From Leucoraja ocellata (taxonomy: Eukaryota): a DNA stretch of 64,000 nucleotides. This document shows positions 1 through 64,000 of the stretch, piece by piece. The stretch is taken from positions 806,001 to 870,000 of the forward strand of contig JAWMAR010000567.1 of NCBI GenBank assembly GCA_036785375.1, in the 5' to 3' direction. Positions within the stretch are counted from its first letter, which is position 1. The number at the start of each line of letters is the position of its first letter. The notes under the pieces were generated by a model that saw nothing but the letters and a program-made list of their open reading frames with translations, did no database searches and had not been told where the DNA came from. The position numbers and the translations under genes are program-made.

Positions 1-959
1 TATGGAAGACTCCAGGAAAAAATCAAGGGAGCAGTGAGATGGGTGGAGAAATGACAGAAGCAATTCAAACCGACAAAGTTAAAGGTAAGGTGTTGTGGGA
101 GAGGAAACAAGACAATGGATCCTAAAACATGTGGAACAGGGTAGAAATCTTGGTGTGCACATCCATGAATGACTGGTGGTAGCAGGACAAGCACACGTCA
201 TGTTTTCCTGTATTGTGCGAGGTGGTTGTGGGGGAAAGGTGATAAGAGGAGCAACAGGGTTGGGACAGGTAGGAACAATGAAAAACATGTTCATTTATAG
301 CTGGAACATTGTAATGGTATTTCAGAGGATGTAGAGGAAATTTGCAAGGATTACACGATTGAAAAAAGTTAATTATGGATAAAATATGGTTAGGTTTAGA
401 TTCAACAGTTTTTTTTCAGTTGGCCTGAACATGAGGGGAAAAATAGATTGGAACAGCTAACAATGGCCTGTTTCCTTTATCACCGTTGCTTCTTTTGCAT
501 ATCTTTCATTCATTTGTTCTGTATCTCTCTACATCACCGTCTATGTCTCTTGTTTTCCTTTCCCCTGACTCTAGTCTGAAGAGGGTCTTGATACAAAATG
601 TTACCCATTCCATCTCTCCATAGATGCTGTCTGTCCTGTTGAGTTACTCCAGCATTGTGTGTCTATCCGGTTTAAACCAGCATCTTCAGTTCCTTCCTAC
701 ACATTCCTCCGTTGGAAATTTGTTTTTTTCAATTCCGTTATTTGTTTTGAAAGATGATAATGGTGGGGGTGGGTTGGGGAGGGGAGGAGGTAAAATTACA
801 AGATTGAACTTGGTCAGTAAATGGTATTGTGCAAAAAAATGTAAATCAAAAATAGTTCTTAAAGGGAAAATAACTTAGTGGCATCAAACAAGTAATGAAT
901 TCAACTTAATGTATTAATCTTATTCGTATTTTGTAAAATTTTGTCTTTCTCTCCAACAG

Positions 960-1071
960 AGACAGGGTGATTGGTCTAATGATGACAGCTTGTGATCTCT
1001 GCTCCGTCACCAAGTTATGGCCAGTTACCAGGGCAACAACCAATGATATATATTCTGAATTCTGGGGAGAG
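960..1071 (+). CDS. PDE10A-like: PDE10A-like cyclic nucleotide phosphodiesterase, internal catalytic-domain exon (upstream exons are outside the window)
   Basis: Acceptor ctccaacAG|A and donor GAG|GTATTT. Translates (R)[37 protein letters not shown], matching the PDE10A catalytic motif [11 protein letters not shown]. Confidence 0.93.
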
Positions 1072-4000
1072 GTATTTGCCTAATCTGATTTACTAGTACG
1101 ATGAAGACATCAACTAGATCCTGTCAGAGTATATTGAAAATGAGATAATGTAATGCCTCTATATCTTAGTCGTGAAACTCAAGTAACACATGAATAATTA
1201 CCATAAAAACAGTTGATGCCTCCAGATTAGCAAGGAGTGGCCTATGAAGAATGCCATGGCAAAGCCCATGTCCTGATGCCCCATTCGCACTTGCATCCTG
1301 TGCTCTCTAGATTTGCTTGTCAGAAGGCCGGCGCCTCCAGTGTGATGCCTTTCTTTCAATCCACCAGATATCAATAATGGGCCTGAATGTCCAACTTGTC
1401 ATTCAACGGCACTTTAGTGTGTGGTAATGGCCACATGGCACACTACTCATCCACCCTGTTGAATTTCTCCATGCCTCCCTTCAGTGAATCCCATGCTGCA
1501 CTGGTGTATGGTATATTCATTGGTGTATGTGACCAACCCTCACATGTACTGATGACACCAATACCCAGAACTCTTCAACTTTACAGGCAACACCTAATAT
1601 CTAGAATCTTTTACTGACGAACGTGGGAATAAAATTATAATATGAGTTGAATGAACTTTAATTGATTGGGGTTTTAGAATCTAAGCCATATCCAGGGTGG
1701 ATAAAATCAAATGATTAAGATATTTTGTACGATTTCTGCAATTGTTATAAAGAAATAGTAATGAGCAACACAAGAAATGTCAGCGATCATGAGCACTTGG
1801 CACATGCAAATCTGTTGAATTGTCAGAAGCTGCAGCTCCTTGAGGAAAGATCCAATTTAGTTTGAAAATTCTGTTTACCCCAGGTAAAACCAGCCAGAAC
1901 ATCAATGTCTATGTGCTGCCCATTCCACCCATGGTTGTTGAAGTAAAGCATTACAGTACATCCCTACAGCACACAGCTAGTTCTAGATTAAGGTTAGACA
2001 TTGTGTTTGGGTTTTGACTGGAGTAGACTATGCTGAGTTATTGAAAAAACATTGCCAAAATTAGCAATTTATACTGTGCTTTAAAAACAATTCCCAGGTG
2101 TTTTGCTGGTGCTTCTGTCAGCAATTTGGTCAAATTTGATGATTCAAACATCAGACTTGGATTGGACCATTGCCCCATAATTCAAAATCCATTGGGATGT
2201 GGCTTTAAGACTCAGTATTAATTTATACGTCCAAATCGTACGAGCACCTATGGAGCAGATACTACTTAAACTGACTGCAAATCTCCATCAATATTGTTTG
2301 AAATCAATACAGATAATCAATTTCTCAGAGATAATGTTTTGCTCAGTGTTAGTTATTGACAGAACATCACTGTCAGACTGGTAAACTGTTTATTTAATGT
2401 GACTCAATAAATATTTTAAGTGATTTTATCGACCCCTCAGATGAGTAAGAGCGCTATTCAGTGTGGTCCAAAGCCAAACAAACTAGAAATGTCCATGTTT
2501 AATTCTCAGTCCATCATTCTTCAGACCTAGCACCAGAAAGAATTATATGATTGCATTTAGCATTCTTGGGCTTGAGCCTGAGCACTTCACTTTAATCGCT
2601 ATTTAATACTAGGAATTTTCAGCAAGGAGATTACGTGGTGACCCATGTAAGTAAACTTCCTGGGCTTTGATATATGTGGATTACCAGAGTTGGAAAAAAC
2701 ATTGTATCCTAGAAGTGTAACAATCCAATGATTGAAATTCAAGACACTTCGTGTCAGCTGTGGAATTTAAGTTCAGTTAATAATATGAGATTGTTTTGAA
2801 AGAAATAAAGCATTAGGTGACCATGAACCTACTGGATTTTCCTTTTAAAAAAAAAAAAAAAAATCAATTTGCTTCGCCCTTTGAAGATATCAGCTACCCT
2901 TACCTGCTACACTGGTCTATATGCGATTCTAGACCTTTCTTAAATGTACCCAGTTAAAGAAGGAAAACAGTACAACTAAATGAGCCACCTCGGATCAACT
3001 GAGACACTGAATTCGAACATGCCAAAGGACCTTGCAAAGTCCTTCTTGCAAACATCTGTTGCCTGCTTTCAAAATTGGAGGAGCTAATCACAGATTTATC
3101 AAACAATGGTCTGACTTAATTGTTCGTGCAAAATCAAATCTTAGAGACAAGTAGCAGAATCCTCCACCACAACCTTGTGGATATGCACTGACAATACTGA
3201 CTCACTGGAGTTGGTCGGACTGTGTTAAACTGACAGGAAGCAGCAGCCCTGGGAATTGATTCTGGATCCCATGACATCTCAGGGTATCAGGTCAGGAAAT
3301 CACCAATTACCACTTACAGTGCTCCCTCTCCTTTTGAATCAGTGATCTTTTCTGTTGAACAGAATTGGAAGTAGCATTTAAAGTGGGAAAGTTATCAAAT
3401 GTTCATTAAAAGTCAACATTTCTGTCACTGAAGGACACTGAAACTTTCACAGACAGGTTTGTGTCCGAGAGTGATAAACCTATTTGCCTTCATCTTTCAC
3501 TATTTACTGGTGATCGATGTGAAATGTTATGAGACGAAGGGCACACTTTTAAAAAGTAATAAATAAATACATACAATTGACTCACCACTTAAATCTTGCC
3601 AGTTAAAAATTGTCCTCCAGTGGGTCTTCACAAAAGCAGGACAAATCCAGTGCTGTGAATTTTCACCTAATTCATTTTTCTCAATCATTTAAAAGGTGAT
3701 CATAGATAGTGCTGCCATGCAGCACTTCACCACGAATAATCTGATCACCATTGTTAAGCTTGCGTTTGTCCTGGACCACCGGTGCAGTGCCAGAGCTTGT
3801 CATAGTCTGATTTAAACATATACTAAAGAGCTGAATTCCAGCATTTGATCATGAATGAGATCAAGGTATTTGACTGAATGTGAAATTCATGGGTATCAAG
3901 AGAAGAAGCATCGAATGATTGGAATTGTACATCACACAAGAAGTTGGTAATGATTGTTAAAAATGATCACACCCTCAGGACATCACTGCAGGAGTTTTTT

Positions 4001-7000
4001 CTTGGCCAGCGACTTCACCCATTTTATCAACAGTCTTCCATCAATCATAGAATCAGAAGTGGGAACGGAACATTCCTTGATGAGTGCACCATGTTCGCGA
4101 TTCCTCAGGAAATGAAGCAATTTGTTCGTGCGTGCAGCTAGTCCTACACGGCTTCTAGACAAATGTGGATATGGGCGAAATATGTGTAAATGCTGCCACA
4201 AAAGTACTCGGGCCATCATCATCTCCAGCAAAAGTTTAACTATCTACCTTTGACATTCACCAAGTCCCTCATTGTCAATACCAGTGACTAGAAATTTAAC
4301 TGGACAAGCAGCAAAGGCTGGGTCTGCTGTGGTGAAAGGCTCACCATCTGAGACTCCAAAGCTATCCATTACCTACAAGGTACAACACAGGAGTGAGTGA
4401 GGTGGACTATTCTCCATTTGCCTTGTTGAATTAACAGGTCCAATAGCATTCAAGAAGCAGGATAGCATTCAAGATGAATCAACCTGGTTTGTTAATACCC
4501 TTTGCATTGCTCTGTACATTCACTCTGCCATTAGTGCTATTTGGCTTTGGGGTATTACATCAACATACAACACTGCAGTCACTCATCTGCCAGCACCCCT
4601 AAAAGATGTAATATCTATCATCACAAAGGCAGAGGTTGGCAGGTGCACTGGAATATTTGCACCTGCATTTTTCACTCAAATTGCACATCATTCTGACTTG
4701 GAAATATACTTTAAAAAAAAAATCTGATTTTGATCCATCAAGGCCAGACCCCTCTGTAACAACATTTTGGGTGTACCTTCAGAAGGACCGTAGAAGACGG
4801 TTCAGCCGGAGCAATTAGGTTGGGCAATAATTTCTGGCTACATGCAGAAAAATATGAATAAATGACATGAATGGAACATTCAGGAAAGGACATAGGAGGT
4901 GGGTGGAATCGGTAAATTTTGGAGATACTGATAGTGTTAAATATCCGAGCGAAGGATGTACATGGAGAAAAAATATGGATAAGGCCAACAATGTGACTGA
5001 GTTGTGGACAGACATACAATTGCAGTAAAGTATATATTTTTTCGTGAATAGCAGTGATTTGCAAATCAAATACTGCAGATGCTGAAAATCTTAGATAAAA
5101 GCAGAAATGCTGGAGCCATCCAGCAGTTCAGGCTGCATCTGTGGAAAGGCAAATGGAGTTCAGGTTTTGGGTTAAAATCCCACCCACCCCCTTTCCTCAT
5201 GCCCCTCTCTCTTACTAGATGAATTTATCAACCAGATGGCTTCATCAGCAGAAATTATCACATCAATCCTGGCCTTTCCCTGTCACAAATGCTACCGTTG
5301 TTCTATGCAACCCTCCTCTACTGCAACTTAAAACCAAGTTGTTTTATCAGTCCCAGTCTACTGAAGGATTTTCAACTAGAAACATTAGCTTTGTTTCTCT
5401 TTCCTCAGAAGCTGCCCAGACCAGCATTTTCTGTTATTGGTCATTTGCAACAGTCATTTGTCATACTCATTTTGTTGTTGTGTTAGTGGGACGGATTATA
5501 CCAAAGGTTTATTAAACTTTTAACAAATACTAGTTGCTCCTCCCTGCCAGGCCAGGCCAACTCCACAAAACTCTTCAGGCATGCCACCACAGCTACCACC
5601 CCCCCCCCCCCCCCCCCCCCTCCCGTTATTGTGTCCAGGCACATCAATCTCTTAACAAGTTCGCCTCTCAAGCTGCTGCTGGGTCTCGGTCATCTCTGGA
5701 TATCCAAGGAGATTTACTGTGAATAGAAGAGAGTGAGTGAGTCAGTTTACGGAGAGAGCTGGGCAGTACTAGATACAAATGGCTTTTGCTGAATTAGTAT
5801 GGTAGTAGGCCAGTGTTGCAGAATATTAGAATTGCTGGATGTTGACTTGGCTTAGAGTCTGGAGGACCTGCATTGACTGCATTTGAGGATGAAGTGGCTG
5901 TGAGATCAGGGTTGAGATGGAGCCAAAGTATATAAGTGAAGAGCGGATCCACATAGTCATGCAGAGGACAGTACATTCAAAAAGAATGATAGAAATATGA
6001 CACATTTTGCGATTGCCTAACGTAGCTGTGACAGGTTCTGACACCTGAAAGTAGTTATGATGGAATAGCATTGGTTAAGGCATCAGTAGAAGTGAGAAAA
6101 GTTGGGGAACATGCTAAAAGAGGGACACTCAAACAGGAAGTTGAATAGCACAAGCCAAAGCGCACCATCATTCTTACCTGGGACCAGATTAATAGTACCA
6201 TGGTTTCCCTATGTGCAAGCTTTAATGACACATTTCAGAATGTTGTTGGCAAGGAGGTGAGGATGAGAACATAAAGTGTACAGTTGGAAAACGACAGGAA
6301 TGAACACAGTAATGTGAGCAGTTCTTTTGACTTAGAACTGGAAATAAGTTTGCACTCTGAAGCCACAAGCAAGAACAACTAACGACTCAGTCTGGTGCGA
6401 ATGAGCAGAGGAAGAGAAAAGAAAGAAAATTGAAAGAGAATGTGGACCAGGACTTCGATCATTCAGGTTGCTCACCACATAAGTCGGAGAATTGGTGCTC
6501 TGGAAACTTCATGGTGAGAATATGTAATCCACAATTTAGCAAAATTAAGGACCAGCAGTAATTTAGGCAATGGGAGGTCATGCTCTGGGCAACCAGTGGA
6601 TCATGAGTTATAGCCCAACACACTGAACAGTGGATGAAGTGTGATGTTGGTAGCAGGCTCAAGGTTGCATACCTCAATGCAGTGGATGGAACCACTGCAA
6701 AAGCTAAAAAGGGGAGAAGCAATTGAATGAAAAGAAGTCAGGATATAAAATAGAAAGAGAACAGATAGAGTTTACGAAAAGTCAACCAAAATAGACACAT
6801 TGTAATCATGAATGTTAAAGATGTGCCAAATTAATTATTTAATTATGTTGTCGATAATAACTGGAGTTATTGGTTTGTGTTATATTTCACGTAATAATTG
6901 TCAGAAATTTTAAGTATAGAGCATAATGACGAGTTTTTCAGAAACAACTAAGAAATTGATTAATATTTGGTTAAATATATAAGCACAGAAAAGAAAGACA

Positions 7001-7253
7001 GAACAGAAGACATTCCCATTATTCATCTGGATCATCATTGATCTACTTCAATGCCATTTTCTGCACCACTGCAGCCCTTGATTCTTACGATTTTTGTTTT
7101 TAAGAAATATAAGACCGAGCCCCTGCAACTCTGTACGGTGGTGAATATCAAAAGTTCACTGCTCTCTGCATGAAAAACAAATGTTGCCTTTTCTCTGTAT
7201 TAAATGGTCAATCCTGTGTTCTGTGACAGTGACTTCTTGTTCTGGACTCCTTA

Positions 7254-7450
7254 AGGGCCTGTCCTCCTATCTGATTTTTTCGGCGACTGACGGCAGTCAC
7301 CGCTGGATTTTGAACATTTTAAAATCCAGCGGCGACAAAAAAAATGTTGCGACACCTGAGGAAACACAGAGCGTCAATACGTCATCACGCCGATACATCA
7401 GACAATGATGCTGGCAGTCGCCGAAAAAATCAGCAAATGGGACAGTCCCT
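7254..7450. mobile_element. PIF/Harbinger-type MITE
   Basis: TIRs AGGGCCTGTCC / GGACAGTCCCT, TTA TSD on both sides, internal inverted repeats. Confidence 0.78.
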
Positions 7451-8976
7451 TTAGTCAGGGTACATACCTTCCTGCAACCAGCCAGTAAAGACCTGCAAGA
7501 ATTTCTAATGTCCAAATTTTTAATTTCTGAATTCAAATTTGTAATAATTAACTGGCAAGATTTAAGTGGTGAGTTAATTGTATGTATTTATTTATTACTT
7601 TTTAAAGTGTGCCCTTAGTCTCATAACATTTTTTACGCTGCTTACGAACACAACTAATAAAGACATTTGCACTCTGGAAGATACCTTTAAGAATTGAATA
7701 CACTGTATCTACATTATGCATGTATATTTTACATTGCTGTAATCAATGCATCTCCCATTATCCACTCTGGCTAAGCTGGCAGCTTGGTTATCAACATAAC
7801 ATTGGGGCTATCAGTAAAATCTAATGTGTTACTGAAAGGAAGTGTGAGATGACTTGTAAGATGCTTTGAGGTGTCTCTTTTCCCATCCTCAGACTCAAAA
7901 CAATTATGTGTTTATTAGCACCAATCTAATATAAAAATACCAGAGTTTCGTCTCTGATTTCTATCCATAGATTCCTACTGAAATGTAAAACTGCAAATCT
8001 TTAGTGAGAAAAACATTGATGTAAATTTTAATGGTTTATTGATATCCAACAGACGTTCAGATGAATCTTAACCCAAACTCACGGATATAATATCTCACTC
8101 ATCTAACAGGCTTAGTGAGATATGATATTCATGAAAATCTCAGTCCTTGCAACAACCAACCCACAAAGCAAGAAGGTACTGTAAACTAATGTCGAGGTTG
8201 AGGAGCAGCTTTGTCCTTATAACCATTAGGTTATTGAAAGCTACAACCTCCAAATAGGCTCTGAACTATATAGACTTGGGGACATTGTTTATTTATTGGT
8301 TTTATACAATTACTGTTTACTTATTTGTAAGAATTTCATTGTTCCGTTTCGGGACATATGACAATAAAACACTCTTGACTTGACCTTTGGCAGGCAATTT
8401 ACACTCGGGAAGTGACTTGACCAATTAAGTATTCGAATGAGGCTGTGTGACTTGGATTTAATTTATTTTATCATTTTCACTGAGACAGCTGGGTTTTGCA
8501 GGCATTGGGAGCTCAGCAGCAGAAGAAGTCAGAAGAGCTTTGAGAGGAAGTCCTCCCCCAGCACCACTTCCCCCTCTCTGCAGACAAGTATCAGACCTCA
8601 ATTCTTCCACTGCCAGGCAACAAGTTGCATGTTTTGTGGAGTGCACCTTCCCCAACTGTAAGCTTGTCAGTCGGGTGGGATCTGCCAAACCAGCAAGTGC
8701 TTTCAAAGTCAAAGTTCAGCGGCATGCATATAAAATCTAATTTCCCCCAGAACTCTTGCATTCTTCCCCCGTGGCCATTTACCTCACTCCTTGTCCCAAT
8801 TACTTAAGTGTCTTTGCCAATAGAGAGGCAGTTATAACAATGTTTTACTTCCATAGGTTCAATAATAATTCTGTACAAAATTATTTTTTATACTTTCAGT
8901 TTTTAGAAAAGTAGAATGGTTATGAGATATAAATCCAATTTATGTCAATTTAATCTGAATAATATTCTATATACAG

Positions 8977-9057
8977 GGTGACGAGATGAAAAAAGTAGGA
9001 ATACAGCCCATACCCATGATGGACAGGGAGAAAATTGATGAAATTCCTGACGGCCAG
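8977..9057 (+). CDS. PDE10A-like: PDE10A-like exon (81 nt)
   Basis: atacAG|GGT...CAG|GTAAAT. Encodes [27 protein letters not shown], in phase 0 with the previous exon, and ends in the invariant PDE Gln. Confidence 0.93.
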
Positions 9058-9874
9058 GTAAATAATAACCTACTAAATTTGAGAAAGCAAATCAGCTTCA
9101 GAGTAGATTGCTCATTATGTGGGAAATCCACATGGACATTTTAAAGATTAAGGTCTTTATTAACCATCCTAGCTGGCATTTTACCTGAACATCCTTGATA
9201 ATAATTTAATATTGTATTAATATGATTGTTCCAAGTTGATTTGTTTGCTGTACATGAGCTGGATACTTTAGATCACATCAAATTCTTGATTTTCTCTTGT
9301 GAAAAGAAGTTGTTTCTTTTTTACACATCAAATCTGGGAATCATATATATCACAAAGGTAAGATATTCAATACTGCATCCTACTTCAGGTGGAATCTGTG
9401 CAATACAAGTTGATAGTAGTTATATCGAGGCAGCTTCAATTACAACATCTAGATTTTATAATCAAGAAATCTATTAGCTCAATAACTATTCTTTAGCCTA
9501 AGAATATATGTGACAGAAGCAGGAATAGATTGTATGGCCCTTGACCTGGTTGTATCATCCAATCTTTCATGTAGAAATGTTCAAAGATTTACAATTCTTC
9601 AAGTAAATACATTTCTCACATCTGCATAAGGTATCCATCAAATTAATTGAAGACTGGATCAATACTTTCCCCCTGTAAATGAGTTATAAGAAATACTGAG
9701 TAGCACAGGATCAGATAATCTGGATAGGGGGCTTGGGATATCTATCAAATTAATTGAGGACTGGCTTCTGGATCTGTTTGCGATCTCAAGAGGAAAATCC
9801 ACCCCAGTATCCATTTAGTATCACCCTCCCTTGTCCAAGATAGTCAGATCCAGAAAGGCATAGCTGTCTGTACC

Positions 9875-10425
9875 AGAAGTCATGATGTAGCTCTATAAGA
9901 CTTTGGTTGGGCTGTGTTTGGATAGTTGTGTGCAATTCTGGTCACCCCATTACAGGAAAGACATGGAATCTTTGGAGAGAGTGCAGAAGAGATTTACCAA
10001 AATGCTGCCTGGGTTAGGGGGTGTTGGATAAACCTGGATTGCTTTCTCTAGAATGCGCTGGAATCCTTCCCTGAATAGAGGGAGACCTGATGGAAGTATA
10101 TAAAATTATAAGAGGCATACATAGGGTGGACAGTCTGAATCTATTTCCCAGAATGTAAATGACAAAGACTAGAGTGTTTAGATTTAAAGTTAGATGGATA
10201 AAGTTTAAGGGAGAGGTGTGGAGCATCCATTTTACCCAGAGAGTGGTGGGTGCCTGTAAATCGCTGCCAATGGTGGCAATGGACCATTTAAGAGGCTGTT
10301 AGATATGGTTTTGCCGCAAACAAAGGGATATGGGTCATGTGCGGGCAGAGGGGATTTATTTCACTTGACATCATGCTCGGCACAGACAATGTGGGCTGAA
10401 GCACCTGTTCCTGCGCTGTATAGTG
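9875..10425 (+). mobile_element. Old degenerate CR1 3' fragment
   Basis: CVQFWSPHYRKD...LERVQKRFTKMLPG and RGDLMEVYKII remnants. Confidence 0.75.
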
Positions 10426-11536
10426 TTTTGGGGTCTATGAGAAACTATGGAAAATTGCCAAGGCAGGTACCATCTACAAAGAAAGGACAGCTCAATGCAA
10501 TCTGTCTACTCTCAATTATCAACAGTGCAATGAAAGGTACTGAGGGTATTATCATGTAACACTTATTCCACAGAAAGTCGTACATCAATGTTCAATGTGG
10601 GTTTCAGCATAATCATACGGTGACACAGCAGTGGTGCTGGATTCAATTCTAACCTCAAGTGTGGTGTTTGCAGTGTTGCACATTCCTCTTTCAATGTGAT
10701 GGCACGTTCCTCTTTGCCAGAGTATCCTCTTTGTGATCTGGTTTCATCCCACGTCCCAATGGCATTCTAGTAGGGTAACTGGATACTGTAAATTACCCCT
10801 TAGTGTGTGTTATCACTGAAAGAATCAAAAGGGTTTGTTAGATTCATGGTCAGGTCGGGGGGAGTTCCCCCCCGCCACGGGTACCGTGTAATCTCGTGCT
10901 ACGGACAAGTTCAGCACGGATGGCCTGTTTCGTGCTGTAATTGTTATATGTTATATACCCGCTCCATGGTCGGATAGTCAGTGACTAAACCGTTTCCCCC
11001 ACCTGGTTTGCCAGGTGAGGAGGGGGCTGTGGACCCCCAGCAGGACCAGAAACAAGACGTCAAAGGGCAGATGAGCTCCTAGCCATCCACACTTCAGTAG
11101 AAGTTGCGATCACTGTCGTACATAGCATTGTAAGGCTGATGTTTTCAACAATGATGATGATGATTGTTAGATTGACCTATATGTGACAGAATAAGTTTCA
11201 AGGATACACGAAAATAAGGAGAGTGGAAATGGGGCCTGGGAGTCAGCATAGATCTAGTGAGCCAAATGGCCTCCTTTTATTGTATAGGCGCTCTGCTCCT
11301 GATCGAATCACAGCTTTGGTTTAAACATGGGCCAAAGACCTAAAATCCAAAGAAAAAATAAGAGTGGGTGCTGTTAGCACCAAAGTAGCATTTGACCGAG
11401 TATACCATCTAAGGAGTCCTGATAAAACAAGGTCAGTGAGCATCAAAGGAAAAATATTCTGATGGTCAGGAAAGTGTGTGATTGTTGTTCACCCCAGCCC
11501 ATTACCGTCATATTTTTTTGTCATTTGAAATACTAT

Positions 11537-11824
11537 AACCATATAACAATTACAGCACGGAAACAGGCCATATCGGCCCTACAAGTCCGTGCCGAACAAT
11601 TATTTTCCCTTAGTCCCACCTGCCTGCACTCATACCATAACCCTCCATTCCCTTCTCATCCATATGCCTATCCAATTTATTTTTAAATGATACCAACGAA
11701 CCTGCCTCCACCACTTCCACTGGAAGCTCATTCCACACCGCTACCACTCTCTGAGTAAAGAAGTTCCCCCTCATGTTATCCCTAAACTTCTGTCCCTTAA
11801 TTCTGAAGTCATGTCCTCTTGTCC
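11537..11824 (-). mobile_element. Short 3' fragment of the same CR1 family
   Basis: Matches the 3' end of the 14540 copy. TSD AATACTAT (11529-11536 and 11825-11832). Confidence 0.9.
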
Positions 11825-12841
11825 AATACTATGCCATACTACCTGTGAATTCAACCAATCCAGTATCCAAAACTTGAAATTAAGTGACCAAGATTACTAA
11901 ATATGGTAAAATGCAGCTTATAATGGTGCTAAATACAAATTATATATAGTATTTAACCTTACAAATTGATTTATCCATACTTACCATAGATGATGAAGCT
12001 TTCAAAAATGGTTTGCACTGTAGTTTGGAGAGTACTTTCATCATTGCATGAATGAGTCCCCTGGTAGCTACCTTATAATAACATTTCCTGATGCCGTATG
12101 AATCACTTACCTCATTCAGATGTATTGATCCTGGAGGAGGTGCAGCATAGAATGACATAAAAGTTACAAATAATAAACTAATAGGACAGGTTGCAAAGAC
12201 AATCCTTGTGTTCAAAGGAAATCCTGAGGTGATTTAATCGAGGTGTTGTGTTACTATGATCAAACAAAGTTGACGGGCAGAATAAAGAAAATCTATTTCC
12301 TTTGGTGTGAGTGCCAATAGAATGTAGGCCATAACCTCAAACTTTGAGCTCAGCCATTCACGAATGATGTCAAACAAAGGCTGTTGAGGACATTAATGGG
12401 ACATTTTAAATCAAGTTTTGTTAAGCAGGTTGAGGAATACACAACCTAGACTATCATGAGACAAGTTGATTTTACGCAACTGATGATGTGTTGTTGCAAA
12501 AGTAATCCTGTTCAGTACAAGAGGAGCCACAGGTTCAGATGTTTGTTGTATATGCCTGGCGGAGAAGCCAGTAGTGCAAAGCAACCATCCGTCAGAATCC
12601 CACGTAATTCTACAAGAATCTACAAAGCAAATTCTTTAATTTGCCATTTTTCTCCGGTATTTTGTTCAATGATTCTTTTTCAAAAATATTCTGAAAGGTC
12701 ATTTCAATGAGTTCTGCCTGAGTATGATAAATATTGACCATCATCTAATTGAATGAAGCAACAAGCGTGAGGGTGTAGCTTTTATTCTATTTTTGATTTA
12801 TGATAATTAAAAAAAGACGTCTCCATTTTCCCTTTGCACAG

Positions 12842-12930
12842 GTTGGTTTCTACAATGCTGTAGCCTTGCCTTGCTATCGTACACTTGCAGAGGTCTTTCC
12901 AGCAAGCACTCAGCTGCTAAAAGCTTGCAG
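12842..12930 (+). CDS. PDE10A-like: PDE10A-like exon (89 nt)
   Basis: ttgcacAG|GTT...TGCAG|GTAGGA. Encodes VGFYNAVALPCYRTLAEVFPASTQLLKAC(R). Confidence 0.93.
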
Positions 12931-14334
12931 GTAGGAGTATCCATCGTAGAAAAATAGAAACAGGCTTTCCATTTCTAAATTAGATATTCCAATTCATGCA
13001 ACCCTTTTCTTTCAAATAAATATACAGGTACTTAAATGCAGAAAAAGATTAAAATCAAAAAAATATTTTGTAAGGCTTCTTGTTGTGCTGCTTAAAAGGC
13101 ATATCAATTGTGCTTTCTTAAATATAAGAAATTAATACCAAGTCCTATTGTGGAATAGAAAATGAATAGAAGCAATGAAATGAAGCAAACTTAAAGGATA
13201 GTCTTACAACCACCATTCTTTATTGTATCCAATAAGCTAAACCATTGCAATTGTGGAAAATTCTATACAATTAACACTTTTTTAATTGCAATTATGTGCA
13301 CTCCATATTCATTTGAAGCTATTACTAGAATTAATTTGCTATCTTTCAAGTATTCATACGTCAACAGTGGGAATGATAAAGACGCTGCACTTTATCCAGC
13401 CCCTGCTAAATATTTGAATGTCACATGATTTTAGCATCAAATCATATTCATCATCATAGCATCATACTTAAGCCTGTAGCCTGCAGGTTTTTTTAAAATA
13501 AAGTAAGTCCTGCTTCAAAATCTCTGCCGTTTGCTGATTCCATAACCATACAATCACAGTGCTTTTCCGTTTATTCAGAAATTGGGTATCTGTGAGATTT
13601 TATCAAGTTTTTAAGAGTTTGGAGTATCTGTTCCTTAATCAGTTTTTCACCTATTTAGGTCCAAAATGTTGAAGTAAATCTTGTAAGATGAATAAAGTAG
13701 AAATATGGGAAAAAATCTCAAGGCTTTTTTTTACATGAAACAAAATAATGTGGTTTTGCTGTGATACCAAACTTCAAACTCTGAAGAAGGGTCTCGACCC
13801 AAAACGTCACATATTCCTTTTCTCCAGAGATGCTGCCTAACCCGCTGTGTTACTCCAGCCTTTGTGTCTATCTTTGGTTTAAACCAACATCTGCAGTTCC
13901 TCCCTACATATTCAGACCCAGTTAGTTCATCTCAGATGGGAACTTCAGCAAGATACCGAAGAGACTTTGTAGATGAAGTTGGTTCATTACCATTCCACAA
14001 GCAAAGACTTGGAGAGAAGTTTATTAAGTTCATCACTACCTTGACGGCAAATTGAAGGAGTCATTATAATACAGCCAGCCTGCTTTCTTTTGATACTTTG
14101 AGGAATTTTAACCTCCAAGGCCAGAAAAAAAATGCAGCATTATCTATCCATTTCAGTAAAGGTAAGATTCAATGATTATAATACAGTCATTTAATATATT
14201 TATGGTGGCAGTCTTTCAGTACAACTCTGAAGGTATTACAACAAATTCTCCAAGACAATGGATGGCTAGATCAATTATGCTTTTTTTGGAGGAATATAGA
14301 ATGTTTTGCAAAGTATTATAAATGAAACAAAAGT

Positions 14335-14538
14335 TTCATGGGTTTTCTCCGATATCTTCGGTTTCCTCCCACACTCCAAAGACGTACAGGTTTGTAGATT
14401 AATTGGCTTGAGTTTGTATACTTGGTATAAGTGTAAACTTGTCCCTAGTGTACGTAGGCTTGTGTTAATGTGCGGGTGCGGACTCAGTGGGCCAAAGGGC
14501 CTGTTTCCGCGCTGTATCTCTAAACTAAACTAAACTAA
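14335..14538 (+). mobile_element. HE1/V-SINE-like SINE fragment with (TAAAC)n tail
   Basis: GGTTTCCTCCCACACTCCAAAGACGT central domain and CR1-derived tail GGGCCTGTTTCCGCGCTGTATCTC. Related remnants at about 10620-10810 and 30765-30910. Confidence 0.7.
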
Positions 14539-14539
14539 T

Positions 14540-15478
14540 AACCATATAACCATATAACAATTACAGCACGGAAACAGGCCATCTCGGCCCTACAAGTCCA
14601 TGCCGAACAAATTTTTTCCCCTTAGTCCCACCTGCCTGCATTCGTACCATAACCCTCCATTCCCTTCTCATCCATATGCCTATCCAATTTATTTTTAAAT
14701 GATACTAATGAACCTGCCTCCACCACTTCCACTGGGAGCTCATTCCACACCGCCACCACTCTCTGAGTAAAGAAGTTCCCCCTCATATTACCCCTAAACT
14801 TCTGTCCCTTAATTCTGAAGTCATGTCCTCTTGTTTGAATCTTCCCTATTCTCAAAGGGAAAAGCTTGTCCACATCAACTCTGTCTATCCCTCTCATCAT
14901 TTTAAAGACCTCTATCAGGTCCCCCCTTAACCTTCTGCGCTCCAGAGAATAAAGACCTAACTTATTCAACCTATCTCTGTAACTTAGTTGTTGAAACCCA
15001 GGCAACATTCTAGTAAATCTCCTCTGTACTCTCTCTATTTTGTTGACATCCTTCCTATAATTGGGCGACCAAAATTGTATACCATACTCCAGATTTGGTC
15101 TCACCAATGCCTTGTACAATTTTAACATTACATCCCAGCTTCTATACTCAATGCTCTGATTTATAAAGGCTAGCATACCAAAAGCTTTCTTTACCACCCT
15201 ATCTATATGAGATTCCACCTTCAAGGAACTATGCACGGTTATACCCAGATCCCTCTGTTCAACTGTATTCTTCAATTCCCTACCATTTACCATGTACGTC
15301 CTATTTTGATTTGTCCTGCCAAGGTGTAGCACCTCACATTTTTCAGCATTAAACTCCATCTGCCATCTTTCAGCCCATTTTTCCAAATGGCCTAAATCAC
15401 TCTGTAGACTTTGGAAATCCTCTTCATTATCCACAACACCCCCTATCTTGGTATCATCTGCATACTTACTAATCCAAT
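14540..15478 (-). mobile_element. 5'-truncated young CR1 (same family as the 56.3-60.7 kb copy), inserted in a SINE tail
   Basis: 270-aa C-terminal ORF almost identical to 56411..57223, the same 8-bp tail repeat, flanked by ACTAAT. Confidence 0.92.
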
Positions 15479-16564
15479 ACTAATACTAATAATTCCTGTT
15501 CCTTAAATAAAGCTGGTTACATTTTTTAAATATCCTGTTTAAATGAGCATGGTTCCATAGTCAAGAGCAATGGAATTAAAGGTTGCAGATAATATGCCTA
15601 ATGTCAAAGTACATGTGAATCCAGAGAAAAAATGCAGAATCCTGTAATTCTGGTGTTTGCCTTTAATGAAGCAAAAATACACTGCTATTACATTGTGGCT
15701 CATTCTGTTCATACCACATTCCTCCTAAACAGTACTGTTAATCCAGCTATGTATTATCTCCGAGAATTATACCTTTAACCTGTAAACCACCAAATTAATT
15801 TATTCAGCATGAAATAAGTAATGCACATATAAAGGATGTACTTAATGGTAATAAACTACTTTTTTTCTTTTAATGTTTAAACCAACAATAATATTTTTTG
15901 TGTGAATATTGGCAATAAATCAAATCCCTGAAGAACAATTGCTTCTGATTTGCATTCTTATTAAGTTATTTCTTTTGTACAATTCAGTACTGTCAGGCAA
16001 ATTTGTCAAAGAAGCAGGTAAAACACGAAGATTTTTACCATACAATACAACAAACGTACAAACACGGGACAATAATAAACCAAAAACAATTGTGCAAAAA
16101 CAGATATTTTTTGTTCAAAAGAGGCAAAATGCTTCATTTTTGTCAAACCATATCAAAGATTTTAAAGTATGTTTTCATATTTTTATCAATAAAAACTATT
16201 TATATATAAACATATTAATCTTTTCTGTAGCTGGACAAAGCAGTCATTGGAGGGGAAATTGTATAAATATTTTCCAGGCACAAAAACTATGAAAGAATCC
16301 AGATTTAAAAGGTATTTTATTGAAATATCTGAACTCCAGTGAAAAGCTACCCAGTCTTGCAAGTATATTAATATTTGGATCCTGCACAATTCAACTCAAT
16401 TATAATCCTGATCTACTTCAGGTATAAGCAGGTGTAAAAAGCTTCCAACCTTCTTCATGCCCATGGAAAGTCATTTTTCTCTTGTCAATCCTTGGCATTG
16501 AGCCACAACATGCTGGGAGGCTGCTCAGGCCTTCTTTTATGTCCAGCCATAACCCTTCATTTAA

Positions 16565-17586
16565 TGATGAATACGGAAACCCTAACCATCTGTAGGGGTT
16601 TGGTTCCATTTGCTCCACTTCGGGCCCAACTGCCCGAGTGGTTCTCTCCCTTGTCGATGGGTCAAACGGCCACCACTCCACTCGAGCGGTTCCCAAGAGA
16701 GAGAAAAAAGGGATTCCCCTGGGTTCTAGACCTCAGATTATGGTGGGATATGATAAAAAAAGGTTGACTTGACCAGAGCGTGCTGATGAGAGAAAACAGA
16801 AACCAAGACAGACTCAAAGCAAGTCTAAAATTTACAGGCTTTATTGAACAAATGAGAAATTGAATCTCACCAACACTACATAATACGAGACTAAACATTT
16901 GCTTTAAACTAAGACTATGGAAAGAAAATTATCGGGCATGTCGTAAAAACGTACTTTACACAATTTTAATTACAAATGCACCCCCTTTCCCCTCCTTCTC
17001 TCAACCTCTATCCTATTTCGGGAACTTCACCAGGTCAACTGGGGTACTTGCAGCGAGATCGATGCAGGGTCAGGAACCGTCCAACAGAGCAGAAAAGAGA
17101 GCAAACCCTTGCTTGCCTCCTGCTTTTTATACCCGAGTTTCTCCCTTGAAACCTCCCAGGTGGTCCTCTGGACAGAAGGGTCTTTCGATGATTCCCAGTT
17201 TCGATCTGGCTTCCGATGATAATGGGTTTACCTCAGCCTGATCGTTATCCCATCGCCTGGATGGGCTCCCATTGTCCCGATGGATGGGCCATTTACGATG
17301 GTGATTGTCTTGCTGCCGGGTTATTTACCCCCGTCTGCTGGGCTCGGTTCCTTCCTTTGTCTTTCCAAGATAATCTCGTTATCTCCATCCCGGCCTTTCC
17401 TGTTCTCACCATTCGCATAATCATGTGGCTGCCCAGGCCCACAGACAGGCTTTAAACTTGTTCTTCTGTGATACCTTGAGGGGGGGTTTCCTTTTTCAGC
17501 CAGCATGTCCGTTTTAAAAATGTCCAGGTCTTATCCCCGAGTTCTTCCATAATTTTGGAGGATTTGCCCCAATAACTTACACATCA
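16565..17586 (-). mobile_element. LTR-like element (probable solo LTR, ERV/Gypsy type; boundaries uncertain)
   Basis: TGATG...CATCA termini; minus-strand TATAAAA (about 17130) followed by AATAAA (about 16843); GC/CpG-richer than its flanks. No clear TSD. Confidence 0.45.
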
Positions 17587-18720
17587 TGTTTTTACATGGT
17601 AATGACAAATCATATCAAGTAGTAAAAAGCTACCTCACTTCTTTGCAGAACCATCATTGGTTGGTTTTAATATGGCCCGTTTATTGTTGATACATTTACA
17701 CCTCAAGTTGTTTTCAGCATTTTTGTACGATATTTAATAATGTATAGATATCTGTATTAATGGATAATTTCCATTTATGTATTAACTATGTGCACTGTGT
17801 TCTTTTTGCAGAGACCCCTTTGTGTTATCTGACTGATGTCAAAAGGAATAACAAAGTAGTGGATCACGTAATCAGAACCAGAATGTCCTGTATGATGATT
17901 CTAGTGGTCTCAAGCTCTTGAGTGGCCTTTCTCAAATACTTAGAGATATGGACCACATAGAGACAGCTTCCACTTGGAACGCATTGCAACAGTTGCTCAC
18001 TGTTGGAATTATTAGTTTCCCTAGATTGGAAAACGCCCCAGATAGTTTTGAGGATATTAAATATGCCTGCCATCTTTCCTGGCATAATTTACCTTGCACT
18101 TCCCTTTGGGATAATCCAATCTGTGTGGCTCAATGACTCAGTGAAGCAGATTAAAGTTGCAGCGAGAACCTACCTCATGAATGCCCTTGCTGCTATTTAC
18201 AGATGCTTTGGGATTTGTCTATGAAGAAAATGGCTGATGTTAACTCTCCAGATTTGGTTTGCAATTTTGGATTGTTTCAGAGATTCATAAATGCCTGCAT
18301 GATTGTTATGATGACCACACTACAATGAGAAATACTACACACACCACTTATGGAAACAAAATATATTTTCAAAGTTTCTTATTATTATTTTGCAGACAAT
18401 CATATTTCCCAGAATGCACATTAATATGGGAATATTAATAAATAGATGGTATACATTAATATTTGATACCCTAAGGCTCAACAAAGTCCAGAATTGGAGT
18501 TGTTTGGATATGTTGTTATATCATTGTTCATTGTGAACCAGTTAATATACAACCAGATTAGACCATTTAGCTAACTGGAAATCCTAAAGCTAATTGAATT
18601 TCTGATTCATAAATTAAGTAAATGTAAGTGTCTCTGAATGGACTTCAATTATATATGCATTTATTGGTAAAAATGCGAGATTTAAAAAAAAAAGTGGCCT
18701 TCATCATTGCGAGAGCTTTA

Positions 18721-19092
18721 AGCCTCTGTCCCACTTTCCCGAGTTACTAACAAATTCTCCCGAGTTTTCCCCTTGATCAAACTCGGAGATGCCAGCCGTA
18801 GGTATCGGGGCTATTTTTTTTACTCGTGGACATTTTTCAACATGCTGAAAAAACGTCCCGACTTACCTGATACTCCAAGTACCTACGGCTGGCATTACGA
18901 GCCACTACGGCATATCTACAGACTCCTACGGCCTCAATGCATTTTGTTGTCTCTGTACTGTACACTGACAATGACAATTAAAATTGTATCTGAATCTGAA
19001 TCTACTGACTTGCTATGGACATTCTCCAAGTTTGAATTAAGAGGAAAACTCGGGAGAATTTGTGAGTATCTTGGGAAAGTGGGACAGAGCCT
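18721..19092. mobile_element. PIF/Harbinger-type MITE carrying a small LINE/SINE-tail insert
   Basis: TIRs AGCCTCTGTCCCACTTTCCC / GGGAAAGTGGGACAGAGCCT with TTA TSD. Confidence 0.82.
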
Positions 19093-19401
19093 TTACTTTC
19101 TCCATTATGAAATACTGGGAGATCTTTCTTGATACTTTAATCTTTTAGGTATTAGGTGGTTTCTGTTAACATTTGTCATGTGCTAAATCTACCAATTGCA
19201 AAAAAATAGAGCCACACTGGATTAGACAAAGCAATGATAATTCATGATGAAATTTACAGATTTATACAAAATGTATTAACTTTATCCAATGGCTGCTCAA
19301 TATCTAAACAGAAATTACTAAATAATTACTAAGCAAAAGAGTTCATATTGATCATGTTCAAGTAATATTTTTATAAAGTAGGTTTTGTGATTCAGGCAGT
19401 G

Positions 19402-19788
19402 TTTAACGGCAATTTCTAAACTTTTCAATGTCCAACTTTTACTACTCTGGGATGTGGTGGATATATAGATAGCAAAAACTAATCTTCCAGTCGTTTCTTG
19501 ATTAATTGTTTTTTTTATTGAAGTAATAAAAAACAAAGAAATAATTCATAACTTTTCGTTCTTACTAACTGTTTCTTCCGTCTTATGAACATGAACGTGA
19601 TCGTGTCATGGTTAAAAATTGTTGCCCTCACCATTCCTCGAGGCAAACTAGAAACCCAATCTCTGAGTCTGCGCTAGCCTCCTAAAAATGTAGACACCTC
19701 CTTCTATGTATATAATCCCACCCACAAGCTAGGAAAAAAAGTACAGAAATACTAACAATAACTAACTTAAGCACAAAAGGCTCCTACA
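19402..19788 (-). repeat. 3' LTR of the BEL/Pao element
   Basis: Direct repeat of 25101-25506. On the minus strand it begins TGTAGGAG after AGGGGCCATTG (PPT-like). Confidence 0.88.
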
Positions 19789-22715
19789 CAATGGCCCCTA
19801 ATTGTTCTATGTATATAACAAAGCAATTACCAATAGACATTAATAGGAGCTCCAAGCTTAACATACATCAAAAACAAAATAAATATGCACTATTTGTTAG
19901 CATTCAGATTTCTTTGGCTATTCTTCTATCTTTGCCTTCGCCTTCTAGAAGCAGACATATCTTGGTTATATGTCTTTCCAAGATGTTGTTCTTAGTCTGA
20001 AGTCATACAATATGCACCAAACCTTTAACATTTGGCATGATCTCCAGTATTCTGCCCATCAACCAAGAACCTTGTGGTGCATTTGAATCAACCACCAAAA
20101 TGATAGCGCCTGAAATAAAATTTCTCCTAACCCTTGACCATCGCTGTCGTTCTTGGATTAGAGGCAAGTATTCTTGTGTCCAACGTTTCCAAAAAAGATC
20201 TGCCATATATTGTGTCTGTGTCTAACGTACACATCCTCCTTTACAAAGAGCCCAGGTGGTAGTATTGGATTAGTCTTCAGCAGAAGAAGATGATTCGGTG
20301 TAAGTGCTTCTAAGTCCCTAGGATCATCAGAACTCCTGGTAATGGGTCGATCATTTAAAATTGCTTCAATTTCACAAAATAAAGTTTGTAATCCTTCATC
20401 GTCCAGAACTTGTTGTTTAAGAACAGAGCGTAGCACATTTCGAACCATGCGGATCAATCGTTCCCAAACACCGCCGTGATAAGTTCCCGCAGGGGATTAA
20501 AATTCCATCGTATCCCTTGCTGAAGCATAGCATACTGAATTTTATCCTGATTTAAGCCTTTAAGTGCTTCTTTCAACTCTCCTCTCCAACAAAATTTGTA
20601 CCATTATCAGATTTTAATGATAAAACTTGACCTCGTCGACAGATAAATCTTTGTAACGCATGAATGCAGGAGTCTGTGTCAAGTGTAAATGCATCTTCAA
20701 GATTTACCGCTCTGATTGCCATGCAAGTGAAAATTACACCATACCTTTTCACAAGACTTCATCCTCTCTTGACTTCTGTAGGACCAAAGTTATCTACTCC
20801 TACATCTGTAAATGGAGGTTTATCAGGTAAAATCCTCTCCAGAGGTAAATCTACCATTTTCTGTTCTCCAACTTTTCCATGCTGTCATCTGCACATAGTA
20901 CAATTTTTTAATTATCTTTCTAGCAGCAGAGTTAGCTTTAATAATCCAATATTTCATATGAAGTTGCGACAGCATGTGATTTCTTCCTCCATCTGTTTAT
21001 GGATATGTCGTAACAGTAGTGTTGAAATGTGAAAATCCTTCGAGAGAATAATAGGATGCTTAGCCTCTTCAGGCATTCAGATTTCAGTTTAAGCTTTGGC
21101 CATTCTCTGTCTGGCTTACAGAGAAAATCTGGTCCCTTGATCCATCTCTTATTGCTTAAGATGCGGTCTGCTGTTAGTCCTCTAGAGGCTTCATCTGCAG
21201 GATTTTCCTTTGTGTTGACGTATTTCCATTGTGATACATTAGTAGCACCCCTTACATAAGAGATTCTGTTTGCTACAAATGTTTGAAAGCATTTGTTTTT
21301 ATTGTTGAAGTACTTAAGCACGGTAGTGCAATCAGTCCTGAAGATAGATTTCTCCACCTTGAGTTGTAATTCATTTTGCAGCATTATGTTAATATTGACA
21401 GCTAAAACTGCTGCTGGAAGGTCCATTCTGGGAACCGTTATTTGCGTCAATGGTGCCACTCTGACCTTTCCCATTAAGAATGCAACATGTACTTCATTGT
21501 TATCACTTTCCAGTCTTAGATATGAAACGGTATCGTAGCCACTTTCACTAGCATCTGAAAAGTGGTGCAGCTGTGCATATCTGATTTGACCAAAGTTTGT
21601 CGGCTTCATACATCGGTCCACTTTGAATTCCAAGATCTTGTCGTGATCTGCTAACCACTCTGTCCATCGCTGAGAGAAGATTTGCGTTATACTCTCATCC
21701 CATCCAAGCCTTTTCTGACAGAGCTCCTGCATAATTAACTTGGCTGGCAGAGTAAATGGTGCAAGAAATCCCAAAGGGTCGTATGTATAACCAATCACAG
21801 ATAGGATGTCCTGTCTTGTACATGGTCATTCCTGAATTGAGATTCTGAATTTGAACACATCTGTTTCAACACACCAGTGCAATCCATAGACAGATTGTAT
21901 TTGTCCAACTCCCTGATCTCCTTGGCTCTGTTATCTGGTGGAATGGTTTCCAATACAACACGGCTGTTGATGATCCACTTTGATAGCATGAATCCTCACT
22001 TTTTTGCAGAGGGAAGTCAGGTGTACTACCATTTGAATTGCTTCTTGATCCGAAGACATAGATTTTAAACAATAATCCACATAGAAATTGTTCTTTACTG
22101 TGTTTATCACTTCTTTTGGAAAATGAGCTTCATTATCCTCAGTGGTCCTCATTAATGCAAAGTTTGCACAATTTGGTGATGACACTGCTTCAAAGAGATG
22201 TTCCTTCATTCGGTATTCAACAAGATCTTGCTGTGCATCCCTCACCATAGGAATCGCAAATAATCATTATGTCTTTCTGATACTTTAACTTGATGAAACA
22301 TTGCTTTAATATCAGCCATCAAAGCAACTGGTTCCTGTCTGAATCTGATGAGAACTCCGATGAGTGAGTTGGTAAGGTCCAGACCTTGCAGTAGTTGGCA
22401 GTTAAGTGATGTTCCTTTGAAAACTGCTGCACAGTCAAAGAGCACCCTTAAGGTCCATTTCTTTGAGTGATACACCCCATGGTGTAGAATATACCAAAGT
22501 CCTCCATCACTTCGATTCAGCTGGTCTGTTGGTACCATTTCAGCATAATAATTGTCAATAATTTCCCTCAGAAAAGATGTATATTCATCATGAAATTTTG
22601 TATTCTTGCCAAACTAGCGTATCAGGTTCTGAATGCGCTGCTCGGCAATGCATCGTTTATTCGGCAAACAAACACTTTCTTGTTTGAAAGGTAAGTCTAG
22701 ACTAGAGTGTCCATC

Positions 22716-22887
22716 TGTAGATTAGTGTAAACTGTGGCTCCGCCCACAGGCTCATTAGAGAGCTCTTCTCTCTCTCTCTATTAGACTAGTAGTATGCATG
22801 TTGAGACAAAAGCTCTTTGAGTTACCTCTGCAGAGTTGCTAATAAAAGACTATAGATTCTAATCACTTTGTATGGGCCTGATCTTTA
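22716..22887 (+). mobile_element. About 170-bp solo-LTR-like insertion inside BEL pol
   Basis: Starts TGTAGAT, contains a GC box and AATAAA, is flanked by CCATC, and interrupts the BEL reading frame (SVKM|DGH). Confidence 0.5.
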
Positions 22888-23062
22888 CCATCTTTACTGA
22901 GCGCTTCATAATATCCAAGAACTTTACCTCTTCACGGGACATTTCTTCTGATTCCTTGCTGGATCCTTCATTGAAGTCGTGATTGTAATGCTTGATCAAC
23001 AGCTCCTCTATGCTTGCAGTAAATATTCGATTAACAACTGCAGTAGGGTAGTTATTCTTATT

Positions 23063-23785
23063 GTTCAAGAAGGAACAGCAGATGCTGGAAAATCGAAGGT
23101 ACACAAAAATGCTGGAGAAACTCAGCGGGTGCAGCAGCATCTATGGAGCGAAGGAAATAGGCAACGTTTCGGGCCAAAATCCTTCTTCAGGCTGATAGGG
23201 GGTGGCGTGGAGAAGGAAGGGAAAAAGGAGGAGGAGGAGGAGCCCGAGGGCTGAGGGATGGGAGGAGACAGCAAGGGCTAACAAAATTGGGAGAATTCAA
23301 TGTTCATGCCCGCAGGATGCATACTCCCCAAGCGGAGTATGAGGTGCTGTTCCTCCAATTTCCGGTGTTGCTCACTCTGGCCATGGAGGAGACCCATGAC
23401 AGAGAGGTCGGACGGGGAATGGGAGGGGGAGTTGAAGTGCTGAGCCACCGGGAGGTCAGGTTACTTCTTGTGGACCGAGCAGAGGTGTCCGGCGAAACGA
23501 TCGGCCAAGTAATCCTCCGTCAGTTTCGCCACGTCCAACGTGACCCCACCACTCGCCACATCTTCCCATCTCCCACCATGTCTGCCTTCCGCAAAGACCG
23601 CTCCCTCCGCAACTCTCTTGTCAATTCTTCCCTTCTCTCTCGTACCACCCCCTCCCCAGGCACCTTCCGTTGCAACCGCAAGAAATGCAACCTCTGTCCC
23701 TTTACCTCCCCCCTCGACTCCATTCAAGGACCCAAGCAGTCGTTCCAGGTGCGACAGAGGTTCACCTGTATCTCCAACCTCATCT
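23063..23785. mobile_element. Penelope-like fragment with internal inversion, nested in BEL
   Basis: The minus part carries the endonuclease C-terminus and a hammerhead repeat. The plus part encodes AFRKDRSLRNSLV...CNRKKCNLC...FQVRQRFTC (Penelope linker/GIY-YIG). Confidence 0.8.
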
Positions 23786-25100
23786 GGGCTTCCGCAACGG
23801 CGACTTCTCCCGCCCGAATTGCGGGGTTGAAAAGTACCTGGAGCAGGGCCTTACATCACCCAGCGCGGCTTTAAATGGCTGCGGGACTTGCTAGCGCCCG
23901 CCGGGGGGGCTCCAACACCAAGACCCGGAGCACGGCCTTGCATCGCCCGGCGCGGCTTTAATGGCCGCGGGACAATTACTATCGCCCACCGGGGGCTTTG
24001 ACTCTGACATCGGGAGGAGAATGAGGAGTGCAGGGGAGAGATAAGACTTTGCCTTCCATCACAGTGAGGAAGAGATTCACTGTGATGGATGTTTGTGTAA
24101 ATTGTGTTGTGTCTTGGTTCTTTTTCTTGTGTGTATGACTGCAGAAACCAATTTTTTGTTTGAGCCTCAATGAGGTTCAAATGAAAACAAATAAATTATA
24201 TCATTGTATCAGTAGCTCTTCCCACTGTAGCTGTTTGTGCTACGATTCCAGATAACCGCTTCTCCTGTTCTTCTGCAAAACCGCCAAAAATTTCCATTTC
24301 GTCTTGAAAACCACTGATTTTGCCTATCACGTTCCTCCTCAGGCCCTGTTGTAAACCCTGTATTAAGACGTGGTTTTGTCCAATCTCGAGGCGGAGGTTG
24401 TTTAATTGAACCAGATTAGATTTTACTTCCTTTACATTCTCATCTGAATTCACGAGTACGTTCTGGTTTACGGTCAACTTGTTAACCTGCTTCCATGTTT
24501 CTTTCCTTCTGGCATTTTTCCAGGAACGCCGCTGGTCCTTTCTCACGGAGCTTGACGATTCTCTTTCTTATCTTCTCGACTCCTGCTGGTCATCGCCCCC
24601 CTGTGGCATTTCTTCATACTTACCTGCTTGAAGGTCCATAATAAATGTATCTTTTATCGGAGTGTTCTTTAAACATCAGCAGGAATCCAAAACAAACTGT
24701 TGGTTTTGTTTTTAAAACATCATTGTATTCGAGCTCCTGGAATTCCTCTCCCAGTATCTGTTGTAAACAATCGTCGGCTTCAACACACCGTATCTTCTAG
24801 GAATCCATAACATCATTATTTTCAAGGTCATGGCTTCAGCACCAGCAGTTTATCTTTGCTACTGTAAACAAGATTCCTCAGCTGTTTTCAATACTGTCCT
24901 TGGTACTATTTCTGCAAACTTTCTTTAACTTCTGGCTTTGAAGTCTTCAATCTTTGTTCTTCTGATAACCCAGGTGTTGACCGTGTTGATTAGCCTGTGA
25001 CTGGCAGATTCTTTGTTCGAGGGTTTCAAGCTCTTATCTCACTCGCAGAGATTCAGCTTTCTCCTTCAGTTACACTCGTAGAACCAGTTTTTTACTCTAA

Positions 25101-25506
25101 TGTAAAGGCAATTTCCAAACTTTTCAATGTCCAACTTTTAATTACCGTTACTACTCGGGGATGTGATGGAGATATAGTTTACACACTAACAGATAGCAAA
25201 AACGAATTTTCCAGTCGTTGTTTCTTGATAAATTGTGTTTTTATTGAAGTAATACAAAACAAAGAAATAATTCATAACTTTTCGTTTTACAAACTGTTTC
25301 TTCCGTCTCGTGAACATGAACGTGATCGTGGTAAAAACTGTTGTCCTCACCATCCCTCGAGGCAAACTAAAAACCCAATCTCTGAGTCTGCGCTAAACTC
25401 CTAAAAATGTAGACATCCCCTTCTACGTATATAATCCCGCCCACAAACGAGGAAAAAGATACAGAAAGACTAACAGTAACTAACTTAAACATAAATGGCT
25501 CCTACA
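25101..25506 (-). repeat. 5' LTR of the BEL/Pao element
   Basis: TG...CA termini; TATA-like and AATAAA signals on the minus strand. Confidence 0.88.
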
Positions 25507-25567
25507 CAGTGAGTTCTACTTTTGATTAAGAAATCTTAATCTCAACTATTTGGGATTATAGTTAACT

Positions 25568-27323
25568 TTTTTTGTTTTTTTTTTTGTTTATTTTATTAGA
25601 AGTTAATACAGCGCAAAACAGTACAGTGGCACCTAATTTTAGGTGCCAACTATGTAATACCGTAATCCATTCTATGTACAACCTCTAGTTTTATGTTATA
25701 AGAAGGAAGTAAGCAGGACAAGAAAAAGAAAACAATAGAAAGGGGAAAAAGTGGAAAAATAGATGGTAGAGAGTAGAAAAACGTGAAGTGTGTATATAAA
25801 AAATAAAAAAAGGAAGAGAGAAAGTGGAAAGTAGAAATAGAAGAGAAGGCCCCTTAAAAGAGAATTTTTCAAATCTGTATTCGGAGATGTAGATCTATCC
25901 GCGTCATGAACTGAAATCAGCAATCCTTACGGTACCGCTGCATCACATGATTCCAAAAAGTCGATGAAAGGAGACCAACTCCTTAAGAATTGGTCATATT
26001 TATCTATTAGTCGGAGTCTCATTTCTTCAAGGCGTGCTATGTCCATCATATTCCTAATCCACATTTTAACAGTTGGTGTGGTTGTATTTTTCCAAAATTT
26101 AAGTATCAATTTCTTTCCAATTATTAACCCATAATTAAAAAAAACATTTTGATCTTTATTTAAATTGGTATCTTCTCCTATTATTCCAAATATAATCCAT
26201 TCCGTTTTGGGTTCTATTCTTGACTTGAAAATCTTTGTAAATATATCAAATATATCACTCCAAAATTTATTCAACTTTGTACATCCTACAAATGAGTGTG
26301 TTATATTAGCGTTTTGAAACAAACATTTATCGCATCTGGGAGAGACGTTTGGATAAAATTTATTCAACCTCGTTTTTGAATAATATAGTCTATGTAATAA
26401 TTTGAATTGAATTAAATTATGTCTTGCATTAATAGAACAGTTATGTGTATTCATCAAATACTTTTCCCATCTATCCTTCGAGATCTTTATCATTAGCTCT
26501 TGTTCCCAATCTTCCCTTAATGCTTCTGTTGAGGGTGATTCTCTATTTAATATATTATTATAAAAGTATGATATTAATTTTTGTGAATCAGCCTTAATAT
26601 TCATTGCTTCTTCTAAAGGATCTAAAAATATAGTTTGAAATCTATGTGTATATTTCTTCATAAAGTCACATACCTGTATATATTTAAAATATTGATTATC
26701 CTTCAATTTAAATTTTAATTTTAATTGTTGAAATGATAACAGTTTGCCCACTTCATACATGTCCCCTACTTTCCTAATCCCCAGTCTATCCCATTGTTGA
26801 TATGTGTTGTCGATGAGAGAAGGTTTGAATGCGGGGTTGTTCAATAGTGGGGTTAGTACTGATAAATTATTTAATTTCAAGTATATTTTTATTTGTTTCC
26901 AAATTCTTATTATATTGTGAATAATTGGGTTCTTTTTATATATTATACTATTCAATTTTATCGGTGAGAGCAGGATCGTTCCTATATCGTGCGGATAGCA
27001 CTCCTCTTTCTCCATTCTTATCCACTCCAACTGCTGAGTGGAACTATCCAGCCAGTATATTATGTTCTTAATATGCACTGCCCAGTAGTAATATATAAAG
27101 TTAGGTAATGATAAACCCCCAACTTCTTTAGATTTGCACAAATGCTTTCGTTGAATTCTATGTGTTCTGTAGTCCCATATAAAATTAGTGATAGTGGAAT
27201 CTAATTTTTTGAAAAAATATTTTGGAATATATATTGGGATCGCTTGAAACAAATATATTAATTGTGGTAAGAAAGTCATTTTTACAGCGTTAATTCTACC
27301 TATCAATGAGAGCGGAAGCGTTT
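25568..27323 (-). mobile_element. Young 5'-truncated L1-clade LINE
   Basis: 13-bp TSD ATTATAGTTAACT (25555-25567 and 27324-27336), AATAAA plus A-rich tail on the minus strand, uninterrupted ORF2 C terminus. Confidence 0.92.
25927..27306 (-). CDS. L1 ORF2 C-terminal part (post-RT region + CCHC zinc finger), truncated
   Basis: GRINAVKM, GGLSLPN, QFKLLHRLY and CDKC...H...C motifs in a 459-aa open frame. Confidence 0.8.
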   Translation of the reverse strand: MIGRINAVKMTFLPQLIYLFQAIPIYIPKYFFKKLDSTITNFIWDYRTHRIQRKHLCKSKEVGGLSLPNFIYYYWAVHIKNIIYWLDSSTQQLEWIRMEKEECYPHDIGTILLSPIKLNSIIYKKNPIIHNIIRIWKQIKIYLKLNNLSVLTPLLNNPAFKPSLIDNTYQQWDRLGIRKVGDMYEVGKLLSFQQLKLKFKLKDNQYFKYIQVCDFMKKYTHRFQTIFLDPLEEAMNIKADSQKLISYFYNNILNRESPSTEALREDWEQELMIKISKDRWEKYLMNTHNCSINARHNLIQFKLLHRLYYSKTRLNKFYPNVSPRCDKCLFQNANITHSFVGCTKLNKFWSDIFDIFTKIFKSRIEPKTEWIIFGIIGEDTNLNKDQNVFFNYGLIIGKKLILKFWKNTTTPTVKMWIRNMMDIARLEEMRLRLIDKYDQFLRSWSPFIDFLESCDAAVP

Positions 27324-27650
27324 ATTATAGTTAACTAATTTACATAATCTGTTGTCAAAATTGCTAACAGTTTGATTCAAGTAATGTATTTCCACAGTAG
27401 GAAGAAGCCTCGGGCAGTGGGTATACCCCCACTGCAACTATACCAGAAGTGTATACTCAGTTTTTATTTTGCTCTTGTTTTATTGGATTGCTAAAGAGGA
27501 TCAGGCATAGCGTTTGGCAAAACAATGAATTGCAGATTTAAGTTTTTTTTTAATTAGAATTTACTGAGAATGGTAACTAGGTCACTAGTTTGTAAGAATA
27601 TAATTGATATAACTAATCAGATCTAAAGGGATGAAGATAAAACCAACCAG

Positions 27651-28173
27651 AGGAAAGACATTCTTGCCATAGAGGGAGTACAGAGAAGGTTCACCAGACT
27701 GATTCCTGGGATGTCAGGACTTTCAAATGAAGAAAGACTGGATAGACTCGGTTTGTACTCGCTAGAATTTAGAAGATTGAGGGGGGATCTTATAGAAACT
27801 TACAAAATTCTTAAGGGGTTGGACAGGCTAGATGCAGGAAGATTGTTCCCGATGTTGGGGAAGTCCAGAACAAGGGGTCACAGTTTAAGGATAAGGGGGA
27901 AATCTTTTAGGACCGAGATGAGAAAATCATTTTTTACACAGAGAGTGGTGAATCTCTGGAATTCTCTCCCGCACAAGGTAGTTGAGGCCACAGTTCATTG
28001 GCTATATTTAAGAGGGAGTTAGATGTGGCCCTTGTGGCTAAAGGGATCAGGGGATATGAAGAGAAGGCAGGTACGGGATACTGAGTTGGATGATCAGCCA
28101 TGATCATATTGAATGACGGTGCAGGCTCGAAGGGCCGAATGGCCTACTCCTGCACCTATTTTCTATGTTTCTA
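27651..28173 (+). mobile_element. CR1 3' fragment
   Basis: GLYSLEFRRLRGDLIETYKI...FFTQRVVNLWNSLP and a CTATGTTTCTAT tail. Confidence 0.9.
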
Positions 28174-29869
28174 TAAGTTTAGTAATCTTAATTTATTCCA
28201 ATGAATGTCTGCTGTCTATGAGTAATAAATAAGGGTACTAAACTAAAACATGTATTACACTGGAGTCTTGTAGAAGTAGATTGAAGAAAAATCATGGGAT
28301 GCTCTGCCTGCATTTCCTGTACAACCATATAACAATTACAGCATGGAAACAGGCCATCTCGGCCCTACAAGTCCGTGCCGAACAACTTTTTTCCCTTAGT
28401 CCCACCTGCTTGCACTCATGCCATAACCCTCCATTCCCTTCTCATCCATATGCCTATCCAATTTATCATATTGAATCAAGGACATTTTGCATCTGGGCAA
28501 GTTCTGGGTGCCTAAACTTCAAAAGCGCTGAAGTTGCTGCAGGAAGGAATTGTAGATGTTGGTTTACACTGAAGGATAGACACAAAATACTTGACAGGCA
28601 GCATCTCAAGATAGAAGGAATGGGTGACATTTCGAGTCCAGACCCTTCTTCAGATAGGAGAAGGGTCTCAATCCAAATTGTTACCCATTCCCTTTATCCA
28701 GTGATGCTGCCTGTCCTGCTGAGTTACTCCAGCATTTTGTGTTTATCTGAAGTTGCTGCAGGACAAGCAGGAGGCTGGGAATTCCCAGCAACTGGCTGTC
28801 CCTCTGCGACGGAGAGTTCAAGGGACCATCTGGCATAATTATATTCATAAGGTCATAAGGAATAGGATAGAATTAGGCAATTTGGCCCATCAAGTCTACT
28901 CCGCCATTCAATCATGGCTGATCTGTCTCTCCCTCCTAACCTCATTCACCTGCATTCTCCCCTCTGACATGTGTGCTGATATTGTGGTAATAATTGGAGA
29001 CATATTTCATAGGAAGAATTCAAGTTTTAATGGTGGAGCATATGAGGAATTACAGACCACAAAATTAGTGGTTTATATTACTTATTGGAAATCTTCGGGA
29101 AAAACCAAACGTTTTAAACCATAGGTTATACTCAAATAAATGAATGGATAATTTCAGGTGGCTTTTCTGTATATTTGATATATTGATTATGTTAAATGTT
29201 GCTTTCATTAATTATTTCACCTTGTTGAAAAGAAAGGATGTCTATATCCTATACTTGGTACCCAGAGACAATTTGTATCTGAATCATTTTAAACTTAATG
29301 GATCTAATTTCAATGTATTTTTAATACTATCTAAAAGATTTACTTTAATACTATCTAAAAGACAAGTAGCCCCTATGAAAGGGGTAGGAGGGGGTGGGAA
29401 TTGTCGATGATTCAGGTTGGGAATGAGTGGGGAGATGGCCAGAATAACGAGGAGAGGGGAAGTAGTGACGTAGGAGCGAGAGGTGAGTGATGGACTAAAA
29501 AAGGGATAGGATGATATGCAAGTGGAGGTAGGGGAGGAGGATGGGTCCATTTCGAAGAGAAAGGTTGGTATTTATATTGGGTTTTTATTATTGACCGTGC
29601 CTACAGTGAAACACTTAGTTTTGTGTGCAGGCAAAGCATACCATATAAGAATACAACAGTTAGTGTAAAAAGAGAAAGAAAGCAGAGTGCAGAATATTGT
29701 GTTGCAGCTGGAGAGAAAGAGCAGGTTTTTAAATTGTGCAAGTGCTGCAACGAGATGAATTGGGAATATATCCTAAACTTATATGAGGCTGATAACAGTG
29801 GGATGCAGCTTTTTTTGAATCTGGTGCTAGGTTCTTTCAAGCTGTATCTTCTATTGAGATGACAGATGA

Positions 29870-30685
29870 AGACAGACTAAAGGGGGTAAAAAGGAGGTGA
29901 ATGGAGCCAGGTTGGGGGGTTAAGTGGAGACAGCTGATAAGCAGTGGCGGATTGATATGTGAGGTGATAATGGGAACCAATAGGGGAAAGGTGAAAGGCA
30001 GATGGAACCAGATGGGAGAGGGGAATAATGTGTAGGTTGCAAGTGAACCAGGAGGGGAAGGACAAACATAGGTCCTGGAACGGTTAGGGGGATATGAGAA
30101 CTGCATCAACATGGGGGAATCGGATTGAGATTAGAGTGTGAACGCACCAGAGGGGAGGATTCCCTAAAATTAGAAAATGTAATGTTCATACCATTGAGTG
30201 ACAAGGTGGTATATGAGGTGCTCTTCTTCTAGTTTGCTTTGGGCTGACCACCCCACCCTAGCAGTGGAGAAGGCATAGGATGGGCACGGGAATGCGACTT
30301 GAAATGGCAATGCAAATGTAAACTCGGAGTGCCCACTGCACCCACTCTCACTGTTGTAGAGGAGACAACATTGGGAGCACCGAATGCTGCGGGTGAGGTT
30401 AAAGGAGGTGCACATGAACCTTTGCCTCACTTGGAAGGGCTATTTAGGCAGCTGGATGGTGATGAACAAGGAGGTGCTAGAACAACTGTTGCATTTCCTG
30501 CGGTTGCAGGGCAAAATGCCAGGGATCAGGGAGGGGTGGATGAGGATGGATGAGTGGGAGGGAGGGAATAGTCCCTGCAGCAGGTGGAAAGAGGTGAACA
30601 GGAAATGTGGGTGGCAGTGGGATCTTGATGCAAATGTCAGAAATTTCAAAGGGTGATGGACTGGAAGCTGAGGCTGGTGGGAAGT
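29870..30685 (-). mobile_element. Degenerate Penelope-like 3' fragment (GIY-YIG region)
   Basis: PGILPCNRRKCNSC, RQRFMCTS...IRCSQCCLLY, KLEEEHLIY. Confidence 0.75.
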
Positions 30686-31141
30686 AAAAAATATTTTAAA
30701 TTTATTACGTCAGTAAATTGACTTGAATGACCCACTCATGTGCATGTGGCAGCAAATATGTGGAGTGTGTGTTTGTAGGTTAATTAGCCAATCTGAATTG
30801 CCGCTAGTGTATAGAATTATTATAAATGGGTAATCAATGGTCAGCCTGGACTCGGTGCGTCAAAGGGCCTGTTTCCATGCTGTATCTCTAATTTAAACTA
30901 TAAACTAAACGCATGTAAGTCACATGAATGTAGTAAGTCTTTGGTTTCTGATACTAGGACATGTGAACACTTGTGTCATACAATTGTATATCTGTCCCTA
31001 ATATGCATCTGGTGCAGGTTCTTTGTCCCATGTAGAATACCTTTCTCCTTGCCATGGAGTGCCGTTATCTATTGATGAATTGATCCTCATGATAAAGCAG
31101 GAAAGCTTTTTAAAATTATCCTTTTCATTTCTGGTTTCCAG

Positions 31142-31241
31142 GGAGAACCTATCGCAGTGGGAGAAGATAGTACAATCAAGAATTGCCCAAGGAGCACCTC
31201 GGAGTCCTGTGAAGAACAGTGGTGGAAAATTTGAGGCCTAA
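31142..31241 (+). CDS. PDE10A-like: PDE10A-like terminal coding exon
   Basis: Polypyrimidine tract plus tttccAG|G; phase 2 fits the previous exon. Encodes (R)ENLSQWEKIVQSRIAQGAPRSPVKNSGGKFEA*, compared with PDE10A RDNLSQWEKV. Confidence 0.88.
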
Positions 31242-33125
31242 TGGAACCAATACTTTGAACTGAATGTTCCACTGTTCAGTACTTGGCTCTGAATTAAAGA
31301 GGAACCTGTAACTGTTGATGATATAATAACATTACCTCATGAATCCATGACAATATGACTCCCTTTCTAGTTAATAAGACTAGACATTTGGAAATGTAAC
31401 ATTTTGTGAGGCATCCAATGTAGCTATTCTAGCAAATCTGTTGTGTTTGAAAATAACATGATTTTTAAGAGAACATTGGCCCTTAACCAACCATATTCTG
31501 TATTGCTGTGGCCTTAATATTCTTCCAGGTAGGAAAGAACTTTCCATGAATTGTATGCGAGGTCGAGCATCTGCAGTGATACTTAAAATGCTTTGGGTTT
31601 TAAAACAATACCGCTCTGCAAACATTATTTTCATTATGGGTAGTTTACATATTGGTGTGTTCCTTAGTAGAACATAGGATGAGGTTACATTGTAGTGATT
31701 ATAGTCTGAGAGTCACAAATATTGTTAAATTATTACTTGAGCTGATGACAGCACACGTCAGACATGCATCTGATGTGCAAATTGCAAAAAAAAAGAACAT
31801 ATCTTTCAGCCATCTTAGACTTATTGCTAATCCAGAATCGTAAAAGAAATTCACAGTCACATTTCTATTGGGGACATGAATGAAGACAAGCCATGGGATG
31901 TAGAACTTATTTGTAGGAAAGACAGAGGGAAGCATTGTTATTTTTAAATTTTTCTTGAATTGCTATTTTCTTTTAATATTTTTTTACCATAGGACAGATG
32001 TTGTCTCAGTGCAGGAAACACCATGGCTGCCCTACAGTCAACCGGCCCACCATAAGCCATAACTGAAGTAATTGGGTGTCTGCTGTTCTGCTTTCTTGAC
32101 ATTAAGTGGCATTAACAAATTCCCAGTGATTGGAAAATATTGGCAATATGATCTTGTGTCCCCGCATCATGGTTGCGAATCAAAAAGAGACGATACAGAG
32201 GAAGAGAAAATGGAAATTATATTGGGCATAAAGAATGCCCTTGCAAAAGGCTTTTAATCATTTCTATCTACTTCTACACATTGATCATTCCACATATGGT
32301 ATCTGAACATTTGCAAAGTTAATGTTCCAAATTGGCAAAACATTGCATCCTTGATACTTCATTTGCCTCCCTAATATTGTGAAAAACATACCATAGAGCT
32401 AATGGGCCTTTTCAAGTACTTCTACTATTGCAGTATGTTGCACTAGCCTACTCAGAATGCTGTTAATCTTGTTAGCTCTAGTTTCTTCTGGAAGTTTTAG
32501 AATAACTTTTTGCACTCTTTCATTGTACTTATATAACGGAATGCTTTGTGTGCATGTACTATGTACAAACAAACTGGAACTTCATAACATATTACCAATC
32601 ACGCCTGCTGCCTAAGCAGCTTCAACGTCACCTGTAAATAGAAGAAAATGCTGACAAACTGTCCACTTTAGGTTTATTATAACATGTAATGTTTCAGCGT
32701 AACAAATGTTAATATTGTTTACTGCAAGTGATCTTGGTTATGTACATTTTCAATGCAGAAACATAACACTGTTATTGTAAATTAATTTTTACACAGCATA
32801 GTATGTTGGTTTAAAAAGTCCAAAGTTTTGGATGGGCTTTTACGTTGCAAGAGAAATATTTCCAGAGTAGATATATGTTCACTAGTAACAGAATATACTT
32901 TGTAAGAAGGGAAAATGGAAACAAATGCAAGTGCAATAATTTTGAGGTGTCTTAACTTCCAGTTTATAAATTATAAATATTGTATATGTTCTGTAAGTTT
33001 ATTTGTCTCTTCATTTGCAGTCTTTGTATTAAAAAAAACTACACACATTATGTTTGTACAATGGAGTATTTAAAGTCATTTATTACACTACTGATTATTT
33101 ATAAATAAATGCTCAAATCAACACC
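31242..33125 (+). other. Probable 3' UTR of the PDE10A-like gene, with candidate polyA signal AATAAA at 33104-33109
   Basis: About 1.9 kb of AT-rich sequence after the stop with no recognisable TE, a Pumilio-type TGTAAATA at 32633-32640, and AATAAA shortly before repeats resume. Confidence 0.5.
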
Positions 33126-33614
33126 CATAATAAGAAAGTATCAAAGTTTCATGTAAGTTTATAATGTTGACTATTGAAACCAGGTACAGAGGAAAAGCCC
33201 TATATTATTCTTCAACAGGATAGACAAATGACTGACATTTCATTAAGCTCTTTAGCACTCCAACTCACTCAACATAATATGCAAGTGGATTTTGGTTAGT
33301 CCTAATTCCTTTACAAATATTACCTACCCTTATTCCAAAACAGTTTTAAAGGGGTCACATGAAACTTCAAATGCTTTAATCTTGTGCAGAAATCAAACCG
33401 TTGGACGAACTCAGCAGGTCAGGTAGCATCAGCAGAGTGAAATGGACAAAGTTTGAAGTCTGAAGAAGGGTCCCGACCTGAAATGCTATATGTTCAATTC
33501 CCTCCACAGATGCAGTCTGACCCCCTAAGTTCATTTTAAATGTATGGGGTACACTAGAAATAATTATGCCATGTAAAATCTTTAAAAAGTGCGATATTTT
33601 CTCCATTGTCAGAG

Positions 33615-33990
33615 AGAGGGTCAAACGCAATTTGGACGAACAGCATCACATATTTTGCTTGGGCAGCTTACAACCCAGTGGTATGAATTGTGATTTCTCT
33701 AACTTCAAGTAATCCCTGCACTCCATCTCTCTCCATTCCTCCCCCACCCAAGTTGCTCCAAGTTCCCGTTCTCACCTGGCGAACATCTAACAATGGCCTG
33801 TTTCCTTTACCATTGTTACTTTTTTGCATATCTTTCATTCATTTATTTTATATCTCTCTACATCACTGTCTATATCTCTCGATTCCCTTTCCCCAGACAA
33901 GTCAGAAGAAGGGTCTTGACCCGAAACGTCACCCATTTCTCTCCAGAGATGCTGCCTAGCCCGCTGAGTTACTCCAGCATTTGGTATCTC
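33615..33990 (+). mobile_element. Penelope-like 3' end followed by the hammerhead-bearing repeat
   Basis: KRNLDEQHHIFCLGSLQPSGMN-like C terminus, then CAGAAGAAGGGTCTTGACCCGAAACGTCACC at about 33903. Confidence 0.75.
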
Positions 33991-34770
33991 TGCTCAGATG
34001 TACCTGTAATACATTAGGAAAACTCATCGAAATACAAGTTGGAGAATAAAGTGGTGCATCCAAATCTTTCACCATGCCTAAAAATCTCATTATGTAGCAG
34101 AATGTTTAAGAAAGAACTGCTGTTCCTTAAAAAATCGGTAGACAAAAATGCTGGAGAAATTCACCGGGTGAGGCTGCATCTATGGAGTGAAGGAATAAAT
34201 TCAATTGCTGGCTGTAGGCCATTAACAAATATCAGGATCTATCAGATCCATTTGAAAATGGATCATCTTGCGAAGTATATCATCTTTCAGAATCTCAAGT
34301 ATTTTCTCACGAACAGATATGAATAACAATGATCCTGAGGTAAAAGCGCAGCACAGTAAGCCTCATTTTGATGGACCTTTACACTGTATAACAGATTTCG
34401 GTAATAGCGGACTGACCTACCGATGGATGCTCGCGCTGCCTCCCTGTTCCCTTGTACCCCCGGCAACACCCACTACACGCTCGGCTCATGCTGCTTCAGG
34501 GTCAGACCTTCCGCCACAACCCGTGGCCTACACAACTTCCTCGGACGCTTCCTGGCCACACCTGCCATTGCCGACCGTTACCTGCACTCTGGTGGTCAGA
34601 GTAATTGGTGGCCCAATTCAATCCTCACCTATCTCTTCCCCCCCCCCCCCCCCAGCCACTAGCAGGCAGGGCCGACAACTCACCTGTTCCAAACCGAGAG
34701 TCTGATGAAGCGTCTCGACAAAATATCATCTATCCACGTTCTCCAGAGATGCTGCCTGACCTGATGCACG

Positions 34771-37700
34771 GGTGGGTTTAAACTAAATAGTGATGGGGAG
34801 GAGTTGACAAATTGGTAGTATAAGGATGGAGTTAAGGGGGAAGAGAGTACAGGAAAAGGTAGGAAAGACCCAAATTAATGGGACAGAAAGAGTAAGTTCA
34901 GGTGAAATTAGGAACCGGTGTGAAAGGGGAGGTGAATACCGAATTAAAAGTGTCATATATGAATGTGCGAGGTATAAGAAATAAAGTGGATGAGCTTGAG
35001 GCTTAGTTAGAAATTGGCAAGTATGATGTAGGAATTACAGAAACATGGCTGCAAGAGGGTCAGATCTAGGAACTGAATATTCAGGGGTTTACATCCTATC
35101 GAAAAGACAGACAGGTGGGCAGAGGGGGTGGGGTGGCTCTGTTGGTAAGGAATGAAATTCAGTCCCTTGCAAGGGGGGGACATAGAATCAGAAGATATAG
35201 ATTCAATGTGGATAGAACTGAGAAATTGTAAGGGTAAAAAGAGCCTAATGGGGGTTATCTACAGTAGCCCGGAGATAGGGTGCAAGTTCCATCAGGAGTT
35301 AAAATTGGCATGTCGCAAAGGTAATGCTACGGTGGTTATGGGAGATTTCAATATGTGGGTAAATCAGGTTGGTACTGGACGCCAAGAAAAGGAGTTTGTG
35401 GAGTGCCTCCTAGATGGATACTTAGAGCAGTTTGTACTGGAGCGGGGGAGAAGGCAATTCTGGATTTAGTGGTGTAATGAACCAGATTTGACAAGGGAAC
35501 TCAAGGTAAAGGAATCATTAGGAGCTAGTTACCATAATATGATGTTTTAATCTGCAATTTGAGATGGAGAAGGTAAAATCAGAAGTGTCGGTATTGCAGT
35601 TGAACAAAGGGGACTATAGTGGCATGAGGGAGGAGCTGGCCAAAGTTGACTGAAAGGGTACCCTAGCAGGGATGATGGTGGAACAGCAATGGCAGGTATT
35701 TCCGGGAATAATCCAGAAGATGCAGGATCAGTTCATTCCAAGAGGAAGAAAGATTTTACGGGGAGTAAGAGGCGACCGTGGCTGACAAGGGAAGTCAAGG
35801 ACAGTATGAAAATAAAAGATAGCAAAGATGAGCGGGAAGCCAGAGGATTTGAAACATTTAAAGATCAACAAAAGGTAACTAAAGCAATACAGGGAGAAAA
35901 GATGAAGTTCGAAAGCTAGCTAGCCAAGAATATAAAGGAGGATAGTAAAAGCTTCTTTAGGTATGTGAAGAGGAAAAAAATAGTTAAGACAAATGTGGGC
36001 CTCTTGAAGACAGAAACAGGTGAATTTATTCCAGGCACAAAAAAATGGCAGACAGGTTGAACAAGTACTTTGGTTCTGCCTTCACTAGGTAGGGCACAAT
36101 CTCCCAGATGTACTAGAGGACAGAGGGCCAAGGGTGACGGAGGAACTGAAGGAAATTCACATTAGTCAGGAAATGGTGTTGGGTAGACTAATGGGACTGA
36201 AGACTAATAAATCCCCAGGTCCTAATGGCCTGCATCCCAGGGTACTCAAAGAGGTGGCTCTAGAAATTGTGAATCATTTTCCAATGTTCTCTCGACTCTG
36301 GGTCAGTTCCTGTGGATTGGAGGGTAGCTAATGTTATCCCACTTCTCAGGAAAGGGAGAGAGAAAGCAGGGAATTATAAACCAGTTAGCCTGACATCATT
36401 GGTGGGGAAGATGCTGGAGTCGATTATTAGAAACATAGAAAACATAGAAAATAGGTGCAGGAGTAGGCCATTCGACCCTTCAAACCTACACCGCCATTCA
36501 ATATGATCATGGCTGATCATCCAACTCAGTATCCCATCCCTGCCTTATCTCCATACCCCCTGATCCCTTTAGCCACAAGGGCCACATCTAACTCCCTCTT
36601 AAATATAGCCAATGAACTGGCCTCAACCACCTTCTGTGGTAGAGAATTCCACAGATTCACCACTGTGTAAAAAATGATTTTCTCATCTCAGTCCTAAAAG
36701 ACTTCCCTCTTATCCTTAAATTGTGACCCTTTGTTCTGGACTTCCCCAACATCGGGAACGATCTTCCTGCATCTAGCCTGTCCAACCCCTTAAGAATTTT
36801 GTAAGTTTCTATAAGATCCCCCCTCAATCTTCTAAATTCTAGCGGTTACAAGCCGAGTCTATCCAGTCTTTCTTCATATGAAAGTCCTGCCATCCCAGGA
36901 ATCAGTCTGGTGAACCATCTCTGTACTCCCTCTATGGCAAGAATGTCTTTCCTCAGATTAGGAGACCAAAACTGTACGCAATACTCCAGGCGTGGTCTCA
37001 CCAAGACCCTGTACAACTGCAGTAGACCCTTCTTGCTCTTATACTCAAATCCTTTTGCTATGAAAGCTAACATACCATTTGCTTTCTTGACTGCCTGCTG
37101 CACCTGCATGCCTACTTTCAATGACTGGTGTACCATGACACCTAGGTCTCGTTGCATCTCCCCTTTTCCTAATCGGCCACCATTCAGATAATAGTCTACT
37201 TTCCTGTGTTTGCCACCAAAGTGGATAACCTCACATTTATCCACATTATACTGCATCTGCCATACATTTGCCCACTCACCCAATCTATCCAAGTCACCTT
37301 GCAGCCTCCTAGCATCCTCCTCACAGCTAACACTGCCCCCCAGCTTTGTGTCATCTGCAAACTTGGAGATGTTGCATTCAATTCCCTCATCCAAATCATT
37401 AATATATATTGTAAATAGCTGGGGTCCCAGCACTGAGCTTTGCTGTACCCCACTAGTCACTGCCTGCCATTGTGAAAAGGACCCGTTTACTCCTACTCTT
37501 TGCTTCCTGTCTGCCAGCCAGTTCTCTATCCACATCAATACTGAACCCACAATACCGTGTGCTTTAAGTTTGCATACCAATCTCTTATGTGGGACCTTGT
37601 TGAAAGCCTTCTGTAAGTCCAGATATAACACATCCACTGGTTCTCCCTTATCCACTCTACTAGTTACATCCTCGAAAAATTCTATAAGATTCGTCAGACA

Positions 37701-39090
37701 TGATTTACCTTTCATAAATCCATGCTGACTTTGTCCAATTAAAGATGTAATAGTGGTGCAAGTGGATAGCAGTAATAGGATCGATACATGTCAGCATGGA
37801 TTTACGAAGGGGAAATCATGCTTGACAAATCTTCTGGAATTTTTTGAGGATGTAACAATTAAAATGAACAAGGGAAAGGCAGTGGATGTAGTGTCCCTGG
37901 ACTTTCAGAAAGGCTTTGATAAGGTCCCACACAGGAGATTAGTGGGCAAAATTAGAGCACATGGTATTGGGGGTAGGATATTGACATGGATAGAATATTA
38001 GTTGGCAGACAGGAAACAAAGAGTAAGGATTAACGGGTCCCTTTCAAAATGGCAGACAGTGGAGTGCCGCAAGGCTCGGTGCTGGGACCGCAGATATTTA
38101 CAGTATACATTAATGATTTAGATGAAGGAATTAAAAGTAACATTAGCAAATTTTCAGATGACACAAAGCTGGGTGCAGAGTGAACTGTGAAGAGGATGCT
38201 ATGAGGATGCATGGTGACTTGGACAGGTTGTGTGAGTGGGCAGATGCATGGCAGATGCAGTACAATGTGGATAAATGTGAGGTTATCCAATTTGGTGGCA
38301 AGAACAGGAAGCCAGATTATTAACTGAATGGTGTCAAGTTAGGAAAAGGGGAAGTACAACAAGGCCTGGGTGTCCTTGTACATCAGTCACTAAATGTAAG
38401 CATGCAGGTACAACAGGCAGTGAAGAAAGCGAATGGCATGTTGACCTTCATATTGAGAGTTGAGTATAGGAGCAAAGAGGTCCTTCTGCAGTTGTACAGG
38501 GCCCTGGTGAGACCACACCTGGTGTATTGTGTGCCGTTTTGGTCTCCTAATTTGAGGAAGAACATTCTTACTATTGAGGAAGTGCAGCGTAGGTTCATGA
38601 GGTTAATTTCCGGAATGGCAAGTCTGTCATATGATAACAGAATGGAGCGGCTGGGCTTGAATACACTGGAATTTAGAAGGATGAGAGGGTATCTTATAGA
38701 AACAAAGAAAAGCATTACTAAGGGATTGGACACACTAGATGCAGGAAACATGTTCCCGATGTTGGGGGAGTCCAGAACCAAGGGCCACAGTTTAAGAATA
38801 AGGGGTAGGCCAATTTTCCTCATTTGAGATGAGGAAAAGCTTTTTCATGTGGAATTCTCTGCCACAGAAGGCAGCGGAGGCCGATTCACTGGATGCATTT
38901 AAAAGAGAGTGAGATAGAGCTCTTAGGGCTAGTGGAATCAAGGACTATGGACGAAGGCAGGAACCGGGTACTGATTGTGGATGAAAGGCAGGAACGGGGT
39001 ACTGATTGTGGATGATCAGCCGTGATCACATTGAATGGCGGTGCTGACTCGAAGGGCCTCCTCCTGCACCTATTGTCTATGTATCTATGC
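34771..39090 (+). mobile_element. Older CR1 LINE (ORF2 pseudogene, endonuclease to 3' tail), interrupted by an inverted CR1
   Basis: Fragmented EN/RT motifs (WIELRN, MGDFN, KSPGP..LHPRVLKE, QHGF..GKSCLTNL) and a CTATG-type tail at about 39080. Confidence 0.88.
36429..37737 (-). mobile_element. Younger 5'-truncated CR1 inserted antisense into the older CR1
   Basis: 289-aa RT frame (FADD) and (CTATGTTT)n tail at 36429-36450. The host frame resumes at about 37741. Confidence 0.9.
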
Positions 39091-40545
39091 TGAGTTACTC
39101 CAGCACTTTGTTCCCTTTTGTGTATTAACCAGCAACTGCAGTTGTTTATTTTTATTACTTATATATTGCTAATCCCGTTCTTATTTATAGTGAACAATCA
39201 GTAATAATAGATAGCATTCCATTCCCCCCCCCCCCAACGGTCTGTTATAATGAGGATGTACTGTAATAGCAACACTGATTACTCCAACTAGTTATTGTAA
39301 ATTTAATTTTACAATGTTAAATGCGAATAGTTTATTCAACATTATTATTTAGTAGTTTAGTTTAGAACATAATTACTTTTCTTGGACCTGCATCAATTCC
39401 CCATCCATCTATTTCCCCATGTTTACCAATGTAACCAGAATCTTAGCACAAAGCTCCAGAAATAGGGTTTTTTTTCTTCATTGTTGAGATTGGTAATTAA
39501 TTTATTTTTGAACTTAAGCAAAATATTATGCATTTTGAATATGTCAAGGAAAAGCAGATTGTGCGAAAAATTATTCAACATCTGTCGATGGAGAAAGTAA
39601 AGCTAATTGCAGTTCAATGGTCTTTCATCAGAACTGAGAAGAAAGTGATAAACAAGTTTAAGATGCAGAAAAAGAGGAGAGTGAAAGGAATAGATCTGTG
39701 ATAAGATAGAAGTGGAATGGTGATGGTGTGATGGATTGAAATCCCAGAGGAGGTGAAATTCGGAGGTATTGAACAGACATTATAAAAGCAAAAGATTCAA
39801 CATATCTAGCCACGATAAATAAATATTTTCAAAGAAAAATATTAAAACAATAAATAAATAAAGTTCCAGGCGAGTGCTCGACTTTGGCTTCTCCAGGGAA
39901 AATGTTTCCTGGGATGGTTTTCAAAAAAGCAGCATGGTAATTTCTTTCTTAAGTACCCTGTAACAAATATCACAAAGATTTGGAAGAGCAATTTATTAGT
40001 TTGATATTTATAATTCTGCAAAGATTGAGTAACATCATTGTAATATTAATATTTTATCATTAGTGGTTGAATTGAACTTTTGAGCAATTATTGTTTAGAT
40101 TGTTCGACACGATCAGTTCTTGGTTGGTTCTTGGTCCTCCAGAATATTCCAATTGAATTTAAACTGTAGGTAATTGTTCTAAAATATTCTAAGTTGAAAT
40201 TAGAATATTTCTTGAACCATCTATAACTTTAATAATGTTTTTAAAATACCTATAACTGTGGATGTTCAAGAAGGAACTGCAGATGCTGGAAAATCGAAGG
40301 TAGACAAAAGTGCTGAAGAAACTCAGCGGGTGCGGCAGCATCTATGGAGCGAATGAAATAGGCAACGTTTCGGGCCGAAACGTTGCCTATTTCCTTTGCT
40401 CCATAGATGCTGCCACACCCGCTGAGTTTCTCCCGCACTTTGGTATAACTTTGGATGTTTAATTGCCTGAATGTTGCAACTATCGTGACACCATGGACCA
40501 GCCATGCATTAACATTAAAGTTTTTATTGTATATTGAATTGGTAT

Positions 40546-41048
40546 TGAGGGAGTACAGAGAAGGTTCACCAGACTGATTCCTGGGATGTCAGGACTTTCA
40601 TATGAAGAAAGACTGGATAGACTTTGTTTGTAATTGCTAGAATTTAGAAGATTGAGGGGGGATCTTATAGAAACTTACAAAATTCTTAAGGGGTTGGACA
40701 GGCTAGATGCAGGAAAATTGTTCCCGATGTTGGGGAAATCCAGAACAAGGGGTCACAGTCTAAGGATAAGGGGGAAATCTTTTAGGACCGAGATGAGAAA
40801 ACATTTTTCACACAGAGAGTGGTGAATCTCTGGAATTCTCTGTCACAGAAGGTAGCTGAGGCCAGTTAATTGGCTATATTTAAGAGGGAGTTAGATGTGG
40901 CCCTTGTGGCTAAAGGGATCAGGGGGTATGGAGAGAAGGCAGGTACAGGATACTGAGTTGGATGATCAGCCATGATCATACTGAATGGCGGTGCAGGCTC
41001 GAAGGGCCGAATGGCCTACTCCTGCACGTATTTTCTATGTTTCTATGT
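40546..41048 (+). mobile_element. CR1 3' fragment
   Basis: Same family and tail as the 27651 copy. Confidence 0.9.
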
Positions 41049-41554
41049 ATTGATTTTAACCAATACTTTCTTCCCATTTTCTATCCAGGAGTAAACATTA
41101 AGATTCAGGAATCATAACCAATTAAAATGTTTTACTCTCCATCGTCCCTACACTTTCTGAAGATTTGTCAAACTTAGGCTGTAAATGTCAACTAAAAAAT
41201 AAAGAATTTGAGAAGCAGATTAATATACCGTGCTATTGTTGAAATGTGTAACGTATGAAGTTGGTTTAAATCAGGTGCCAACATATATATTTTATAATAA
41301 GCATAGGGAGTAGACCCTTGTCCGGATTTTAAGGGATATTACTAGTTAAAATGTTACAAAGATGATTGAGCAGAAGAAAGCAGAAGAGCAGCAGTTACTA
41401 ATATCTTTCATTCATTTGTTCATACATCTCTCTACATTATCGTCTATATCTCTTGTTTCCCTTTCCCCTGACTCTCAGTATGAAGAAGGTTCTCGACCCG
41501 AAATGTCACCCTTCCCTTCTCTCCAGAGATGCTGCCCGTCCCACTGAGTAATTC

Positions 41555-42030
41555 AAGCTGTTGTTCATTGACTACAGCTCAGTGTGCAACACCAGCATTC
41601 CCTCTACACTGACCATCAAACGCAGAGATGGCTCAGCAACTGCCATCCTCATTAGCAGACCGCAATCAGTACAAATTGGCAACAACACTTCCTCCTGGAT
41701 AACCATCAGCTAGGAGTATCTCAAGGCTCTACTCTCTACACCTATGAACGTCTGGCCAGATACCGTTCCACGCCGCATTCAAATCCCACCGTTGTTGGAC
41801 GAGTAATGGGTAACGACGAGACAGAGTATCGGATGGAGAATGAAAACATGATTGAATGGTGTCAGAATAGCAATCTTACTCTCAACATCAACAAGACCAA
41901 GAAGCGGATTGTTGACCAGAACAGGAAACCTGAGAATCCACAAATCAATCTGCATCGATCGGGCAGGATGGAGAGAGTCAATGGGCCTGCTCATCTCTGA
42001 AGGTCTGACCTAAGCCCAGCACATTGATGC
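41555..42030 (+). mobile_element. Degenerate Rex1/Babar-like LINE RT fragment
   Basis: LFIDYSS.. remnant and NDETEYR...WCQNSNLTLNINKTK. Similar minus-strand remnants at about 45050-45640 and 62200-62390. Confidence 0.6.
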
Positions 42031-42131
42031 AAGTACAAGGGGTGGGGAGTGGCAAGGAGAACATGGCTGGTGGGTGTTGTCATGGACACCGCTGCTTTCC
42101 CCCCCCCCCCCTTCCCGTCCATCACTCACTC

Positions 42132-42295
42132 CCCGGTGACGTGGCTCCTCCCGGTGACGTGGCTCCTCCCGGTGACGTGACTCCACCCGGTGACGTGGCT
42201 CCACCCGGTGACGTGGCTCCACCCGGTGACGTGGCTCCACCCGGTGACGTGGCTCCACCCGGTGACGTGGCTCCACCCGGTGACGTGACGTGGCG
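42132..42295 (+). repeat. 18-bp minisatellite (CCCGGTGACGTGGCTCCW) x about 9, forming a tandem UPRE array
   Basis: TGACGTG(G/A) starts at 42137, 42155, 42173, 42191, 42209, 42227, 42245, 42263 and 42281, plus an overlapping copy at 42286. Confidence 0.95.
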
Positions 42296-42350
42296 GGAGC
42301 CGGTCTGCGCTGAGCTGTACTTCCTGTCAGTGACGTCAGCCGGTGACGAG
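42132..42350 (+). promoter_or_regulatory. SEC23B: SEC23B CpG-rich proximal promoter: UPRE array, ETS site (ACTTCCTGT, 42319-42327), full CRE (TGACGTCA, 42331-42338)
   Basis: CpG-rich, non-TE segment about 6 kb upstream of the first coding exon, followed directly by splice donors. Motifs were read from the sequence. Confidence 0.78.
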
Positions 42351-42382
42351 GCAGAGGCAGAGGCAGCGCCGGCGCGGGGCAG
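42325..42382 (+). other. SEC23B: SEC23B non-coding exon 1 (start approximate)
   Basis: Donor GCAG|GTAGGC at 42382/42383, with an alternative donor GCAG|GTAACC at 42477/42478. In human SEC23B the ATG is in exon 2. Confidence 0.65.
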
Positions 42383-42484
42383 GTAGGCGACCCCGTCCCT
42401 CAATCTCCCCCCGTCTCCCTCCTCCCCGGCAACTCTCCCCATCCCCTCCCTGGGACCCCGGCGCCGGCACGGGGCAGGTAACCG

Positions 42485-43252
42485 CCCCCCCACCTCCGCT
42501 CCATACTCCTCCCCCCCCTCTTCACCCCCCTCTACCCCTCCCCTATACTCCCCCCCCCCCTCTTCCCCATCCCCCTCTCTATCCCCCCCCTCCATCCCCC
42601 TCTTCACCCCCTCCATCCCCCTCTTCACCCCCTCCATCCCCTCTTCCCCATCCCCCTCTCTATCCCCCCCCTCCATCCCCTCTTCTCCCCCCTCCATCCC
42701 CCTCTTCACCCCCTCCATCCCCTCTTCCCCATCCCCCTCTCTACCCCCCCCCTCCATCCCCTCTTCACCCCCTCCATCCCCTCTTCTCCCCCCTCCATCC
42801 CCTCTTCACCCCCTCCATCCCCTCTTCTCCCCCCTCCATCCCCTCTTCTCCCCCCTCCATCCCCCTCTTCACCCCCTCCATCCCCTCTTCCCCATCCCCC
42901 TCTCTACCCCCCCCTCCATCCCCTCTTCACCCCCTCCATCCCCTCTTCTCCCCCCTCCATCCCCCTCTTCACCCCCTCCATCCCCTCTTCACCCCCTCCA
43001 TCCCTCTTCCCCATCCCCCTCTCTACCCCCCCCCTCCATCCCCTCTTCACCCCCTCCATCCCCTCTTCTCCCCCCTCCATCCCCTCTTCACCCCCTCCAT
43101 CCCCTCTTCTCCCCCCTCCATCCCCTCTTCTCCCCCCTCCATCCCCTCTTCTCCCCCCTCCATCCCCTCTTCTCCCCCCTCCATCCCCTCTTCTATCGCC
43201 CTCTACCCCCCCCCATCCCCTCTTCTCCCATCTTTACCCCCCCCCCCCTCTC
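42485..43252. repeat. C-rich pyrimidine-biased low-complexity minisatellite (CCCCCTCCATCCCCTCTTCW-type units)
   Basis: About 750 nt with almost no G on the + strand, built from repeated CCCCCTCCAT / CCCCTCTTC blocks. Confidence 0.92.
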
Positions 43253-45829
43253 AATGAGCAAGTGTACTTGAGTACATATAAAAGCTGTATATTGATGAAG
43301 TGTACAGTGAAGAAAGACAACTGCGATGAATTGAATGATACAGTTCTTTACCTTCGCTTCAGTTAGGATGATGCCAATGAATGATCTTGAAAGTAACAGA
43401 GGGTGTCTCTGGGAGTGTATTCCAGAAGTAACAAAAATAGGGATAAGAGATGAACTCGTATTGTTTTGAAGATTGATCTCAGTTTTGGTAGTCAGTTTGG
43501 TCAAGATGACAACATTGTAAATTGTTGTGGTTCAGCCAGTGGTGGTGAATTAGTCCATGCAAATAATTGCTGTAAGGCACCCAGCGTCTGTTCAGTTCAA
43601 TTTATCTTGGCCTGATTTTGTAGTCATATTTATGTGGCCAACTTCAAATGAGTGTCGGATTAATGGTGACCCAAATCCCCACCCCCAGACACCCTCCCTC
43701 CCGTCTGGCCCAGGGTATTGATATGGGGGGCTCATTGTGGTTAGATTCTTTCTAGTTGGAAATTGTTGTCAGTTGTCCTTCACAACTTGTCCATCCATGC
43801 GTGAATGTTATCTAGGTCTTGGGTATATAAGTATGCTGAGCAGTTGTGAATGGAATTGAACAGTGCACAGTCTGTGACAAACAACCCCACCTCTCATCTT
43901 ATAATGGAAGGAAGAGTGTTGATGAAATAGCTGGTGATGGTTGAGCAAGGGGCACTGCACTGAAGGAATCCTGTCCTCTGGTGGAATGGTTGACATTTTT
44001 CCAACTGCAGCCATTACCCTTTGTTCACTGTATGACCCCAAACATTGAATGATGATCATTAATGTCAGTTTCACCAGCGCTACTTGAAGCTGCACTCAGT
44101 CAAAATTTACCTTAATGATGAGAGTCTCTCTCGTTTTGCTTCTGGAATTCACTTCTTTGATCCAGACATGAACTAAAGGATGTAATAAGTTCTGGAGCCA
44201 CGTAGTCCTACAAAAGCAAGTACAAGGAACTGCAAATGCTTGTTTACAAAAAAAGACCCACAGTGCTAGAGTAACTCAGCAGGTCTGAAGAAGTGTCCTG
44301 ACCCAAACCATCACCTATTTAGAAAGGCAGTGTCCAGATCTGCTGCCTGATCAGCTGAGTTACTCCTGCACTTTGTCTTTTTTTACCTGTGAAATGAAGA
44401 CTGGGTAATGGTGAGCAGGAAATCCTGCTTGGACCCTGTCAATCGCACCATCTATCACATTGCTGGGTAGACTGAGCAGACAATAAATAGATTTGGATTT
44501 GTCCTGTGTTTTATTCATAGAATATCTCTGGGTAGTTTTCCACATGGTCAGGTACATGTTGTAATTGTAGTGGAGCAGCTTGGCTAGAATTGCAGCTAAT
44601 TTGGAGCACAGATTGTCAATGTTAACAGTGGGAATCTCATCTGATTTCATAGCACAGGATACACCAAAGAGCTTGTCTCTAGTACTCTGACTGTGCCCTA
44701 CCGTCATGGAGGATACAAGGTGTCTTAGAATGATGGAATCGTAAAGCTATACGACATCAAAGTGGACCTTTCAGGTCAACTCATCCATGCCGACCAAGCA
44801 GCCCAACTGAACGAATTCCACTTGCCCATATCACTACAAATCATTTATATCTATGTACCTGTCCAAGTGTCTATTAAATGTCATAATTAAACCACTGCTA
44901 TCTCTTCCTATGGTAGCTCGTTCTATGTATGCGCCGCCCTCTGTGTGAAAATGTTGCCCCTGAGGTCCTTTATAGATATTTTTCCTCTCATTGTTAAAAC
45001 TATGCCGTCATGGACCCACCATCTCCCATTAGCTGTTTAATTCTCCACCATCATTGATGATCAGATGTGGTATGATAGTGGAGCTTTGGCCTGATCTGTT
45101 GGTTGTAAGATTTGAATTGCCAAAGCAGGTCATAATGCAGCCAGTCTGCCTGCTCTCTACTGTGCACCTGCATGAGTTTGATGGAGTGTCGCCAGCATAC
45201 TATCGGTAATCTTCAATCTTCTAAGGAAGTAGGGGCATTGATGAGGTTACTCAGGTGCCGAAGGTCCATTTCATCCTCCAATTTAGACCTAAAATGTCTC
45301 CTCTTTTTTCTAATGGCCTTATCCAGGTCGTACCTGGACTTCCTATGTGATACTGTATCACCAGGTTTCAATGCCCGACGCATGGGCCACAGCAGACATC
45401 CTGGTTCATCTGCTTCTGGTTAGGGGACACACAGATGGTCTTGGTGGGAACACTCTCCACCACACATTCAACCATGACGTATTCGTTCAGCTCTGTTGCT
45501 GAATCCTGGATAATTGCCCAGTTTACTGACACAAAACAGTCGATGAGTTGTTCCTCTGCTTTCCCTGATATGCTCTGTGCAATCCTCACCACTGGAGCTG
45601 CGTTCTGAAGCCGCTGCCTATACGCAGTAAGGAACGGCGCCTGTATTTGCAACGCAACCTGCTGTTTACTTTCCCCATCCAGTTTCATTTGCCCTCGATT
45701 CCCCCATGTAATGTATGCAGCAAGCATGTTTACTTGGATCAACACAGTCTCAATCGCTACGTGGCACAATCTCAACTACTTCAGTGTAAATAATTTTTTT
45801 CCAAATGTATTTTCTGCTGGTGGTAACAT

Positions 45830-46546
45830 TGTGACGTTTTGGGGCGAGACCCTTCTTCAGACTGAGAGTCAGGGGAAAGGGCAACGAGAGATATAGATGG
45901 TACTTCAAACATATTAATGGAAAATATGCTGAAAGCAACGGTGATCAAAAAAACATCGAACTCACGACGGTCAATTGTTTTACTGTCATCCTGTTGAGCT
46001 CCACTGTCTATATAACGGTGTAACTCGGCAGGAGACAGTAAAACTAGGGTGGGGGAGGGATGGAGAGAGAGGGAATGCAAGTGTTATAGTTGGTTAGAGA
46101 AATCAACCGCTGGGTTGTAAGCTGCCCAAGCAAAATATGAGGTGCTGTTCCTCCAATTTGTGTTTGGCCTCACACTGACAATGGAGGAGGCCCAGGACGA
46201 AGAGGTCAGTGTGATAATGGGGAGGGGAGTTAAAGTGTTTGGCAACCAGGAGATCACATACGCCGAGGCAGACCCCGTTCCTCCCCTCCCCTAGTCGTCA
46301 AACCAGTTTTACTGCCCTCCTAGGTACACAAAATTGCTGGAGAAACTCAGCGGGTGCAGCAGCATCTATGGAGCGGAGGAAATAGGCGACGTTTCGAGCC
46401 GAAACCCTTCTTCAGACTGATGGGGAGTGGGGGGAGAAGGGGGGAAAAGTGGAGGAGGAGGAGGAGCCCGAGGGCGGGCGGGTAGGAGGGTGGGAGGAGA
46501 CAGCTAGAGGGTTAAGGAAGGGGAGGAGACAGCAAGGGCTAGCAAA
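45830..46546 (-). mobile_element. Two adjacent Penelope-derived 3' fragments with hammerhead repeats
   Basis: Endonuclease C-terminal remnant at 46100-46260; hammerhead-like cores at about 45833-45860 and 46388-46415. Confidence 0.72.
46388..46415 (-). ncRNA. Minimal type I hammerhead ribozyme motif (intact core)
   Basis: Minus strand reads gt-CTGAAGA-A-GGGT TTCG GCTC-GAAAC-GTC-gcc. Confidence 0.62.
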
Positions 46547-46715
46547 ATACCTCCTCGTAAAGTCCCGGCTCTGGAACTCTTTATCCAGAACTGCCGCCGC
46601 GACGGTAACCGCCTCAACTTCTCCACTCCCTTGTCTCACTCTAATCTTTCCCCCTCTGCAGCCACATTTAATGTCCTCCTGTTGAGTTCCACTGTCTGTA
46701 AAACTTGTTATCACT

Positions 46716-47100
46716 GGAATTTGGAAAGATGAGAGGGGATCTTATAGAAACATATAAAATTCTTAAAGGATTGGACAGGCTAGATGGAGGAAAAATGTTC
46801 CTGATGTTGGTGGAGTCCAGTACCAGGGGTCACAGTTTAAGAATTAGGGGTCTTTATTAGGACTGAGATGAGGAAAAACATTTTCAGCCAGAGTTGTGAA
46901 TCTGTGGAATTCTCTGCCACACAAGGCAGTGGAAGCCAATTCACTGGATGTTTTCAAGTGTGTTTGATTTAACTCTTAGGGTGAAAGGAATTGAGGGATA
47001 TGGGGAATAAACAGGAACAGGGTACTGATTCTGGATGATCAGCCATGGTCACATTGAATGACGGGGCTGGCTCGAAGGGCCTACACCTATTTTTTATGTT
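46716..47100 (+). mobile_element. Older CR1 3' fragment
   Basis: MRGDLIETYKILKGLDRLD remnant plus the CR1 3' UTR. Confidence 0.8.
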
Positions 47101-47197
47101 ATCACCTATCACACTGCCAACAATGGATCATTGTGGACTCCACATTTCCTTGATTATCATTGCTTTCTGCATATCTACCATTCATTTGTGCTAAGTA

Positions 47198-48163
47198 CAG
47201 GTGCACAACCTTTTATCCGGTGTTCCGGAAACCGAAAAACTCCGAAAACCAGCCATTTTTTCCAGATGTCGTCTGCGCACCAAAGCTCGCGTTTGGCGCC
47301 AAACTTGACCCGAAACGACCCACGGTCAACCCAGGTCTGTACTACTGTAGCGGCTGCCTCCTCCCCGGAGACCGGGAGACGCTTAAACATCTGTAAATCA
47401 TTGCTTAAATGTTAGTCAGTTAGTTTGGAGGGCTTTTATGTGAAGGGGGGGTGAAGGGGTAAACTTTAATTCTTAGTCCCCTACCTGGTCGGAGAGGCGG
47501 GGAGCGGTCAATGCCTTACCGGGTCGCCGTGCAGTAAGCTCCGCAGCGCTGTGGCCGGTGGGGCAGCGGGCGGCGCCGGTTATAGCTCCGACCCCGGCAA
47601 CTCTACCCCTGGCTGCGAGGCGCTCCAAATCCAGCGCGGCCCGCGGCCTGATGCCCCAGCTCCGTGAATGTCGGGAGTCAGCGGCGTCGCAGCGCTGGGA
47701 TACCAGCTGGGAGCGGGCAATGCCTTACCGGGTTGCCGTGCGCTAAGCTCCGGAGCGCTGTGGCCGCCGACCCAACGTTCGCGGAGCGGCGCTGGATTTG
47801 GAGCCGCGCAGCCAGGGGTAGAGTTGCCGGGGTCGGAGCTCCAACCGGCGCCGCCCGCGGCCGGACGAAGCCCCCAGCTCCGCGAGGTTGGGAGTCGCCG
47901 ACCAGGTAGGGGATTAAGAATTAAAGTTTCCTCCTTCACCCCTACTCCACCACCACCACATAAAATCTCTCCAAACTAACTGACTAACATTTATGCAATG
48001 ATTGTCCCGGTCTCCGGGGAGGAGGCAGCTGCTCCAGACTTTTCAAGCCGCCCGCTCTACCTACCTAATCTACGCTAAAAATCTTCCATTCGGAAATCCG
48101 AAAATGTCCGAAATCCGACAAGTGTCTGGTCCCAAGGCTTTCGGATAAAAGGTTGTGCACCTG
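47198..48163. mobile_element. Tc1/mariner (pogo/Tigger-like) non-autonomous element, CpG-rich and fold-back
   Basis: Perfect 22-bp TIRs CAGGTGCACAACCTTTTATCCG, TA TSD, nested internal inverted repeats; it splits an older Penelope-derived repeat. Confidence 0.9.
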
Positions 48164-48379
48164 TACCATCTATATCTCTCGTTTCACTTTCACTTTCGGC
48201 TCAGTTTCAAGAAGGGTCTCGACCCAAAACATTACCTATTTTCTCCGGAGATTCTGCATGACCCGCTGTTACTCCTGCTTTTTGTATCTATCTTCGGCTT
48301 AAACCAGCATCTGCAGTTCCTTCCTTTGTCTTCATGAGAAACCTAGTTTTAATATAAAAATGCAAATGGAAATGTTTAA

Positions 48380-48688
<309 letters not shown>

Positions 48689-48874
48689 TAGGATATCTAC
48701 ATTTCATTGTATCCTAAAGACGAAATGTCCAGCTGTAATATGAAACCATTCTAACTTCTTCTCTGGAATTTTAGAAACTAAAAGATTACATTTAAAGTAC
48801 ATTCAGTTCTATGCACCAGGTACTGCTGGTAAAGTAATGGCAATAGTTTGAATTGGTAATGTTTCATTGTAAAG

Positions 48875-50765
48875 AACACAAAAAGCTGGAGTAACTCAGC
48901 GGGTCAGGCAGCATCTCTGGAGAGAAGGAATGGGTGACGTTTCGGGTCAAGACCCTTCTTCAGACAAGGTGGAAAGGGATGGCAGGGGGGAGGAGAAGAG
49001 TGGGATAGTGGGAGAATGGGTGCACACTGGGGTTGGGAAAGGGAAAGGAAAGAAGGCAAAGGGTGGGGTGTTACCTAAACTTGGGGAATTCAATGTTCAT
49101 ACTGTTGGGTTGTGAGCTACCCGAGCGGAATATGCGGTTGCAGGGAGAAGTACTTGTGGAGGGGGCAGTTTGTGTAGAAAGGGATGAGTGAACCAAGGAG
49201 TTGCAGAGGGAGTGGTCTCCACTGGGTGCGGATGGGAAGATGTGGCTAGTGATGGGATTAAGTTGAAGGTGGCAGAAATGTCTGAGAATGATGTGTTGGA
49301 TGCGGAGGGCCGTGGGGTGAATGGTATGGACTAGGGGAACTTTATCCTTGTTCCGTCTGGGTGGAGGGGGAGCAACCAGGAGATCCACCAGGCCTAGGAG
49401 GACCGTTTCAGTAAAACGGTCACCCAGTCTACGCTTGCTGTTGCCCAGGGAGCCCATCATCGGGAGCACTGCCTTCAGTAGATGATATTAGAGGAGGTTT
49501 ATGTGAATTTCTGTCTCACTTGGAAGAGCTGCTGGGGTCTCTGGTTACAGGTGAGGAAGGAGGTGTAGATCTGCAGTTGCAGGGGAAAGTACCTCGGGAG
49601 GGGCAGTTTGAGGGGGAAAAGATGTGCGGACCATTAGTTTGCAGGAGGAGTGGTTTCTACGGAAAGCAGAAAGAGTCGTGGGTGGGAAGATGTGACTAAG
49701 TGGGACCCTTCTTGAAACTGTGAGTCAAGGGAAAGTCTAGGTGGTGGTAATGTAGGAGATTGATGTCATGGATGCAGAACCTGGTGCAGTGATATGTAAA
49801 GACCAGGGGACTTGTTCAATCTAGGGGGAGGAGCTGCAGGACAGAGGTGACAGGGATGGAGGATTCATTCACAACAGTAGCGTGTAAACTACATTTACTA
49901 AAAGCAGACATCTTGGATGCCCTCGAGTGGAAAACCGCATCTTGGATGCAAATGTGACAGAGAGAGTGAGAGTGGTCGATGGTGTCCATGCATGAGGCAG
50001 GGTGGGAAGAGGTGTTGTCAAGATAGCTGGGATTCAGTGGGGTTTTAGTCGATGTCAGTTGAAAGTCTGTCCTCTCTGATGGAGAAGGAGAGATTGAGAA
50101 AGGGAAAAGATAGTTCCGTGCATTTGAGGACAAGGTGCAAGTTAGTGGGAAAGTTGTTGAAATCAGCAAGTTTTGTGCAGGAGACAGCCCCGATGCAGTC
50201 GTTGATGTCGTGGAGAAGGGGTTGTGGGGTGGTGCCAGTGCATGTTTGAAACAAGCACTGTTTGACATAACCAACAAAAAGGCAAGCATAGCTGGGGCCC
50301 ATGCGACTGCCTGCCCATGGGTACACCTTTGATTTGTAGAAAGTGAGAGGAGGAGAAGTTCTGCAAGGCAGAGGAGAGTGTTAATAGAGGGGAACAGAGC
50401 GGACTGCTGCTCAAGGAAGAACTAGAGAGTCCTGTGACCTTCCAGATAAAGATGAGAACTGTTAAAATTAAAGTTGTCAAAGTGTTGAAGATCATGTGAG
50501 GCGTGTCAGATGTAGGTCGGAAGGAAGATAGGATGGAGTCAAGGTATTTGGAGATGCGTTCGGTGGGGCAGGAGCAGGCAGAATTCAATCACTCTGCCAT
50601 TGTAGTCCTGCTTGTGGATTTATGAAAGAGACAGAAATGGGCAATATGGGGTTGGGGAACTGAGGTTTGAGGCTGTGAAGGGGAGAAAATTGCCAGAGGT
50701 GATGAGATCAGTGATGGTCTTGAAGTTGGTAGCCTGCTGCTTGTTTGTGGGTCATGGACAAGTCA
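48875..50765 (-). mobile_element. Degenerate Penelope-like retroelement (RT + GIY-YIG remnants + hammerhead-bearing terminal repeat)
   Basis: CSCPTERISKYLD, LQIKGVPMG/SRMGPSYACLFVGYV, a degenerate YIDD, and SKRRLGDRF. Hammerhead core at 48936-48963. Confidence 0.82.
48936..48963 (-). ncRNA. Minimal type I hammerhead ribozyme motif (intact core)
   Basis: Minus strand reads gt-CTGAAGA-A-GGGTC TT GACCC-GAAAC-GTC-accc: CUGANGA box, stem II, GAAA, palindromic ACGU stem III and a GUC triplet. Confidence 0.7.
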
Positions 50766-50827
50766 AGTGTTCACTATTGGACAGTATTGAAAGCAAACAG
50801 CGCTAACAGAATGAAGGCTTGCCATAA

Positions 50828-51548
50828 CGAGACCTGGGTGTCATGGTACACCAGTCATTGAAAGTAGGCATGCAGGTGCAGCAGGCAGTGAAGAAAGCGA
50901 ATGGTATGTTAGCATTCATAGCAAAAGGATTTGAGTATGAGCAGGGAGGTTCTACTGCAGTTGTACTGGGTCTTGGTGAGACCACACCTGCAGTATTGTG
51001 TACAGTTTTGGTCTCCTAATCTGAGGAAAGACATTCTTGCCATAGTAACCTGTACAGAGAAGGTTCACCAGAAATATTTCTGGGATGGCAGGACTTTCAT
51101 ATGAAGAAAGACTGGATAGACTCGGCTTGTACACGCTAGAATTTAGAAGATTGAGTGGGGATCTTATAGAATCTTACAAAATTCATAAGGGGTTGGACAG
51201 GCCAGATGCAGGAAGATTATTCCCGATGTTGGGGAAGTCCAGAACAAGGGGTCACAGTTTAAGGATAAGAGGGAAGTCTTTTAGGACCGAGATGAGAAAA
51301 TCATTGTTTACACAGATAGTGGTGAATCTGTGGAATTCTCTGCCACAGAAGGTAGTTGAGGCCAGTTAATTGGCTGGATTTAAGAGGGAGTTAGATGTGG
51401 CCCTTGTGGCTAAAGGGATCAGGGGGTATGGAGAGAAGGCAGGTACAGGATACTGAGTTGGATGATTAGCCATGACCATATTGAATGACGGTGCAGGCTC
51501 GAAGGGCCGAATGGCCTACTCCTGCACCTATTTTCTATGTTTCTATGT
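50828..51548 (+). mobile_element. CR1 3' fragment
   Basis: Same family and tail as the 27651 copy. Confidence 0.9.
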
Positions 51549-51731
51549 TACTATAAGGTCTGCTGATTCTTCAGAAGATGTACAACAGTCTGATATTTGA
51601 AGTGATTCGATTTGAGATGACAAGACTTATAAAAGAGCTTTGTTTGCAACATTTTGTTACAGACATGTGCACTCATTGGATTGAATTATTACTCTTTGCT
51701 CAGTTTATCCATTTAATCTGATCCAGTTATA

Positions 51732-52091
51732 CAGGTTGAACACCGATTTTCCGCAACCTCGGTTCCAGACTCTGGAGGGGGAGGAGGAGGGTGGGGAGGG
51801 GGCGGGGGGAAGAGCAACGGGAGAAACAGACGGCAGGTGGGGAGTGGATAAAGCCACTGCCGACAGCAAGAAACAGCCGCAGGAGGGAGTGAGGTCGAAA
51901 GCCAGGGCTCTAAACGGTCGGGGAGACGGTGGGAGCCGGGAATGGGTCAGAAAGTCGTTCCATTCCTGTTCGGTTTTCAATGCCATCTCTGGCCTCTCGG
52001 TGTTTCAACTAGTAAATTTGTCTGGATTTTAGGACGAGGGGGTTGTGGGGGGGGGAGTACATCTGTTGCCGGTTAATGGGTGTTCAACATG
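51732..52091. mobile_element. Tc1/mariner-type MITE
   Basis: TA|CAGGTTGAACAC ... GTGTTCAACATG|TA. Confidence 0.75.
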
Positions 52092-53592
52092 TATTTACCT
52101 TTGCAATCCCGCTCACATGCAAAATGTCAGGCCTATGTCATCAGGGGTCAGTTTATATTATTAACACTTTCATTCCTTTCTTCGTGTGATCTTTACAGAG
52201 TCCTGCTATTCTGGAGGTTTTAGTTTTCATGATAGAAGCAATTATTGATTAGACAGTTGTTTATTCAACATTTAGTGTGGGTTCTAATATAATTGAAGAG
52301 CAGACTGAGGGAAATCTGAATGAAATCGTGTAGCTTGCATAGTTGGCATCCTTGAACCAATTTGAGATGATAATATTTTGTTCCATGCAGTACCTGTGAC
52401 ACATCTTATTCATTTATTTGATGTTTTAGTCAAGCAGATTGCAACAGAGAATGGAAGAATATCATTTCATACATATGGGTTTTGATTTGAAGGTGTGACA
52501 CAAATTTGACTGTATTTATGTTAAATAAGATAACTGATGTTTCAACTATATTAAAATAATAATTAATGGAAGGTTTTGTTACAAAATCCAGTGAATGCAG
52601 AACACTGGATTATTTTTAAACGGGGTTTAATATTGATTTAATTACTCTTATAATGCAATTTGTGCAACAATCCAACGTCGGAGGTAATGTACCAAAACGT
52701 ATCTGGCTCATTGACATGGTAACTGTCGAAGGATTATTTTGACGATTGCCATTATACAACTCTAAAGGAGACGTGGAGGAATACAAAAACCCTCTGAGCA
52801 CCAGTGAAACTCTGCATTCGAAACAGTGTGCTGGTACACCTCATCAGACAACCACCTCAGCATCTGAAGACATCAACTCACAATGGAGTGAAAATAGAGA
52901 TTTCTTTAAAAGAAAGCAACCAGTGACTAGCCAGTTTAGACATGACCTTGGTGTGTGGGGGAAAAAAACAAAACATGCCCCAGAAGGCAGTGGAGGCCAA
53001 TTCACTCGATGTTTTCAAGAGGGGGTTAGATTTACTCTTGAGACTAAAGGAATCAAGGGATATGGGGAAAAAAAGCAGGAACGGGGTACGGATTTTAGAT
53101 GATCAGCCATGATCATATTGAATGGCGGTGCTGGCACGAATGGCCTACTGCTGCACCTATTTGGCTAAATCAATTTTTTAAACAGTCTAATGTTTTTTTA
53201 CCAAATTAGAATATATGGTTTTGAATTGTTTTTTTTAATGCAATTTGAAATAAAACCAGAAAATGCCAGAAGAAATTAAGGGATCAGACTGCATTTGTGG
53301 CAAGAGAAAGGGAATTGACATTTCTGATTGAAGACACCCTGGAAGAACAAAGGGTTCATTCCATATTCCTCATTCTACAAATGCTGCCTGACCCTCTTGA
53401 GTGTTTCTATTTGTTTCTATTACATGCTGCCCATCACAAGTTTCATCTGCGTTTTGTATATAGACATGCGCACCAGTGCAATAATGAATGAAATGAAAGA
53501 TAAAGTTACCTCATTTAGAAATTAAAACCAAACATAATTATTAATGTATATACATGTAGTGGAGGAATAGAGTTCTTGTTTTACTAAAGTAA

Positions 53593-53691
<99 letters not shown>

Positions 53692-54129
53692 TAAATTGTG
53701 TATATTTCAATATGCAAACTATTAAAAGGAAATTAGTTGGCTGGAAAAAAATAAGGGGAAATAACGTTTTTGTGCATTTTATTTTAATGTTCCATATCTG
53801 CATACATGCAAAGTGGTGCACATTTCAGGAGTGGCACTAGTTTTAAAAAAAAAGTTAATCTATGTTAAAAGATATTAGACTATGTTTTAATCAATGCCAA
53901 ACAGAAAGAGCGCTGTTTACAAATAAAGAGGAACTGGTGTTCTTTGCCTCCTTTGTGAAGAAGAATCCCTCTATTTGCCATGTTTGCGAACTTTGCTTGT
54001 ATACCAAGGACAGAATTAGAACAATCAGCATTATTCATGCTAAAATGACGCAACATATTGCTGTACTTTACAGAGGTTTATTTTCAGCAGTAACAAATTA
54101 TCGAGCATTTATTACTTGCATAACCAGCA

Positions 54130-55025
54130 TGTAGTGTATTCATGCTTACCCTACCGAATGTCTAGCTTTTTCTTTTATCACAATTTTCCAAACTTAAATC
54201 TGTGCCCTCTAACTCCAGATTCTGTTTATCTATCCTATTAATGACCCTTATAATGTTATAAACTTCTCTAAGGTTGCCCTTCAGCATCCTATATTCCAAT
54301 CTTTTCTTATAACTACAGCCCTCCATTCATTGCAATAATCTTGGTGAATCTCATCTGCACTCTCATGATATTGTATCTTTCCAGCAGTATGGCTAACAAG
54401 TGTGGTTGAACCAATATTTCATCCAACTGCAACATGACATAATTCATTTACTCACTGCGTCTACCTATGAAGTCAAGCCTGACAAATATATTTATCACCA
54501 CACTGTTTGGCTCTGTAACCATTTTCTTGGAGCTGTAGATTTACACTACAAGGCTTCTCTGCACATAACCACTAATTAGGTTCCCGGTCTAACAGAAATT
54601 GATTTGCCAAAGTTCATAACCTCACACTTACTGGCATTAAATTCCATCTATTACCTGTCTGCCCAGGTGATAAATGTACAGATGAATCCTTAGACAAACC
54701 TCTTTGAGTTCCATCACTACTCAAATGTTGTTTTGAAAACTTACTAATCGTACCANNNNNNNNNNNNNNNNNNNNNNNNNNNNNNNNNNNNNNNNNNNNN
54801 NNNNNNNNNNNNNNNNNNNNNNNNNNNNNNNNNNNNNNNNNNNNNNNNNNNNNNNNNNNNNNNNNNNNNNNNNNNNNNNNNNNNNNNNNNNNNNNNNNNN
54901 NAGGCAATTTGCGTACATTCCTCAGATACCTTGACATTTAACCAGCTCGCCATGCAGGACCTTGTCAGAAGCCTTGCCCTAGTCTTTGTGAACCATGTCT
55001 ACTGCCCTACCATCAATTCTCTTAG
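54130..55025 (-). mobile_element. Old degenerate CR1 fragment spanning the assembly gap
   Basis: Minus-strand similarity to the CR1 RT C-terminal region (e.g. WNLMP, corresponding to WQMEFN). Confidence 0.55.
54756..54901. other. Assembly gap (146 N)
   Basis: Run of n characters. Confidence 1.
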
Positions 55026-55279
55026 TTAGCTAGCTTCCATGCACATACCAATGTTCAATTATGGGACCATGTGCCAGCAATATTAACTGTTGTTAGAATT
55101 GTGTAATGACAGGTCTTGATATTAAATAGGTGCCCAATATTCATGTGGGGATATCTCACATTATTTTCACTAAGGGCTGAATCTAAGAAAAGTTATTTCT
55201 GTATTTTATCAAGGCCGGCAACAACATTGTACTAATAATTCTTGCACATTCTGATTTTTCCAAATGACCTAATTTGTAG

Positions 55280-55372
<93 letters not shown>

Positions 55373-55456
55373 TGAGAAGCATGCCTATTCATTGCATTAA
55401 TATTCTGTATATTACATAATTTGGCAGAACCGGTTAATGAGAAACGGTTACATTGA

Positions 55457-55765
<309 letters not shown>

Positions 55766-56410
55766 TGAAACTAGATGTTGCTTATTATTTAAGAGAAATC
55801 ATATACTAAATCCCACAGATATTTTGGCTTTAAAACATATGGGGGGAAAAAAGGTCATGCATTGAAAACTATATTTCTTCAGCTTTAATATTTTGTAATT
55901 CTCCTTTTGTCTTTCTCTAATCAAAGTTAATGCATTTGTAATATCAGTCTATCCTGGTTTATGAAAGTGAAGATTATAAAGCATTGTTTAAATCTGACAG
56001 ATTAATTTCTTAATGGAATATTGTGACAGGAATTTGACTGAATCGTTTTGAACAGATAATGAGGACTGCTGATAAGGAAAGTGTGTTTAATGTGGTCTGT
56101 AGATTTAAACAAAATAACTGACAAAGTCCCACAGGACAGACTGCAAAAGAGGCGGTCAGATTCAAAATTAATTCTGATAGGAAGCATGTTGCTGTGGTGA
56201 CTGAAAGACATTACAATGTGATTACATCATCAGTGCAAGCTCTTTGTAGTACACATCGGCTACAAATATAAATATAGAGATTATGATTAAGGAAGATCAA
56301 GATCTTAATTCAAGCATGCCTACTTATAACCATATAACCATATAACAATTACAGCACGGAAACAGGCCATCTCGGCCCTACAAGTCCATGCCGAACAAAT
56401 TTTTTTCCCC

Positions 56411-59300
56411 TTAGTCCCACCTGCCTGCACTCGTACCATAACCCTCCATTCCCTTCTCATCCGTATGCCTATCCAATTTATTTTTAAATGATACCAATGA
56501 ACCTGCCTCCACCACTTCCACTGGGAGCTCATTCCACACCGCCACCACTCTCTGCGTAAAGAAGTTCCCCCTCATATTACCCCTAAACTTCTGTCCCTTA
56601 ATTCTGAAGTCATGTCCTCTTGTTTGAATCTTCCCTATTCTCAAAGGGAAAAGCTTGTCCACATCAACTCTGTCTATCCCTCTCATCATTTTAAAGACCT
56701 CTATCAGGTCCCCCCTTAACCTTCTGCGCTCCAGAGAATAAAGACCTAACTTATTCAACCTATGTCTGTAACTTAGTTGTTGAAACCCAGGCAACATTCT
56801 AGTAAATCTCCTCTGTACTCTCTCTATTTTGTTGACATCCTTCCTATAATTTGGCGACCAAAATTGTACCCCATACTCCAGATTTGGTCTCACCAATGCC
56901 TTGTACAATTTTAACATTACATCCCAGCTTCTATACTCAATGCTCTGATTTATAAAGGCTAGCATACCAAAAGCTTTCTTTACCACCCTATCTATATGAG
57001 ATTCCACCTTCAAGGAACTATGCACGGTTATACCCAGATCCCTCTGTTCAACTGTATTCTTCAATTCCCTACCATTTACCATGTACGTCCTATTTTGATT
57101 TGTCCTGCCAAGGTGTAGCACCTCACATTTATCATCATTAAACTCCATCTGCCATCTTTCAGCCCATTTTTCCAAATGGCCTAAATCACTCTGTAGACTT
57201 AGGAAATCCTCTTCATTATCCACACTATCTTGGTATCATCTGCATACTTACTAATCCAATTTACCACACCTTCATCCAGATCATTGATGTACATGACAAA
57301 CAACAAAGGACCCAACACAGATCCCTGAGGCACCCCACTAGTCACCTGCCTCCAACCCGATAAACAACCATCCACCATTACCCTCTGGCTTCTCCCATTC
57401 AGCCACTGTTGAATCCATCTTGCTATTCCTGCATTTATACCCAACAGTTGAACCTTCTTAACCAACCTTCCATGAGGAACCTTGTCAAAGGCCTTACTAA
57501 AGTCCATATAGACAACATCCACTGCTTTACCCTCGTCAATTTCCCTAGTAACCTCTTCAAAAAATTCAAGAAGATTAGTCAAACATGACCTTCCAGGCAC
57601 AAATCCATGTTGACTGTTCCTAATCAGACCCTGTTTATCTAGATGCTTATATATATTGTCTCTAAGTATCTTTTCCATTAATTTGCCCACCACTGAAGTC
57701 AAACTAACAGGTCTATAATTGCTAGGTTTACTCTTAGAACCCTTTTTAAACAATGGAACAACATGCGCAGTACGCCAATCCTCGGGGACTATTCCCGTTT
57801 CTAATGACATTTGAAATATTTCTGTCATAGCCCCGGCTATTTCTACACTAACTTCCCTCAATGTCCTAGGGAATATCCTGTCAGGACCTGGAGACTTATC
57901 CACTTTTATATTTTTCAAAAGTGTCAGTACTTCTTTTACTTTGAACCTCATAGTATCCATAGCTACTCTACTAGTTTCCCTTACCTCACATAATTCAATA
58001 TCCTTCTCCTTGGTGAATACCGAAGAAAAAAAATTGTTCAATATCTCCCCCATCTCTTTTGGCTCTGCAGATAGCTGTCCACTCTGTCTCTCCAATGGAC
58101 CAATTTTATCCCTCGTTATCCTTTTGCTATTAATATAGCTGTAGAAACCCTTTGGATTGACTTTCACCTTACTTGCCAAAGCAACCTCATATCTTCTTTT
58201 AGCTTTTCTAATTTATTTCTTAAGATTCTTTTTACATTCCTTATACTCCTCAAGCACCTCATTTACTTCATGCTGCCTATAATTATTGTAGATCTCCCTC
58301 TTTTTCCGAACAAGATGTCCAATTTCCCTTGAAAACCAGGGCTCTTTCCAATTTTTACTGTTTCCTTTCAACCGAACAGGAACATAAAGATTCTGTACTC
58401 TTAAAATTTCCCCTTTAAATGTCCTCCATTTCTCTTCTACATCTTTCCCATAAAACAAAATGTCCCAGTTCACTCCTTTTAAATCATCTCGCATCGCATC
58501 AAAGTTAGCCTTTCTCCAATCAAAAATCTCAACCCTAGGTCCAGTTCTGACCCTCTCCATAATTATCTTGAAACTAATGGTATTGTGATCACTGGACCCG
58601 AAGTGCTCCCCAACGCATACCTCCGCCACCTATCCCATCTCATTTCCTAACAGGAGGTCCAGCACTGCCCCTCCTCTAGTAGGTACCTCTATGTATTGCT
58701 GCAAAAAACTATCCTGCACACATTTTACAAACTCCAACCCATCCAGCCCATTTACAGAATGTGTTTCCCAGTCTATGTGTGGAAAGTTGAAATCTCCCAC
58801 AATCACTACCTTGTGCTTACTACTAATATCTGCTATCTCCTTACATATTTGCTCTTCCAATTCTCGTTCCCCATTTGGCGGTCTATAATACACCCCTATA
58901 AGAGTTGCTACACCTTTCCCACTTCTCAATTCCACCCAAATAGCCTCCCTAGATGAGCCCTCCAATCTATCCTGCCAAAGCACTGCTGTAATATCTTCCC
59001 TGACTAGCAATGCAACACCTCCACCTCTTGCCCCTCCAATTCTATCACACCTGAAGCAGCGAAATCCTGGAATATTTAGTTTCCAATCACAGCCCTCCTG
59101 CAACCACGTTTCACTGATCGCCACAACATCATACTTCCAGGTGTCTATCCAGACTCTAAGCTCATCAACCTTTCTTACAATACTCCTAGCATTAAAATAT
59201 GCACATTTAAGAAAACCCCCGTCTCTTATTCTCTGTTTATTTCCTTTTTTTTCTTTCTCCTCTTGTGTCCGAGTGCTTCCCATTTCTGCTTCCTGCCTCC
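56411..59300 (-). pseudogene. CR1 ORF2 (endonuclease + reverse transcriptase), disrupted
   Basis: Motifs YFNARS, SETWL, GDFN, SDH, QGSVLGP and YADD. In-frame stops at about 58630 and 58213, and a roughly 7-nt deletion just after YADDTKI relative to the copy at 15430. Confidence 0.9.
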
Positions 59301-59348
59301 CATTCTGTCTACTACCTTTCGCTATTTGAGTCCCTCGCCCCAACCATT

Positions 59349-60281
59349 CTAGTTTAAAGTCTCCCCAGCTGCCTTTGCAAATTTCCCCGCTAGGATATTG
59401 GTCCCCCTCGGGTTCAAGTGCAACCCATCCTTTCTGTACAGGTCCCACCTTCCCCAAAAGAAGTCCCAATGATCCAGGAACTTGAATCCCTGCCCTCTGC
59501 ACCAGTCTTTCAGCCACGCATTTATCCTCCACCTCGCTCCATTCCTACCCTCACTGTCGCGTGGCACAGGCAGTAATCCTGAGATTGTTACCTTTTTGGT
59601 CCTTTTTCTTAACTCTCCTCCCAACTCCCTAAATCCTCCCTTCAGGACCTCTTCCCTTTTTTTTCCTATGTCATTGGTACCTATATGTACCACGACCTCA
59701 GGCTCCTCTCCCTCTGATTTAAGGATATCTTGGATGCGTTGAGACACGTCCGAGACCTTGGCACCAGGGAGGCAGACCACCATCCTGGTCTCCCGACTGC
59801 GTCCACAGAATCGCCTATCCGACCCCCTAACAATAGAGTCCCCAATTACTATGGCCCTCTTTTTTTCCCTAGCTTTTGGAGCAACAGGGCCGCTCTCTGT
59901 GCTGGAGGCCCGTCCGCTGTCACTACCCCCGGGTAGGCTGTCACCCCCATCCGTACTCAAACAGGAGTACTTATTTGCGAGGTGTACCGACATTGGAGTA
60001 CTCACTCGTTCCTGCCTCTGCCCCTTGCCCTTCCTTAACGTGACCCACATGTCTCTCTCCCGTGGTTTTGGAGTGACCACCTCTCTATAACTCCCCTCTA
60101 TGACCTCCTCACTCTCCCTGATCAGAGCGAGGTCATCGAGCTGCTGCTCCAGGATCCTAATACGGTCCCTTAGGAGCCCCATCTCGCTGCACCTGGTGCA
60201 GATGTGGATGTCTGGAGGGCCATCCGACACCATGACCTCCCACATCTGACATCCAGAACAGTATACTGCTCTGGCTGTCAT
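59349..60281 (-). CDS. CR1 ORF1p, zinc-finger-like N terminus plus SGNH/GDSL esterase (intact, 310 aa)
   Basis: CxxC...CxxC, then VIGDSIVRG, VHIGTND and DGLHLN esterase blocks. Confidence 0.88.
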   Translation of the reverse strand: MTARAVYCSGCQMWEVMVSDGPPDIHICTRCSEMGLLRDRIRILEQQLDDLALIRESEEVIEGSYREVVTPKPRERDMWVTLRKGKGQRQERVSTPMSVHLANKYSCLSTDGGDSLPGGSDSGRASSTESGPVAPKAREKKRAIVIGDSIVRGSDRRFCGRSRETRMVVCLPGAKVSDVSQRIQDILKSEGEEPEVVVHIGTNDIGKKREEVLKGGFRELGGELRKRTKKVTISGLLPVPRDSEGRNGARWRINAWLKDWCRGQGFKFLDHWDFFWGRWDLYRKDGLHLNPRGTNILAGKFAKAAGETLN

Positions 60282-63245
60282 TCTCCCGCCTTACCCTGGA
60301 TCTGATACCAGTGTAACACAATAGAAACTGCTGGGAGAAATCAGCAGGTATCTGACTCACAACAGCTGCTCCCTCGTGACCTTTAAACTGCACCTTTATT
60401 ATATAAACAAAAAGCACTGTACCTTTAGCCCACTGTACCCTTGGCTCACTGTACCTTTACTAAAGAACTGCACCTTTAACCCACTGTACCTTAACTAAAG
60501 CACTGCCCCTTTAACCAGAAAGCACAAATGCTAACCTGATGTTGCACCCAATCAGCTGCTTCCTCTAGTCTGCTTCCACCAATCAGCGGCTTCCACCAGA
60601 ATCCTCACTATGGAGCGTGGAACGTTACGGATTTTGGTAAAAAAGCCCTGACCCTCCTCCACTGCTCTCCAACGGTCCTGGGCCTCTGTGAAAACAAGCC
60701 CCGCGCCCGATTTATATACTCACCGCCCTGACCCTCCTCCACTGCACTACTTGGCTGCAATGATTCCTGTCACCTTGCATGCCTCACTTACATGACTACA
60801 TTCAGTAGGCACCTTAAAAGCATTGTAGAGACAGCAACACTGTCTCAGCAAAATACTCCTGATCCACAAGCAGCATGTTATGTTTTCCTGGCAACTGCTA
60901 TGTGTCTGATTACATTCAGCCAGTTTCAATGGACACACTCTATACCCAACAAGTTATGTACTCTAGTCTAAGCTTCATTACAGCAAGAGATTAACAGCTA
61001 GACAGAGGAAATGATTTACGAAGATACTGAAAAACAGCATCATCCCCTTTTTGTCGTGGGAATCCTTAGCCTGAGAACGATACAAAATGGAGCAGCAGCG
61101 TTCAGTAGGCACTAAGGACCTCAAGACCCTTTGTCAGGAATATTCAGGATCTGAGCATAATTAATGGTGGGAATACACTATCTCCTAAAGTATCCGCTCA
61201 CCCTGACAAACACTTCCAGCCGCACATGGAGAGTCTGCAGTTCCCACATTGGCCTCATCAGCTACTTCAGAATCCTGCAGAGGTGTAGTGGAAGCAAGTC
61301 GTCCTTGATCCCAAGGTACTGTTTGAGATGAGAAGAGGACTGCTTAGCCTTATTGGTAGAGTCATAGTTATAGAAACAGGATATTCTTGCTGGGACTGTG
61401 TAAAACAAACTAATTAGACCATAACTAAAGTAATGCTTACAGTTGAGGTCACCATATTATAGAAACTGTTATAGTAAGAGAGAGGTAACAGTGGTTTTAA
61501 TTGTCACGGTAAAAAGTATATTTAGAGCTTGGTCGCAAATATTTTTTGTGAGTCGAGAAGGCTGAAGGGAATGTCACTCAAAACATAGAGAGGAAGAGGT
61601 GGGATGAATACTAGAATCATTTTCCCTTGGAAAAGAAACCAATAATTCAGGAGGGATAGGGATATTTTATTTAAGTGAATCGGCAAAAGGTTTGAATGTC
61701 TTCATCCAAAGAGATGTCATGGTCTGAAGCTCATTGCCTGAAGCAGTATTGGAAGCAGAAACCAATCTGGATGAGCATTCAATGTGCTGTAATGTTCAAT
61801 GTTCCTGAGCAAAAGCTGGGGTGTGAAATTGATCTGAATAATGTGGTGTGAATATGATGAGATCATGTCCTCCTTTGGTGCTTTAAAATTCTATGATAGT
61901 TTACAGTTATTTCAGAATCAGTATGCTTTATTATCTTGATCTTTCTTGGATTTTAGCTCCATGTATTTGGCAAGACCACACCAAGTTGAGTATATGTTCA
62001 TATGCACAACTACAGTAAGATGAAAATCTTGTTTGGAGCAGCATCACAGGCACAGACTCTGACAAACACACAGAAATATAAATGATGCATGAAATTCTGC
62101 AAAACAGTAAAAAGAAAGAAGACTGTGGGGAAAAAAAAAGATATTGTTGCGAAAGGGGGAAAAAAAAACATGGTAGTGGGTCGTAGTGTTCTGTTGTCGA
62201 GGTGGGATTAGAGTTCTGCAGGTTGATTCAAGAACCTGCTGTCCTTAGGAAAGTAGTCGTTCCTGAACCTTGTGCTGTGCAACCCCCGGGCTCTGTACCT
62301 CTTGCTTGATGATAGCAGAGAGAAAAGGGCCTTGGCTGGATGGTGGGGATCCTTGATGATAGAGGTCACTTTCATGATGCAGCACCTCATTAGTTTAGTT
62401 TACTTTATTGTCACGTGTATTGAGGTACAGTGAAAAGCTTTTGTCACGTGCTAATCAGTCAGCGGAAAGACAATACATGATTACAGTGTTTAAGAAGGAA
62501 CTGCAGATGCTGGAAAATCGAAAGTACACAAAAATGCTGGAGAAACTCAACGGGTACAGCAGCATCTATGGAGCGAAGGAAATAGGCAATGTTTCGGGGC
62601 AAAAACCTTCTTCAGACGTAGTCAATACATGATTACAATTGAGCCATTCACAGTGTCATGTACAGATTCATGATAAAGGGAATAACGTGAATAACATTTA
62701 GTGCAAGATAAGGCCTGTAAAGTCTGATCAAAAATGGTCTGAGGGTCTTCAATGAGGCAGATAGTAGTTCAGGACTTAATCATATAGATGCTGTTAATGG
62801 AGGAAAGGGCTGTGCTGATGATGGACTAGTGTGTTCCATTTTAAAAATAGGTTGATAAATATAAAAAGAAGAAAATACCCTTTTTTTGTTTTAAAAGTTA
62901 CTTTTGAATTCAGTGTGCAAAAACATGAGAATTATGCGGTGAATGAATTGGAGGGTTAATTCGGTTACCTAATATTTGTTGTAAAGAAACTTGAAGCAAG
63001 ATCAACTTTTAGAATGTAATTATTCTTGCACATCAGAAGGTATAAAACTGAATTATTCAAAATCATACTTATTTCTCCTTGCTAAAGATGAATTTATTTA
63101 TTATTTGATGTCAATTTTGTTGCGAATATGAGAGCAGTGGAAGAGAAAAAAATGGCCTCTGGAGTATTATGCCACTTTTAAAGGAGCAAGGTTCATTTCA
63201 TGTATTAAAATATATGTTCATTTCTCATTTTCCCTTTTCAAACAG

Positions 63246-63328
63246 GATATGCTGGGACTTGCAAAACCACCAGCAGGAGTTCAAGGAAGCGCCCCTCAAC
63301 CACAAGAGCACCCTGGTTTATCCAGCAG
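63246..63328 (+). CDS. SEC23B: SEC23B exon 6 (83 nt); the gene continues beyond the window
   Basis: aaacAG|GAT...AG|GTATTA. Encodes DMLGLAKPPAGVQGSAPQPQEHPGLSS(R); QPQEHP matches SEC23B. Confidence 0.92.
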
Positions 63329-63671
63329 GTATTATATCTGCAGTTAGCAATGATTTAGAGGATAATATCTATAATATAAAAGTAGTTAGATTTCCAAATT
63401 TTCATTTTGTAAATTCTTTACAATGTGCCATTCTCTTAAACAAATGCAACAAACCGTCTTCTCTTGCAAACTGCAACAAGGAAAAAGCTTTTGGAAAAAC
63501 TAATGGGAATAAAGATGGACAAGTCACCAAGACCCAATGGTCTGCACTTAAACATTTTAAGGGAAGTGGCGAAGCGTTTGGAGAACCGTAAATGTGTTTC
63601 CTCTGTTCAAGCATGCTGGGAGATAAACGCGGAATAGACCAGTGAAGCTTATCTGTGGTTGTTATGAAGAA

Positions 63672-63995
63672 AGGGGATTTCTTAAATGTGCATATTTTAA
63701 TGCCAGGAGCATTGTAAGAAAGGTGGATGAGCTTAGAGTCTGGATAGACACCTGGAAGTATGATGTTGTGGCGATCAGTGAAACATGGTTGCAGGAGGCC
63801 TGTGATTGGAAACTAAATATTCCAGGATTTCGTTGCTTCAGGTGTGATAGAATTGGAGGGGCAAGAGGTGGAGGTGTTGCATTGCTTATCAGGGAAGATA
63901 TTACAGCAGTGCTTTGGCAGGATAGATTGGAGGGTTCGTCTAGGGAGGCTATTTGGATGGAACTGAGAAGTGGGAAAGATGTAGCAACACTTATA
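63672..63995 (+). mobile_element. CR1 endonuclease-domain fragment, inverted relative to the full-length copy
   Basis: Near-identical reverse complement of about 58900-59220 (FLKCAYFNARSIVRKVDELRVWIDTWKYDVVAISETWL...). Confidence 0.88.
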
Positions 63996-64000
63996 CTTTG

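Follow-up and report, generated by a model that had tools for sequence, protein, structure and literature searches.

Promoter tandem repeats that carry the binding site of a stress-response factor have been described before. In human TRIB3, a 33-bp VNTR of the promoter (Ord et al. 2020) contains an ATF4 element and is inducible by tunicamycin, apes having a single copy of it, and reporter activity was ~5-fold higher when going from 1 to 5 copies; the element is of the C/EBP-ATF type, the alleles have 1-5 copies and both the polymorphism and an eQTL are proven (PMC7425993). At human germline-open sites, insertions of 5-20 bp often duplicate a transcription factor (TF) motif, and clusters of motifs are built by mutational bias (Kaiser et al. 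2021, PMC8559717). Tandem sites have also been engineered, p5xUPRE-GL3 being a standard reporter (PMC9863596) and 3xCreb3l2-RE a construct that responds to Creb3l2 and XBP1 (PMC6722061). ChIP of XBP1s in the liver of mice gave a peak 32 bp upstream of the start of Sec23b, and the XBP1 knockout lowered both the mean (16.3 vs 9.8) and the 12-h amplitude (0.45 vs 0.07) of this gene (PMC6959563). With the TRIB3 VNTR the concept of the promoter repeat is already established. A tandem-repeat enhancer repressed by MORC3 is reportedly a further instance of the class (PMC13373173).

In the stretch of Leucoraja ocellata DNA that we have analysed (64 kb, called the window from here on), an 18-bp minisatellite is found at the putative promoter of SEC23B (Table 1). 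Like the TRIB3 VNTR, it would be a promoter tandem repeat whose unit contains a stress-response bZIP element, and by analogy it may work like a TRIB3-type repeat; it differs in having an XBP1s/CREB3-type UPRE and ~9 units of 18 bp at a COPII gene of a cartilaginous fish, known from one haplotype. It resembles mouse Sec23b in the gene itself, in a similar position with respect to the likely start and in the adjacent ETS core, as found in the XBP1s cistrome, but the mouse datum is a 102-bp peak and not a site count, and the ETS site beside the skate array is not the GABP consensus. With the homotypic clusters of Kaiser et al. 2021 it shares the short duplication of a TF motif at a regulatory site and a mutational origin, although those are rare single human insertions whereas at SEC23B the duplication continued to ~9 units. 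The two reporters also have tandem ACGT-core bZIP sites before a promoter and answer to XBP1s, ATF6 or Creb3l2; they are engineered while the SEC23B array is natural, and the likeness considered here is one of general design. We found no report of a natural UPRE minisatellite or of a SEC23B promoter repeat in the open literature, which leaves most subscription papers outside, and the mouse papers that name Sec23b together with a VNTR have an intronic SINE as their subject.

Table 1 Coordinates of the features found in the window (position 1 is its first nucleotide)
Feature	Position	Strand	Details
Three late exons, PDE10A-like phosphodiesterase gene	937-1080, 8959-9141, 12797-12931	+	Pfam PDEase_I
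C13 run just 5' of the array	42099..42111	+	
18-bp minisatellite	42132..42293	+	8 full units and a partial 9th; 10 TGACGTG(G/A) matches
Small CpG island	42276..42490	.	215 bp, 22 CpG, o/e 0.78, GC 0.73
Two overlapping UPRE matches, promoter-proximal end	42281..42293	+	5-bp GTGAC doubling
ETS-core site CAGGAAGT	42319..42326	-	Differs from GABP consensus CCGGAAG
Initiator-like BBCABW match	42326..42331	+	Candidate start, with +1 at 42329
Degenerate unit-junction copy	42330..42352	+	83% over 23 nt; extra TGACG half-site at 42344
Palindromic CRE TGACGTCA	42331..42338	.	Single one in the window
Candidate exon-1 donor CAG/GTAGGC	42380..42388	+	After base 42382; 2nd of 406 GT sites
Second candidate donor CAG/GTAACC	42475..42483	+	After 42477; 5th of 406; 95 bp downstream
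Motif-free C-rich minisatellite	42577..43194	+	21-bp period, 29 copies; 41- and 282-bp higher-order periods
SEC23B first coding exon	48452..48687	+	ATG 48467; alternative acceptor 48449
SEC23B coding exon 2	53622..53679	+	
SEC23B coding exon 3	55280..55366	+	87 nt
SEC23B coding exon 4	55505..55741	+	
SEC23B coding exon 5	63246..63328	+	

The TRF program placed the array at 42132-42287 with a period of 18, 8.7 copies, 97% matches, 0% indels and a score of 291, and its head-to-tail organization makes it a minisatellite in the usual sense (unit of at least 7 bp). A first, sequence-only reading of the locus had counted nine 18-bp units; the array is real in the assembly, but its ninth unit is partial. 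The first two units have T as their final base, the third has a G>A change at the last base of the motif, units 4 to 8 are identical, and the ninth fits the unit for 12 bases, after which it merges with the overlapping tenth site. The A of this ninth unit can be read as a 5-bp doubling or a breakpoint and not as a point change. That the units are nearly identical suggests either a recent expansion or ongoing homogenisation. TGACGTGR has ten matches in the window, all of them on the + strand and within 42137-42293, against a mean of 1.44 in shuffled sequences (0/100 shuffles reach 10); since the copies of an array are not independent, this excess only demonstrates that there is an array. The same reading spoke of a 10x UPRE. 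Ten matches there are, but the ninth and the tenth overlap with an offset of 5 bp and could hardly be occupied simultaneously, what leaves at most nine independent sites. This overlapping pair is probably the ancestral site. Each unit has two CpGs, as had been stated and as the count bore out. Concerning a unit that might be a dispersed repeat, a doubt that had been raised at the outset, no further copy with up to 4 mismatches and no blastn or tblastx partner was found within the 64-kb window.

A single-copy or few-copy site stuttered by the assembler might produce the same picture, and the five identical units, the gapped assembly (146 Ns at 54756-54901, in a SEC23B intron, with no exon lost there) and the neighbouring C-rich repeat, hard to sequence, would fit it. 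Nevertheless, four different types of unit follow each other in order along the array, without indels, and we consider such an artefact very improbable. Owing to the gap in the assembly the count of identical units is uncertain, but a minimum of four units should be genuine, whatever inflation there may be in the identical runs.

On the + strand there are five coding exons, which together specify the N-terminal portion of a Sec23 protein. The best full-length match among those listed was a zebra-shark protein with 162/170 identical residues over three exons, followed by the chimaera with 160/170, and all the other listed proteins had 156 or fewer. A tree was made with 31 named proteins out of the 120 listed (the unnamed and mostly redundant ones were omitted), and in it the zebra-shark protein falls in one clade with the mammalian SEC23B, with 100/100 support and apart from the SEC23A clade. 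The tree contains that protein and not the exons of the window, which are tied to it by identity and share with the SEC23B clade the segments VVPLACL and NFCFQRN. Exon identity and clade together support SEC23B as the downstream gene, as originally proposed. The alternative identity, SEC23A, came from the PDB matches, among which there was no SEC23B chain, and from the name Sec23A that the zebra-shark protein has in its source, and was ruled out by the tree. In public annotation the SEC23B orthologues of zebra shark, sturgeon and gar carry the name Sec23A.

Two acceptors in tandem, 48449 and 48452, serve the first coding exon, and because the latter lies 15 nt 5' of the ATG one would expect a further, non-coding exon upstream. 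The donor that follows base 42382 is the best candidate for the end of this exon; "exon 1" and "promoter" denote here a predicted exon and its predicted promoter. It lies 89 nt after the end of the array, in agreement with the ~90 nt given earlier. A 36-nt duplicate with 81% identity (42366-42401 and 42461-42496) yields both candidate donors of Table 1. The ranking was made with a crude matrix over the 406 GT sites in 41001-48450, and the top-scoring donor-like site (47905) belongs to a transposon of the intron. The stretch 42101-42480 lacks an ATG. The small CpG island is contiguous with the array, persists when the array is collapsed, and resembles no other part of the window. An ETS site and a perfect CRE had been described behind the array. 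The CRE stands as described; the ETS site has only the core, and CGGAAGT is absent from the whole window. Another CpG-rich segment, 47195-48166, was considered as promoter and discarded, being a transposon bounded by inverted repeats of 25 bp that are perfect.

The Initiator (Inr) consensus is BBCABW, and four matches to it occur in 42051-42480. One of them (CTCACT, +1 at 42128) is upstream of the array, so the array could belong to the 5' UTR, with transcription starting at or before 42128, or SEC23B might start elsewhere. CpG-island promoters often have dispersed starts, which also speaks for a 5' UTR location. Both versions seem very unlikely to us. The ~40-bp gap between the tenth site and 42329 resembles the position of the mouse XBP1s peak (-32 bp) and that of TGACGTGG in zebrafish sec23a (-3 to -10, PMC3209646), and folding of the RNA from 42128-42382 showed nothing out of the ordinary (z=0.58). 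This fold value, together with the lack of Rfam matches in 40000-49000, also led us to drop a structured RNA at this place. As for a start elsewhere, the other intergenic CpG-rich patches are three that match repeats elsewhere in the window, one transposon with inverted ends, and two unassigned ones (17201 and 34301) that have no TGACG site. No divergent coding gene that could share the promoter was found among 406 scanned upstream ORFs, a scan that covered ORFs of at least 38 aa with less than 30% self-repeat. Only 9/406 had Pfam hits with E<=0.01: three PDEase_I on the + strand, five transposon domains and one weak CGLA_M.

The PDEase_I domains come from a PDE10A-like phosphodiesterase gene, of which the window includes three late exons, one of them with PDE10A as its best PDB matches. 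This gene ends near 13 kb and is placed tail-to-head ~29 kb upstream of SEC23B. Between both there is a decayed BEL/Pao LTR retrotransposon (20006-22613, - strand, with Peptidase_A17, rve and DUF5641) and a 464-aa open stretch corresponding to the 3' part of a LINE ORF2 (25930-27321, - strand, zf-RVT). Just upstream of the array, 41560-42030 has the look of a decayed LINE reverse-transcriptase fragment, a reading that Pfam and in-window comparisons did not confirm. Intron 1 of SEC23B harbours the ~970-bp CpG-rich non-autonomous DNA transposon mentioned above, with TA flanks, 25-bp perfect TIRs and long internal palindromes, which we take to be a Tc1/mariner (Tigger-like) element, and the next intron contains another element (51731-52098), which is shorter and whose inverted ends, TA-CAGG..., are related.

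We have also compared the motif of the array with published sites and targets. The TGACGTG(G/A) of the earlier reading is indeed the published UPRE, whose consensus, preferred by XBP1s, is TGACGTGG/A (PMC8301375), and it agrees with the stringent XBP1s ChIP consensus CCACGTCA, linked to productive XBP1s binding (PMC6959563). All ten sites are TGACGTG(G/A), and 8/10 have the stringent form on the minus strand. TGACGTGG is also recognised by the CREB3 family (PMC3116243). ETS motifs accompany the XBP1s peaks, the GABP consensus being CCGGAAG (PMC6959563). The minus strand of 8/10 sites reads GCCACGTCA. We assume that its label as a CREB3-family motif, taken over from the first reading, is correct; the literal string was not found in the CREB3 literature searched.

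That COPII genes are targets of these factors, as had been argued, holds for SEC23B in other organisms: it is among the XBP1s-induced genes of B cells (PMC8301375), and work on zebrafish and mouse counts sec23b or SEC23B among the targets of Creb3l2 (PMC3209646, PMC3116243). In Drosophila, CrebA sites are required by secretory genes (PMC3003312). The part of the argument that invoked cartilage does not carry over, since it is mostly about the paralogue Sec23a: BBF2H7/CREB3L2 raised SEC23B only 1.3-2-fold in human erythroblasts, and SEC23A 7.5-10.5-fold (PMC6491999). In medaka, the response of the Sec23a and Tango1 promoters to BBF2H7 was not reduced after mutating the predicted CRE-like sites (PMC5461018). 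ERSE (CCAAT-N9-CCACG) and ERSE-II (ATTGG-N-CCACG), with the consensus taken from PMC8301375, have 0 matches in the window, and this absence makes XBP1s or the CREB3 family likelier readers than ATF6 with NF-Y. No CACGTG E-box was found near the array either, which argues against USF or TFEB as readers; with the motifs missing there, the ERSE/ERSE-II and the E-box/CLEAR readings were dropped.

The core of the HIF site is RCGTG, and CREB binds TGACGT half-CREs. Every unit contains both TGACGT and [AG]CGTG and a perfect CRE adjoins the array, so that constitutive CREB1/ATF1-type bZIPs or HIF might read it, giving a basal or hypoxic expression and not one induced by ER stress; moreover, the ACGT core is common to bZIP factors (PMC6722061). 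Against this, the full TGACGTGGC context of the sites fits the XBP1s consensus and the mouse orthologue is a direct XBP1s target, and we consider such readers unlikely.

When the array was collapsed, four distinct TGACG sites remained in the 215-bp island, against a mean of 0.41 in shuffled sequences (P=0.0006, 10,000 shuffles), and with the 5-bp doubling removed as well there were still three (P=0.003). After collapse of the array, no other 100-bp window of the sequence is as dense in TGACG as this cluster. Nine further CpG-rich patches were compared: seven had no TGACG, one had a single site and one had three. The last one (7201-7500), in an intron of the PDE10A-like gene, has its three half-sites in 300 bp, indicating that a residual cluster of this kind is not unique. 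The surviving cluster and the XBP1s peak of mouse Sec23b together suggest that the array most likely grew out of an XBP1s/CREB3-type site that was there before, in line with the single ancestral site that had been postulated.

The surroundings of the array seem prone to duplication. The 18-bp array and the motif-free 21-bp array are the two highest-scoring TRF arrays in the 64 kb and lie ~280 bp apart, and the C13 run, the 36-nt duplicate and the 5-bp doubling all fall within 400 bp. The minus strand of 42090-43260, which would be the template strand, contains 21 G3-type G-quadruplex patterns. At the start of intron 1, the GC skew of the + strand is strongly negative over 42577-43194. A motif-free minisatellite so near indicates that local mutational instability explains the origin of the array without selection. 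If a random 18-bp piece of the collapsed 415-bp region were amplified, it would carry the UPRE for 19/397 starts (4.8%), with a share of 2-10% for unit lengths from 10 to 40, against 33/63,838 18-bp starts window-wide. With ~5% of local amplifications carrying a UPRE, chance cases would be expected across many promoters.

It had been pointed out that every variant inside the motif stays within TGACGTG(G/A), but as a sign of function this has no weight. The eight full units contain two independent substitutions, and 31/54 of the possible ones would spare the motif (P=0.325), so that an inference of selection from two events is powerless. The intact CpGs of the array are equally uninformative about an unmethylated state: with the CpG/non-CpG mismatch ratio of 2.7 obtained from 44 repeat-copy pairs of the window their P is 0.32, and under assumed ratios of 5 and 10 it is 0.17 and 0.07. 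We infer that the array arose mutationally and that selection is unnecessary to explain its expansion.

The same observations would suit a silent minisatellite, a neutral passenger whose copy number leaves the output of SEC23B unchanged in vivo, either because the ancestral site and the CRE already saturate the promoter or because the distal units carry methylation or sit within a nucleosome. The larger of the two neighbouring arrays lacks the motif, small duplications are clustered nearby, the motif could have been caught by chance in a few percent of the amplifications, the unit variants bear no signal of selection, and mutational bias is known to build motif clusters (PMC8559717). On the other hand, the stringent CCACGTCA consensus fits 8/10 sites, a CpG island directly adjoins the array, and multimerised sites raise the output in reporters and at TRIB3. 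A silent array is the main alternative, but in our opinion a rather unlikely one.

The explanation that we prefer, with a probability of roughly 0.55, is a dosage-raising array of mutational origin. The proximal promoter of SEC23B would already have borne an XBP1s/CREB3-family site beside the CRE and the ETS core. Within a duplication-prone stretch, an 18-bp piece with this site may have been tandemly duplicated and then expanded, recently, by slippage or unequal exchange. This would have left up to nine bZIP sites in a homotypic cluster, placed ~40-200 bp before the likely start. XBP1s, and also CREB3L1/2 or XBP1s-ATF6 dimers, probably occupy several of the units, and the occupied units would raise both the basal and the ER-load-induced transcription of SEC23B above that of a one-copy allele, with saturation. 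By analogy with the known systems, extra consensus sites beside a promoter usually add output.

A bolder version, in which the array is a polymorphic and positively selected dial on the COPII export capacity of a cartilaginous fish, appears to us quite unlikely. If it were true, the number of units would set the IRE1-XBP1s and CREB3L2 drive on SEC23B, and this could serve the lifelong secretion of cartilage matrix, folding under high urea or the amplitude of a 12-hour rhythm, of which Sec23b is a canonical output in the mouse through XBP1s and for which descent from a tidal clock has been proposed (PMC6959563). CpG methylation of the distal units would then set the effective copy number in each tissue. 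The array offers a clean test of whether homotypic promoter clusters come from mutational bias or from selection. Should the number of units be without effect, it would be an ordinary promoter minisatellite that has caught a real site. If copy number varies and also scales expression, it would be a non-mammalian counterpart of the TRIB3 VNTR in a different arm of the UPR, and the skate would provide a natural allelic series for the dosage of XBP1s/CREB3 sites at an established direct target.

Follow-up and report, generated by a model that had tools for sequence, protein, structure and literature searches.

The 64-kb window, by which we mean the whole 64,000-nucleotide stretch of Leucoraja ocellata DNA analyzed here, contains a SEC23 gene, with its first coding exon (Table 1) and more exons at 53623, 55280-55741, and 63243. 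Its 96% match bears the name Sec23A, and the gene is noted here as SEC23 only; no convincing exon of the neighbor genes expected by SEC23 was found in the window with short motifs of those genes as query. The intron after the first coding exon holds, in antisense orientation, the repeat copy on which this analysis centers (the flagged copy), which, given this orientation, should be unable to cut SEC23 pre-mRNA. Its hammerhead motif occupies 48936-48963 of the minus strand and reads CUGAAGA-A-GGGU-CUUG-ACCC-GAAA-CG-UC. Upstream of the motif lies a decayed open reading frame (ORF) of 1.6 kb that aligns by tblastn with the reverse transcriptase (RT) and GIY-YIG regions of proteins of 609-882 amino acids. 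Copies of the repeat inside SEC23 comprise four in antisense, one in sense, and one fold-back, too few for an orientation test.

Table 1. Coordinates of the flagged copy, its host exon, and the other copies of the repeat in the window
Feature	Position	Strand	Remarks
First coding exon, SEC23 gene	48467..48688	+	96% identity to shark protein named Sec23A
Downstream part of flagged pLTR module	48871..48933	-	Stops at first of two 3' end sites; tail absent
Minimal type I hammerhead, flagged copy	48934..48965	-	Position-by-position fit to the consensus as given in Fig. S3 of PMC4209133
Helix I of flagged hammerhead	5' strand 48965-48964; 3' strand 48935-48934	-	
C3 and stem II of flagged hammerhead	C3 = 48963; stem II 48955-48944	-	Then GAAA and ACGU palindrome
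Predicted cut site, flagged copy	after 48936	-	
Pyrimidine-rich segment, ORF stop to hammerhead	48966..49070	-	3' UTR, possibly intron; unlike other subfamilies' segments
Decayed PLE ORF, flagged copy	49071..50582	-	tblastn with RT+GIY-YIG proteins P0036, P0052, P0057, P0090, P0016
RT remnants and endonuclease end within flagged ORF	RT 49825-50582; endonuclease 49074-49603	-	Internal duplication, many stops, frameshifts
Subfamily A copy	451..706	+	Truncated at -125, core decayed, full tail
Short subfamily A copy	13779..13913	+	Hammerhead (G12 changed) and full tail
Subfamily B copy	23062..23820	-	Full tail, GIY-YIG C terminus, C3 = 23190, core intact, stem II 3/4 pairs
Inverted 5' piece of 23062..23820 copy	about 23500-23820	+	Has CX4CxxC linker
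Fold-back, two inverted arms, one with tail	28538..28748	.	17-bp target duplication
Older fold-back	33382..33531	.	Forward arm begins about 3 nt before C3 = 33460
Subfamily A copy	33600..33989	+	191-nt segment behind GIY-YIG end; U4 of hammerhead changed; tail absent
Subfamily B tail arm without hammerhead	34100..34196	-	Faces 33903 copy
Decayed copy, further subfamily	34699..34766	+	G12 changed
Fold-back centered on stem II loop	40262..40455	.	No first box; one arm with tail
Subfamily A copy	41401..41564	+	Truncated at -79, C3 changed
Fold-back	44200..44383	.	Forward arm begins at hammerhead (C3 = 44285), core decayed
Subfamily A copy	45831..46297	-	GIY-YIG remnant, G12 changed, end 2 nt past predicted cut site
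Subfamily B copy	46322..46548	-	5'-truncated at last codons, core intact (C3 = 46415), no tail
Subfamily A copy	48163..48325	+	Truncated at -43, both boxes decayed, full tail
Short subfamily B copy	62487..62617	-	Hammerhead and full tail; 15-bp target duplication

The motif is real: allowing up to three mismatches, 10 matches were found, whereas 100 dinucleotide shuffles gave 0.00 on average. An earlier note on this DNA had listed 15 positions for the repeat and called it the commonest short repeat of the window. BLASTN and alignment recovered all 15, and the deepest self-BLAST cover (14-fold) falls on the module that carries the motif. At 40362 the repeat is present, but neither arm of the fold-back has a CUGANGA box. 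To the list can be added module arms at 28656-28748 (plus strand) and at 33382-33454, 34100-34196, about 44200-44285, and 5072-5180 (all minus strand), one recognized by eye at about 5357-5445 (plus strand), and weak fragments at 39089 and 53365 from self-BLAST. Rfam returned no hammerhead family in the window at E values up to 5; its seven weak matches are to other families, and five of them are caused by the fold-backs at 40362 and 28626. The hammerhead pattern had no match in viral contigs. Seven metagenome loci matching a 20-base tail pattern shared only the matched 20-26 bases and were set aside as chance.

Placed beside the published consensus (Fig. S3 of PMC4209133), the flagged copy agrees, as had been claimed, with a minimal type I hammerhead carrying an extra base after A9 and a palindromic ACGU. 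The CUGANGA box is followed by one unpaired base before helix II, which has 4 bp here and is closed by G10.1-C11.1 in 13 of the 14 copies in the core analysis (4 of 18 aligned arms were dropped, as they do not cover the motif). GAAAN, the palindromic 15.2-16.2 pair, and the NUH triplet are all present, as GAAA-CG-UC in the flagged copy, and the palindrome pair is retained in 11 of 14. Helix I forms pairs 1 and 2, within the range of 2-6 bp given in the figure; of the "2-3 bp" of proximal stem I reported earlier, two stand, and the third fails in 13 of 14 copies. The stem II loop does vary between copies, but not by design: CTCG is the main form (61-80% of mapped depth at 48949 in four runs), while CTTG, TTTG, and probably CTGG represent decay.

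The linkage of the module to a Penelope-like element (PLE) is direct. GIY-YIG remnants lie upstream of 4 of the 14 copies that cover the hammerhead (flagged, 23163, 33903, and 45833), and the last codons of the ORF precede a fifth, 46388, which bears out the Penelope origin proposed earlier. Several copies do follow the GIY-YIG C terminus, but not "directly" as had been stated: in three subfamilies, 108, 88, and 191 nt separate the stop codon from C3, and from one subfamily to another these stretches show weak likeness or none. The RT and C-terminal GIY-YIG domains of the single ORF survive in the window only as remnants, and Pfam assigned no family to any of five window ORF fragments taken on their own. 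One copy retains a CX4CxxC linker before the endonuclease, at 23554-23781. As a CX2-5CxxC linker finger marks Neptune and Nematis in the accessible text of PMC8557442, the element should belong to one of these clades; Neptune and Poseidon were the only PLE clades to turn up in the 31 vertebrates surveyed in the available part of 10.64898/2026.07.22.740005. The nearest named relatives of the GIY-YIG C terminus upstream of one copy come from Leucoraja erinacea (87%) and from Rhinoraja longicauda, with 3 hits among 13 candidates, which makes a skate the most probable source of the window.

The anatomy of the insertions carries the same signature. The 5' ends are staggered in 8 of 14 copies, at -43, -79, -125, and about -130, -300, -330, -440, and -1,600, the copy broken at about -330 then passing into an inverted piece; four sites are fold-backs of two inverted arms. 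Two 3' end sites, about 35-40 nt from each other, are in use; the extension between them, the tail, belongs to a single arm in each of the fold-backs at 28538, 40262, and 44200. Of the 15 insertions examined, 12 showed no target duplication; the other 3 lie between duplications that measure 17, 15, and about 16 bp (the last, at 40262..40455, read by eye with one mismatch). No intact full-length element between two pLTRs was found within the 64-kb window.

Mapping of three DNA runs at 80% likeness placed 316,138, 292,386, and 295,843 contig records on 48720-49320, record counts that are not copy numbers, and almost all of them lie on 48867-48971. In one run the depth summed to 83 million over the module, as against 0.18 million over the ORF end and 230 over the unique flank, and in all three runs the ORF end lies two to three orders below the module. 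Part of this deficit arises because the mapped copy is decayed and of a minor subfamily; the 3' bias of the repeat in the DNA runs is plain despite the decayed reference ORF.

Taken together, we consider the repeat to be the pLTR, or 3' terminal module, of an endonuclease-positive PLE of the Neptune type that comprises several subfamilies and has been hugely amplified in skates, a reading to which we give a probability of about 80%. The module would consist of the minimal hammerhead, about 65 nt, and an optional tail of 35-40 nt. PLE reverse transcription has two internal start points, close together, and these delimit the tail in the accessible account of PMC11167929; such start sites would leave the module in each insertion and little else in most. 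It can further be proposed that the hammerhead is kept intact in the replicating master elements, as no core base differs between subfamilies A and B, that it could cut there only as a dimer through the ACGU palindrome and probably only with the element's protein, and that the scattered copies are dead passengers. A separate, "retrozyme-like" nonautonomous family, as the earlier note had it, is not what the copies look like: they are linked to an ORF, have staggered 5' ends and ordinary PLE signatures, and form no tandem array in the window. What is left of the nonautonomous idea is a subset of short copies that begin at the 5' edge of the motif.

The evidence is divided on whether the motif is still a ribozyme. 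An alternative holds that it derives from a hammerhead and is now conserved for promoter activity, splicing, or protein binding. We regard this as possible but not the likelier outcome. Among 14 related copies, which were first chosen by the hammerhead motif itself and whose cells are not independent, the majority base is matched in 141 of 154 core cells, 519 of 650 downstream cells, and 142 of 280 upstream cells. The expectation that the core boxes exceed their flanks thus holds for the flank averages but not for the downstream, nonhammerhead block AGATGCTG, which equals the core (100 of 104 cells), so that conservation is not unique to the ribozyme. The comparison of subfamilies speaks against a lost function. 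The A and B majorities differ at none of the 8 first-box columns, none of the 4 GAAA columns, 4 of the 12 in stem II and its loop, 11 of the 57 downstream, and 11 of the 20 upstream. The two subfamilies share every core base, the additional base behind A9, the G10.1-C11.1 pair, and the palindrome, while loop and flanks differ, and an A-to-G change in stem II and in helix I preserves pairing as U-G.

Individual copies have decayed considerably. Most have lost core bases, largely at CpG sites, and G12, retained in 8 of 14 copies, is A in the other 6, as expected from CpG decay. Both boxes survive in 5 of 14; in 3 of the 14 (48936, 46388, and 23163) the palindrome, the two helix I pairs, and three or more of the four stem II pairs are retained as well. 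Covariation, put forward in the earlier note as a check, gave no signal above shuffles: among 11 little-diverged copies, one row of which is misaligned by a base, the score of 0.261 was reached by 100 of 500 shuffles, with both-sided change in 1 of 66 cells. The lack of covariation applies equally to the rival hairpin (420 of 500 shuffles). In folding models of the flagged copy, the double hammerhead has -5.7 kcal/mol against -22.9 kcal/mol for the best dimer, a gap of about 17 kcal/mol in nearest-neighbor energies that leave out tertiary contacts and protein help, the latter needed by the Anolis ribozyme in the account available from PMC11167929. Stem II has a probability of 0.73 in a 36-mer and 0-0.16 with longer flanks, where the models favor a hairpin that buries the first box. 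With helix I at the published minimum of 2 bp and the hairpin preferred in these models, the motif may no longer be catalytic. The activity of PLE minimal hammerheads is described as low or protein-dependent in the accessible parts of PMC4209133, PMC11167929, and 10.64898/2026.07.22.740005, the last reporting no cleavage for 8 of 9 predicted Xenopus dimers.

Transcript data come from a single-cell cDNA run of a species that carries this sequence, of which run about 1% was read; 52,421 of 17,596,208 reads map to the segment used for the DNA runs. Reads on the plus strand exceed those on the motif-bearing minus strand 4.4-fold (48909-48929) to 7.8-fold (48951-48971). We take these reads to be sense by library convention; if so, most transcripts carry the antisense of the motif, which could reflect an orientation bias of intronic copies or priming at A-rich tracts. 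There is no pile-up of read starts or ends in this one run, which is a weak test and cannot show 5'-OH ends or circles.

The short copies could also have an origin of their own. It can be speculated that, besides ordinary truncated copies, a short RNA beginning at the 5' edge of helix I is copied in trans by the PLE protein, giving a hammerhead-headed mini-element of 100-135 nt, fold-backs included. This we find doubtful. A 5' boundary at about -3 to -1 is independently fixed in 4 of 14 copies, by the target duplication at 62588 (that copy begins 2 nt before C3 = 62615, behind 5 extra letters) and by the fold-back junction at 28626, 33460, and 44285, and two more copies, 13781 and 34702, look alike at this edge. 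Among the best 15 of 487 joints, 13 have 48964/48965 (-1/-2) on one side, and all 7 opposite-strand joints fall there, with no letters between, in all three DNA runs; none of these 15 uses the cut site. The copy at 45831, which ends near the cut site, is a single case that finds no support in the best 15 of 487 joints or in the loose ends listed. Insertion ends at the motif's 5' edge and not at the cut site argue against cleaved or circular templates. On the other hand, 48965 is also the point where the mapped copy ceases to resemble the main subfamilies, and joints and loose ends are biased toward it for that reason. The same automated boundary test put the start of the flagged copy at -16, although that copy runs on for 1.6 kb. 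The subfamily marks (A or B) are common to short and long copies, and the cDNA run, weak as a test, shows no pile-up of RNA starts.

This edge could come from an RNA start within the conserved TCAGT, or from the RT stopping at a splice acceptor or at the base of a long hairpin. We liken TCAGT to an initiator consensus. For Penelope of D. virilis, an internal promoter is described in the accessible text of PMC2377424 and an intron ending just before helix I in that of PMC4209133. A spliced origin of the six short copies, in which GT sites at the stop codon and the CAG ahead of C3 would serve to join the end of the ORF with the hammerhead, was not significant and was rejected, the best scores being reached by 10 of 599 and 17 of 598 null scores in 18 comparisons; the best 15 of 487 joints contain no such skip. 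In its fullest form the idea would be that a skate Neptune master RNA begins at a fixed point, the conserved TCAGT 1-3 nt ahead of the hammerhead, and yields a SINE-like, self-propagating mini-element (single, fold-back, or tandem) of about 10^5 copies per genome, which we judge unlikely. Such an RNA start would, if true, explain why helix I has 2 bp and why subfamily conservation begins exactly there. Any pLTR could then give rise to an RNA of 100-135 nt, which the PLE protein would copy from the tail to that end, and dimer cleavage aided by protein would take about 30 bases off the front of the element RNA. A true mini-element lies for us somewhere between unlikely and doubtful. Random truncation does not account for the way 5' ends gather at -3 to -1.

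The scheme that the earlier note had favored, a non-LTR retrozyme whose tandem hammerhead repeats are cut to monomers, circularized, and reinserted, appears very improbable. Retrozymes derived from pLTRs occur in the one chondrichthyan sampled in the available part of 10.64898/2026.07.22.740005, and head-to-tail neighbors do exist: same-strand joints that go back make up 8 of the best 15 of 487, the best of them with 46, 30, and 49 contigs in the three DNA runs. The motif is, however, in none of the 13 tandem-repeat rows of the window, and, lacking an array, the copies in the window do not qualify as retrozymes. The closest same-strand pairs, 443 and 555 nt apart, are separate insertions of different subfamilies, and six tandem joints at 48964/5, which give no spacing, are explained by the partial tandems normal for PLEs; genome-wide, such same-strand joints leave room for rare arrays. 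Moreover, no joint at the cut site is among the best 15 of 487, 94% of the mapped cDNA reads continue into unlike sequence, and the motif is without the 6-bp helix I and the loop contacts that canonical retrozyme hammerheads have in the accessible text of PMC7229834 and PMC4209133. A plant LTR retrozyme, with type III hammerheads in two LTRs, was rejected, the motif being type I and the copies having no direct terminal repeats around them. Domestication of the flagged copy as an intronic ribozyme that works on SEC23 RNA deserves next to no credence: the core of this copy is one of 3 intact ones among 14, and the copy lies inside a SEC23 intron, but it is antisense, terminates a decayed transposon of 1.7 kb, and comes no nearer the family majority than other young copies.

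Seen as the pLTR module of a Neptune-type PLE, the repeat looks ordinary and not like a new mobile element, since the class of PLE minimal hammerheads is already well described. Our search of mainly open-access literature found no paper on hammerheads in skate or shark PLEs, and the supplements of 10.64898/2026.07.22.740005 may list this family. With the PLE hammerheads in the accessible text of PMC4209133, the copies share the CUGANGAH box plus one extra base, G10.1-C11.1, GAAAN, the palindromic 15.2-16.2 pair, NUH, a helix III without a loop, a short helix I, the location behind the RT-EN ORF, and the prevalence of single motifs in truncated copies with some opposite-strand pairs. In Fig. 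S3 of that paper, the Acropora Neptune entry has nearly the same layout, with a 4-bp stem II and CGUC, and the rows for Culex, D. virilis, and Oikopleura also have a helix I of 2 bp.

The insertions resemble those of the Neptune clade, as far as PMC8557442 and PMC3846280 are accessible, in 5' truncation, an adjacent inverted truncated arm, target duplications, a tail of 30-40 bp on one end only, and the CX2-5CxxC linker before GIY-YIG. The inverted arms and the one-sided tail agree with Fig. 2 of PMC8557442 and with PMC3846280. They differ in that many units here are only 130-210 bp, that the duplications measure 15-17 bp as against 8-10 bp there, and that forward arms here begin preferentially at the 5' edge of the hammerhead. 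Non-LTR retrozymes, in the parts of PMC7229834 and 10.64898/2026.07.22.740005 available, share the type I hammerhead, the PLE origin, and short noncoding copies. Their definition calls for circular RNA and for hammerhead-bearing units in tandem (with canonical hammerheads in PMC7229834), whereas the copies here are dispersed, linked to an ORF, or folded back; the chondrichthyan retrozymes of the latter source have a mean consensus of 363 bp.

A parallel is offered by Poseidon of Anolis carolinensis, which belongs to another clade and has no linker finger, in the account accessible in PMC11167929. There too the pLTR hammerhead precedes a pair of 3' end sites with the tail between them, a tail that runs from one internal start of reverse transcription to the other, and there too no RNA ends were seen at the cut site. 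The Anolis ORF starts inside stem II, while no start codon can be assigned here. The Anolis ribozyme cut only with protein, and ribozyme mutants did not impair insertion. The role of PLE hammerheads is still an open question in the accessible text of PMC8557442 and PMC11167929, and a genome with so many copies is a natural experiment, in which insertion ends record the RNA that was copied. If the 5' edge proved a true RNA start, it would define the 5' end of the PLE transcript and a very short nonautonomous partner. Cartilaginous fish are absent from the rows examined of Fig. S3 in PMC4209133, and the skate, judged by density in the window (about 15 sites per 64 kb), seems to carry far more than the 4,000-9,000 motifs given there for coelacanth and Xenopus. 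Our analysis thus adds cartilaginous fishes, at very high density, to the animals with minimal hammerheads in their PLEs.

Copies of the Penelope-like element (PLE) in the window lie among those of other transposable elements and, at one point near 23050, a Penelope copy interrupts the BEL/Pao-type fragments. The long LINE on the reverse strand has an ORF1 with an esterase (GDSL), an AP endonuclease and a reverse transcriptase.

Features of the window, with strand where assigned
Feature	Position	Strand	Remarks
Older PLE endonuclease remnant	30166-30691	-	Hammerhead module downstream no longer recognisable
Two heavily decayed arms, older subfamily of hammerhead module	5072-5445		Opposite orientations; second arm by eye
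GT donor-like site at ORF stop, subfamily of copy 48936	49061-49074	-	
GT donor-like site at ORF stop, subfamily A	33708-33720	+	
GT donor-like site at ORF stop, subfamily B	23269-23282	-	
Long CR1/L2-type LINE	56322-60290	-	Few breaks
Shorter copies of CR1/L2-type LINE	14480-15478, 27650-28187, 36422-39119, 50826-51553		
BEL/Pao-type LTR retrotransposon fragments	20938-22613	-	Peptidase_A17, E 2e-42
464-codon open frame with zf-RVT	25927-27321	-	L1/Tx1-like LINE, C-terminal part
272-nt inverted repeat, 79%	37458-38061		Adjacent oppositely oriented LINE fragments
Large nested inverted repeat, MITE-like, GC- and CpG-rich	47345-48037		Arms 88-93% complementary
18-bp unit containing GTGACGTG, 8.7 copies	42132-42287		Tandem repeat
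C-rich minisatellite	42512-43194		After likely SEC23 first exon
Assembly gap	54756-54901		146 N

The large nested inverted repeat is situated upstream of the first coding exon of the host gene SEC23. Further upstream, the 18-bp repeats, whose shared motif is CRE/ATF-like, immediately precede what is likely a non-coding first exon of SEC23, with a donor-like site near 42383.

The loose ends at 48923 correspond to an additional abundant PLE subfamily, present in all four runs compared (three DNA, one single-cell cDNA), which carries the loop CCCG and differs in sequence past the predicted cut site; copy 34702 is similar to it. The endonuclease end of the window's PLE is also encountered in three predicted skate host proteins (P0001-P0003; two bear the names neuromedin-U receptor 1 and receptor-transporting protein 3-like, the other is an uncharacterised protein), all of which terminate in its GIY-YIG C terminus, reflecting either exonisation or gene-model artefacts.

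In all three window subfamilies, the ORF stop codon is overlapped by a GT donor-like site, and in subfamilies A and B a pyrimidine tract terminated by CAG ends one base before the hammerhead, just 5' of C3, the first-box cytosine. Because of these donor-like sites and the tract with its CAG, the stretch that separates the ORF from the hammerhead is a candidate intron. This candidate intron would resemble that of Drosophila virilis Penelope, which has an intron at a comparable place.
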